Part shown: in pieces, positions 1-41,960 of the stretch | How positions within the stretch are numbered: position 1 is the first letter of the stretch | How the letters are laid out: every line of letters starts with the position of its first letter | Assembly: GCA_041631255.1 (NCBI GenBank) | Contig: JBFKKL010000002.1 | Location: 1 to 41,960 of the forward strand | Direction: 5' to 3' | Source of the DNA: Candidatus Woesearchaeota archaeon | Lineage (GTDB): Archaea; Nanobdellota; Nanobdellia; Woesearchaeales; UBA583 | DNA length: 41,960 bases | Position numbers and translations under genes: made by a program | The notes under the pieces: model-generated | Databases searched by the model: none | Told to the model about the DNA's origin: nothing | What the model saw: the letters and a program-made list of their open reading frames with translations, nothing else

Positions 1-2
1 TA

Positions 3-239
3 ACAGGTAGATTTTTCAATGGTACAATGGACGAATTAATTATTTATTCAAAAACACTAACTGATTCAGAAGTAAAAACACTATACAATTCACAAAAAGC
101 AAAGATGTATGAACAACTCTTAGGCGAAGGAGTTAAAGAAATTGACATATCTAATTGCAACTTGAAAAATAATAAAGAATATACAGTAGTTTTTTTTACT
201 GATAAAAAAACTGTTGAGCAGAAAATAATTAAGAAATAA
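3..239 (+). CDS. 3' end of a larger secreted protein with a LamG/concanavalin-A-like lectin domain tail (5' part lies outside the window)
   Basis: The frame is open from base 3. TGRFFNGTMDELIIYSKTLTDSEVKTLYNSQ matches the conserved terminal strand of LamG-type domains, so the ATG at 27 in the ORF track is probably internal. Stop TAA 237-239. Confidence 0.6.
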   Translation, partial: TGRFFNGTMDELIIYSKTLTDSEVKTLYNSQKAKMYEQLLGEGVKEIDISNCNLKNNKEYTVVFFTDKKTVEQKIIKK

Positions 240-296
240 CTCACTTCTTCAAAGTTACTCTATAATATTTAAAACCTCTTTCTCTTAAAGTCCTTA

Positions 297-1928
297 ATGA
301 GTGATATTAAAATAGCTTATTTTAGTGCAGAGATAGGTGTAGATGAAAAAATCAAAACTTATTCAGGTGGACTTGGAATTTTAGCAGGTGATACTATTAA
401 AGCTATGTCAGATTTGGAAGTTCCTGCTTGCGCTGTAACACTTTTATATAAACACGGATATTTTAAACAACAAATTGATGAAAAAGGAGATCAAGTAGAA
501 CTTGAAGATGATTGGGATTATGGGTCAATATTAAAAGATACAAAAAAAAAAGTTAAAGTAAATATTTTAGGTGAAGATATTCATATAAAAATTTGGCAAT
601 ATTCACAAAGGGGAGTAAACGGTTTTTCAGTTCCAATTTATTATTTAGATACTGCGCTCGATGAGAACCCGTTATGGTCACATAAATTAACAGATTCTCT
701 TTACATAGGAGATAGGTTGGGCCAAGAAATTATTTTAGGAATAGGAGGTTTAAGAGCACTTGAGGCTTTAGGTCACAATAATATTAAAAAATATCATATG
801 AATGAAGGGCACAGTGCACTTTTAACATTGGAATTATATAAGTTGCTTGGAGATAAAAATCAAAAATGGGATGATGGCTCAGTAAAAGAAATGTGTGTTT
901 TCACAACTCATACTCCAATTCCTGCAGGGCATGACAAATTCACTTACGAAGAATTTTATGATAAATTAAAAGGAGAAATAAATCTTATTCCTTGGCACAT
1001 AAAAAAATTGGCAGGGCAAAATGAACTTAATATGACAAAGCTTGCTTTAAGTTTAAGTGGTTATTCAAATGCTGTATCAAAAAAACATGGAGAAGTAACA
1101 CGTGAAATTTTTCCTGATTACACAATTGATTCTATAACAAATGGAATTCATGCACCAACTTGGGTATCTCCACATTTAGCTAAAGTTTATGATTCCTATA
1201 TTAAAGGTTGGAGGGAAGATAGTATGAAACTAAAAGGTATTTTCAAGATTCCAAACAGTGAGATTTTCAAAGCGCATAAAGCATCAAAAGATGAATTGAT
1301 AGATTATGTAAATAATAATAATTCTACTGGAGCAAAACTGAATAAAGATGTTTTAACGATAGGTTTTGCAAGAAGATTTGTTGAGTATAAAGATGCCGAA
1401 CTAATATTCTCAAATATTAGAAATTTAAAACGATTAGGTGATAGAATTCAATTTATTTTTTCAGGTAAAGCCCATAAAAAAGATGGAGTTGGAAAATCAA
1501 TTATTCGAAGAGTAATAGAACATGCTAAAGAACTTAGTGAAGATATACAAATAACTTTTATTGAAGATTACAGAATTGAAATAGCCAAAAAACTAGTTTC
1601 AGGGTGTGATATGTGGCTTAATACCCCAATTCCATTCAATGAAGCTTCAGGAACTTCTGGAATGAAAGCTGCAGTTAACGGTTGTCTTCATTTTTCAAGA
1701 CTTGATGGTTGGGCAATTGAGAGTTTTCAAATGAATGGAGGAGGTTATCCAATTTCAGAATATCATGATTTTATAACAAACCTTGAGTATAAGATTCTTC
1801 CAAAATTTTATAGTTCAAATAAAGAATCTTGGATTAATGAAATGAAATTAGCAATAGGAAATTCTGGAAGTTATTTCAACACTCATCGTATGGTTACTGA
1901 GTATAAAGAAAGAGCATATAAGATTTAA
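297..1928 (+). CDS. glgP: alpha-glucan (glycogen/maltodextrin) phosphorylase, GT35 family, short form
   Basis: 543-aa ORF. The N-terminus AYFSAEIG...YSGGLGILAGD and the pyridoxal-phosphate lysine motif EASGTSGMKAAVNG are typical of alpha-glucan phosphorylases. Confidence 0.9.
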   Translation: MSDIKIAYFSAEIGVDEKIKTYSGGLGILAGDTIKAMSDLEVPACAVTLLYKHGYFKQQIDEKGDQVELEDDWDYGSILKDTKKKVKVNILGEDIHIKIWQYSQRGVNGFSVPIYYLDTALDENPLWSHKLTDSLYIGDRLGQEIILGIGGLRALEALGHNNIKKYHMNEGHSALLTLELYKLLGDKNQKWDDGSVKEMCVFTTHTPIPAGHDKFTYEEFYDKLKGEINLIPWHIKKLAGQNELNMTKLALSLSGYSNAVSKKHGEVTREIFPDYTIDSITNGIHAPTWVSPHLAKVYDSYIKGWREDSMKLKGIFKIPNSEIFKAHKASKDELIDYVNNNNSTGAKLNKDVLTIGFARRFVEYKDAELIFSNIRNLKRLGDRIQFIFSGKAHKKDGVGKSIIRRVIEHAKELSEDIQITFIEDYRIEIAKKLVSGCDMWLNTPIPFNEASGTSGMKAAVNGCLHFSRLDGWAIESFQMNGGGYPISEYHDFITNLEYKILPKFYSSNKESWINEMKLAIGNSGSYFNTHRMVTEYKERAYKI

Positions 1929-1930
1929 TT

Positions 1931-3166
1931 TTATTTTCTAACAAACTCAACTTCTAAAACTTTTTTCTTATTACGTCTTAAAATTCTAAAAGTTCCTTCA
2001 TCAATTCTAAGTCTAAAATTAACTTTAGGTATTCTTCCAAGTTCACTAATTAAATATCCATTCAAAGTAGAGTAATCTCCTGTTTTGCCGTTCAAATTTA
2101 AATTTAGTTCTTTATCAATTTCAACAAGTTCAACAGAAGCATCAATTAGAAATTTATCTTCTCCAACTTTTGTAATTTTTTCTTGTTCTTCTTCATCAAA
2201 CTCGTCTTCAATTTCACCAACAATCTCTTCTATAATATCTTCAAGTGTAACAATTCCAACAAAGTCTCCGTGTTCATTAACAAGAATTGCCATATGTGTT
2301 TTTGCTGATTTCAAATGTTTTTCAAGTGTTGAAAGCTTCATAGTTTCAGGCGCATAAAAAATAGGCCTAATCTCATCTGAAAGTCTAAATAGTTTTTCTT
2401 TTCCGTAATATTTGAATAAATCTTTAACATTCAAAAGTCCAATAATCTCTCCATTTTTTTCAACAGGGAACCTTGTAAATCCAGTTTTATCAATTTCTTC
2501 AAGAATGTGGTCAAATGAAGATTTAATATTAATAACACTAACATCACTTTTAGGGACCATAATATCATAAGCTTCAATATCATCCATTTTGAAAACATTT
2601 TCAATAATCTCACTTTCATAATTATTAATTGACCCTTCTTGTTTTCCCATCGCTGCAAGTTCTCTAATTTCTCCTTCTGAAACTTGTTTTTCAGGGTCTC
2701 CCCTAATAAAAAAAGAACTTAACTTATGAAGTAAATAAATAATTGGGGTTAAGAGTAAAGTCAAATAATAAAGAGGTTTTGCAATAAAAAGAGAAATCCC
2801 TTCAGAATGTCTTTCACCATAAATTTTAGGAATAATTTCTGAAAATAAAATTATTAAAAATGTTAAAACTCCCGAAACAACACCCAAATAAATTTCACCA
2901 AAAATCTCTGTTGCATAAACCCCAACAAATATACTTCCAACAATATTAATTACATTATTTAAAACAACAATTGTCGTAATATATTTTTGCATATTCTCTT
3001 TAATTATCAAAAGAAGGTTCTCTTTAGCTCTTAGTGGAAGTTCACTTGAAGATATTTCTTTAATTCTAGCATAAGATATTGACAAAAGCGCAGCTTCAGA
3101 ACTAGAAACAATTGCACTACATACTAAAATTGCAAGTATTAAAAATATGAAAAATATTAATTCCAC
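1931..3166 (-). CDS. CNNM/CorC-HlyC family membrane protein (DUF21 + CBS pair + CorC_HlyC), putative divalent-cation transporter
   Basis: The N-terminal third has multiple hydrophobic helices, followed by a CBS-pair-like region (DIMVPKSDV...GLLNVKDL...VGIVTLEDIIEEIVGEIEDE). The C-terminal part is a transporter-associated domain (LNGYLISELGRIPK...). Confidence 0.85.
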   Translation of the reverse strand: MELIFFIFLILAILVCSAIVSSSEAALLSISYARIKEISSSELPLRAKENLLLIIKENMQKYITTIVVLNNVINIVGSIFVGVYATEIFGEIYLGVVSGVLTFLIILFSEIIPKIYGERHSEGISLFIAKPLYYLTLLLTPIIYLLHKLSSFFIRGDPEKQVSEGEIRELAAMGKQEGSINNYESEIIENVFKMDDIEAYDIMVPKSDVSVINIKSSFDHILEEIDKTGFTRFPVEKNGEIIGLLNVKDLFKYYGKEKLFRLSDEIRPIFYAPETMKLSTLEKHLKSAKTHMAILVNEHGDFVGIVTLEDIIEEIVGEIEDEFDEEEQEKITKVGEDKFLIDASVELVEIDKELNLNLNGKTGDYSTLNGYLISELGRIPKVNFRLRIDEGTFRILRRNKKKVLEVEFVRK

Positions 3167-3254
3167 TTTAGTCGGATTTCACCTAAATAATAAAATAAAG
3201 AACAAAAAGTGATTTTTAAACGTTCGTCTTTCTTTAAAAATGCAAAAAGTAACA

Positions 3255-3262
3255 TTTAAAAA
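3255..3262 (+). promoter_or_regulatory. TATA-box-like element for psmA
   Basis: TTTAAAAA is centred about 26 nt upstream of the ATG at 3285. The spacing fits an archaeal TATA box driving a leaderless mRNA. Confidence 0.45.
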
Positions 3263-3284
3263 CATCTTCTAATTAAGAAAATTT

Positions 3285-3998
3285 ATGGTAGATACTATAA
3301 AACAACATCAAGAGATGGGTTACGATAGATCCGTTGGTATGTTTTCACCAGATGGTCTAATTTTACAAGTAGAATATGCTGAAAAAGCAGTTAGATTAGG
3401 TCCAAGTGTTTTAGCTTTGACAACTAAAGAAGGAGTTGTATTTATTGGAGATAGAAAAGTTAAATCAAAACTTCTTGTAAAAGATTCATTCAAAAAAGTG
3501 TTTGAAATTGACGATCACATTGCGGTAACTGGTTCAGGTGCTATGAGCGATGGAAGACGTTTAATTGAACAAGCTCAAGTTACAGCTCAAGAGCACGGAG
3601 TTAAATTTCAATCACCTATTGATGTTTTAACTTTAGTTAAAGAAATTGCAAATATTCAGCAATACTACTCACAAGCAGGAGGATTAAGGCCTTTTGGTGT
3701 CAGTCTTCTAATTGGAGGAATTGAAGGAGAAAAACCTGTTTTATACCAAACAACACCTTCGGGAATGTATATGAGATTTCTTGCATGGTCAGTTGGATCA
3801 TTAAGTGATAAAATTAATGAAAAACTTGACAAAGAATACAAAGAAGATATGACAAATGATGTTGCAGCTAAATTAGGTCTTAAGTTGTTCAAAGAAGTTC
3901 TAGCTGAAGAATACGATTCAGAAAGGTTTGATGTTGCTTACTTAACTAAGAATGGTTTTATGAGATTAAAAACTTCAGATATCAAAAAATTAGGATAA
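3285..3998 (+). CDS. psmA: proteasome subunit alpha
   Basis: YDRSVGMFSPDGLILQVEYAEKAV is the alpha-subunit N-terminal signature. The 237-aa length also fits. Confidence 0.93.
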   Translation: MVDTIKQHQEMGYDRSVGMFSPDGLILQVEYAEKAVRLGPSVLALTTKEGVVFIGDRKVKSKLLVKDSFKKVFEIDDHIAVTGSGAMSDGRRLIEQAQVTAQEHGVKFQSPIDVLTLVKEIANIQQYYSQAGGLRPFGVSLLIGGIEGEKPVLYQTTPSGMYMRFLAWSVGSLSDKINEKLDKEYKEDMTNDVAAKLGLKLFKEVLAEEYDSERFDVAYLTKNGFMRLKTSDIKKLG

Positions 3999-4000
3999 AT

Positions 4001-4930
4001 TTATTCTCCTAAAACTAATTTTTTCATCTCGCAAGTATTACACACTTTTCTTTGAGAAGGCTCACCACATTCTGTGCAATAAGAAACTCCTTTTCCAAAA
4101 TCTTCTTTATATTTTTCTTTTAAAGAATCTTGAATTTCAAGATAAAAACTAACAACTGAATTCTTAACTCCTTTATGTTTATCTTCCAGATCATTAAGCA
4201 TTTCACCTAAATTTTGTCTAAACGCACCTTTGGCATAAGGACATTCATCAAAGCCTGTATCAAATCCCTTTAAGATTGTATATAGTTTAACTTCCTTTTC
4301 GGAGCATAAATATAATGGTTTAACTCTTGGTACAAACATATCGTCACCAATAACACCATTAAAAGGCCCTTGACGCGCCAAAATTTTGAAATTATTCTTG
4401 AATATGTTCAATAAGACACTTTGAGCTTCATCGTCTAAATTATGGCCTGTGACAACCTTTGTTGCTCCTAAATCTCTTGCTGTTTTATTCAAAGAAGTTC
4501 TTCTATATGTCCCACAAATGTTGCAAGGAGAAATATTAGTTCCTTTTTCTCTTAGTTTCTTAACATTTTCATCCTGTGTTGATCCAAATAACTCTTTGTA
4601 AGACTTAATATGCAATTCAATTTTATATTTTTCACAAAAATCTTTTAGAAAATCAAGTGTCTTATCTCTATAATTAGCTATTCCTTCATCAATTGCTAGA
4701 GCAAACAAATTATCTTGTAAACCTTTTTTCTTTAAGTATTTTTGAGTTAAATAAAGTACAGTAATTGAATCTTTCCCTCCTGATACTGCAACACAAAATT
4801 TATCTTCAAAATTAAATAAATCAAATTTTCTAATAGTTTTGAAAACTTTATCCTCAAAATACTTAATAAACTCTAGTTTATTCAAAAGCTTTCCATTTTG
4901 TAATCTATAAACAGGTTTCAAATCTGCCAT
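4001..4930 (-). CDS. tRNA 2-thiolation PP-loop ATPase (TtuA/NcsA/Ncs6 family)
   Basis: It has the PP-loop SGGKDS, the internal PCNICGTYRR cysteine motif, and a C-terminal zinc-ribbon CTECG...VCNTCE. Confidence 0.85.
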   Translation of the reverse strand: MADLKPVYRLQNGKLLNKLEFIKYFEDKVFKTIRKFDLFNFEDKFCVAVSGGKDSITVLYLTQKYLKKKGLQDNLFALAIDEGIANYRDKTLDFLKDFCEKYKIELHIKSYKELFGSTQDENVKKLREKGTNISPCNICGTYRRTSLNKTARDLGATKVVTGHNLDDEAQSVLLNIFKNNFKILARQGPFNGVIGDDMFVPRVKPLYLCSEKEVKLYTILKGFDTGFDECPYAKGAFRQNLGEMLNDLEDKHKGVKNSVVSFYLEIQDSLKEKYKEDFGKGVSYCTECGEPSQRKVCNTCEMKKLVLGE

Positions 4931-4975
4931 TTATAAAAAAAAGAATAAAATGAGTTTTAAAAAGTTTAACAATCT

Positions 4976-6451
4976 TTAAGGACACATTTGTGTAGGCCCT
5001 ACACAAATTCCAGGTTCACAAAATCTTTTTCCACTGGGAACATTACATTCTCTAGCGCCTATAGGTTTTGCGCCACTACAATAAGACCCACTTACTGTTG
5101 CACCATCACTTCTCTGGCACCATACACTTCTAGATTGATATCCACATGTAGAGGGTGAACAGGCACTCCAACTTCCAGTTTGCCACGAATAAGTACAGGA
5201 AGAATATAAACTACAACTTTGAGAAGTTGCAGGTTTTGCACCACTACAATAAGAGTCACTTACTGTTGCACCATCACTTCTCTGGCACCATACACTTCTA
5301 GTTTGAGTTCCAGTTCCACAAGAAGTACTACAAGCACCCCAGGAAGCAGTATTCCAAGAATAAGTATATTCTACAGGAGCAGGTCCTTTATTATCAACTA
5401 CTGCTGAGCAACTTGCAGTATTTCCTCCATCAGCTCCAATACATTGCCAATTCCAAGTTCCGTCAGCGCCATTAGTATCTGTAGGGTTGTGGGACCCGCT
5501 ACTACAGTGTCCACTTGAAGGATAACTTGAATAGAGGTTTCCGCTTGCAGAACCACAGACTCCATTTACAGGTGTTGAACAACTTCCACAATAAATTGTA
5601 CTACCACAATTATTAGTTTGATAGCCACATTTCCCACTACAAGTAGTTGAAGTTGGTTCAGCACTACAAGAAGAACAAGAACCACCACTACAACCATATT
5701 GACAATATTGTGATGAAGTTGTAGTTGAACTACATCCTCCTGAAGAACATGAATAGTCTCTATATACTCTATAATTTCCACTACAGGTCCAACCATCATT
5801 AACATCACAGTCATAGTAATTTGATGTTGAACCAACAGCACAAGAACTACCTGAACAAGTATAATCTGCATATGCTCTTACATTTCCAGAAAGACAAACC
5901 CATCCATTATTATTATTACAATTTTGCGTAGAAATCACATTGTAAGAGCAAGCTCCAGATCTAGATTCAGTAATATCACAAAAATAGTCTCTATTTTCTA
6001 ATATTTCGCCAGAGCAATAATTTCCATCATTGGCACAAGCTGCTTGCCCTCCTTCTACTGCAGCTTTTCCTTTTAAGTATATTGTTGAACCTGAAAATTG
6101 GGCCACACTATTTCCTTGAGTAGTTTGGATGATGATCCCTTCTGAAGAAATTGAAGATATATCTTCTTGAATTTGGGAGTATTTTGAGGTTTGAGAATTA
6201 AAATGGAAATTCTCTCCAAGCTCGAGTGAAGGGTTACTTTCTTTATTGTCTAAAGTATGGTCTTCTCCTAAAGCATAGAGATCACCATCTTTATCAATTA
6301 ATAGTAAAGTGTTATTTGAAGAGTCTTTGGCCTCAAACCAAGGTTCGTCAAAAGAAATGGAACATACATTAAATGATGCAGAGTAAGAACTATAAGTAAG
6401 ACTGAGAAACAAAATTAAACCTAAGAAAATTTTATTATTTATAACATTCAT
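4976..6451 (-). CDS. secreted cysteine-rich mosaic protein ending in two thrombospondin type-1-like repeats
   Basis: N-terminal signal peptide MNVINNKIFLGLILFLSLTYSSYS. It has Cys-rich repeats of the form GW-C-x-G-x2-R-x-Y-x-DY-x-CS and an NGVCGSA...WNWQCIG..GGNTASCSA module. Two C-terminal units match W-x4-W-x2-CS-x2-CG-x-G-x3-RSVWC...C-x-x-AKP. Confidence 0.8.
   Translation of the reverse strand: MNVINNKIFLGLILFLSLTYSSYSASFNVCSISFDEPWFEAKDSSNNTLLLIDKDGDLYALGEDHTLDNKESNPSLELGENFHFNSQTSKYSQIQEDISSISSEGIIIQTTQGNSVAQFSGSTIYLKGKAAVEGGQAACANDGNYCSGEILENRDYFCDITESRSGACSYNVISTQNCNNNNGWVCLSGNVRAYADYTCSGSSCAVGSTSNYYDCDVNDGWTCSGNYRVYRDYSCSSGGCSSTTTSSQYCQYGCSGGSCSSCSAEPTSTTCSGKCGYQTNNCGSTIYCGSCSTPVNGVCGSASGNLYSSYPSSGHCSSGSHNPTDTNGADGTWNWQCIGADGGNTASCSAVVDNKGPAPVEYTYSWNTASWGACSTSCGTGTQTRSVWCQRSDGATVSDSYCSGAKPATSQSCSLYSSCTYSWQTGSWSACSPSTCGYQSRSVWCQRSDGATVSGSYCSGAKPIGARECNVPSGKRFCEPGICVGPTQMCP
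5063..5306 (-). repeat. tandem intragenic duplication: two 76-nt near-identical segments (5063-5138 and 5231-5306), period 168 nt (56 codons)
   Basis: Hand alignment gives 72 of 76 identical bases. The flanking parts of the two repeat units are much more diverged. Confidence 0.8.
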
Positions 6452-6872
6452 TTCTTAATTCCTCCTTTGTTACATTTTCACAATAACTTTTGTCTCCCGT
6501 ATTTAAAACTTTTACCAAATAAAAGTTATTTATACACCTATCAAAAGATTCTCTAATCTCAAGTTCGTCACATTTTGAAACATTGTCTTCTTGGACTGCT
6601 AAAGTAGAAACTCTAAGTGTGTGTACTTCCTCAAAACAAGAATACTTCAAATCTTCATTCTGAATTTCCGAACAATCTTTTTCATCATAATATTGTTTTG
6701 TTGGATTAATTGCTTTTTCATATATACATTCGTCACCTTCACAAGTCTCATTAACTTTTATAATATTATCTTTTTTAATCATAATTTGAAAAAGAATAAT
6801 ACTCCCAATAAGAACTAATGTTAATAAGACAATTAGAATTTTATTTTGAGAAGATGTTTTTTTTATATCCAT
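6435..6872 (-). CDS. membrane-anchored hypothetical protein with Cys-x(~11-13)-Cys repeat motifs
   Basis: N-terminal anchor KILIVLLTLVLIGSIILFQIMI, then repeated units such as KDCSEIQNEDLKYSCF, SKCDELEIRESFDRCI and KSYCENVTKEELRNECY. It overlaps the next gene's start by 17 nt. Confidence 0.65.
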   Translation of the reverse strand: MDIKKTSSQNKILIVLLTLVLIGSIILFQIMIKKDNIIKVNETCEGDECIYEKAINPTKQYYDEKDCSEIQNEDLKYSCFEEVHTLRVSTLAVQEDNVSKCDELEIRESFDRCINNFYLVKVLNTGDKSYCENVTKEELRNECYK

Positions 6873-6883
6873 AATCCTTAATT

Positions 6884-7438
6884 TTAGCCAATAATGATTA
6901 CAACATTCCCTCCTGATTTTGAACGGATGGTGTCAGCTTCAATACCTGCGGCAAGTATATTTCCAGAAGTTTCAATGTCTCCACCTTCCACATGAAGTTT
7001 GGAGTTTGGATTTCTTGTTCCAATACCTACAAATCCAGTATCTTTGGCTATAGTAAACCTATGGTTAGTTTGTTCATTACTCTCATTAAAACTTAATATT
7101 CCAAACTCATTAGATGTCCCATCAGAATAAATGTTCCAGTATTTTTGGTTATTGTGAACAAATTCTATTGTTCCTATTTCTGCAACTCCTCCATTAGAAG
7201 TCCCAATTATTATCTCAGGAGTATCTTCTTCATTATATATTTCAAGTCTAGCTTTTGGACTAGATGTCCCAATTCCGACATTAGATAAAAAAGAATAGTT
7301 TCCAAAAACATCATCAAGACCAAATATTCCAGGCAGAACATCTTCGGACTTAATCCAAATTCCGTTAGAATCTGCATAAACTAAGAGCATGCTTGAAAAA
7401 ATAAGTAGTATGGCAAAAAAAAGATTTCTTATTTTCAT
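6884..7438 (-). CDS. secreted hypothetical protein with tail-fibre-like GIGT-x-x-P-x-x-[KR]-L motifs
   Basis: Signal peptide MKIRNLFFAILLIFSSMLLVYA. The motif occurs twice: VGIGTSSPKARLEIY and VGIGTRNPNSKLHVEGG. Confidence 0.7.
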   Translation of the reverse strand: MKIRNLFFAILLIFSSMLLVYADSNGIWIKSEDVLPGIFGLDDVFGNYSFLSNVGIGTSSPKARLEIYNEEDTPEIIIGTSNGGVAEIGTIEFVHNNQKYWNIYSDGTSNEFGILSFNESNEQTNHRFTIAKDTGFVGIGTRNPNSKLHVEGGDIETSGNILAAGIEADTIRSKSGGNVVIIIG

Positions 7439-7479
7439 AAGAGTTTTTTAATGTTTCTACTTAATAACTTTAGTAACTA

Positions 7480-7692
7480 CTATTTGTAACAAGTATATTT
7501 TTTGTAATCAACATTCCCTGCCCTATATTCTGATTCAGGAATTGAACATAACTTATTATCGTATCTAACCCACTTATGTTTTTCTTCAGAAGGCTCACCC
7601 ATAATTAAGTTATCAAGTCTATCATACATTGAAGCACACCCAGTATTCATTGCAAGAGCAAGACACAATCCTGAAATTTTTAATTTAGACAT
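7480..7692 (-). CDS. small secreted or lipoprotein-like hypothetical protein
   Basis: MSKLKISGLCLALAMNTGCASMY resembles a signal peptide with a lipobox-like Cys. I prefer the ATG at 7692, because the longer ORF-track start at 7734 would overlap the end of tbp. Confidence 0.5.
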   Translation of the reverse strand: MSKLKISGLCLALAMNTGCASMYDRLDNLIMGEPSEEKHKWVRYDNKLCSIPESEYRAGNVDYKKYTCYK

Positions 7693-7711
7693 TTTAAAAA
7701 GAAATAAGTTT

Positions 7712-8269
7712 TTATTTGTATGACTTAACGTCATATTTCTTAAAGACTTCTAAAAGGTTCTTAATTGCAATATGAACATCTTTATCAGATTTAGTTCCAG
7801 TACATACAATCTTTCCGTTACCGAAAATTAAGAATGTAGCTCCTGTTTCATCATTGATTTTGAAAACAAGACCAGGGAACTGTTCAGGTTCATATTCCAC
7901 ATTAGTTAGTTTAATTGCAATTTCATTTAAATCTAATTTCATATTAATATCAGAACTTGCAACAACATTTTCAACTCTTACTTTTGGTTTAATCTTAATC
8001 TCGATGTCAACTTTTCTCATATAATCAATCAACCTTTCAAGAGCTAATTCGACTTCATCAAGAGATTTTGTTCCAGTACATACAACTTTACCTGATGAGA
8101 AAATCAAAAATGATGCCCTAGGTTCTCTTATTTTCATAATCAAACCTGGAAACTGCTCAGGATTATACTCAGTATTTGGTAAATCCATGATTAATCTTTC
8201 AAGAGGTATTTTATGTTCAAGTGACGTCGAAATCACAATGTTTACAATCTTTGTATTTGGGTTTTCCAT
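7712..8269 (-). CDS. tbp: TATA-box binding protein
   Basis: Two direct TBP repeats are present: IVNIVIST...EYNPEQFPGLIMKI...FSSGKVVCTGTKS and VENVVASS...EYEPEQFPGLVFKI...FGNGKIVCTGTKS. Confidence 0.95.
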   Translation of the reverse strand: MENPNTKIVNIVISTSLEHKIPLERLIMDLPNTEYNPEQFPGLIMKIREPRASFLIFSSGKVVCTGTKSLDEVELALERLIDYMRKVDIEIKIKPKVRVENVVASSDINMKLDLNEIAIKLTNVEYEPEQFPGLVFKINDETGATFLIFGNGKIVCTGTKSDKDVHIAIKNLLEVFKKYDVKSYK

Positions 8270-8283
8270 AGTTTTGTATCACC

Positions 8284-8556
8284 TCACAGTCTATCCATCT
8301 TAGTGATGGTAACTTCACCAACTTCAGTTAGTGCAGCTAGTTTTTCTTCCAAATCTTCACATCCACAAACTTCATCAATTTGAATTTCACAAGCAACAGC
8401 CTTAAGTCCAAATCCTACAGGTTCTTCATTAATACTTCTAACTTGAACTGATTCGTGGTAGTTTTCAACTGTGTCTTTAACAGCTGCTTCAAGAGCCTGA
8501 TACTCAACTTCTCCGTCCTCAGGCATTACTCTAAATGCTAAAATCATATTCGCCAT
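8284..8556 (-). CDS. translation elongation factor aEF-1 beta
   Basis: 90-aa protein. The N-terminus (M)ILAFRVMPEDGEV and overall length fit the archaeal EF-1beta family. Confidence 0.88.
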   Translation of the reverse strand: MANMILAFRVMPEDGEVEYQALEAAVKDTVENYHESVQVRSINEEPVGFGLKAVACEIQIDEVCGCEDLEEKLAALTEVGEVTITKMDRL

Positions 8557-8641
8557 TTTTAAATGATTTAAAAAAGATTTATAAAGGGTTATTTATAAAG
8601 CTAACGAAAGTACTCTTAAGTAGGATTTAATTAAATTTGAC

Positions 8642-10174
8642 TTACCCACACTCTCCTGTTATATTGTATTGACAAATATTTCCGCTAGGGTCTATTTTCA
8701 AAAGCCAAATATCATAACCTCCAGACCCCCAACTATTAGTTGCAGTAGGAAGTAGTATACTTTTATCTGTATTAATGATAGGTTTTGTAAAATAATTAAG
8801 TTCACTTGAAGGTCCTCCATAGGTGTAATTTGATAATATTTCTAAGTTTCTATTTAGGAAAACAATTTGAACATCATAATTTCCATTTGGTTGAGCATAC
8901 CCTGCACCTATAAAAATATTATCATCAAACTTCTCTATTGCAACCATTTTGTCTACTCCACCAAATTCAATAGTTATATTTTTATTCAAATACCCAGTTT
9001 CATTAAATATTGCATAAAAGCTTTCAGATAATGTATAACCTGCAACTATAAAAGAACTGCTATTTATTCTTTCAAAGTCAGAAAATATTTCTTGTGTTGT
9101 TCCAAAATTATACGATTTATTCCATAATAAATCTCCGGTATCGTTAAAACTTATTAGAAGCGTTTCGTAATCATTGTTACTTGTTCTATTTTTATATCCT
9201 GATGCTATATATAATCCATCTGAAATTTCTTCAACATGATATAGTGCGTCTCCTTTACCAGAACTAAAATCATAAGATTTATTCCAAATAATTCCTCCTG
9301 ACAAATTCATTTTCACAATATAAGCATCACCATCAGCATAGCCTGAAGCAGTGACATTATTTGTCCCTATAATTATTAATTCATTTTGAGAGTTCTCAAT
9401 AACTCTAAGAAAAACATCAGTTCCCGAGATGTTAAGAGTGTAGTTCCAAAGTATTTCACCATTTAAATCAATTTTTGTCACAAAAACGTCTCCTTTTGGC
9501 GGCGTAGAAATTCCATTATAGTTTCCAACTACAACAATTTTATTATCTGAAGTTTCAAGAATGTCCCAAAAGTAATCGCTATCAGGACTATGTCCATATG
9601 TTTTATTCCATATAACTTCCCCTGTCATGTCAGTTTTAAATATTAGTGCATCATAACCTGAGGAATTAAAAGAACTAGTATATCCTTCAAAATAATAAAA
9701 ATTATCGCTTGCCAAAAGTCCTCTTCCTACAACAACTTCTGTTCCAGTACCACCAAAAAGTTTTGCAAACGTCACATAACCTCCAGTATAAAAATTATTC
9801 TTATGAATTTTTTTAGATAAAATACCTTGTGTAGTAAAGATAGTAACTTCAGCATCTTTGTTAGTATAACTATAAGTACAGTTTCCCAAATCAATTTCAT
9901 TCATACCATAACTTAAATTACCGCTTAAAGAACAATCTCTTGTTCCGAAAGAAACTTTAGTATATTCAACATCTTCATTTTGAGAGTTATAGAAGTAAAG
10001 CTTAGTTCCAACAACATTATCAATTCTATTCTGGATATTTGACCCTGTATTTTCAACATTATTTTGCAAATCTGATTGATAAAAATTAAGAAATTGTTGA
10101 AATCCAACTACTGAAACTACGGCCACAATTAAAAGTAAACTAACTGCAACAACAGGGCCAATCGCTTTTTTCAC
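8642..10174 (-). CDS. surface protein: archaeal class III (flagellin/pilin N-terminal-like) signal plus beta-propeller-like repeats, sequon-rich
   Basis: MKKAIGPVVAVSLLLIVAVVSVVGF matches the archaeal pilin/flagellin N-terminal domain. There are four repeats of the type [IL][IL]WN[KY][ST]Y...[IV][GA]GY and 17 N-x-S/T sequons by hand count. A TATA-like element (10193-10206, minus strand) lies about 26 nt upstream. Confidence 0.75.
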   Translation of the reverse strand: MKKAIGPVVAVSLLLIVAVVSVVGFQQFLNFYQSDLQNNVENTGSNIQNRIDNVVGTKLYFYNSQNEDVEYTKVSFGTRDCSLSGNLSYGMNEIDLGNCTYSYTNKDAEVTIFTTQGILSKKIHKNNFYTGGYVTFAKLFGGTGTEVVVGRGLLASDNFYYFEGYTSSFNSSGYDALIFKTDMTGEVIWNKTYGHSPDSDYFWDILETSDNKIVVVGNYNGISTPPKGDVFVTKIDLNGEILWNYTLNISGTDVFLRVIENSQNELIIIGTNNVTASGYADGDAYIVKMNLSGGIIWNKSYDFSSGKGDALYHVEEISDGLYIASGYKNRTSNNDYETLLISFNDTGDLLWNKSYNFGTTQEIFSDFERINSSSFIVAGYTLSESFYAIFNETGYLNKNITIEFGGVDKMVAIEKFDDNIFIGAGYAQPNGNYDVQIVFLNRNLEILSNYTYGGPSSELNYFTKPIINTDKSILLPTATNSWGSGGYDIWLLKIDPSGNICQYNITGECG

Positions 10175-10214
10175 TTTAGTTTTTATGGATAGTTTTATTT
10201 AAATAACTTTGTAG

Positions 10215-11195
10215 TTATTCAAATTTCCACGTTTCAGGATATGTGCCAGGGTCCATAAACACTTTGTGAGTTTTCACAAATGCACCTTTATTTTTCTTCA
10301 TTACATCTTTTGATGTTAGAAAAGCTGTTCCCATTGCAATAAGTTCTCCTTTCAAACTTAATATTGCAACTTCTTCTCCCAGCTCAATTCCTTCATCTAA
10401 TTCAGAAACTCCGGGAATCGCAAGATCAGATCCAAAACATAGTGAATTCACAGCAGAATCTCTAGCATAAACTTTTTTAAAGTCTTTAAGAACAATTTCC
10501 ATAGGTTTTATGTACTTTCTTAATTCACTTTCATATTTTTTATCTTTCTTATACAATTCATATAAATTTCTCAACTTATCAAGTGAGATTGAATCATTTT
10601 CTTCACGAAGCGGTCCTGCCTTTGTACGCCTCAATTCAAGCATTTGACCTTTAGTACCCATTGAATCTGCCATATCCACACATAATTTTCTAATATAAGT
10701 CCCATGTTGACAAAGTACTCGAAATAAAACATGTTTTTTATCTTCATGAATTTCTAAAATTTCATTTTCATAAATTTCCCGTTCTCTCTCTTGTCTTTTA
10801 ACAGCTGAAACAATAGGAGGAGTCTGCATAATTTTCCCCGTAAATTTTTTGAAAATATTTCGAATAGTTTTCTCATCAACTTCTTTGTGTAAATAAAGCA
10901 AACAAACATATTCTTTTGGAGATTTCAACATATATTCCATGAGTCTTGTGGCTTTTCCTAAACCAACAAGTAAAATTCCTGTAACTTGTGGGTCAAGTGT
11001 TCCTGAATGTCCTGCTTTATCAATGCTCAAGATACATTTAACATTTGTTACAACAGTTTGAGAAGTAGGTCCAGCATCTTTGTCAACATTAATAATTCCC
11101 CTATCAAAAAGTTCAGTTATAGTTCTTTTAGAAGGTTTTTTACCAAATTTATCGTTAGTTTTTTCCTTGCACTTTACAAGAATTTTATTATTCAT
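10215..11195 (-). CDS. cbf5: H/ACA RNP pseudouridine synthase Cbf5 (TruB family with PUA domain)
   Basis: Catalytic motif GHSGTLDPQVTGILLVGLGKATRL, a C-terminal PUA-like region, and a 326-aa length. Confidence 0.93.
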   Translation of the reverse strand: MNNKILVKCKEKTNDKFGKKPSKRTITELFDRGIINVDKDAGPTSQTVVTNVKCILSIDKAGHSGTLDPQVTGILLVGLGKATRLMEYMLKSPKEYVCLLYLHKEVDEKTIRNIFKKFTGKIMQTPPIVSAVKRQEREREIYENEILEIHEDKKHVLFRVLCQHGTYIRKLCVDMADSMGTKGQMLELRRTKAGPLREENDSISLDKLRNLYELYKKDKKYESELRKYIKPMEIVLKDFKKVYARDSAVNSLCFGSDLAIPGVSELDEGIELGEEVAILSLKGELIAMGTAFLTSKDVMKKNKGAFVKTHKVFMDPGTYPETWKFE

Positions 11196-11217
11196 ACTTC
11201 AAAGAAGCTAGAACTTA

Positions 11218-11226
11218 TTTATAAAA
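11218..11226 (-). promoter_or_regulatory. TATA-box-like element for cbf5
   Basis: TTTTATAAA on the minus strand is centred about 27 nt upstream of the ATG at 11195. Confidence 0.45.
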
Positions 11227-11282
11227 CTCATCAATTATAATCGTAAATTATTTAATGTAATATTTTCTCTCAAATATAAATT

Positions 11283-12035
11283 ATGGATAGAGCTTTAACA
11301 ATTTCTTTCTTCCCACCAAAAGAAATTGAAGATTTTGCAAGAACTTTATGTCACGATTCAAATAGAATACATTCAATTAATCAAGGAGAAAGGCAAATAG
11401 TTCCAGGAGATTATCTATCTAGTTTTTATCTAGCAAATTGTAATGGAAATTTATTTGGTAAACATTCTTTTAATTTTTTAAAACCCGTTTTTTCAAAAAA
11501 GGAACCTATAAGCTTCCACAATGGAAAAATTCAGGGTCTCTCTTCAGGAATTGAATATGGAAGAGTTATTTCAGAAAATTCAAGCGATTCTCAATTAAAG
11601 ATCAATGATCAAGGGGAAAGACTTTCTTTTAATGAAGAGAATTTATATAATTTAATTGCAACTTATTTTCCAAGTTTTAACACTTGTGAAAATTATCATC
11701 CTATTGCTTCTTCGGTTTTAGCAACAAGAATGCTCTCGTGTAAATATGAAGAAGAATTATTAAAACATGGTTATTCATATGATGAAGAATCTAGTCTTGC
11801 AAAATATACAAATTTTTCATTTATAGTAGACAAAAAGTTATCTGACACAAAGAAAGAGGATTTAGAATTAATGTTAAATTTATCTTCAAAATGTTTAAGG
11901 AGACAAGGAATTGTAAAACAAAAAGTAGTTGGCACTCTAATTGATAGAAACAATAATCCTGTATTATCTTTAGAGAAAGAAGTTGCATTTATGAGATTAA
12001 TCCCGGTAAGACCTAACGGGCGTACACTTCAATAA
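11283..12035 (+). CDS. hypothetical protein
   Basis: 250-aa ORF in a stop-rich AT-rich background. A weak resemblance of FARTLCHDSNRIHSINQGERQIVPGDYL to the MaoC/hotdog motif is not strong enough to call. Confidence 0.55.
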   Translation: MDRALTISFFPPKEIEDFARTLCHDSNRIHSINQGERQIVPGDYLSSFYLANCNGNLFGKHSFNFLKPVFSKKEPISFHNGKIQGLSSGIEYGRVISENSSDSQLKINDQGERLSFNEENLYNLIATYFPSFNTCENYHPIASSVLATRMLSCKYEEELLKHGYSYDEESSLAKYTNFSFIVDKKLSDTKKEDLELMLNLSSKCLRRQGIVKQKVVGTLIDRNNNPVLSLEKEVAFMRLIPVRPNGRTLQ

Positions 12036-13140
12036 TATCTTCATGTTGAATTTTATGATCAAGGCCAATTCTTTGCCAATCAAATTTAGCGGAAGGACCT
12101 TTAACTTTTGCATATTTAAATTTTTTCAAAAAATCTTTATGAATTTTTAAACATAAGTCTTGAACAGTATTACCTTTTTTCAAAACAAGTGGTTTTTCCA
12201 TGTCAGGATCTTTTCTTTGCTCTTTAAGGTAAGCCCAAATAAATCCAAGTTGATCCCATAAGAAATCTTTAAACTTGTCTAGATTAATTTCTTGATCAGC
12301 ACTCACTCCAAAAAGTGGAAATTGAGGATATTTTTTTCTAACTAAATCTACTTTTGCTTTCATCTCATTTGGAGAAAATAAATCAATTTTATTCATACAG
12401 ATAACTGCCTTTTTATATTCTAAATTTCCATAACATGCATCAATAAAATCATCGACTTTCAATCCTTTTTCATGAATTATAACTTCAGCATTAACATATT
12501 TCTGGTCATGTAAAACTTGCTCAATTAACTCATAAGGTATAGTTTCTTCAGAATTATTGAGTGGAACATTAATTCCTCCATTAAAAGCTCTTTTAACTTC
12601 AATATTTGCTTTACTTTGGTTAAATCTTAAACCTGCCTTTTTAGTTTCATTAAGAAGCATTTCAATTTCCTCAAGTGGATATCTTGAATCAATAACAAGA
12701 ACTACCATATCACATGCACGAACAACAGATAAAACTTTTTTTCCAAAACCTCTATTATCAGCTGCCCTATCAATAATTCCAGGTAAATCTAAAATTTGTA
12801 AATTTGTATGCTTAAAATGCAAAAGTCCAGGAATTACATCAAGTGTTGTAAATTCATAAGCTCCAATTTTTGATTCTTTATTTGTAATTTTCCCAAGAAG
12901 TGTAGATTTTCCAACCGAAGGCTTTCCAAGTAATCCAATTGTTGAATCACCTTCTTTTTTAACCGCAAATCCCTCCCCTACAGATTTTCCTTTAGAAAGT
13001 TTTGCTTCAAGTTCTTCTTTGAATTTAGCAATTTTAGCCTTTAAAAGTCCAACTGAAGCTTCAGTTCTTTTATTAACTTTAGTATTTTTTAGCTCATTTT
13101 CTAATTCTTCTATTTTTTCTTTTAATTCTTCATGAGCCAT
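12013..13140 (-). CDS. developmentally regulated GTP-binding protein (DRG/Rbg family, OBG-like GTPase with TGS domain)
   Basis: N-terminal helical NKRTE...LKAKIAKFK region, G1 GKPSVGKSTLL, G2 TTLDVIPG, G3 DLPGII, and a C-terminal TGS-like ...HEDIIEV. Confidence 0.9.
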   Translation of the reverse strand: MAHEELKEKIEELENELKNTKVNKRTEASVGLLKAKIAKFKEELEAKLSKGKSVGEGFAVKKEGDSTIGLLGKPSVGKSTLLGKITNKESKIGAYEFTTLDVIPGLLHFKHTNLQILDLPGIIDRAADNRGFGKKVLSVVRACDMVVLVIDSRYPLEEIEMLLNETKKAGLRFNQSKANIEVKRAFNGGINVPLNNSEETIPYELIEQVLHDQKYVNAEVIIHEKGLKVDDFIDACYGNLEYKKAVICMNKIDLFSPNEMKAKVDLVRKKYPQFPLFGVSADQEINLDKFKDFLWDQLGFIWAYLKEQRKDPDMEKPLVLKKGNTVQDLCLKIHKDFLKKFKYAKVKGPSAKFDWQRIGLDHKIQHEDIIEVYAR

Positions 13141-13188
13141 TTTCTAGAATTTTAAGTAAATGGTGTTTTAAAAAATTAATTCTTTAAT

Positions 13189-13728
13189 TCACTCAATTCT
13201 AACAATAAGTGGAGTACTTTCTCCATTATTTAATTCAACAACTGCAGTAAATGAACAAGTTTGGGCAGTAACTTTAGTTGCTGAAATATAAATTGGAATC
13301 CTTGCTCCTTCGCCTCTGGAAATATCAATTCCATCTCTAATTTCTGTAACTAAAAGCGTTCCACAATTACTTGATTGAATTTCACCTTGAGGATAATTTG
13401 CTAGTTCAGCATTATTTTTTTTAACTTTTATGCTAAAAGTCTCAGAATCCTCACCTCGATTAATGACTGAAGCTGAAACTGTAGTTCTTTCTCCTTGTCT
13501 AAGTTTCACAGAGGGCACACAAATCCATTCATTTGACCCACTACATTCTAAATCTTGAATCCCAGTTTGAACTTGTTTTCTCAAATCATCAACAGTATCT
13601 TCACTCTCTCCAGCTATTTGTCCAAATAATCCAAACCCTAATCCAAAAATTACAAGTCCAATTATCATTGTAACAACTATTTGAATTGGAAGCTCCATTG
13701 CTAGCTTATTTTTACTAATTCTAACCAT
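13189..13728 (-). CDS. prepilin-like (class III signal) protein with an Ig-like beta-rich body
   Basis: A basic leader MVRISKNKLA is followed by MELPIQIVVTMIIGLVIFGLGFGLF. The ORF-track start at 13734 is a GTG, so I prefer the ATG at 13728. It lies directly behind the upstream gene's stop at 13731-13733. Confidence 0.65.
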   Translation of the reverse strand: MVRISKNKLAMELPIQIVVTMIIGLVIFGLGFGLFGQIAGESEDTVDDLRKQVQTGIQDLECSGSNEWICVPSVKLRQGERTTVSASVINRGEDSETFSIKVKKNNAELANYPQGEIQSSNCGTLLVTEIRDGIDISRGEGARIPIYISATKVTAQTCSFTAVVELNNGESTPLIVRIE

Positions 13729-13730
13729 TT

Positions 13731-14474
13731 TCACAAACTAAAATCAAATGATTTTTTTGAGTCTAAAAAATCAGTTGCCCTAAAAGATAAAATCATAACT
13801 CCTCCTTCCATTTCACAAATCAAATCTTTCATCCCTTCATCAGATCTAAGCATCTTAAAAGATTTCAGTTTAGAAAATTGTTTTATATTTGCAATAAACC
13901 AAGAGTTTTGCAGTTTTGCATCATCTTTTGATTTAAATGCATCTTTTTCTCTAAATCCTACTTGAAAAAGAGGTTTGCCATTTGCAACACTTAATGAACT
14001 CTCATCTTCAACATTCTTGAATAAGTTTTCTTTCCCAAATATATTAACAAGTTCATTATAATTTTCTTGAGCTTCAGAAAAGAACCTATCAATTTCTTCA
14101 TTTTGTTTAGAACTAATTTCATCAATTGTTGCAAATTCATCATCCTCATCTTGAGTTTCATATTCAGAAATTTTCTCAACTTCAGGTAGCTTTTTGGTTT
14201 CAGGTTCAACTTTTTTTTCTTTAATAACTTCAACTTGGACAGGCGTTAACTCTTTTTCACGTTTATCAAGAAGATTTCTTACTCTGTTAATTTCATCAAC
14301 AGAACTCAATGTTGCAACAAACTCTTTTGGCGAAATAATTGTTTCTGAAGCTCCAAAATTTTCTTCAATTTCTTCACTTTCTCCATTCATCATAGAATCA
14401 AGTTTTCTTTGCTCTTCTTCACTTAAATTGTGATCTTCATCATTAGCAGAAAAAAAATTTTTGAAAAATCCCAT
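13731..14474 (-). CDS. acidic hypothetical protein with an amphipathic N-terminus
   Basis: 247-aa ORF. It starts MGFFKNFFS, has a very Glu/Asp-rich middle, and a C-terminal globular-looking part. I recognise no family. Confidence 0.6.
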   Translation of the reverse strand: MGFFKNFFSANDEDHNLSEEEQRKLDSMMNGESEEIEENFGASETIISPKEFVATLSSVDEINRVRNLLDKREKELTPVQVEVIKEKKVEPETKKLPEVEKISEYETQDEDDEFATIDEISSKQNEEIDRFFSEAQENYNELVNIFGKENLFKNVEDESSLSVANGKPLFQVGFREKDAFKSKDDAKLQNSWFIANIKQFSKLKSFKMLRSDEGMKDLICEMEGGVMILSFRATDFLDSKKSFDFSL

Positions 14475-14550
14475 AGAATTCCATTTAGAAACTGAATTTA
14501 AAAGAAGTTGTACAAACAGAAAGTAGAAACTACTAATAAAGACATAAACA

Positions 14551-14558
14551 TTTATAAA
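14551..14558 (+). promoter_or_regulatory. TATA-box-like element for glyS
   Basis: TTTATAAA is centred about 26 nt upstream of the ATG at 14581. Confidence 0.45.
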
Positions 14559-14580
14559 ACTATAAATTTAGCCTTTATCT

Positions 14581-16104
14581 ATGACAAAACTCTCAATTGA
14601 AGACGTTGCAACATTTTGTAAGAAAAAAGGATTTGTATTTCAAGCAGCGGAGATTTATGGAGGACTTTCAGGGTTTTTTGATTTTGGTCCACTTGGAGTT
14701 GAATTGAAGAATAATATAAAAAGAACATATATGAAAGAATTCGTTCATAAAAAAGATAATATTGTGGCTCAGGATGGAGCAATTATTACTAATCCAAAAG
14801 TGTGGAAAGCATCAGGGCATGTGGATAATTTTGCAGATTTAATTATAACAACAAAAACAACAAAAACAAAACTTAGGGCAGATCATTTTATTGAAGATGA
14901 ATTAAACATTCCTGCTGATGGTATGTCTGCTAAAGAGATTAACGAATTAATAAAAAAACACGACTTAAGGTATAAAGGAGAAGAACTTGAGGAAGTTAAA
15001 GACTTCAACTTAATGTTTGAGGCTCAAATTGGTGCAGACCCATCCAAGAATTCAACAAGTTATCTAAGGCCTGAAACATGTCAGTCAATTTTTCCAAATT
15101 TCAAATTAGTTGCTGATGTTTCAAGAGCAAAATTGCCTTTTGGTATAACTCAGGTGGGTAAAGCATTTAGAAATGAAATTTCTCCAAGAGACTTTGTTTT
15201 TAGATGTAGAGAATTTGAACAAATTGAAATGGAATATTTCTTTAATCCTAGTGAAGAGTGCAAAGAATTCCAAGATAAACATAAAAAACTCAAAGTTCAA
15301 TTACTTTCAGCAAAGACCCAAGATGAAGGAAAAGAAACAATGGAAGAAATTACTATTGAGGAAATTGTGAAGAGAGGAATTATTAACGAAACTCACGGTT
15401 TTCTGGCTGCAGAATTTATGATTTGGTTAACTGAGAAAATTGGGCTTGATTCCAAGAATTTAAGACTTAGAGAACATGTTTCAACTGAACTTTCACATTA
15501 CTCAAGAGGTACAGTTGACATAGATTATAATTATCCTTTCGGTTTCAAAGAGATGATAGGTATTGCAAATAGGGGTGACTTTGATTTGAAACAACATCAA
15601 GAACATTCAAAATCAAAACTTGAGTTTTTTGATGAAACATCTAAAACAAAATTAATTCCTCACGTTATAGAACCTTCTATGGGTATTGAGAGATTTTTCT
15701 TTGCAGTTCTTTATGAATCATATGAAGAAGATAAAGAAAGAGGAAATATTGTTCTTAAAATATCAAATACTTTAGCACCATACAAAGTTGCAGTCTTTCC
15801 TTTAATGAATAAACCTGAACTGACAAGTATTGCAAGAAAAATTCATGAAGAATTATTAGAAGAAGACATTGTATCATTTCTTGATGTGAGTGGTTCCGTT
15901 GGAAAAAGATACGCAAGGCAAGATGAGATAGGAACTCCATATTGTCTAACTGTTGATTATGAATGTATTGAAGAAGGTAAAGAGAAAGGAACAATAACAA
16001 TTCGTGATAGAGATTCAACAAATCAAAAGAGAATAAAAACTGAAAATATTCAAGACACAATTAGGAGTTTAATTAAAGGAAAAATAGAGTTCAAAGATTT
16101 ATAA
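14581..16104 (+). CDS. glyS: glycyl-tRNA synthetase (archaeal/eukaryotic-type class II)
   Basis: The N-terminus has AAEIYGGLSGFFDFGPLGVELKNNIK, class II motifs include FRNEISPR, and there is a C-terminal anticodon-binding domain. Confidence 0.93.
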   Translation: MTKLSIEDVATFCKKKGFVFQAAEIYGGLSGFFDFGPLGVELKNNIKRTYMKEFVHKKDNIVAQDGAIITNPKVWKASGHVDNFADLIITTKTTKTKLRADHFIEDELNIPADGMSAKEINELIKKHDLRYKGEELEEVKDFNLMFEAQIGADPSKNSTSYLRPETCQSIFPNFKLVADVSRAKLPFGITQVGKAFRNEISPRDFVFRCREFEQIEMEYFFNPSEECKEFQDKHKKLKVQLLSAKTQDEGKETMEEITIEEIVKRGIINETHGFLAAEFMIWLTEKIGLDSKNLRLREHVSTELSHYSRGTVDIDYNYPFGFKEMIGIANRGDFDLKQHQEHSKSKLEFFDETSKTKLIPHVIEPSMGIERFFFAVLYESYEEDKERGNIVLKISNTLAPYKVAVFPLMNKPELTSIARKIHEELLEEDIVSFLDVSGSVGKRYARQDEIGTPYCLTVDYECIEEGKEKGTITIRDRDSTNQKRIKTENIQDTIRSLIKGKIEFKDL

Positions 16105-16105
16105 A

Positions 16106-17815
16106 ATGAGAGATGATGTTATAAAACTTTTAGAAAAAGAACTAAAAATAAAAAATCTAGATTCACTTTTAGAAGTTCCAAAAATCAGAACTCAAGGAGA
16201 CTTATCATTTCCTTGTTTCATATTATCTAAAGAATTAAAAAAAGCTCCAAATGAGTTAGCACAAGATTTAGCACAAAAATTAAAACCTAGTAAGTCTATT
16301 TCAAAGATTCAAGCAATTGGCCCATATCTAAATTTTTTTTATAATAATAATCAAGTAATAGAAGAGATTTTTAAGAAAATTGAAAAAAAGCAAATTTTCA
16401 AAGTTAAATCAGAAAATCCACAAAAAATTCTAATTGAGTACCCTTCACCAAATACAAACAAAGCACTTCACATAGGGCATACAAGAAATATGCTACTTGG
16501 AAATACTTTAGGAAATCTTCTAAGTAAAACAGGTCACAAAATAATTCGAATTAATTTGAATAATGATAGAGGTATTGCAATTTGTAAAGCAATGCTTTCA
16601 TATAAACTATTTGGAAAAAATCAAGAGCCAAAAGATATGAACTTAGAGCCAGATGAGTTTGTGTCTCACTGGTATGTTAAATTCGGTGAAGAATGTAAAA
16701 AGAATTCTAATCTTGATAAGGAAGCTCAAGAAATGCTTTTGAAATGGGAAGAAGGAGATAAAGAAACAAGAGCACTTTGGAAAAAATTAATGAAGTGGGT
16801 TTTTCAAGGCTACAAAGAAACTTACAAAGATTATAAAGTTCAAAAATTTGACAAAGAATATTTCGAATCTGAAATTTATGACAAAGGTAAAGACATTGTA
16901 CTTGATGCTTTGAAAAATAAAGTTAAAGGTTTTGGAAGAGAAGAAGATGGTGCAACTTTTGTTGATTTAGAAGATAAAAAACTAGATAAAAAATATCTTT
17001 TAAGAGGAGATGGAACAACTCTTTACATGACTCAAGACTTATATTTAGCCAAATTAAAACAAGATGAATTTAAGGCAGACAAATACATATTTATAGTTGG
17101 TGAAGAGCAGCAATATCATTTCAAAGTCCTTTTTGAAATTTTAGATAGACTAGGGTTTGAAGGAAATAAAAAGAATGTCCATTATTCTTATGGTTATGTT
17201 TATGATGATAAAGGAAAAAAATTTTCCTCAAGGCTAGGAAATACAGTTGGAGCAAGAGACATTCTAAATCAAATGATTCAAAAAGCCAAAGAGAATTTAA
17301 AAGATAAAGAATTGACCAAGAATCTACCTGAAAAAGAATTGGACAGAAGAGCAAAGGTAATAGGTTTTGGAGCTTTATCATTTGTATTTCTAAGAGCAAA
17401 CCCCCAAAGTACAATTAATTTTGACATAAATAAAGCACTTAGTTTTGAAGGAGAAACAGGGCCTTACATTCAGTATACTTATGCAAGAATTAAATCAATT
17501 TTAAGAAAAGCAGAGTATAAGAAATCAAAAATAAATGTAGAGGTTTTCAAAGAAAAAGAAATTGAATTAATCAAAGAGCTTGGAAAATATGATGAAATTG
17601 TAAAAGAGGCTGAAGAAAAATATAAGATATCTCACATTGCACTTTATCTTCTAAATCTAGCTCAAATGTTCAATGATTTTTATCAAAATATTTCAGTTCT
17701 AAATGCAGAAAGTGCAGAATTAAAACAATCAAGATTAGTATTGTGTGATTATACTAGTCAAATTATTAAAGAAGGATTATCTATTTTAGACATTGATGTT
17801 CTTGAAGAGATGTAG
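16106..17815 (+). CDS. argS: arginyl-tRNA synthetase
   Basis: It has the HIGH-region motif SPNTNKALHIGHTRN. Class I architecture with a C-terminal DALR-like anticodon-binding domain. The ATG lies 1 nt after the glyS stop. Confidence 0.93.
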   Translation: MRDDVIKLLEKELKIKNLDSLLEVPKIRTQGDLSFPCFILSKELKKAPNELAQDLAQKLKPSKSISKIQAIGPYLNFFYNNNQVIEEIFKKIEKKQIFKVKSENPQKILIEYPSPNTNKALHIGHTRNMLLGNTLGNLLSKTGHKIIRINLNNDRGIAICKAMLSYKLFGKNQEPKDMNLEPDEFVSHWYVKFGEECKKNSNLDKEAQEMLLKWEEGDKETRALWKKLMKWVFQGYKETYKDYKVQKFDKEYFESEIYDKGKDIVLDALKNKVKGFGREEDGATFVDLEDKKLDKKYLLRGDGTTLYMTQDLYLAKLKQDEFKADKYIFIVGEEQQYHFKVLFEILDRLGFEGNKKNVHYSYGYVYDDKGKKFSSRLGNTVGARDILNQMIQKAKENLKDKELTKNLPEKELDRRAKVIGFGALSFVFLRANPQSTINFDINKALSFEGETGPYIQYTYARIKSILRKAEYKKSKINVEVFKEKEIELIKELGKYDEIVKEAEEKYKISHIALYLLNLAQMFNDFYQNISVLNAESAELKQSRLVLCDYTSQIIKEGLSILDIDVLEEM

Positions 17816-17850
17816 AAATATTTTAAAAAGAGAATGAATCAAAAAGGAAT

Positions 17851-18117
17851 ATGAACGACAAAACAAGAAGAACTTTAGATGGCGTTGGAAGTAGAATCAG
17901 AGAATACTTTCCAAGAGAGGTTAGAGATAATCTTGAGACAACAATTAGAGAAAATGAAGTTTTAGTAAACTTGAGTAGTATTGGAGTAAGATATACTACG
18001 GGAATTTTAGAAGGTTTTTATAATGGAGATTGTGTAATTTCAAGGCATTGCAATAAAATGTCACATTTGCCAGGTGCTATGGGCCAAATTTTTGGAGAAC
18101 TTAGAAAATATCTCTAA
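17851..18117 (+). CDS. hypothetical protein (88 aa)
   Basis: ORF with a TATA-like ATATTTTAAAAA about 26 nt upstream of the ATG. No recognisable motif. Confidence 0.5.
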   Translation: MNDKTRRTLDGVGSRIREYFPREVRDNLETTIRENEVLVNLSSIGVRYTTGILEGFYNGDCVISRHCNKMSHLPGAMGQIFGELRKYL

Positions 18118-18156
18118 AATAAAAAGTTTTTTAAGTGTTAAAGTTACAAAACTTAT

Positions 18157-18468
18157 ATGACATTAGAAACAGATAAAAACGCAATAGAAGGTATGTTCAA
18201 AACAGTTGAAAATTTCAAAAAAGAAATAAAAAAAGATGCAAATTTTAGTGCAGAATTTAGGTCTTTAGAAAATTGGATGGAAAACTTAACAGACATAACT
18301 GCAAGTGAACATTATTTTACCCTTCAAAGTTTGATTGAAGATATGAGAATTAATTTAAACAATCCTTTTTCTCTTATATCAGTAGTTGATGATTATGAAA
18401 AAACTCTGAACAAACTATATGAGGAGTTAGGGTATAGAATCAGGGACAGCCAAAGAAAAGCTGCTTAA
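18157..18468 (+). CDS. hypothetical helical protein (103 aa)
   Basis: ORF with a T/A-rich element about 26 nt upstream and a T8 run directly downstream. No recognisable motif. Confidence 0.5.
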   Translation: MTLETDKNAIEGMFKTVENFKKEIKKDANFSAEFRSLENWMENLTDITASEHYFTLQSLIEDMRINLNNPFSLISVVDDYEKTLNKLYEELGYRIRDSQRKAA

Positions 18469-18475
18469 ACATCAC

Positions 18476-18483
18476 TTTTTTTT
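18476..18483 (+). terminator. oligo-T tract (T8), possible archaeal intrinsic terminator
   Basis: TTTTTTTT lies 8 nt after the stop at 18468. Archaeal RNA polymerase terminates at oligo-T tracts. Confidence 0.3.
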
Positions 18484-18522
18484 ACACCAAATCTTTTTAA
18501 AAAAGAATCATATAAAATTCTT

Positions 18523-19926
18523 ATGTTACAAAAACTCTACGATCTTGTTTTTGGTCTTGATGAATTTGAAAAAACAAAAATAGATTTAAGATTTGATTTA
18601 ATTGAAGAAATTTTACCTAAAATTCATATTAATACAATTCAAGATTTTGACCTTCTAGAATCATGCATTTTCAAGATAAAAGACCAATTAAGAATTAGAA
18701 GTTCTAATTTGAACAGGATAATTAATGATCCGAAAAAAAATTTAACAAAAACAAAAGTTGAAAATTATTTGAACATATTATCTTCTTTAAGAAAATCATT
18801 TTTACATGAAGCATTTGATGCTATAAGGCCAGAAATTCAAAATATTGAAGCGTCTCAAGAACCAATTATCCAAGAAAAAGAAGAACTTAATCAAGAATCA
18901 AAAAAAGAAACATCTAAAAGAGAGTTAGAAATCATAAGTAACGCTAACTACGCCGTAAAATTAAAAAATGCATCACCTCAATATTTAGAAGTTACTTTTT
19001 CAAAGGAAATTGATTTGAATCTTCTAAAAACTTTAAGTTCAATAGTATTTGAAGTTTTCAAAGCTCAAGGAACAAATATAATAATTGAGAATAATATTGG
19101 AAGAATCTATCCAAGGTTCCAATCAGACAATCTATTTACACTTCCAACTATAGATGTTGATTTAGATGAAATTGAGAGAAAATTAAAAAAAGAAGAAAAA
19201 CAAACTAAAGAAGAGTCTATTGACTATTATCCTGTTGAAGAAAAGCAAGAAATCAAAACTCACAAAAAACAAGAGGATTCACTTGATGAATTGATTTCGG
19301 GAATTGAAAAGAAAAATCATACTCCAACACACAAACCTGAAGAAATAAAAGAAGATATTAACATCATAAAAACAGAACCAATTGAGATAGAAAAAGATAA
19401 TGTAAAAAAAAATGAAATAGAAATTGAAAAACAAGAAGAAACAATTTCAAAAGAAATAAATCAAAATTTCGAAATTTACAGAGATGAACATATAAGAGCT
19501 TTTCTAAGAAAAACTTCGAAAGCTAAAGGAGAATTGCTTGTAGAAACAATTCAAAAGAAGCCCCTAGGAGCTCTTTCAGAACAGGAACTCTCATACATAA
19601 CCATTTTTACAAAAATTTTCTCATCAGTTGTATTTGAGACTTTAAATGCAAAAGGAACAAACGTTATTTGGGACATGTTAGATTCTCAAATTCATATCAT
19701 TCCAAGGGATGATAATGATTCTTTAGGTTTAAGTTGGAATCCTAAGAAGGATTCTGATGAGTTTTTGGAACAAGTAAGAAGCAAATTAATTGCCAAAATG
19801 CAAGGTGAGCTTCAAGATGAAATATCTCTAAAAGAAATAAAACAAGAAGCTAAAATGCCTTCTAAGGACGCATCTCCTAAAGAAAAGGCAGATTTCATAC
19901 TTGATGCTCTTAAAAGAATCCCTTAA
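18523..19926 (+). CDS. hypothetical protein with two degenerate HIT-like (histidine-triad fold) domains
   Basis: The second domain, FEIYRDEHIRAFLRKTSKAKGELLV...ETLNAKGTNVIWDMLDSQIHIIPRDDND, follows the HIT layout but keeps only one His of H-x-H-x-H. The first domain (VFEVFKAQGTNIIIENNIGRIYPRF) keeps none. Confidence 0.6.
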   Translation: MLQKLYDLVFGLDEFEKTKIDLRFDLIEEILPKIHINTIQDFDLLESCIFKIKDQLRIRSSNLNRIINDPKKNLTKTKVENYLNILSSLRKSFLHEAFDAIRPEIQNIEASQEPIIQEKEELNQESKKETSKRELEIISNANYAVKLKNASPQYLEVTFSKEIDLNLLKTLSSIVFEVFKAQGTNIIIENNIGRIYPRFQSDNLFTLPTIDVDLDEIERKLKKEEKQTKEESIDYYPVEEKQEIKTHKKQEDSLDELISGIEKKNHTPTHKPEEIKEDINIIKTEPIEIEKDNVKKNEIEIEKQEETISKEINQNFEIYRDEHIRAFLRKTSKAKGELLVETIQKKPLGALSEQELSYITIFTKIFSSVVFETLNAKGTNVIWDMLDSQIHIIPRDDNDSLGLSWNPKKDSDEFLEQVRSKLIAKMQGELQDEISLKEIKQEAKMPSKDASPKEKADFILDALKRIP

Positions 19927-19970
19927 TGGTGATAGTAATATTTAAAAACAAAATCTTTTTTCCGTTATTT

Positions 19971-20408
19971 ATGAGAAAACGTCCATTGCGGTCAGAAAAA
20001 GTTTCCTTTCTCTTAGAAAATAAACATTACAGGAGACTTCACTTAATGCTATATTTATTCAGTGTTATAGTTATAGTATTGATTTATTTTATGTTTATTA
20101 TGCTTTTTTCAAATATCTTCCCAATTGTAATTGTTGGAATTATATCCTTAATTATTGGTATAGCACTTGTATTTAAAAGAGACAAATTAGTTTTAACAAT
20201 TAGTAATAAACTTCAAGAAAGAAAAATTAAAGAGCACAAGAAAGCAAATAAGCACGGTTTGCACTCAACTTTAAGAAAAATTACTCCAAAAAGAAAAAAA
20301 AAAATTAATGTGACGCCAAGGGCATCAGTTAAAGATCATATTAACCATCTTAAAGGAAAACTTTCTAAAAAGAAGAAAGGAAAAGATGATTATATCGAAT
20401 TAAAGTGA
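19971..20408 (+). CDS. small membrane protein with a Lys-rich C-terminal tail
   Basis: Two hydrophobic helices (LMLYLFSVIVIVLIYFMFIMLF and PIVIVGIISLIIGIALVF) precede a highly basic tail. I prefer the ATG at 19971 (MRKRP...), which has a TATA-like TATTTAAAAA about 26-30 nt upstream, over the track start at 19926. Confidence 0.55.
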   Translation: MRKRPLRSEKVSFLLENKHYRRLHLMLYLFSVIVIVLIYFMFIMLFSNIFPIVIVGIISLIIGIALVFKRDKLVLTISNKLQERKIKEHKKANKHGLHSTLRKITPKRKKKINVTPRASVKDHINHLKGKLSKKKKGKDDYIELK

Positions 20409-20792
20409 ATCAAGAGCTTGGTTAGCTAAGGCATCAGCTTGGGAATTTTCTTCTCTTCTAACCCAAGTAAAACTAACACTCAAATCTTTGATTAATTCCT
20501 TACATTCTTTAAATAAAGGAATAATTGTTGGAGCTTTAACTTTATAATTTCCATTTAATTGTTCTACAAGTAATTTAGAGTCTGCATAGAATCTAGCATT
20601 AGTATATTTATGTTCAATCATCCATTTTAATGATTCAAGAACTGCTGTGTACTCAGCCTCATTGTTTGTTTTTTCTCCAATATACTTAGAAATTTGATCA
20701 ATTATAATACCATTTTCTAGGATCACAGCTCCAATTGATGCTTTCCCAGGGTTTCCTCTTGAAGCTCCGTCTGTGAAGATTGAAAGTGTCAT
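20400..20792 (-). CDS. rnhA: ribonuclease HI
   Basis: IFTDGASRGNPG, TNNEAEY, YADSKLLV and NSQADALAN correspond to the DEDD catalytic positions of type 1 RNase H. Confidence 0.9.
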   Translation of the reverse strand: MTLSIFTDGASRGNPGKASIGAVILENGIIIDQISKYIGEKTNNEAEYTAVLESLKWMIEHKYTNARFYADSKLLVEQLNGNYKVKAPTIIPLFKECKELIKDLSVSFTWVRREENSQADALANQALDSL

Positions 20793-20826
20793 AGAATCAA
20801 CTCAAATCAAGAGTTTATAATAATTT

Positions 20827-21657
20827 TTAATTCTTAAGTACATAAACAAAATACTTTTTCTTTTCAAATACAATCTCTTCTGTATCTTCAATTTTAATTT
20901 TGTACTTTTTGAGTATTTTTTCACTTAATCTATGTTCACAGATAATACCAGTTTTCTTTTTCACAATATAACTCGATTGATAAATAAACTCTTTTTGTAA
21001 ACTCTCAAATTGTTCTTGATTTTCAAATTTCAAATAACTAAGTGCATAATCAACAGATTTTTCATCAAACTTTACATCAACCCAGTCTAGATTGTATTGA
21101 GAAATTTTAGGTTTAACTTTTGTATATGCTAAATTTTCTTTAACACGTCTAAATTCTCTTGAATTTTGAACAACTCCAATAAATTTATTTTCATTTTTTA
21201 CACTTTTAGGAATTGAAATTGAAGAAAATTTTTTACAAAAAGGTAATTTAAATCTTTTTTGAATATGCATAGGTTCTCCAAGTGATGAATATTCAATTAT
21301 TAATTCTCCAAAATTAGCAACCATATCTATCATTGCAAATTTTTTACTATTTCCAATTACTTTTTTATACAAATATATTGCAATAAGTGAGGGTAATGAA
21401 TTTTTTTCATCATGGATTCTCCAATCTCTTTGACTCAATTCAAATCCTACTAAGTCTTCATTTTCTAGAACAATATGCTCAATACATCTAGAATAATAAT
21501 AAAGGCTTGAAAACACTTCATTTATTTTCTTTTCATTAAATTCAATTTCAAGTTCTGTTGAAGATTTTTTTTTTGGTTTTATCTTTGTTAATTTAAAAAT
21601 TTCATCGAAAGCAAATTCAAGCATAAAATCCTTTGTTGAAATTAAAAGAGTGACCAT
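20827..21657 (-). CDS. hypothetical protein, possibly a degenerate Trm14/RlmL-like methyltransferase fold
   Basis: Its start overlaps the cysS stop as TAATG. The N-terminus (LYYYSRCIEHIVL) and QRDWRIHDEKNSLPSLIAIYL...FAMIDMVANFGELIIEYS follow the layout of N2-guanine methyltransferases. However, motif I (DPxCGSG) and NPPY are not conserved. Confidence 0.55.
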   Translation of the reverse strand: MVTLLISTKDFMLEFAFDEIFKLTKIKPKKKSSTELEIEFNEKKINEVFSSLYYYSRCIEHIVLENEDLVGFELSQRDWRIHDEKNSLPSLIAIYLYKKVIGNSKKFAMIDMVANFGELIIEYSSLGEPMHIQKRFKLPFCKKFSSISIPKSVKNENKFIGVVQNSREFRRVKENLAYTKVKPKISQYNLDWVDVKFDEKSVDYALSYLKFENQEQFESLQKEFIYQSSYIVKKKTGIICEHRLSEKILKKYKIKIEDTEEIVFEKKKYFVYVLKN

Positions 21658-23081
21658 TATTTTTTTGTTATTATATAACCAGTTTTTGAAGCTTTGTCAT
21701 CTTTAATTTCATATCCTTTTTCTAATATTTCGTTCCTAATCTTATCACTTAATGTCCAATCTTTTTTATCTCTTGCTTTTACTCTATTCTCTGCAAGTTT
21801 GATAATTTCTAAAGGCACATTTTCTTGTTTTTCTAAAAGCCCTAAAACTGAATCTGTTTTTTTCATGAAATCCTTTGCAAGTTCAATGTCTTCGTTTGAC
21901 ATTTTTTCCAACTTATTGAACTCATTCATAAATTCATGAACAGAAGCTAAACTTTCAGGAGTGTTTAAATCATCTTTAAGTGCTTTCTCAAATTCATCTA
22001 GTTGTATATCATAAATTTCTTTAACTGAAGCTTTAACATTAGAAGATTTAATACTATCAAGTCTTGAATAGAAATCATTAATTTTCTGAATAGTTTTTTC
22101 TGAAGCGTCAAGCATTGAAAGTTCAAACTGTGTTTGTTTTCTGTAATGTGATCTTAAGATAAATTCTCTAAATGCTATAGGACTATATCCTTTATCTATT
22201 AAGTCTTGAATTGAATAAGCGTTTCCAAGTGATTTTGAGAACTTCTCAGTTTTTCCTGTTAAATGTTCATTATGCATCCAAAATTTAACTTCCTTAACAT
22301 CTCCAGAACACTCATTTTGCGCAATTTCATTTTCATGGTGAATAGGAACATGATCAATTCCACCTGTATGAATATCAAATTTATGTCCTAAATACTTTCT
22401 TGACATAGCAGAACATTCAATGTGCCATCCAGGAAATCCTTGTCCCCAAGGACTCTCCCATTTCATTATGTGATTTTTATTGTCTCCAGTTAGAAATTTC
22501 CAAAGTGCAAAGTCTTGTGGATTCCTTTTTTCTGAATTCACATCAACTCTTGCTCCTGCCTTTTTATCTTCAATTTTTTGTCCAGATAATTTCCCGTAAT
22601 GTTTAAATTTAGAAACATCAAAATAGATTCCGTCACTTGTTTTGTATGTAAATCCTCTTTCTTCAAGATGTTTAATCATATCAATTTGTTCTTTAATGTG
22701 TTCAGTTGCTCTTGGCAAATATTTAGGTTTTATTATATGTAATTTTTCTAAATCATTTAAGTATTGTTCTTCATAATATTTAGCAATTTCATAAGGGTCT
22801 TTGTTCTCTTTCTTTGATGCTTTAAGCATCTTATCTTCTCCTTCATTTTCATCACTAACTAAATGTCCAACATCTGTGATATTTACAACATCAATTACTC
22901 TATACTCAAAATATCTAAGGACTCTTTTTAGAACATCTGCAAAAATAGCAGCTCTCATGTTTCCTATGTGTTGAGTTGAATAAACTGTAGGTCCACAAGA
23001 ATAAACTTTAACTTCTCCCTTTTTCAAAGGCTTGAAATATTCCTTTTTTCGAGTTAAAGTATTGTAAAATCTTAAATTCAT
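21657..23081 (-). CDS. cysS: cysteinyl-tRNA synthetase
   Basis: YSCGPTVYSTQHIGNMR is the HIGH region, KFSKSLGN is the KMSKS motif, and the zinc-binding WHIECS motif is present. Confidence 0.93.
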   Translation of the reverse strand: MNLRFYNTLTRKKEYFKPLKKGEVKVYSCGPTVYSTQHIGNMRAAIFADVLKRVLRYFEYRVIDVVNITDVGHLVSDENEGEDKMLKASKKENKDPYEIAKYYEEQYLNDLEKLHIIKPKYLPRATEHIKEQIDMIKHLEERGFTYKTSDGIYFDVSKFKHYGKLSGQKIEDKKAGARVDVNSEKRNPQDFALWKFLTGDNKNHIMKWESPWGQGFPGWHIECSAMSRKYLGHKFDIHTGGIDHVPIHHENEIAQNECSGDVKEVKFWMHNEHLTGKTEKFSKSLGNAYSIQDLIDKGYSPIAFREFILRSHYRKQTQFELSMLDASEKTIQKINDFYSRLDSIKSSNVKASVKEIYDIQLDEFEKALKDDLNTPESLASVHEFMNEFNKLEKMSNEDIELAKDFMKKTDSVLGLLEKQENVPLEIIKLAENRVKARDKKDWTLSDKIRNEILEKGYEIKDDKASKTGYIITKK

Positions 23082-23140
23082 AATTTAGAACAAGTTTATG
23101 TAATTTATATAAGTTTAGTTGAACTTAAAAGAAAAAAGAA

Positions 23141-23683
23141 TTAATTTACAATTTGTAAATCTACAAACATTGTTTTTTGAATTGTTGTACCATCGGGTTT
23201 ATATTCAAATTTTAAAGAGAACTGACTTCCATCAGCACATGAACCAGGAATTTGAATTACGGCAGGAACTGCTTCAACACTAGCAGCAGGAACTGTAACA
23301 TCTTGTACAAAAATGTTAGTTGCCTCAAAGCAAGAGTTAGCTGCTCCAATTGCAGTAACTGAAGTTGTAATTTGTGCAGTTGTCCCTAGTTCTAAAGGCG
23401 CATCTTGAACATTTTGAACTTTAAAGAAAATTCTTCTAGAATCTCCAGGTCCCATTTTAAGAGTTTCAGGTGAAACTGCAAACACTCCTGATTTTCCAAT
23501 TGCTGCTTGTTTATCAGCAGTTTCAGTCTCTGAAAGTTGCCCTTCGAACTGTGAACTTGCTTGCCCAATAAGTCCTGTTACAAATGAAATAACAAGTCCA
23601 ATTACAACAAGTCCAATAATAAGCATAATAATCAGGTTAAGAGACATCTCAACCGCTCCTTTTTTCTGATATTTAGATACCAT
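23141..23683 (-). CDS. prepilin-like (class III signal) protein with an Ig-like beta-rich body
   Basis: A basic leader MVSKYQKKGA is followed by VEMSLNLIIMLIIGLVVIGLVISFV. Size and layout match the 13189-13728 protein. A TATA lies about 26 nt upstream. Confidence 0.65.
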   Translation of the reverse strand: MVSKYQKKGAVEMSLNLIIMLIIGLVVIGLVISFVTGLIGQASSQFEGQLSETETADKQAAIGKSGVFAVSPETLKMGPGDSRRIFFKVQNVQDAPLELGTTAQITTSVTAIGAANSCFEATNIFVQDVTVPAASVEAVPAVIQIPGSCADGSQFSLKFEYKPDGTTIQKTMFVDLQIVN

Positions 23684-23704
23684 AGACCAAATTTGACAAT
23701 TTAG

Positions 23705-23713
23705 TTTTAAATA
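23705..23713 (-). promoter_or_regulatory. TATA-box-like element for the prepilin-like gene starting at 23683
   Basis: TATTTAAAA on the minus strand is centred about 26 nt upstream of the ATG at 23683. Confidence 0.4.
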
Positions 23714-23759
23714 GATTTCTCGTAATTACAAGGAGTGACAGCTCAAATTACAACAAAAA

Positions 23760-23767
23760 TTTATAAG
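23760..23767 (+). promoter_or_regulatory. TATA-box-like element for trpS
   Basis: TTTATAAG is centred about 25-26 nt upstream of the ATG at 23789. This supports that ATG over the GTG at 23735. Confidence 0.45.
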
Positions 23768-23788
23768 AAACTTAAACAAAAAACTATT

Positions 23789-24934
23789 ATGACACAAAAA
23801 GTAACTCCTTGGGATGTTGAAGGAAAAGTTGATTACGAAAAATTAATCAAGGAATTCGGAGTAAATAAACTTTCAAAAGAAAATTTGGATTATTTAGAAA
23901 ATTTAGCAAAGAAAAAGAATTTACCCCTTCATCTTTACATAAGGCGTGGCCTATTTTACGCCCATAAAGATTTCAATAAGATAATTGAAGATCACAAACA
24001 AGGAAAACCATTTTTTTTATATACTGGAAGAGCGCCAGGGGGAAGTGTACACATAGCACATTTAATTCCTTTCCAATTCACAAAGTATTTACAGGATCTT
24101 TTCGATTGTAATTTATATATTCAAATTCCAGATGATGAGAAATATTTGTTCAAGAAAGATTTAGAAAGAAAACAAATTGAAGAGATGGTGAAATATGATT
24201 TAGAGGATATTGCAGCTTTGGGCTTCAATAAAGATAAAACTTTCATTTTTAAAAACTCAGAATTTATCCACAAAATTTATGATTTATATATGCAAACTGC
24301 AAAAAAAATTACATTTTCACAAGCAAGAAATACTTTTGGTTTCACAAATGATTCAAATATAGGTATGATTAATTATCCTGCACTTCAAATAGTTCCAACT
24401 TTTTTCGAAAAAAATAGATGTTTAATTCCTTGCGGTATAGATCAAAACCCTTATTTCATGCTCCAAAGAGATTTTGCAGAAAAATTGGGTTACAAAAAGA
24501 ATGCAACAATTCTTTCAAGGTTTTTAACTTCTCTAACTGGGCCGATAGGAAAAATGTCAGCATCAGACCCTAGTAAAGCAATTCTTTTGACAGATGAACC
24601 AAATGTTGTAAAGAAGAAAGTAAATAAATATGCTTTTTCAGGAGGTCGTGAAACTTTAGAGGAACATAGAAAACTAGGAGGGAATACTAATATTGATGTT
24701 TCATATCAATGGCTCTATAACATGTTTGAAGAAGATGATAAGAAAATAGAAGAAATCAAGAAAGGATATGAAAAAGGAGAAATTCTTTCAGGGGAAATGA
24801 AAGCTATGTTAATTGAAAAGATTAATTCATATCTAGAAAACCATAGAAAAGCTAAAGAGAAAGCAAGAAAAGAGAAATTATTGGAGATTTACATGCACAA
24901 AGGAAAATTAGCTCAGAAAATGTGGAATAGATAA
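23789..24934 (+). CDS. trpS: tryptophanyl-tRNA synthetase (archaeal/eukaryotic type)
   Basis: It has VTPWDVEGKVDYEKLIKEFG, a HIGH-like GGSVHIAHLIPF and a KMSAS (KMSKS) motif. The start was moved to ATG 23789. Confidence 0.9.
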   Translation: MTQKVTPWDVEGKVDYEKLIKEFGVNKLSKENLDYLENLAKKKNLPLHLYIRRGLFYAHKDFNKIIEDHKQGKPFFLYTGRAPGGSVHIAHLIPFQFTKYLQDLFDCNLYIQIPDDEKYLFKKDLERKQIEEMVKYDLEDIAALGFNKDKTFIFKNSEFIHKIYDLYMQTAKKITFSQARNTFGFTNDSNIGMINYPALQIVPTFFEKNRCLIPCGIDQNPYFMLQRDFAEKLGYKKNATILSRFLTSLTGPIGKMSASDPSKAILLTDEPNVVKKKVNKYAFSGGRETLEEHRKLGGNTNIDVSYQWLYNMFEEDDKKIEEIKKGYEKGEILSGEMKAMLIEKINSYLENHRKAKEKARKEKLLEIYMHKGKLAQKMWNR

Positions 24935-24950
24935 AATACATACAATAAAC

Positions 24951-24958
24951 TATATAAA
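24951..24958 (+). promoter_or_regulatory. TATA-box-like element for the aIF5A-L40e pair
   Basis: TATATAAA is centred about 26 nt upstream of the ATG at 24981. Confidence 0.45.
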
Positions 24959-24980
24959 TGATTTCAAATTATTTTTACCT

Positions 24981-25391
24981 ATGTCAGATATTAAATTAGC
25001 TCATGCAGGTTCACTAAGAGCAGGAAGTTACATTCTAATTGAAGGAGAACCTTGTATTGTGAAAGATACTCAAACGTCAAGACCAGGTAAACACGGTCAT
25101 GCTAAAGTAAGAATCAAGGCAACTCATATTATTACTGGATCAAACAAAGAAGTTGTTAAACCAGGACATGATAACGTTGAAGTTCCAATTATTAACAAAA
25201 AGAATGGGCAAGTGCTTTCAGTTACAGGAAATGATGTTGAGATGATGGACATGGAAACATTCGAAAACATTATGGCTGATTTAAGTATTGCTGATGAAGA
25301 AGTAAGAGACAAAGTACAAGCAGGTCAGACAGTTCAATTTTGGCAAGTTGTAGGTAAAATCATTATTAAACAAATTATTCAGGAGGCTTAA
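24981..25391 (+). CDS. translation initiation factor 5A (aIF5A)
   Basis: It has the hypusine-site loop TSRPGKHGHAKVRI. The 136-aa length also fits. Confidence 0.93.
   Translation: MSDIKLAHAGSLRAGSYILIEGEPCIVKDTQTSRPGKHGHAKVRIKATHIITGSNKEVVKPGHDNVEVPIINKKNGQVLSVTGNDVEMMDMETFENIMADLSIADEEVRDKVQAGQTVQFWQVVGKIIIKQIIQEA
25381..25386 (+). promoter_or_regulatory. Shine-Dalgarno-like AGGAGG for L40e
   Basis: AGGAGG lies inside the last codons of aIF5A, 10 nt upstream of the ATG at 25397. Confidence 0.5.
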
Positions 25392-25396
25392 AGAAA

Positions 25397-25567
25397 ATGG
25401 CACAATTCGCAGAAGCAGAAGCAAGATTATTTGGGTCAATGTACGTTTGCAGAAAATGTGAATCAAGACAAAGAGTCCCAATTAACAAGATTTTAGCAGG
25501 AAAAGGTGTTTGCAGAAAATGTTCTGCAAAACAATTAAGGCCTGTAAGAAGAGTTTCTAAAAAGTAA
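25397..25567 (+). CDS. rpl40e: 50S ribosomal protein L40e (56 aa, zinc-ribbon); not in the supplied ORF track
   Basis: Hand translation gives MAQFAEAEARLFGSMYVCRKCESRQRVPINKILAGKGVCRKCSAKQLRPVRRVSKK. It has C-x2-C...C-x2-C spacing and the F-x-x-x-Y-V-C-R-K-C pattern typical of L40e. Confidence 0.85.
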   Translation: MAQFAEAEARLFGSMYVCRKCESRQRVPINKILAGKGVCRKCSAKQLRPVRRVSKK

Positions 25568-25630
25568 TTTCTTTTTAGATTAACAAAAGTTTATAAATAT
25601 TTAACTTCAGAGATTTTTAACACTAAAAAA

Positions 25631-25999
25631 ATGGCAGGTTTTCTTAATTTCAAAAAAAGAGAAGAATTCGTAGAAGATGATTCAGGAGATTATCTTTCAA
25701 TTACTGAAACAGGACCTAAAGGGGGAGCAGAAGAAGGAGAAAAAGAACTTGACGTTAGAGTCTTTGTTTTAGATGATTACGAAAATATCCGAGATATTCT
25801 AGATGTAATTAGAAATGAAAGAACTATGTGTCTAATTGATATTCATCTACTTAGGAACAAAGATCCAGATGAGTTAAGAAGGGCAATTGACAAATTAAAG
25901 AAAACTGCTGAAGCCGTAAGTGGGGAAATCGTTGGATTCCACGAAAATTGGATTTTATCCGCTCCAAAGAATGTTCACATTCACAAAGGAAGAAATTAA
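25631..25999 (+). CDS. sepF: SepF-like cell division protein (DUF552 family)
   Basis: Short amphipathic N-terminus MAGFLNFKK, then VRVFVLDDYENIRDILDVIRNERTMCLIDI...RAIDKLKKTAEAVSGEIVGF...ILSAPKNVHI, which matches the SepF core layout. Confidence 0.7.
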   Translation: MAGFLNFKKREEFVEDDSGDYLSITETGPKGGAEEGEKELDVRVFVLDDYENIRDILDVIRNERTMCLIDIHLLRNKDPDELRRAIDKLKKTAEAVSGEIVGFHENWILSAPKNVHIHKGRN

Positions 26000-26055
26000 T
26001 TAATTTCTTTATTCCATATTTTTAAAAATAAAACTTAAAGATTTTTAAACAAAAA

Positions 26056-26970
26056 TTAAAGTTTCAAACTCATTAAATCATAAGTTGAAGTAGTATTCTC
26101 AAAAGTATCTTTTGCTTCTTGCTCAATCTCTTTAACATCTTTATATCTCTGGGAAAAGTGTGTAATAATTAAATGTTTCACATTATTTTCACGAGCAATT
26201 TCAGCCGTCTCTTTAGCAGACATATGATCGTATTCTTCAGCTTTATGTCCATGTTTTTCAAAAACATAAGTTGCTTCCATAATTAAATGGTCAGAGTTCT
26301 TAGCAAGTAAATTAACTCCAGTACAAGGTCTTGTATCAAATACAAAAGTTATTTTCTGTCCTTCTTTTTTGTAAGTTAATTCTTCAGGCATAATTTTTCT
26401 TCCATTAATTTCAATTGGAAGGCCCATCTTAGCTCTAGCAAGCATAGGTGACTGTTCAAGTCCCAAAATTTTAGCTTTATCTTTATCTATATTATAAGTA
26501 TCCTTCTCTTTGAAAGAATAACCAATGCAAGGCACACTGTGATTCAATTTAGCGCAAGTAACTTCATACCCTCCAGCTTCTAAAACTTTCACAATTGAAC
26601 CCTCTTTAGGTTTAAATTCGAAAACATTAATTGGTAATTTAGAATCAAATATTGAGCATTTAAGCATATGATCAACATATTTTTTAGTATCTTTAGGTCC
26701 ATAAATGTTAATTTCTTCAACGTTTTGAGTATTAGAAAGTGTTTGAATTAATCCTGGAAGTCCTAAAACATGGTCTCCGTGCCAGTGTGAAATAAAAATA
26801 TGTTTCAATTTTCCAATAGGAAGTTTCATTTTTTCAATTTGAAGTTGTGTGCTTTCACCACAATCAAAAAGAAATAATGTTCCACTGTATTCTAAAGCAA
26901 CACTCAAATGGTTTCTATCTTTAGTTGGAACCATACATCCAGTTCCCAAAAAGTGTAGTTTAGTTGTCAT
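26056..26970 (-). CDS. rnz: ribonuclease Z (tRNA 3' endonuclease, metallo-beta-lactamase fold)
   Basis: It has MTTKLHFLGTG...RNHLS and the motif ISHWHGDH. The start was moved to ATG 26970, because the longer track ORF would contain the gene's own TATA box. Confidence 0.88.
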   Translation of the reverse strand: MTTKLHFLGTGCMVPTKDRNHLSVALEYSGTLFLFDCGESTQLQIEKMKLPIGKLKHIFISHWHGDHVLGLPGLIQTLSNTQNVEEINIYGPKDTKKYVDHMLKCSIFDSKLPINVFEFKPKEGSIVKVLEAGGYEVTCAKLNHSVPCIGYSFKEKDTYNIDKDKAKILGLEQSPMLARAKMGLPIEINGRKIMPEELTYKKEGQKITFVFDTRPCTGVNLLAKNSDHLIMEATYVFEKHGHKAEEYDHMSAKETAEIARENNVKHLIITHFSQRYKDVKEIEQEAKDTFENTTSTYDLMSLKL

Positions 26971-26992
26971 ATAAAGAAAAAAGAATACTTTA

Positions 26993-27000
26993 TTTATAAA
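26993..27000 (-). promoter_or_regulatory. TATA-box-like element for rnz
   Basis: TTTATAAA (palindromic core) is centred about 26 nt upstream of the ATG at 26970. Confidence 0.45.
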
Positions 27001-27042
27001 AGAGACCATAAGACATAAATATGTAATAGACTATTATCAGAT

Positions 27043-27612
27043 ATGGTAAATTGGGCTTTAAGACCTTATTCAAGATTATCTTCATTAATTCAAGAAGGTA
27101 ATTTAAGAACTTTTTCAAATGAAGAAGATAGGTATTCAGATCTTTATTTATTTGATGCAAATAATCAAACTAACTATGTAGGAAGAATTTCTATTAAAAA
27201 TTCAAGAAGAAATGGTGATAGAATTTCTAATGGTGCTTTAATAAAATTTGATGCATTCCTAAAAGATTTCATTTGTACTCAAGTTTGTTTTTTTGAAGAA
27301 GGTCACGCACTAGGAAAAGTATTTGGTTCAAAAGATAAGGAATTTTCAACTATTGAACTTTCAGACTTAGTGTCCACAGCAAAATATGGCCACTATGGCG
27401 ATTTATTAAAAAATTTAAGTCATATTCATAATTTTCTTAGCGGTTTTGGAGATGAAAAGAGTTTAGAACAAAGAGTTTCAAGAACAATTGAAGAGCTCGA
27501 AATAATTTTTACACCTTTCCCTCAAATGATTAATTATAAGTTTGTATCTAGGAGAAAGAAAGACAGAAAAAGAGAAAAAAAGTATTTTTATCTTAATTCA
27601 AGAGCATTTTGA
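27043..27612 (+). CDS. hypothetical protein (189 aa)
   Basis: ORF with a TATA-like ATAAATAT about 26 nt upstream and a basic C-terminus. No recognisable motif. Its 3' end overlaps the sppA 3' end by 25 nt. Confidence 0.5.
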   Translation: MVNWALRPYSRLSSLIQEGNLRTFSNEEDRYSDLYLFDANNQTNYVGRISIKNSRRNGDRISNGALIKFDAFLKDFICTQVCFFEEGHALGKVFGSKDKEFSTIELSDLVSTAKYGHYGDLLKNLSHIHNFLSGFGDEKSLEQRVSRTIEELEIIFTPFPQMINYKFVSRRKKDRKREKKYFYLNSRAF

Positions 27613-28493
27613 GTATTAATTGGATTTTGAAATAAAGTACTTAATCCTAAACTCTCAGCAAATGTTGGAAGTGGTCCATAGTCAATAACTACAACATCCC
27701 CAGTTATGTTTTTCAAATCTGCAATTGCATCAGGATAATATCCAATTTCATCAATAAAACCAATTTCTTTAGCTTGCGATCCTAAGAAAATTTCTCCTGT
27801 AGCATAATTCTCAACATAATCGTATGTCAGATTTCTAGAAGCTGCAACATGATTAATAAATTGTGAATGGATTTCATCAAGTAACCCTTGAATAATTTCT
27901 TTTTCTTCTTCGGTCATTTCTTTGTATGGTGTTCCTAAATCCTTATATTGTCCTGAAACTAATCTTCTATATGTAATATTGTACTCTTCAATAAATTCTT
28001 CAAAAGAAAGCCCGGCTGAAGTAACTCCAATACTTCCAACTGTTGACATTGATGACGCGTAAATTTTGTTCGTAGAGACCGCAACCCAGAAAGCTCCACT
28101 AGCTCCAACATCATTAATTAAAGCATAAACAGGTTTTTCTTCTTTCAAACTCTCAATTGCTTTTGAAATTTCTTCAGACGCAACAGGGCTCCCTCCCGGA
28201 GAGTTGATGTCAAGTAAAACAGCTTTAACAGAAGTGTCATCTTTTAATTCATATAATTGATTAGCAATTTCTCTTGATGAAATGCTAGCTCCAAAAAGTG
28301 AAACTTCTTTTTCAGTTGATATAGCACCAGACAAAGGAACTACTGCAATTTTAGGAGTTAATGAATAAGTAATACTTGATATCATTGAGCTAATAAGAAA
28401 AAAAATTAATAGGATCAATAAAATATTTCTAAATGAGAAAAGAGGTTTTTTCTTATCTCCATCATCTTTTTTATAACGTACATAATCTGCCAT
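27588..28493 (-). CDS. sppA: signal peptide peptidase SppA (S49 family, 36K type)
   Basis: N-terminal membrane anchor, then LLDINSPGGSPVASEEI and DVGASGAFWVA...TVGSIGV, which are characteristic of S49 peptidases. Confidence 0.88.
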   Translation of the reverse strand: MADYVRYKKDDGDKKKPLFSFRNILLILLIFFLISSMISSITYSLTPKIAVVPLSGAISTEKEVSLFGASISSREIANQLYELKDDTSVKAVLLDINSPGGSPVASEEISKAIESLKEEKPVYALINDVGASGAFWVAVSTNKIYASSMSTVGSIGVTSAGLSFEEFIEEYNITYRRLVSGQYKDLGTPYKEMTEEEKEIIQGLLDEIHSQFINHVAASRNLTYDYVENYATGEIFLGSQAKEIGFIDEIGYYPDAIADLKNITGDVVVIDYGPLPTFAESLGLSTLFQNPINTQNALELR

Positions 28494-28589
28494 ACTATCT
28501 ACTTTTTCTTTGAGTTAATAAATATTTTGGAATTAGGTTGGACAACCTTTTTAAACTCACTTAAAATTATTTTAAATACCTTAATTTTC

Positions 28590-28670
28590 GTGAGAGTAGC
28601 GAAGTGGTCAAACGCGACCGACTCAAAATCGGTTCCATATGGTTCGAGGGTTCGAGTCCCTTCTCTCACA
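28590..28670 (+). tRNA. tRNA-Leu (anticodon CAA), type II with a long variable arm
   Basis: Hand fold: acceptor GTGAGAG/CTCTCAC, U8, D-arm GCG-AAGTGGTCAAA-CGC. The anticodon stem is ACCGA/TCGGT with loop CTCAAAA (CAA at 28624-28626). It has a 12-nt variable region, T-arm GAGGG-TTCGAGT-CCCTT, discriminator A and no encoded CCA. Confidence 0.85.
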
Positions 28671-28699
28671 GATATTCTAAATTTTTAAAGAACTTAAGC

Positions 28700-28707
28700 T
28701 TATAAAA
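28700..28707 (+). promoter_or_regulatory. TATA-box-like element for sufB
   Basis: TTATAAAA is centred about 25 nt upstream of the ATG at 28728. Confidence 0.45.
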
Positions 28708-28727
28708 CTACAATTATTACATATCAT

Positions 28728-31274
28728 ATGACAATTGACACATTCTCTGTTGATAGAAGCAAGTATGATAATGCTGATAATGTAAAAGCAAAATATACTG
28801 CAAAACCGGGCCTAAACGAGAGTGTAGTACGTAAAATCTCTAAAGATAAAAAAGAACCAGAATGGATGTTAAATAAAAGGTTAAAAGCTTTAGAATTATT
28901 TCAGAAAACAAAAATTCCAACTTGGGGTCCAGATTTAAAAAATTTAGATTTAGATAAAATAGTTTACTATGTTGATCCAAACGCTAAAGAATCAAAAAGT
29001 TGGGATGATGTCCCTGAAGATATTAAGAAAACATTTGATAGGTTAGGAATTCCTCAAGCAGAAAGAGAAGCACTTTCAGGAGTTGGAGCTCAATATGATA
29101 GTGTAGTAGTTTACCACAATCTAAAAAAAGAGTGGGAAGATAAAGGAGTTATCTTTGAGAATATGGATAACGCTGTTAAGAAATTTCCAGAACTTGTAAA
29201 AAAATACTTTATGACTTCCTGTGTTCCAGTTAACGATCATAAATTTGTAATGCTTCACGCAGCAGTTTGGTCAGGAGGAACATTCATTTACATTCCACCT
29301 AAAGTTAAAGTAGACATTCCTCTTCAAGCATATTTTAGGATGAATCAAGAGGGAGGAGGACAATTTGAGCATACTTTAATTATCGCAGATAAAGGTTCAG
29401 AAATTTCATACATAGAAGGATGTTTTACAAAAGGTAATTTAGTTCAAACTGAAAACGGTCAAGTTCCAATTGAAAGAATTAAACAAGGAGAATTAGTTTT
29501 ATCTCATGATGGAACTTATCACAAAGTAAAAAAAGTTTTATCACATAATTATTCTGGAGAAATCTTCAAGATTTCTTGCTATGGAGATTCAACTCAAGAT
29601 ATCGAAACAACATTTGAACATCCTTTTCTTTGGGTTAAAAGGGAAAGGAGTAACGAGAAAAATAGGAGTTGGAAAAAAGAATGGAATATTCCAAAGTATG
29701 TGTCTAAAGGAGATTACCTTTGTATTCCAAGAATCAAGAAAATTGAGATTCAATCTAAAAGAAAATTTAAAATAAAAGAGTTTATAGGAAGAAAGCAGGG
29801 ATATAAAGATGTATATAAAGTTGTAAAAACAGATAAAGATTTTTTTAAATTAGTTGGGTATTATCTTGCAGAAGGGAGTATCTCTAAAGGTTCATATCTT
29901 AATTTTTCTTTTGGAAGTCATGAAAGAGACCTTATAGAAGATGTAAAAAAACTTATGAAAAATGTTTTTGGAATTGAAAAATCTTATGAGGCAATTCACG
30001 AAGTAAATAATGGGACTAGTGTTGTTTTTTCAAGTGTTGAATTTTGTAGAATATTTGAACAATTTGGAAAATCTTGTGATACTAAAATACTTCCAGAATG
30101 GGTTTTGTTTGAGGATTTTGAAAAACAGAAGGAACTTCTGAAAGCTTATTGGCTTGGAGATGGAAATTTTTACAGTAAGAGAACGGCTGTAAAAGGTTTT
30201 TTAAAAGAAGTGATAAGAACAAACACTATATCTGAAAAATTAGCAAAACAAATAAGAAACATGTACATTAGATTGGGAATTCCGGCATTTATAAATAAAA
30301 GAGATAGGAGTAAAGAAGGGAGAAAAACTATGTTCACAATAGGCATTTCAGGATACTATCTTAAAGAAGTTGGAAAAATTTTAGGGTTAAAATTAGAAGA
30401 CAAGATAAATGGCAAAAAAAGGGCAAGTATGTTTCACATTGATGAAGAGTATCTTTATGTTCCAATCAAATCAATTAGCAAAAGAAAGACAAATAAAGAA
30501 AAAGTATACAACTTCTCAATTTCTAAAACTGAAACATATACTGTGGCCGGAGTTACAGTTCATAATTGCTCAGCGCCAAGGTTCAACTCGAACGCACTTC
30601 ACGCGGGGTGCGTTGAACTTCACGCTCTTGAAGGCGCTAAAATAAAATATTCTAGTATAGAAAATTGGTCAAAAAATACGTACAATTTAAATACAAAAAG
30701 GGCAATTGTTCACAAAAATGCGCAAGTAGATTGGGTTAATGGAAACTTAGGTTCAGGAAGGACTATGCTTTATCCATGTTCAATTCTTCTAGGAGAGAAT
30801 TCAAGAACTCAAAGTTTAGGTATTGCTTTTGCAGGGCAAGATCAAAATCAAGATACAGGGACAAAAGTAATCCATATAGGAAAAAATTCATCATCTTTAA
30901 TTAGAGCAAAATCTATTTCTAAAGATGGCGGAATTTCAACTTACAGAGGACTTGTGAAAATTTCAAAATTCGCAAGTGGCGCTATATCTAGTGTTGATTG
31001 TGACGCTTTAATGGTAGGAGAGAATTCAATTTCAAAAACTATTCCTCAGATGGAAACTCAATTATCAGATTCTCAAATTAATCATGAAGCAAAAACAGGA
31101 AAGATTGGAGAAGAAGAATTATACTATTTAAAATCCAGAGGACTTAATGAAGAGGAAGCAAAACAGATGATAGTTTCAGGTTTCATAGGCCCAATTGTGA
31201 AAGAATTACCACTTGAATACGCAGCAGAGTTAAACAAATTAATACAACTTGAAATGGAATCAACTTTAGGATAA
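28728..31274 (+). CDS. sufB: Fe-S cluster assembly protein SufB, interrupted in-frame by an intein
   Basis: The N-extein ends ...GSEISYIEG and the C-extein starts CSAPRFNSNALHAGCVELHA..., which rejoin to the conserved SufB YxEGC[ST]AP motif. The extein total of 466 aa is a normal SufB size. Confidence 0.93.
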   Translation: MTIDTFSVDRSKYDNADNVKAKYTAKPGLNESVVRKISKDKKEPEWMLNKRLKALELFQKTKIPTWGPDLKNLDLDKIVYYVDPNAKESKSWDDVPEDIKKTFDRLGIPQAEREALSGVGAQYDSVVVYHNLKKEWEDKGVIFENMDNAVKKFPELVKKYFMTSCVPVNDHKFVMLHAAVWSGGTFIYIPPKVKVDIPLQAYFRMNQEGGGQFEHTLIIADKGSEISYIEGCFTKGNLVQTENGQVPIERIKQGELVLSHDGTYHKVKKVLSHNYSGEIFKISCYGDSTQDIETTFEHPFLWVKRERSNEKNRSWKKEWNIPKYVSKGDYLCIPRIKKIEIQSKRKFKIKEFIGRKQGYKDVYKVVKTDKDFFKLVGYYLAEGSISKGSYLNFSFGSHERDLIEDVKKLMKNVFGIEKSYEAIHEVNNGTSVVFSSVEFCRIFEQFGKSCDTKILPEWVLFEDFEKQKELLKAYWLGDGNFYSKRTAVKGFLKEVIRTNTISEKLAKQIRNMYIRLGIPAFINKRDRSKEGRKTMFTIGISGYYLKEVGKILGLKLEDKINGKKRASMFHIDEEYLYVPIKSISKRKTNKEKVYNFSISKTETYTVAGVTVHNCSAPRFNSNALHAGCVELHALEGAKIKYSSIENWSKNTYNLNTKRAIVHKNAQVDWVNGNLGSGRTMLYPCSILLGENSRTQSLGIAFAGQDQNQDTGTKVIHIGKNSSSLIRAKSISKDGGISTYRGLVKISKFASGAISSVDCDALMVGENSISKTIPQMETQLSDSQINHEAKTGKIGEEELYYLKSRGLNEEEAKQMIVSGFIGPIVKELPLEYAAELNKLIQLEMESTLG
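29421..30566 (+). mobile_element. SufB intein (382 aa) with a LAGLIDADG homing endonuclease domain
   Basis: Cys1 is TGT 29421-29423 (CFTKGNLV, block A) and block B is TTFEHPF. The two LAGLIDADG motifs are LVGYYLAEGS and AYWLGDGN. Blocks F/G are VYNFSI...TVAGVTVHN, followed by the +1 Cys (TGC 30567-30569). Confidence 0.9.
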
Positions 31275-31275
31275 A

Positions 31276-32073
31276 ATGGTTAGATCAGAATTAATAAATA
31301 TTGAAAGAGAAGTAGAAACTAGAACAAACAATTCAAAATTCAAAGAAATTAAAATTGAGAAAAATTCCAATCTAATTATTAAAGAAAATACTAAAATCAT
31401 TTGTGAGAAAAATTCCAATTTAGAGTTATTAATTGAAGATAAAGATCACATAGAAATAAATATCCAAATAAAGAGAAACGTAGAAATTAATTTAACAACT
31501 TTTATCAAAGGAGAAAATCAGTCAATCAAATTAAGTATGGAATTAGAAGAAAAATCAAAATTAAATCACTATCAAAATATATTAAATAATTTTTATCTAA
31601 GAACAAATATTGAATTAAAAAAATTTTCAATATATAATTTGAATTCTTCTTATTTATCTTCAAAAAATAAGTCTGTGATTCTAAATATTGTTGACCATAA
31701 AGAAGAGAACTCAGAATCAAATATTAGCAGTCAAGGGATAGCACTCGAAGAATCTATGGTTGTACATAATACAGATGTAAAAATAGAAAGCAAAGCAAAA
31801 AAATCTTTTTCAAAACAAGTGATGAAAAATTATACTTTTTCAGATAAAGCGCATATTGAAAGCAAACCTGAGTTAGATATCGAAAACGAAGATGTAGTTT
31901 GTTCACACTCATCATCAATTTCTCAAATTCCTCAAAATCAACTTTGGTATCTCCATTCAAGAGGCTTAAGCAAAAAAGATTCATCAAAAATTTTTATAGA
32001 AAGTTTATTTGAGCAATCAACAATTGGAAATAATTCTTTTTCGAAAAATATAAAAGAAATTTTAATACAATAA
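31276..32073 (+). CDS. sufD: SufD-like Fe-S cluster assembly protein (short form)
   Basis: The C-terminal VCSHSSSISQIPQNQLWYLHSRGLSKKDSSKIFIESLF matches the SufB/SufD family C-terminal signature. It starts 1 nt after the sufB stop. Confidence 0.75.
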   Translation: MVRSELINIEREVETRTNNSKFKEIKIEKNSNLIIKENTKIICEKNSNLELLIEDKDHIEINIQIKRNVEINLTTFIKGENQSIKLSMELEEKSKLNHYQNILNNFYLRTNIELKKFSIYNLNSSYLSSKNKSVILNIVDHKEENSESNISSQGIALEESMVVHNTDVKIESKAKKSFSKQVMKNYTFSDKAHIESKPELDIENEDVVCSHSSSISQIPQNQLWYLHSRGLSKKDSSKIFIESLFEQSTIGNNSFSKNIKEILIQ

Positions 32074-32103
32074 TTTTATAAATGAATTAAATTAGAAATT
32101 GCT

Positions 32104-32472
32104 ATGAAAAAAGATAGCAATCATAACATTTACAAAGTCTCAACTTTCGTACTTCTAGGGCTCATTGTCTTAGTTGGAATCTATTTTGGGATGAATTCTA
32201 TTCTTAATTCAAAATACGAACAAGGATTAAGTGATGGAAGTATAAAAACAGTTAACAACATACTTTCAGGAGTAGTTAATCAAGGTTACATTACATTTAA
32301 TTTAGGAGAAAACAATACTGTAACTTTAGTTCCGGCTCAGCAAATTGGAGTAGCACAAGAACAATTAATTCAAACAATTCTTACAACAATTAAGACGCAA
32401 GGTTACATTCGAGTATATAATGAAACTCATGAAGTAATCTTAGTTCCAGCTCAGTCTCAACAAACTCAATAA
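32104..32472 (+). CDS. membrane-anchored hypothetical protein with an internal duplicated motif
   Basis: It has the anchor VSTFVLLGLIVLVGIYFGM. Two related units follow: QGYITFNLGENNTVTLVPAQQ and QGYIRVYNETHEVILVPAQSQ. It has its own TATA-like TTTTATAAAT about 26 nt upstream. Confidence 0.55.
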   Translation: MKKDSNHNIYKVSTFVLLGLIVLVGIYFGMNSILNSKYEQGLSDGSIKTVNNILSGVVNQGYITFNLGENNTVTLVPAQQIGVAQEQLIQTILTTIKTQGYIRVYNETHEVILVPAQSQQTQ

Positions 32473-32481
32473 ACAATTGAG

Positions 32482-32489
32482 TTTATAAA
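32482..32489 (+). promoter_or_regulatory. TATA-box-like element for sufS
   Basis: TTTATAAA is centred about 27 nt upstream of the ATG at 32513. Confidence 0.45.
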
Positions 32490-32512
32490 TAAACTTCTTT
32501 TTCTTTTAATTT

Positions 32513-33733
32513 ATGAAAAGAAAAATCTCTATTAAAAATATTAGAGAAGAGTTTCCAATTCTAAAAAAAAAAATTAACAATCAAAATTTAATTTATGTTG
32601 ATAACGCATCTTCAACTCAAAAGCCAAAAGCAGTAATTAATAAGATAAAAGAAATTTATGAAAACAATTATTCTAATGTTCACAGGGGAATTCACACATT
32701 AAGTGAGAATATGACTAAAGAATATGAAGAAACAAGAAAAACTGTTGCTAAATTCGTGAGCGCAAAAGAGAATGAAATTATTTTTACTAAGGGAACTACA
32801 AATTCAATTAATATAATTGCAAATGGGATTCAAGGAATCAAAAAAGGGGACGAGATAGTTCTTTCAATTTCTGAGCATCATGCAAATTTAGTCCCTTGGC
32901 AAGAACTTTGTAAAAGGACAGGTGCAAAACTAAAATTTATTCCTCTCAATAAAGATTTTGAAATTGACATAAGTCAAGCCAAAAAGATAATTACAAATAA
33001 AACTAAACTAGTTGCAATTAGTCATATTTCAAATGTTTTAGGTTCGATAAATGATGTTGAGAAGATAATTAAAATTGCAAAGAAAAAAGGTGCATTAGTT
33101 TTAATTGATTCTGCTCAATCAATTGTCCATAAGAAAATTAATGTAAAAAAATTAAATTGTGATTTTTTATCATTCTCTGCTCATAAAATGTATGGTCCAA
33201 ACTCTTTAGGAATTTTATATGTGAAAGAAGATTTATTAGGAAAAATCAAACCTTTAGAATTTGGTGGGAACATGATAGAAGATGTAGAATTAAATTCTTC
33301 AAGTTATGCTAAAGGCTTTCAAAAATTTGAAGCAGGAACTCCTTCAATAGTTGAAGTTATAGCATTCAAAGAAGCTTTAAATTTACTAAATTCAGTGAGT
33401 GTAAAAAATATAGAAAAACATGAATTGGATTTAACAAAATATTTCCTAAAAGAAGTAAAGAAAATAAAATCATTGGAAATTTTTGGAAAAACTAAATCAA
33501 GTAATAGAATACCCGTTTTTTCATTCACAATGGAAGGTATTCACGCACATGATATAAGTTCACTTCTAGATGCACAAGGAATAGCAACACGTTCAGGGCA
33601 TCATTGCACAATTCCTCTTCATAAAGAATATAATTTAAAAGCTACTACTAGAATATCTTTTGGGATTTACAATACAAAAAAAGAGATTGATTCGATAATA
33701 AAAGCTCTTCAAAAAATAGAAAAATTATCTTAA
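32513..33733 (+). CDS. sufS: cysteine desulfurase SufS (class V aminotransferase, group II)
   Basis: PLP-lysine region SFSAHKMYGP and catalytic-Cys loop ATRSGHHCTIPL. The 406-aa length also fits. Confidence 0.92.
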   Translation: MKRKISIKNIREEFPILKKKINNQNLIYVDNASSTQKPKAVINKIKEIYENNYSNVHRGIHTLSENMTKEYEETRKTVAKFVSAKENEIIFTKGTTNSINIIANGIQGIKKGDEIVLSISEHHANLVPWQELCKRTGAKLKFIPLNKDFEIDISQAKKIITNKTKLVAISHISNVLGSINDVEKIIKIAKKKGALVLIDSAQSIVHKKINVKKLNCDFLSFSAHKMYGPNSLGILYVKEDLLGKIKPLEFGGNMIEDVELNSSSYAKGFQKFEAGTPSIVEVIAFKEALNLLNSVSVKNIEKHELDLTKYFLKEVKKIKSLEIFGKTKSSNRIPVFSFTMEGIHAHDISSLLDAQGIATRSGHHCTIPLHKEYNLKATTRISFGIYNTKKEIDSIIKALQKIEKLS

Positions 33734-33787
33734 ATTCACCTCTAAGTTACAACTAAACTTCTAAAAACTTGTTTACAAGGAATTTGC

Positions 33788-35566
33788 ATGCAAAGCGATC
33801 TTCTTTCATCTTCCAGACATAAGGCAAGTGCAACTAAAGCTAAAAGGGAAGAAGAAATCATAAATACTGAACTAATTTTTGGAGGAATCAATGAAGATAT
33901 AACTGAAAGCTATTTTTGGCATATGAATTTTGCTTACTATGCAAATAGAGGTTATTTCACGCTAAAACTTGAAGATCACCACTATTTTAGTGAGGTTTCC
34001 CAATTTGGAGGAAACTTAAGGCAAGTCAAAGGAGGATCAATTAGAGCTTTTCAAGAGAATTTGAATCAACTTGTCCAATTAATCAAAGTGCACATGATGC
34101 CACTTTTAAAAGAAGTAAAGGAGGCTCATTTCTATAAAACTTGGATAGACAGAATTGTTGAAAATGACATTATTGTTCAAGAAGAATTAAAGAAAACTCC
34201 GAGCGGTAATGTGAGAAAGAACAATGATAGGTTAAGAAAAGCAGAAAGTGAAAGGGACGAAGCAATTAGTCATATCAAAGATAAGTGGGTAAATGAAATT
34301 GATCAAGGAAGATTATGGCAAATGAATAAGTCAGCAGCTGAAGGAGGATTAGATTTTGCATTGCTTCCACAGTTATTTTTTGGAACTAAACTTGACAATC
34401 CACTTTATGAACTTCATAAAGAAGGTTTGACTTTAAAAGAACAACTTGATGATTACATTTACAATATTGATATAACTGAAGATGCCAAGCTACAAGTTGC
34501 AAGATTTCATTATAGGTTTTTAACTTGGCTTCCAAGTGCTATAAGAGAAACTAAAACTACATTTAATATAAAACTAGCTGCATTAAAACAATTTTACGCC
34601 CAACTTCAAATGTATATTGATTTTATGAAACCTCTTTTAAGAGAAATTTCTCAAAAAAAAGAAAGTTTTGAGAGCAATAGTATGTATAAAGGATTTGAGT
34701 CAGAACATCCTTCTTTTTTAGCTTTACTTGATACATCTCATTCATTTTCAAGACTTTTGGGAGTTAAAGGGCTTGAAAAAGACATAATTAGTTTAGAAGA
34801 ATTAGAATTTTTAGAGGGAGGATTTTTTATAGAGTCAAAAGAAAATAAAAAAGGAATTATGTTTGGAAAGTGTGCAGGAAAAAATGCTTTTATAGTTGGA
34901 GATGAAACAAAATCTGATGGAATATGGTATAAAGTAAAGCTTTTTAATGGGTCAAGAGAGAATGCTGCAAAACTTTCAAAAGGAGAAGTAAATAAGTTAA
35001 AAGAAGAAATAATTCCAAGAGAAGATTTGAAAGTTTTCACAATTATTGAATTTGAATTTTCACAACAAAGAAGATCAGAACAAATTCAAACTCAGCAAGG
35101 ACCTCAATTGTTACCAGTTATGAAGAATAGGATTGGATACAAAGGTTTTGCTTGGAATCTATATGAAATTGCTACATATAGACTTTCAGTAAAAGAAGAA
35201 AGTTTAGAACTTTTAGAAACATTCATAGGGGAGATCTCAGTCATAAAAGAAGAACTTCTTTATTATGTCCAAGGTATGAAAGGGGATGCACCCTGGGAAA
35301 AAGCAGAAAAATATTCACAATCAAAAAAAGAGGAAAAAAAAAGTAGTGATTCAGCGTTAGTAAAAGGTCCAATTGAAGGTTTTGGAGAATTATTTTCTCC
35401 ACTAATTCCTTCATTCAAAAAAAAAGAACGAAATAGGGGAGAACTAAAAAAGAATTTTTCTGAAGCACAAGAAAGACACCATAGAATAACAAAGTTAGTT
35501 ACTGCAGAAGATACTTACAAATGTTATTCAGTTCATAAAAAAACTCATGGATACATTGATATGTAA
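33788..35566 (+). CDS. orphan hypothetical protein (592 aa), predicted cytoplasmic, helix-rich
   Basis: Long uninterrupted ORF with no hydrophobic segment, no P-loop and no motif I recognise. Its stop (35564-35566) lies 1 nt before the ATG of the next gene. Confidence 0.7.
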   Translation: MQSDLLSSSRHKASATKAKREEEIINTELIFGGINEDITESYFWHMNFAYYANRGYFTLKLEDHHYFSEVSQFGGNLRQVKGGSIRAFQENLNQLVQLIKVHMMPLLKEVKEAHFYKTWIDRIVENDIIVQEELKKTPSGNVRKNNDRLRKAESERDEAISHIKDKWVNEIDQGRLWQMNKSAAEGGLDFALLPQLFFGTKLDNPLYELHKEGLTLKEQLDDYIYNIDITEDAKLQVARFHYRFLTWLPSAIRETKTTFNIKLAALKQFYAQLQMYIDFMKPLLREISQKKESFESNSMYKGFESEHPSFLALLDTSHSFSRLLGVKGLEKDIISLEELEFLEGGFFIESKENKKGIMFGKCAGKNAFIVGDETKSDGIWYKVKLFNGSRENAAKLSKGEVNKLKEEIIPREDLKVFTIIEFEFSQQRRSEQIQTQQGPQLLPVMKNRIGYKGFAWNLYEIATYRLSVKEESLELLETFIGEISVIKEELLYYVQGMKGDAPWEKAEKYSQSKKEEKKSSDSALVKGPIEGFGELFSPLIPSFKKKERNRGELKKNFSEAQERHHRITKLVTAEDTYKCYSVHKKTHGYIDM

Positions 35567-35567
35567 A

Positions 35568-36119
35568 ATGAAAATTAACAAAAAAGGATCATTAGCTCAA
35601 GAAATGTTACCCTTTATAATTGGGCTTTTAATAATTTACTTTTCTCTATTTTTTTTATCCAAACTTATGATTTCAACTTCAGAGCACATAGAAAAATCTC
35701 CTCCTGAACTTACATATGAATTTCCAGCAACCTTTATTTATAGTTTTTTAAATTATGAATTAACTGATTCAGAAAAATCTCAAATGGATTTAAATCCAAA
35801 CTCAACTTATTTTGTGAAAGATATTATCAAAGAAAATTCAGATAAAAATTTTAACATTCTAAAAAATAGTGTGAGAAAAAGATATCTTGATTGGTCCAAT
35901 CAAGCTTTAGTTGGTACATCAACTATGCATACACAGTACAAAAAATTCTCAGGTCAAAATTATAATGTAGATTCTATTTTAGTTTTAGAAAACAACTTAC
36001 AATCACCACCAAATTTAGATTTAGCAATAGAAAAAAAAAATTATGTATTTTTTTTAAAAACTAATGATGGGACATATTCTGCAATTCTTTTCAAAGAACA
36101 AAGTGGGGTATTACAATGA
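35568..36119 (+). CDS. prepilin-like (class III / type IV pilin-type signal) protein, 183 aa
   Basis: The leader MKINKKG is followed by SLAQEMLPFIIGLLIIYFSLFFL, with Glu at +5 after the Gly. I prefer the ATG at 35568 over the track start at 35547, which lies inside the upstream gene. Confidence 0.6.
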   Translation: MKINKKGSLAQEMLPFIIGLLIIYFSLFFLSKLMISTSEHIEKSPPELTYEFPATFIYSFLNYELTDSEKSQMDLNPNSTYFVKDIIKENSDKNFNILKNSVRKRYLDWSNQALVGTSTMHTQYKKFSGQNYNVDSILVLENNLQSPPNLDLAIEKKNYVFFLKTNDGTYSAILFKEQSGVLQ

Positions 36120-38383
36120 GAAAATCAAAGAAAGGGTTATCATTTATACTTTTGATGTCAGTTTTTACTTTTGTAGCTTTTTTAATGGCAAACATTCTTT
36201 TAATTTCTCCAGCAAGATCAAGTGTTGATGACATTGAATTTGGAGAACAGCTAAAAAAAAGCTCATTAACTCAAGCTAAACTCCCTGCAGAAGAATTTTA
36301 TTTACAAAACGTAGTTGATACAGAAATAGAAGAAGTAAAAAACTATTTTTCAAAACAAAATATACTTCAATCTGGAGGCTCTTCTTGTGTTTCAACCAAT
36401 TCTGAATATTGGTACGATGAAAGTCAAGGAAGTATTAATTCAACAGATTCTCAAGGAAATACTATTATTAAAAACAAATGCCTCCCAAATTTTGATTCAA
36501 CGCTTTTACAAAAACTTTATGGTGAAATCGAATCTGAAATCAAATCTGAATTAGAAGATAGTAAAGATAAAAGAGGTGTTACGGACACTTCAATTTCACT
36601 TGAACTGGGACAAGACTTAGGAGCAGACATTAACCTTCAAAGTCTCTACAAAATTGAAACTTCAACTTCAACTTCAACAATTCCTTTATCTTTCACTCAA
36701 AAAATATCTTTAGAATCATATGCAAAAACTTTGGAAAATATTGTAACTAATCTTCCAAATGTTCCAATCGAATTGTCAAATGAAGTACAAATTTGTCTTG
36801 AAGGAAATTCAAATAAAACAAAAGATATTTGTATAGAAGAAATTGTTAAGAAAAGATTGGATTTAAATTCTAATGTTTCCGATTTTTCAACACGAGTAGA
36901 TTATCTCAACACATTTTCTGATAAAGATTATTTCGTTTTAGATATTGGAATAGTAAATCAAAAAACAAAAAATTTAGAGTTTTCATTTAGAATTAAACTT
37001 GAAAATTCAATTCCTTTTGAATTAGTAGGTTTCAATGTTGAGAATAGTTTAAGAAATAACAATGTTCTAAAAGTTTCAATTAACAAACCTGTTGACACAA
37101 CAAATTTACATGGATTTATTATTCTTTATTCATATGAAAATTTCTTTGATGAATCAAGTTATGGAAAAGAAAAGTATGATAATCTAATTCAACTATTAAA
37201 AGATAGACAAGTCCCTCCAAAATTTTCTCCAAGAGTCTCTCACTTTGAAGGAAGGACGGGTAAAAAAATTGATGAAAGTTCGCACACAATTTTTCATTCA
37301 TATTCAAATTTAAATTTGAATGCACTATACATTCCTTGGGAAAATCAACAAAAAGTAGAAACTTTCATAACTCAAAATTTTAATTCAGTTTCAAATAAAT
37401 ATGAAATTCTAGAAAATATTCCGGTTCACGTATTCGTGTTTGCAGTGGACAAACAATTTAATTATTATATAAATCCAGAATTATTCAAACAAAGAATTCA
37501 ATCTAAAACTCCTCAAATAAATTTTGGCCCTTCAGGACTTGAGAAAAATAAAGTGACTCTTGAAGCTCAAAGACAGGGGTTCGATTCAACACTTTTTATT
37601 GACATAAAAGATTATGATGATGAATTTTTTTCATACTATGATTTATACGTAATAAAAAAACAAGACGAACTTAGTTTGAAACCTAGATGTGAAGGGGCGA
37701 GCGTTCCTTGTTTTTATTACAATGGTAATGGAAAATTAACTAGCAAAGATTCAAAAATCGCTTTAACTTCTTCTCAACTTTCAAATGAGCAAAAGAATCA
37801 AATATCTGAATATGAAATCATTCAAACAACAATCTTTCCTCTTGAAAGTTTAGAAGAATACATTGTACAAATTATACCTATTGGAGTAACAGGGATTGGA
37901 ATTACAAAAACGGAATTAAAACAATTTGAATTTGTTGAAAGTTCAATTGGACCACAAGGAGATGAAACAAATTATTTGAAAGCAGTTCAAGTTGATAAAA
38001 GAGAAGAACCTTTCAAAGAAAAGTTTGTACCTCTTGACCAAACTCCTCCGGACCCAATGACTTCAATTCAAGTTTCACAAGGTTTAATTCAGGTAAACCA
38101 AGAAGGAGTTGAAGTATTATATATTCAATGGTCTCCACTTGAAGCAGGTATTGAAAAAATTAATGTCTTAGTTGAAGTATATGATTCAACAGGAACTACA
38201 AAAATAGATTCCATTCCTAAATTCATAACTCTTGATAATACTAAAGTAATTGATTTAGATTCTTCAATAGGTAAAGTTGAAGTAAAACCTATAATTCCTA
38301 TTGATAGTAGTGGGAATCAAGTTGGCAATCCTCAAGCTTATCAGGGCCAAACTCAAAGTGCATTCTGGACAAGAGTTAGTTAG
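36116..38383 (+). CDS. large prepilin-like surface protein (755 aa) with FN3/Ig-like modules
   Basis: ATGA start/stop overlap with the preceding gene. The leader MRKSKKG is followed by LSFILLMSVFTFVAFLMANILLI. FN3-like signatures occur later (IPFELVGFNVEN...LKVSINKP...GFIILYS and DQTPPDPMT...LYIQWSPLEAG). Confidence 0.7.
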   Translation: MRKSKKGLSFILLMSVFTFVAFLMANILLISPARSSVDDIEFGEQLKKSSLTQAKLPAEEFYLQNVVDTEIEEVKNYFSKQNILQSGGSSCVSTNSEYWYDESQGSINSTDSQGNTIIKNKCLPNFDSTLLQKLYGEIESEIKSELEDSKDKRGVTDTSISLELGQDLGADINLQSLYKIETSTSTSTIPLSFTQKISLESYAKTLENIVTNLPNVPIELSNEVQICLEGNSNKTKDICIEEIVKKRLDLNSNVSDFSTRVDYLNTFSDKDYFVLDIGIVNQKTKNLEFSFRIKLENSIPFELVGFNVENSLRNNNVLKVSINKPVDTTNLHGFIILYSYENFFDESSYGKEKYDNLIQLLKDRQVPPKFSPRVSHFEGRTGKKIDESSHTIFHSYSNLNLNALYIPWENQQKVETFITQNFNSVSNKYEILENIPVHVFVFAVDKQFNYYINPELFKQRIQSKTPQINFGPSGLEKNKVTLEAQRQGFDSTLFIDIKDYDDEFFSYYDLYVIKKQDELSLKPRCEGASVPCFYYNGNGKLTSKDSKIALTSSQLSNEQKNQISEYEIIQTTIFPLESLEEYIVQIIPIGVTGIGITKTELKQFEFVESSIGPQGDETNYLKAVQVDKREEPFKEKFVPLDQTPPDPMTSIQVSQGLIQVNQEGVEVLYIQWSPLEAGIEKINVLVEVYDSTGTTKIDSIPKFITLDNTKVIDLDSSIGKVEVKPIIPIDSSGNQVGNPQAYQGQTQSAFWTRVS

Positions 38384-38447
38384 TTTTTTCTTCAAGTGAT
38401 ACGTTACATTTATAAGAGTAAAAGGTTCGGCATTTACTAAATTAAAA

Positions 38448-39722
38448 ATGGTTGCAATTTGCTTTTACTTTCAGGTCCATCAACCTTATAGAATTAAACC
38501 TTATAGAATATTTGACATTGGACATAACGACTCTTATTTTGACGAGAAAAAAAATCATGACATTATGCATAAAGTAGCTCACAAATGCTATCTTCCTATG
38601 AATCAAGTTCTTCTTGATTTAATCAATAAACATCATGGAAAATTCAAAATTTCATTTTCAATTTCAGGTGTTGCCCTAGAACAAATGGCAGAATATTATC
38701 CTGAAGTTTTGGAATCATTTCAAAGACTTGCTCAAACAGGTTGTGTTGAATTTTTATCTGAAACTTATTATCATTCATTAAGTTTCTTATACTCTCATGA
38801 AGAATTCAAAGAACAAATCGACAAACACAAAGAACTTATTAAGAAATACTTTAATCAAGAACCTCAAGTTTTCAGAAATACAGAATTAGTTTACACAAAT
38901 GATTTAGCAGACTTTATTGAAGAGTTAGGTTACAAAGGAATAATTTCTGAAGGATGGGATACAGTTTTAGGTTGGAGGTCACCTAATTTTGTTTACGAAC
39001 CTCAAAATACAAAAGGACACATTGCACTTTTAACTAAAAACTATAAACTCTCCGACGATATTGCTTTTAGGTTTTCAAACAGGGGCTGGGCTGAATGGCC
39101 ATTAAGCGTTGAGAAATACACAAGTTGGGTTAACTCAGTAAATGGTGTTGGTGATGTTATCAATCTATTTATGGATTACGAAACATTTGGAGAACATCAA
39201 TGGGCAGACACAGGTATTTTCGAATTCATGAAAGTTCTTCCTGAACAAGTATTAAATCATCCTGATAATTGTTTCGTAACGCCTAGTGAAGCAATTGAGA
39301 AGTTTCCTAAAAGGGATAAATTAGATGTACCTTTTCTTTTATCTTGGGCAGATACTGAAAGAGACTTAAGTGCATGGCTTGGAAATAAAATGCAACATTC
39401 ATCAGTTAGAGAAATTTTTGAACTAGAAAGGGAAGTTAAATCTTTGAACAATCCAAAACTTCTTGACTCTTGGAGAAAATTAACAACATCTGACCACTTT
39501 TATTATATGTGCACAAAATATTGGGAAGACGGAGATGTTCACAAGTATTTCTCAGCTTATGATTCTCCATATGATGCTTACGTTTATTTCATGAATTGTT
39601 TGAATGATTTAATAATTAGGATTCAAAGGGAGAAAGATAAGCTTCAGGTTCAGAAATCATTTGCAAAAGCACCAGAAAAAGCTGTTGACATCAATGGACT
39701 TAAGAGTGCTGTTGAAGACTAA
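38448..39722 (+). CDS. glycoside hydrolase family 57 (alpha-amylase-like)
   Basis: N-terminal ICFYFQVHQPYR motif and MDYETFGEHQW catalytic-region motif. The 424-aa length fits short GH57 enzymes. Confidence 0.88.
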   Translation: MVAICFYFQVHQPYRIKPYRIFDIGHNDSYFDEKKNHDIMHKVAHKCYLPMNQVLLDLINKHHGKFKISFSISGVALEQMAEYYPEVLESFQRLAQTGCVEFLSETYYHSLSFLYSHEEFKEQIDKHKELIKKYFNQEPQVFRNTELVYTNDLADFIEELGYKGIISEGWDTVLGWRSPNFVYEPQNTKGHIALLTKNYKLSDDIAFRFSNRGWAEWPLSVEKYTSWVNSVNGVGDVINLFMDYETFGEHQWADTGIFEFMKVLPEQVLNHPDNCFVTPSEAIEKFPKRDKLDVPFLLSWADTERDLSAWLGNKMQHSSVREIFELEREVKSLNNPKLLDSWRKLTTSDHFYYMCTKYWEDGDVHKYFSAYDSPYDAYVYFMNCLNDLIIRIQREKDKLQVQKSFAKAPEKAVDINGLKSAVED

Positions 39723-39724
39723 AC

Positions 39725-40255
39725 ATGAAACATATTTCATATAATTATTTTAGACCTTTTTTTTATTTTAATAGATTGTTTGCATTTTTCATAATTATTT
39801 CTTTAAGTCTAACATTCATGTTAATGAGTTTAGAAGAATTTTCAATAGAAATGTTTTTTCTAAAATTCTTTATTGTTTTTTTTATGATTATGGCAATAGG
39901 TGTTTTAGTTGAGTTTTCTTCCAAAGGAGAATACATTAATCCTCTTGATTGTTATTCAGTTCAAGGATTTGTAAAATCTTTTCTTGAAGTTTGTGAATTG
40001 GAGGGTGTCAATAAAGCAAAAAATTATCTTTTAAAATATGACAATAAATCCAAAAAATTTATCCAAAAAAACTTACACAACAGAAAATATTTTATCAGTA
40101 CAATAAAAAAGGAGAAGAAGACTTTTATTGTAACATTAATCGATGAAAAGAAGTTTTTTGAATATTTTTTTATCAAATTTTTTGTAAGAAAAGCAATAAT
40201 AAAACTATATATCCACAAAAAAGGCAACTCATTTGAGATAATTAGGTGCAGTTAG
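39725..40255 (+). CDS. hypothetical membrane protein (176 aa)
   Basis: The ATG lies 2 nt after the GH57 stop. Two hydrophobic helices are followed by a Lys-rich soluble part. No recognisable motif. Confidence 0.5.
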   Translation: MKHISYNYFRPFFYFNRLFAFFIIISLSLTFMLMSLEEFSIEMFFLKFFIVFFMIMAIGVLVEFSSKGEYINPLDCYSVQGFVKSFLEVCELEGVNKAKNYLLKYDNKSKKFIQKNLHNRKYFISTIKKEKKTFIVTLIDEKKFFEYFFIKFFVRKAIIKLYIHKKGNSFEIIRCS

Positions 40256-40353
40256 TTTTTCTCAAAAACTTAAAACTCAATAATTATTTATGTTTTGTTA
40301 AAAAATAAAAACCTTTATAAATAATCTATTGCTTAATATATGAAGAGAAAAAA

Positions 40354-41109
40354 ATGGTTAACGTATTAAAATTAAATGTAGCTGAAACATACCATTCAGA
40401 TATTGGGAAAGGAATTGTTAGAGTTGATAAGAAAACTCTTTCAAATTTAGATTTGTCTGAAGGGGATTATATTCTAATTAAAGGAAAATCAGAAACACTT
40501 GCAAGAGTTTATCTAGCTCTTCCAGAAGATGAAAATTTAGAAATTCTAAGGATGGACTCTTCAATTAGATCAAATGTTGGAGTAACCCTTGGAGATCAAG
40601 TTGATATTCAAAAAGCTCAAGTAAGTGAAGCAAAAACTCTTGAAATTTCTCCTACTGAAGAAGTAAAATTTTCAGGAGACCCAACTGCTTTATTTCATGA
40701 GAAATTAAATGGTAAAGCTTTAGTAAAAGGGAATGTAGTTCAATTCAACATTATGGGAACAACACTTCATTATGTTGTAACTAAAACTAATCCTAAAAAA
40801 TTTGTTAGAGTAACTAAAGATACTAAATTAAAAGTTTTAGATAAAGTAACTAAGCCTCAAGATTTGAAAGTTCCAAGTATTACATATGATGATATTGGAG
40901 GATTAAAAGAAGAAGTTTCGGCAATTAGAGAAATGATTGAAATTCCTATGAAACATCCAGAAGTATTTGAGAGAATTGGGATTTCACCTCCTAAAGGAGT
41001 TTTACTTTATGGGCCTCCTGGAACTGGTAAAACTCTTCTTGCTAAAGCTCTTGCAAACGAACTTGATGCTTATTTCAAAGTAATCAATGGTCCCGAAATT
41101 ATGAGTTAA
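40354..41109 (+). CDS. cdc48: CDC48/VCP-like AAA+ ATPase, N-terminal part (N domain + D1 Walker A), ending at a premature in-frame TAA
   Basis: N-domain LKLNVAE...[10 protein letters not shown]...GDYILIKG, then ITYDDIGGL and Walker [14 protein letters not shown]. It stops at TAA 41107-41109 within [14 protein letters not shown]. Confidence 0.9.
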
Positions 41110-41960
41110 TATTACGGAGAATCAGAAAAACAGCTAAGGGAAATTTTTGAAGAAGCGGAAAAAAATTCTCCCGCAATTATTTTTATTGATGAGATAGATT
41201 CAATAGCTCCAAACAGAGATGAAGTAAGTGGTGAAGCAGAAAGAAGAATTGTGGCGCAGCTTCTAACAACTATGGACGGTCTTAAAGGTAGAGGCAATGT
41301 TGTTGTAATTGCTGCAACAAATAGACAAAATTCAATTGACCCTGCACTAAGACGGCCGGGAAGGTTCGATAGGGAAATTCCAATCAATCCTCCATCAAGA
41401 GAAGGAAGATTAGAAATTTTAAATGTCCACACAAGAGGTATGCCACTTTATTCGGATGTGAATTTAGAAAAAATTGCAGATTTAACACATGGATTCACAG
41501 GTGCAGATTTAGAAGTTTTAACAAAAGAAGCTGCAATGAAAGCTCTAAAAAAATGGATACCTGATTTAGTTAGATTTGAAGATACAATTCCAACTGAGTC
41601 TTTAGAGCATATTAGAATTAAGATGTCTCATTTTACAGACGCACTTCATCATGTTGAACCTTCAGCAATGAGAGAAGTTTTAATCAGAAAACCTAATGTT
41701 GAATGGGATTCAATAGGTGGTTTAGAAGATGCCAAAAGAGATTTGAAAGAAATGGTTGAAATGCCACTTAAAGAACCTGAAGTATTTAGGGAAGTTGGAA
41801 TTACTGCGCCTAAAGGAATTCTTTTAACAGGGCCTCCTGGAACTGGTAAGACTCTTCTTGCTAAAGCTGTTGCAACAGAAAGTGAAGCTAATTTCATTTC
41901 AGTTAAAGGACCTGAACTTGTTTCAAAATGGGTTGGAGAATCTGAAAAAGCAGTAAGAGA
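41110..41960 (+). CDS. cdc48: same-frame continuation of CDC48/VCP (rest of D1, linker, start of D2); no start codon of its own; 3' partial at the window edge
   Basis: Hand translation in the same frame gives [34 protein letters not shown]...[22 protein letters not shown]...[17 protein letters not shown]...[17 protein letters not shown]. There are no further stops. Confidence 0.88.

Follow-up and report, generated by a model that had tools for sequence, protein, structure and literature searches.

Three genes, here called A, B and C, follow one another on the forward strand of the window, by which we mean the whole 41,960-nucleotide stretch of DNA that was analysed. Gene A (33788..35566, +) encodes a protein of 592 aa, predicted to be cytoplasmic and belonging to an uncharacterised family conserved in Nanoarchaeota and Woesearchaeota, and ends in a TAA stop codon at 35564-35566. 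Gene B (35568..36119, +) encodes 183 aa, with a class III-like signal and an alpha+beta ectodomain, and begins with an ATG at 35568. There is an alternative in-frame ATG at 35547, giving a 190-aa product, but 35568 was kept as the start because the orthologues favour it. Gene C (36116..38383, +) encodes 755 aa; the protein has a class III-like signal, and its large ectodomain contains cysteines and is of unassigned fold. Its start codon overlaps the stop codon of B in an ATGA at 36116..36119 (+), an arrangement that provides translational coupling. A sequence-only reading of this DNA had described these gene boundaries, including the A stop, the B start and the overlap, and all of them hold on inspection of the open reading frames and the sequence. 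A run of six T residues lies directly 3' of the C stop codon (38384..38389, +) and may be an archaeal oligo-T terminator closing the A-B-C unit; further downstream, a TTTATAA box at 38409-38415 precedes the ATG of a GH57 gene at 38448.

The trio is found in about 22 related genomes, and the complete genomes CP060218.1 and OZ242164.1 are among its carriers. In 21 of 21 related Nanoarchaeota and Woesearchaeota loci that have downstream DNA the order A-B-C is kept, and it is invariant even though the flanks differ. Spacing is equally tight, with median gaps of 1 nt between A and B and 2 nt between B and C (18 loci) and an A-B junction of 0–7 nt in 14 of the 18, so that the synteny and coupling seen in the window recur in every relative examined. 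Within the branch of the A family at 40–54% identity, B and C always lie downstream. The three proteins diverge at different rates: mean pairwise identity between orthologues is 45% for A, 21% for B and 20% for C. The search for B recovered 20 orthologues. The source of the window is a DPANN-type archaeon, in agreement with the small-genome archaeon proposed earlier. A has no relative in IMG/VR and the genes flanking the trio in the window are housekeeping genes; A is neither viral nor mobile. The picture is that of a probably vertically inherited, translationally coupled three-gene operon, which would be restricted to one branch of Woesearchaeota/Nanoarchaeota-type DPANN archaea.

N-terminal signals and ectodomains of B and C

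B opens with the leader peptide MKINKKG (35568..35588, +), with a putative prepilin-peptidase site after Gly7, and continues as SLAQE into the hydrophobic H-domain SLAQEMLPFIIGLLIIYFSLFFLS (35589..35660, +), which carries Glu at +5 and is the sole transmembrane (TM) segment of the protein. C has a closely similar leader, MRKSKKG (36116..36136, +), again with a putative cleavage site after Gly7, followed by LSFILL. The same layout is found in the orthologues of both proteins, namely one N-terminal helix with [KR]-[GA] just before it, and a single N-terminal TM segment was predicted in 18/18 B and 18/18 C orthologues tested. Class III signals call for a short basic leader that closes with a small residue (G or A, rarely S) within about 35 residues of the N-terminus, and all orthologues have such a residue at -1: 13 G, 7 A and 1 S among the 21 of B, and 12 G, 7 A and 1 S among the 20 of C. 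An acidic residue occupies +5 in 9 of 21 B orthologues and some position from +3 to +6 in 15 of 21, and Gln is found at +1 in 5 of 21, while none of the 20 C orthologues has an acidic residue at +1 to +8. We scored the window proteins by the PilFind rule (PMC3244431), which asks for at least 14 uncharged residues right after the site and exactly one TM segment in the first 50 residues, and for structural pilins a length of at most 350 aa. B passes, including the +5 Glu, with 19 uncharged residues after the motif and a length within the limit, whereas C fails on length (755 aa against 350 aa) and on the absent +5 acid. An acid near +5 is not obligatory in archaea (PMC4371748). The Glu at +5 that had been singled out as a type IV pilin hallmark is thus present in window B, but it is not universal among the B orthologues.

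The specificity of the class III rule was assessed on 293 ORFs, non-overlapping and 100 aa or longer, from the window and 21 loci. A single N-terminal TM segment is present in 55 of them, and 29 of these pass the rule: 27 B or C orthologues and 2 other pilin-like ORFs of the window. Not one of the other 26 single-TM signal-anchor ORFs does so. The signal pattern of B and C is beyond chance, and the class III architecture that had been read into the two leaders and their hydrophobic stretches proves specific among the 55 single-TM ORFs. At the level of sequence, the data support conserved class III (prepilin-type) N-termini on B and C rather than ordinary signal anchors. The window has two further canonical pilin-like ORFs, which makes it likely that a class III pathway is present. 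Even with E allowed to rise to 10, Pfam pilin N-terminal models matched neither the complete B and C proteins nor their N-terminal 60 residues. They also miss the three other pilin-like ORFs of the window, which indicates that these models have low power in this lineage. We propose that [NS]-K-K-[GA] before the single helix would act as a class III signal on exported B and C, and that a class III signal peptidase of the PibD/FlaK/EppA type, encoded elsewhere, would remove the leader.

Behind the helix, both proteins bear the marks of an extracellular location. The ratio of observed to expected N-glycosylation sequons is 0.24 for B and 0.23 for C, as against 0.98 for A; the C protein of the window has 3 sequons where 8.4 are expected, and the C family has 31 where 135 are expected. 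Conserved cysteines are even-numbered in B and C, those of C being C91, C122, C227, C239, C525 and C532. Together, the even number of cysteines and the fourfold sequon depletion, which A does not share, put the ectodomains of both proteins on the extracellular side. The ectodomains would then be disulfide-bonded and kept free of N-glycans, and their fast evolution, at about 20% identity between orthologues, is what would be expected for an exposed interaction surface.

The structure of B was modelled with AF2, which gave a pLDDT of 76.5 in the best model, with only one of five models confident. It predicts a 26-residue helix (8–33), a linker (34–46, pLDDT <50) and then a mainly helical alpha+beta domain with a three-stranded sheet. 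Pilins are recognised by a long continuous alpha-1 helix whose C-terminal half packs on a beta-sheet or Ig-like domain. In the B model no such continuous helix on a sheet is predicted, and Foldseek against the PDB returned nothing at E<1, nor did pilins, pseudopilins or archaellins turn up among its matches, so that a pilin fold for B was set aside as judged from this model. The FN3/Ig-like signatures formerly seen in C did not materialise either: at E<=0.01 Pfam finds no domain in the window protein and 14 orthologues except for one chance match to a plant DUF, and FN3, Ig or adhesin domains recognisable from sequence were accordingly dropped as candidates. A profile search of C against the PDB gave no match and internal repeats in C were not detectable. 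C could still turn out to have a beta-sandwich fold.

A tentative and rather unlikely alternative makes B and C ordinary type II (N-in/C-out) signal anchors that are not cleaved, in which K-K-[GA] is a positive-inside juxtamembrane motif. In that case A, B and C would make up a membrane complex that has nothing to do with type IV filaments, and A might dock on the short tails facing the cytoplasm. The B model, with its TM-length helix, flexible linker and globular domain, indeed fits a tethered membrane protein better than a pilin and gave no pilin fold match, C is far larger than known pilins (compare the PilFind cut-off of 350 aa) and, as described below, there are no pilus genes nearby. On the other hand, the combination of [KR]-[GA] with an uncharged helix is absent from 26/26 other single-TM ORFs of the same loci, a small residue at -1 is kept in 39 of 41 orthologues, and a simple anchor would not readily account for the conserved acid near +5 within the membrane helix of B. 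The tails on the cytoplasmic side, moreover, span only 5–25 residues and are variable outside KK[GA].

Pilus machinery and the pilus proposal

None of the window ORFs scanned contains a T2SSE, T2SSF or Peptidase_A24 domain, confirming the earlier observation that an assembly ATPase, a platform protein and a prepilin peptidase are missing from the window. By tblastn, no T2SSE or T2SSF homologues were found in the flanks of the A-B-C loci (up to 8–10 kb where the contig allows); prepilin peptidase was searched for in the window. [quoted passage not shown] We therefore rejected A-B-C as a TFF locus, since ATPase, platform and peptidase genes are absent from the window ORFs scanned, and ATPase and platform genes from the locus flanks; at most, the trio is a machinery-less pilin-type operon. 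T2SSE and T2SSF are encoded in the Woesearchaeota relatives L022 and L024, archaeal pilin genes often lie outside assembly operons (PMC4858521), and a TFF 'system 1' (Epd-like) has been reported in DPANN archaea.

The sequence-only reading had proposed that B is a minor pilin and C the tip adhesin of a type IV pilus for host attachment, a proposal that we now consider unlikely and in which A would be a new, pilus-specific assembly factor in the cytoplasm. It draws on window B passing PilFind on every count and on some orthologues sharing Gln at +1 and Glu at +5 with EppA substrates. The fast divergence of B and C would fit a host-facing surface, there are precedents for large modular pilins (PMC8179133) and for class III proteins that resemble adhesins, and coiled-coil intracellular accessory proteins occur in some archaeal T4P loci (PMC4858521). 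Against this, the predicted fold of B is not pilin-like, sequence searches of C return no adhesin, Ig or FN3 domain, the +5 acid is missing in C as well as in 12 of the 21 B orthologues, and no locus examined has a linked ATPase or platform gene. The A superfamily, as shown in the next section, elsewhere pairs with a soluble TIM-barrel enzyme.

Protein A and its superfamily

Homologues of A form 98 full-length clusters at 40–54% identity, all of them unnamed or named hypothetical, and A has no match in Pfam, NCBIfam, PHROG or the PDB. An AF2 model (pLDDT 75.7) found nothing at E<1e-3 by Foldseek against the PDB and BFVD, and no ATPase match. The highest Kyte-Doolittle mean over 19 residues in window A is 0.85, below the cutoff of 1.6 for a TM segment, which only two orthologues (L003, L005) exceed. 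The Walker A motif [AG]xxxxGK[ST] is absent from window A and from 16–17 orthologues. With no Walker A motif, no Pfam match and no ATPase fold match, A was rejected as a secretion or pilus ATPase of the PilB/FlaI/VirB11 kind. That A lacks a TM segment, a P-loop and any recognised motif had been noted before, and it stands up to hydropathy, motif, profile and fold searches, none of which connects A to a known family or fold.

Taken more widely, the A/A' superfamily falls into 163 clusters at 50% identity, again all unnamed or named hypothetical. In sister lineages the more diverse A' branch has a soluble xylose-isomerase-like TIM-barrel protein as its partner, without B or C. A is consequently not pilus-specific, and since its relatives have cytoplasmic partners its presence in the operon says little about surface function. 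A remains a candidate new cytoplasmic partner in that no known family or fold was found, but its superfamily is not tied to pilin-like partners. For the same reason A, the much better conserved component (about 45% identity) with an unmatched fold, is less likely to be a pilus motor; it would sooner be a scaffold, chaperone or regulator of a general kind, produced in step with its partners.

Very improbable is a reading in which the triad is no functional unit and A has a housekeeping or regulatory role apart from B and C, merely lying with them in a compact operon of the kind often met in streamlined genomes: its twofold higher identity, the A' homologues without B or C and the housekeeping flanks would suit this, but the short A-B junctions, the constant order at 21 related loci despite differing flanks and the invariable presence of B and C downstream in its branch argue for co-inheritance as a unit. 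Equally far-fetched, in our view, is the idea that the A superfamily is a hitherto unrecognised, DPANN-specific cytoplasmic scaffold with varying partners that in one branch replaces or bypasses the ATPase/platform machinery, positioning or extruding a minimal B/C host-contact tether. This would, if true, amount to a novel route for the assembly of prepilin-type proteins.

A candidate surface module and its relation to known systems

With moderate confidence, we read A-B-C as a lineage-specific surface module, a coupled operon for the class III-signal proteins B and C and their uncharacterised cytoplasmic partner A. After leader removal, B and C would be a cell-surface pair. They might be tethered in the membrane by their helix in a pseudopilin- or bindosome-like manner. 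Alternatively, B, with its +5 acid as in Epd and bacterial pilins, might enter a filament as a minor subunit, the filament being the product of a type IV filament system whose genes lie elsewhere, and C would supply the large functional ectodomain. In either form of the surface module, an adhesive role and contact between A and B or C may be supposed. What survives of the original interpretation are the class III N-termini, the conserved coupled order and an A protein without known family or fold. It is weakened by a B model unlike a pilin, by the lack of sequence-detectable FN3/Ig domains in C, by flanks in which no pilus ATPase or platform gene was found and by an A superfamily that is not tied to pilin-like partners.

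DPANN archaea rely on physical contact with host cells, and to our knowledge the molecules of this contact are largely unknown beyond a few cultured pairs. With the present analysis, what was a curiosity of one genome becomes a defined candidate that extends across a lineage, in which two predicted exported, glycan-free, disulfide-bonded and fast-evolving proteins with prepilin signals accompany a strongly conserved A. Should surface exposure and processing of B and C be borne out, the two would be concrete targets for localisation and host-binding work in Woesearchaeales enrichments. The A/A' superfamily, with its two alternative conserved partners, is a tractable family of 'dark matter'. The value of A-B-C is that of a well-delimited hypothesis and not of a demonstrated mechanism.

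Among known systems, the EppA-processed Epd-type pilins (TFF system 1) of Methanococcus maripaludis resemble B in their short basic leader ending in K-K-G, and some B orthologues share the +1 Gln, and many the +5 acid, followed by the uncharged helix (PMC4371748). B differs from them in its ectodomain of about 140 aa, modelled as alpha+beta behind a flexible linker without a pilin-like fold, in having no similarity to any Pfam pilin model and, across the loci examined, in never adjoining a gene for an ATPase or a platform protein; no EppA was identified for B and C. C is comparable to large or modular class III-signal proteins such as the modular minor pilin PilB of Streptococcus sanguinis (PMC8179133), the large FlaFind-positive proteins of Haloferax volcanii (PMC4371748) and the adhesin-like class III proteins that occur in Epd loci, in all of which a prepilin-type signal is joined to a large ectodomain, the presumed functional end. 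Unlike these, C has no recognisable pilin module, no grafted vWA, lectin, Ig or FN3 domain and no detectable repeats. By description, A is like the accessory proteins of T4P loci (AapX and the coiled-coil arCOG07564), which are cytoplasmic, helix-rich, of unassigned role and encoded beside pilin genes; their loci also encode an ATPase and a platform protein, whereas the A locus does not, and the A superfamily pairs with a TIM-barrel enzyme as well. Finally, B and C have neither the solute-binding-protein domain nor the adjoining ABC transporter genes of the Sulfolobus bindosome, but the substrate-binding proteins of that system offer a precedent for class III signals on surface proteins that stay cell-associated, outside long filaments (PMC4371748).

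Gene layout, conservation and source organism

Genes A (33788-35566, + strand, 592 aa, stop codon TAA at 35564-35566), B (35568-36119, + strand, 183 aa, N-terminus MKINKKG-SLAQEMLPFIIGLLIIYFSLFFLS) and C (36116-38383, + strand, 755 aa, N-terminus MRKSKKG-LSFILLMSVFTFVAFLMANILLIS) are ORFs exactly as the sequence-only reading had placed them. The tight coupling that it described was borne out as well, with one base between the A stop codon and the B ATG at 35568, and with an ATGA at 36116-36119 common to the B stop and the C start. A T6 run (38384-38389) lies directly 3' of the C stop codon, and a TTTATAA box (38409-38415) is located upstream of the next gene after C, which encodes a GH57 enzyme. 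These two elements fit A-B-C as its own transcription unit and suggest that the GH57 gene may be carried on another transcript.

A has a well-conserved family of homologues in 98 clusters (40-54% identity), each full length and either without a name or annotated as 'hypothetical'. We collected loci by contig look-ups, a scan of species-representative genomes (17 loci) and a metagenome scan; sequences with the triad include the complete genomes CP060218.1 and OZ242164.1 and the 1.09-Mb contig ERZ25074195 ctg52608. The A-B-C order, on which the proposal of a module depended, is clearly retained among relatives: every locus with downstream DNA has it, which makes 21 distinct loci of relatives in addition to the window. 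In these loci A measures 570-620 aa, B 180-215 aa, and the TM-anchored C 590-790 aa, except in a subclade of four loci (L001, L002, L015, L016) where C has only ~400-430 aa. The intergenic gaps are small (A to B, median 1 nt, maximum 27 nt; B to C, median 2 nt, maximum 29 nt), and A orthologues share on average 45% pairwise identity, against only 21% for B and 20% for C. A-B-C is confirmed as an operon that is conserved, tightly coupled and specific to its lineage.

The flanks vary among loci, with the exception of a frequent downstream block of GH57, a 176-aa TM protein and CDC48; of the first 18 loci, 7 have the GH57 gene of this block. In the window (38448-41109) and in the related loci L003, L005, L007, L009, L017, L018, L026 and L027, the triad is followed by a gene for a GH57 glycoside hydrolase, mostly accompanied by a multi-TM protein of ~176 aa and often by CDC48, and the block looks like a conserved neighbourhood of the triad. 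Several of the record titles of the MAGs containing L003, L006, L009, L012, L017 and L018 read 'Bdellovibrionales bacterium' or 'uncultured Methanosarcinales archaeon'; such labels on MAGs with a DPANN locus probably reflect mis-binning or mislabelling.

The organism is a DPANN archaeon, judged by the archaeal housekeeping genes of the window and by the labels Nanoarchaeota, Woesearchaeota or Nanoarchaeia on the MAGs that contain A homologues. Those housekeeping genes encode TBP, proteasome alpha, Cbf5, aIF5A, SepF, several aminoacyl-tRNA synthetases, SufD, SufS, CDC48 and an intein-containing SufB. In SufB (28728-31274, +), the intein carries a LAGLIDADG homing endonuclease (matches to Hint, Intein_splicing and LAGLIDADG_3) and separates the N-terminal SufBD region from the core. 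An Rfam scan of the window matched only a tRNA-Leu. A viral or mobile origin was rejected: no A relative occurs in IMG/VR, the flanks are housekeeping genes, and GC is even (~29-31% throughout the window).

Signals and ectodomains of B and C

All B and C orthologues contain exactly one TM segment, located at the N-terminus. Directly ahead of the hydrophobic stretch, 21/21 B and 20/20 C orthologues have G, A or S, preceded by a basic residue within two positions. PilFind defines pilin-type signals by the motif [GAS]-[uncharged]4-[DE] within the N-terminal 35 residues, followed by 14 uncharged residues, together with one TM segment in the first 50 residues and a length of ≤350 aa (PMC3244431). 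The B protein of the window and 7 of 17 other B orthologues tested follow this strict rule, and the acid is displaced to +4 or +6 in other B orthologues; across the family it is found at +5 in 9/21 and between +3 and +6 in 15/21. Positions +1 to +8 of C orthologues are always free of acidic residues.

As a control, the ORFs of the window and the loci that are ≥100 aa long and do not overlap (293 in all) were tested with a simple ad hoc class III rule. A single N-terminal TM segment was present in 55 of them, and 29 of these 55 passed the rule: 27 are B or C orthologues, and the other two lie elsewhere in the window; none of the 26 remaining signal-anchor ORFs did so. The main rival to the favoured reading of B and C as prepilin-type surface proteins is a complex of plain signal-anchor proteins. 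The ad hoc rule, passed by no other anchor, argues for B and C being prepilin-like, as had been proposed, rather than ordinary signal anchors, and we consider the signal-anchor complex unlikely, while giving it more weight than any other competing account. Pfam pilin N-terminal models gave zero matches to the 60-residue N-termini, even for obvious pilin-like ORFs, and thus have little power here.

Two further window ORFs, both on the − strand and without a Pfam match, look like canonical small archaeal pilins by their N-termini. One (23141-23683, 180 aa) reads KKG/AVEMSLNLIIML (the slash marks the putative cleavage site), or more fully MVSKYQKKG/AVEMSLNLIIMLIIGLVVIGLV, and the other (13189-13734, 181 aa) reads KLA/MELPIQIVV within the sequence KNKLA/MELPIQIVVTMIIGLVIFGLGFG. 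Their presence suggests type IV-like filaments in this organism, assembled by machinery that would be encoded beyond this contig. T2SSE, T2SSF and prepilin peptidase domains were not found among the window ORFs scanned, and tblastn with the T2SSE and T2SSF proteins of L022, a locus with a distant relative of A, detected no homologue in the flanks of any A-B-C locus (to 8-10 kb where the contig allows). Because these flanks lack such homologues, the triad by itself is not a filament system. Archaeal pilin genes often lie outside assembly operons (PMC4858521; PMC3244431), and a pilin role is therefore still compatible with unlinked machinery.

C orthologues have conserved cysteines (C91, C122, C227, C239, C525, C532), with six in most proteins, and the cysteine count of B orthologues is invariably even (0, 2 or 4). 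N-glycosylation sequons are roughly fourfold rarer than expected in both ectodomains (7 observed vs 28.7 expected in B orthologues, 31 vs 134.7 in C orthologues), and show no depletion in A (56 vs 57.3); C of the window alone has 3 vs 8.4 expected (shuffle P=0.015). We infer that the depletion could reflect selection against glycosylation of proteins exposed to oligosaccharyltransferase, and the cysteine and sequon patterns together point to outward-facing B and C ectodomains.

The opposite was seen in a 510-aa window ORF without a Pfam domain and with a class III-like start, (V)KKA/IGPVVAVSLLLIVAVV (8642-10174, −), in which sequons are twofold enriched (17 observed vs 8.1 expected, P=0.001). 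A secreted protein of 491 aa (4976-6451, −), very rich in Cys, Gly and Ser, carries two thrombospondin type 1 repeats (TSP1_ADAMTS, PF19030), which is unusual for an archaeon, and its sequons are strongly depleted (1 observed vs 8.5 expected, P=0.0005). Its gene is followed on the same strand (−) by two small signal/TM ORFs (6435-6872 and 6884-7438). Three adjoining ORFs at 18157-20408 (+), of 103, 467 and 160 aa, lack Pfam matches; the one of 467 aa is rich in K and E and consists of two halves that resemble each other, and the one of 160 aa combines TM segments with a very basic tail.

Predicted folds and the wider A family

The model of A (36-sequence alignment, pLDDT 75.7, pTM 0.62) starts with an N-terminal hairpin module and very long helices (84-136, 147-171, 231-293), continues with a beta domain (317-456) containing two hairpins of ~19 residues, and ends with more helices, a disordered K/E-rich stretch and a conserved C-terminal helix. 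Foldseek against PDB and BFVD returned nothing at E<1e-3, with all TM-scores at ~0.1 or lower, and a PDB profile search was empty. We rejected a START/Bet v 1-like lipid binder, as the top Foldseek matches (probability ≤0.23, TM-scores <0.1) carry no meaning; the BFVD matches, to levivirus maturation proteins, were equally weak. A membrane-peripheral location through a C-terminal amphipathic helix was likewise discarded: over the last 40 residues the hydrophobic moment amounts to only 0.05-0.36, and the model confidently places the helix against the protein body.

For B (14 sequences; best pLDDT 76.5, the other four models 45-55), the model consists of a helix (8-33), a low-confidence linker (34-46) and a domain that is mainly helical and includes a three-stranded sheet. 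This predicted fold is unlike the pilin 'lollipop', and no Foldseek match reached E<1. C homologues were scarce in a single-sequence search (two) and a profile search (one besides the query, with a candidate list that was probably swamped). No Pfam domain was detected in 15 C or 18 B orthologues, PDB profile searches were empty, and hhalign between five segments of C detected no internal repeats, including tandem Ig-like domains; the FN3/Ig signature previously suggested for C thus found no support in Pfam, PDB profile or internal-repeat searches. A, B and C had no match in PHROG, and neither they nor two neighbouring ORFs had one in NCBIfam.

A profile search with A against 1.84 billion representatives returned 163 clusters, only 22 of them below 1e-30. 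Most are distant relatives (A', 450-560 aa), which, where a source is named, belong to MAGs of Woesearchaeota or unclassified archaea. Homology between A and A' is clear (tblastn E 1e-8 to 1e-26), and the two have aromatic and proline-rich invariant positions and a C-terminal Y-x-x-x-K-K motif in common. The genes after A' in six loci (L020-L025) encode soluble and not TM proteins: often an acidic protein of ~150 aa, and always (6/6) a soluble protein of 560-730 aa with a xylose-isomerase-like TIM barrel (PF01261, 48-50 bits vs a cut-off of 31.1; PDB relative, MJ1311). C shows zero similarity to this partner by blastp and hhalign. On gene order, the A family forms conserved operons with different partners, and the pairing of A' with a soluble TIM-barrel protein implies that A is not intrinsically a pilus component.

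The pair of A' and TIM-barrel protein is conserved in other Woesearchaeota; the A-like proteins of these six loci measure 520-590 aa, and the TIM-barrel partner carries a large insertion. A CRS1_YhbY gene is found upstream in 4/6 loci and a Na+/H+ exchanger gene in 4/6, while L022 and L024 have type IV filament platform genes 4-7 kb upstream, with an ATPase gene too in L022. In L021 (13675-17563, a Woesearchaeota MAG contig), an ORF of >1700 aa has all bacterial sigma-70 regions (r1_2, r2, r3, r4) according to precomputed Pfam matches, which is unexpected for an archaeon.

The proposal that B is a minor pilin and C a tip adhesin serving host attachment is weakened by the modelled fold of B and by the A' data, and we regard it as improbable.

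A candidate surface module and known filaments

The best-supported reading, to which we give about an even chance, is a cell-surface module of two class III-signal proteins and a cytoplasmic partner. B and C would probably be processed by prepilin peptidase and then be either tethered in the membrane or added to a filament built elsewhere, and they would be encoded together with A, a conserved partner whose ancestry is not pilus-specific. What is new are protein families bearing a known signal type, together with a new partner family, and A-B-C is a defined candidate for DPANN surface biology. Among known systems, a +1 Gln/+5 Glu combination has been described for the Epd pilins of Methanococcus, which are EppA substrates (PMC4371748), and a +1 Gln occurs in 5/21 B orthologues; Epd-like 'system 1' filaments have been reported in DPANN (bioRxiv 10.64898/2026.04.22.720090).
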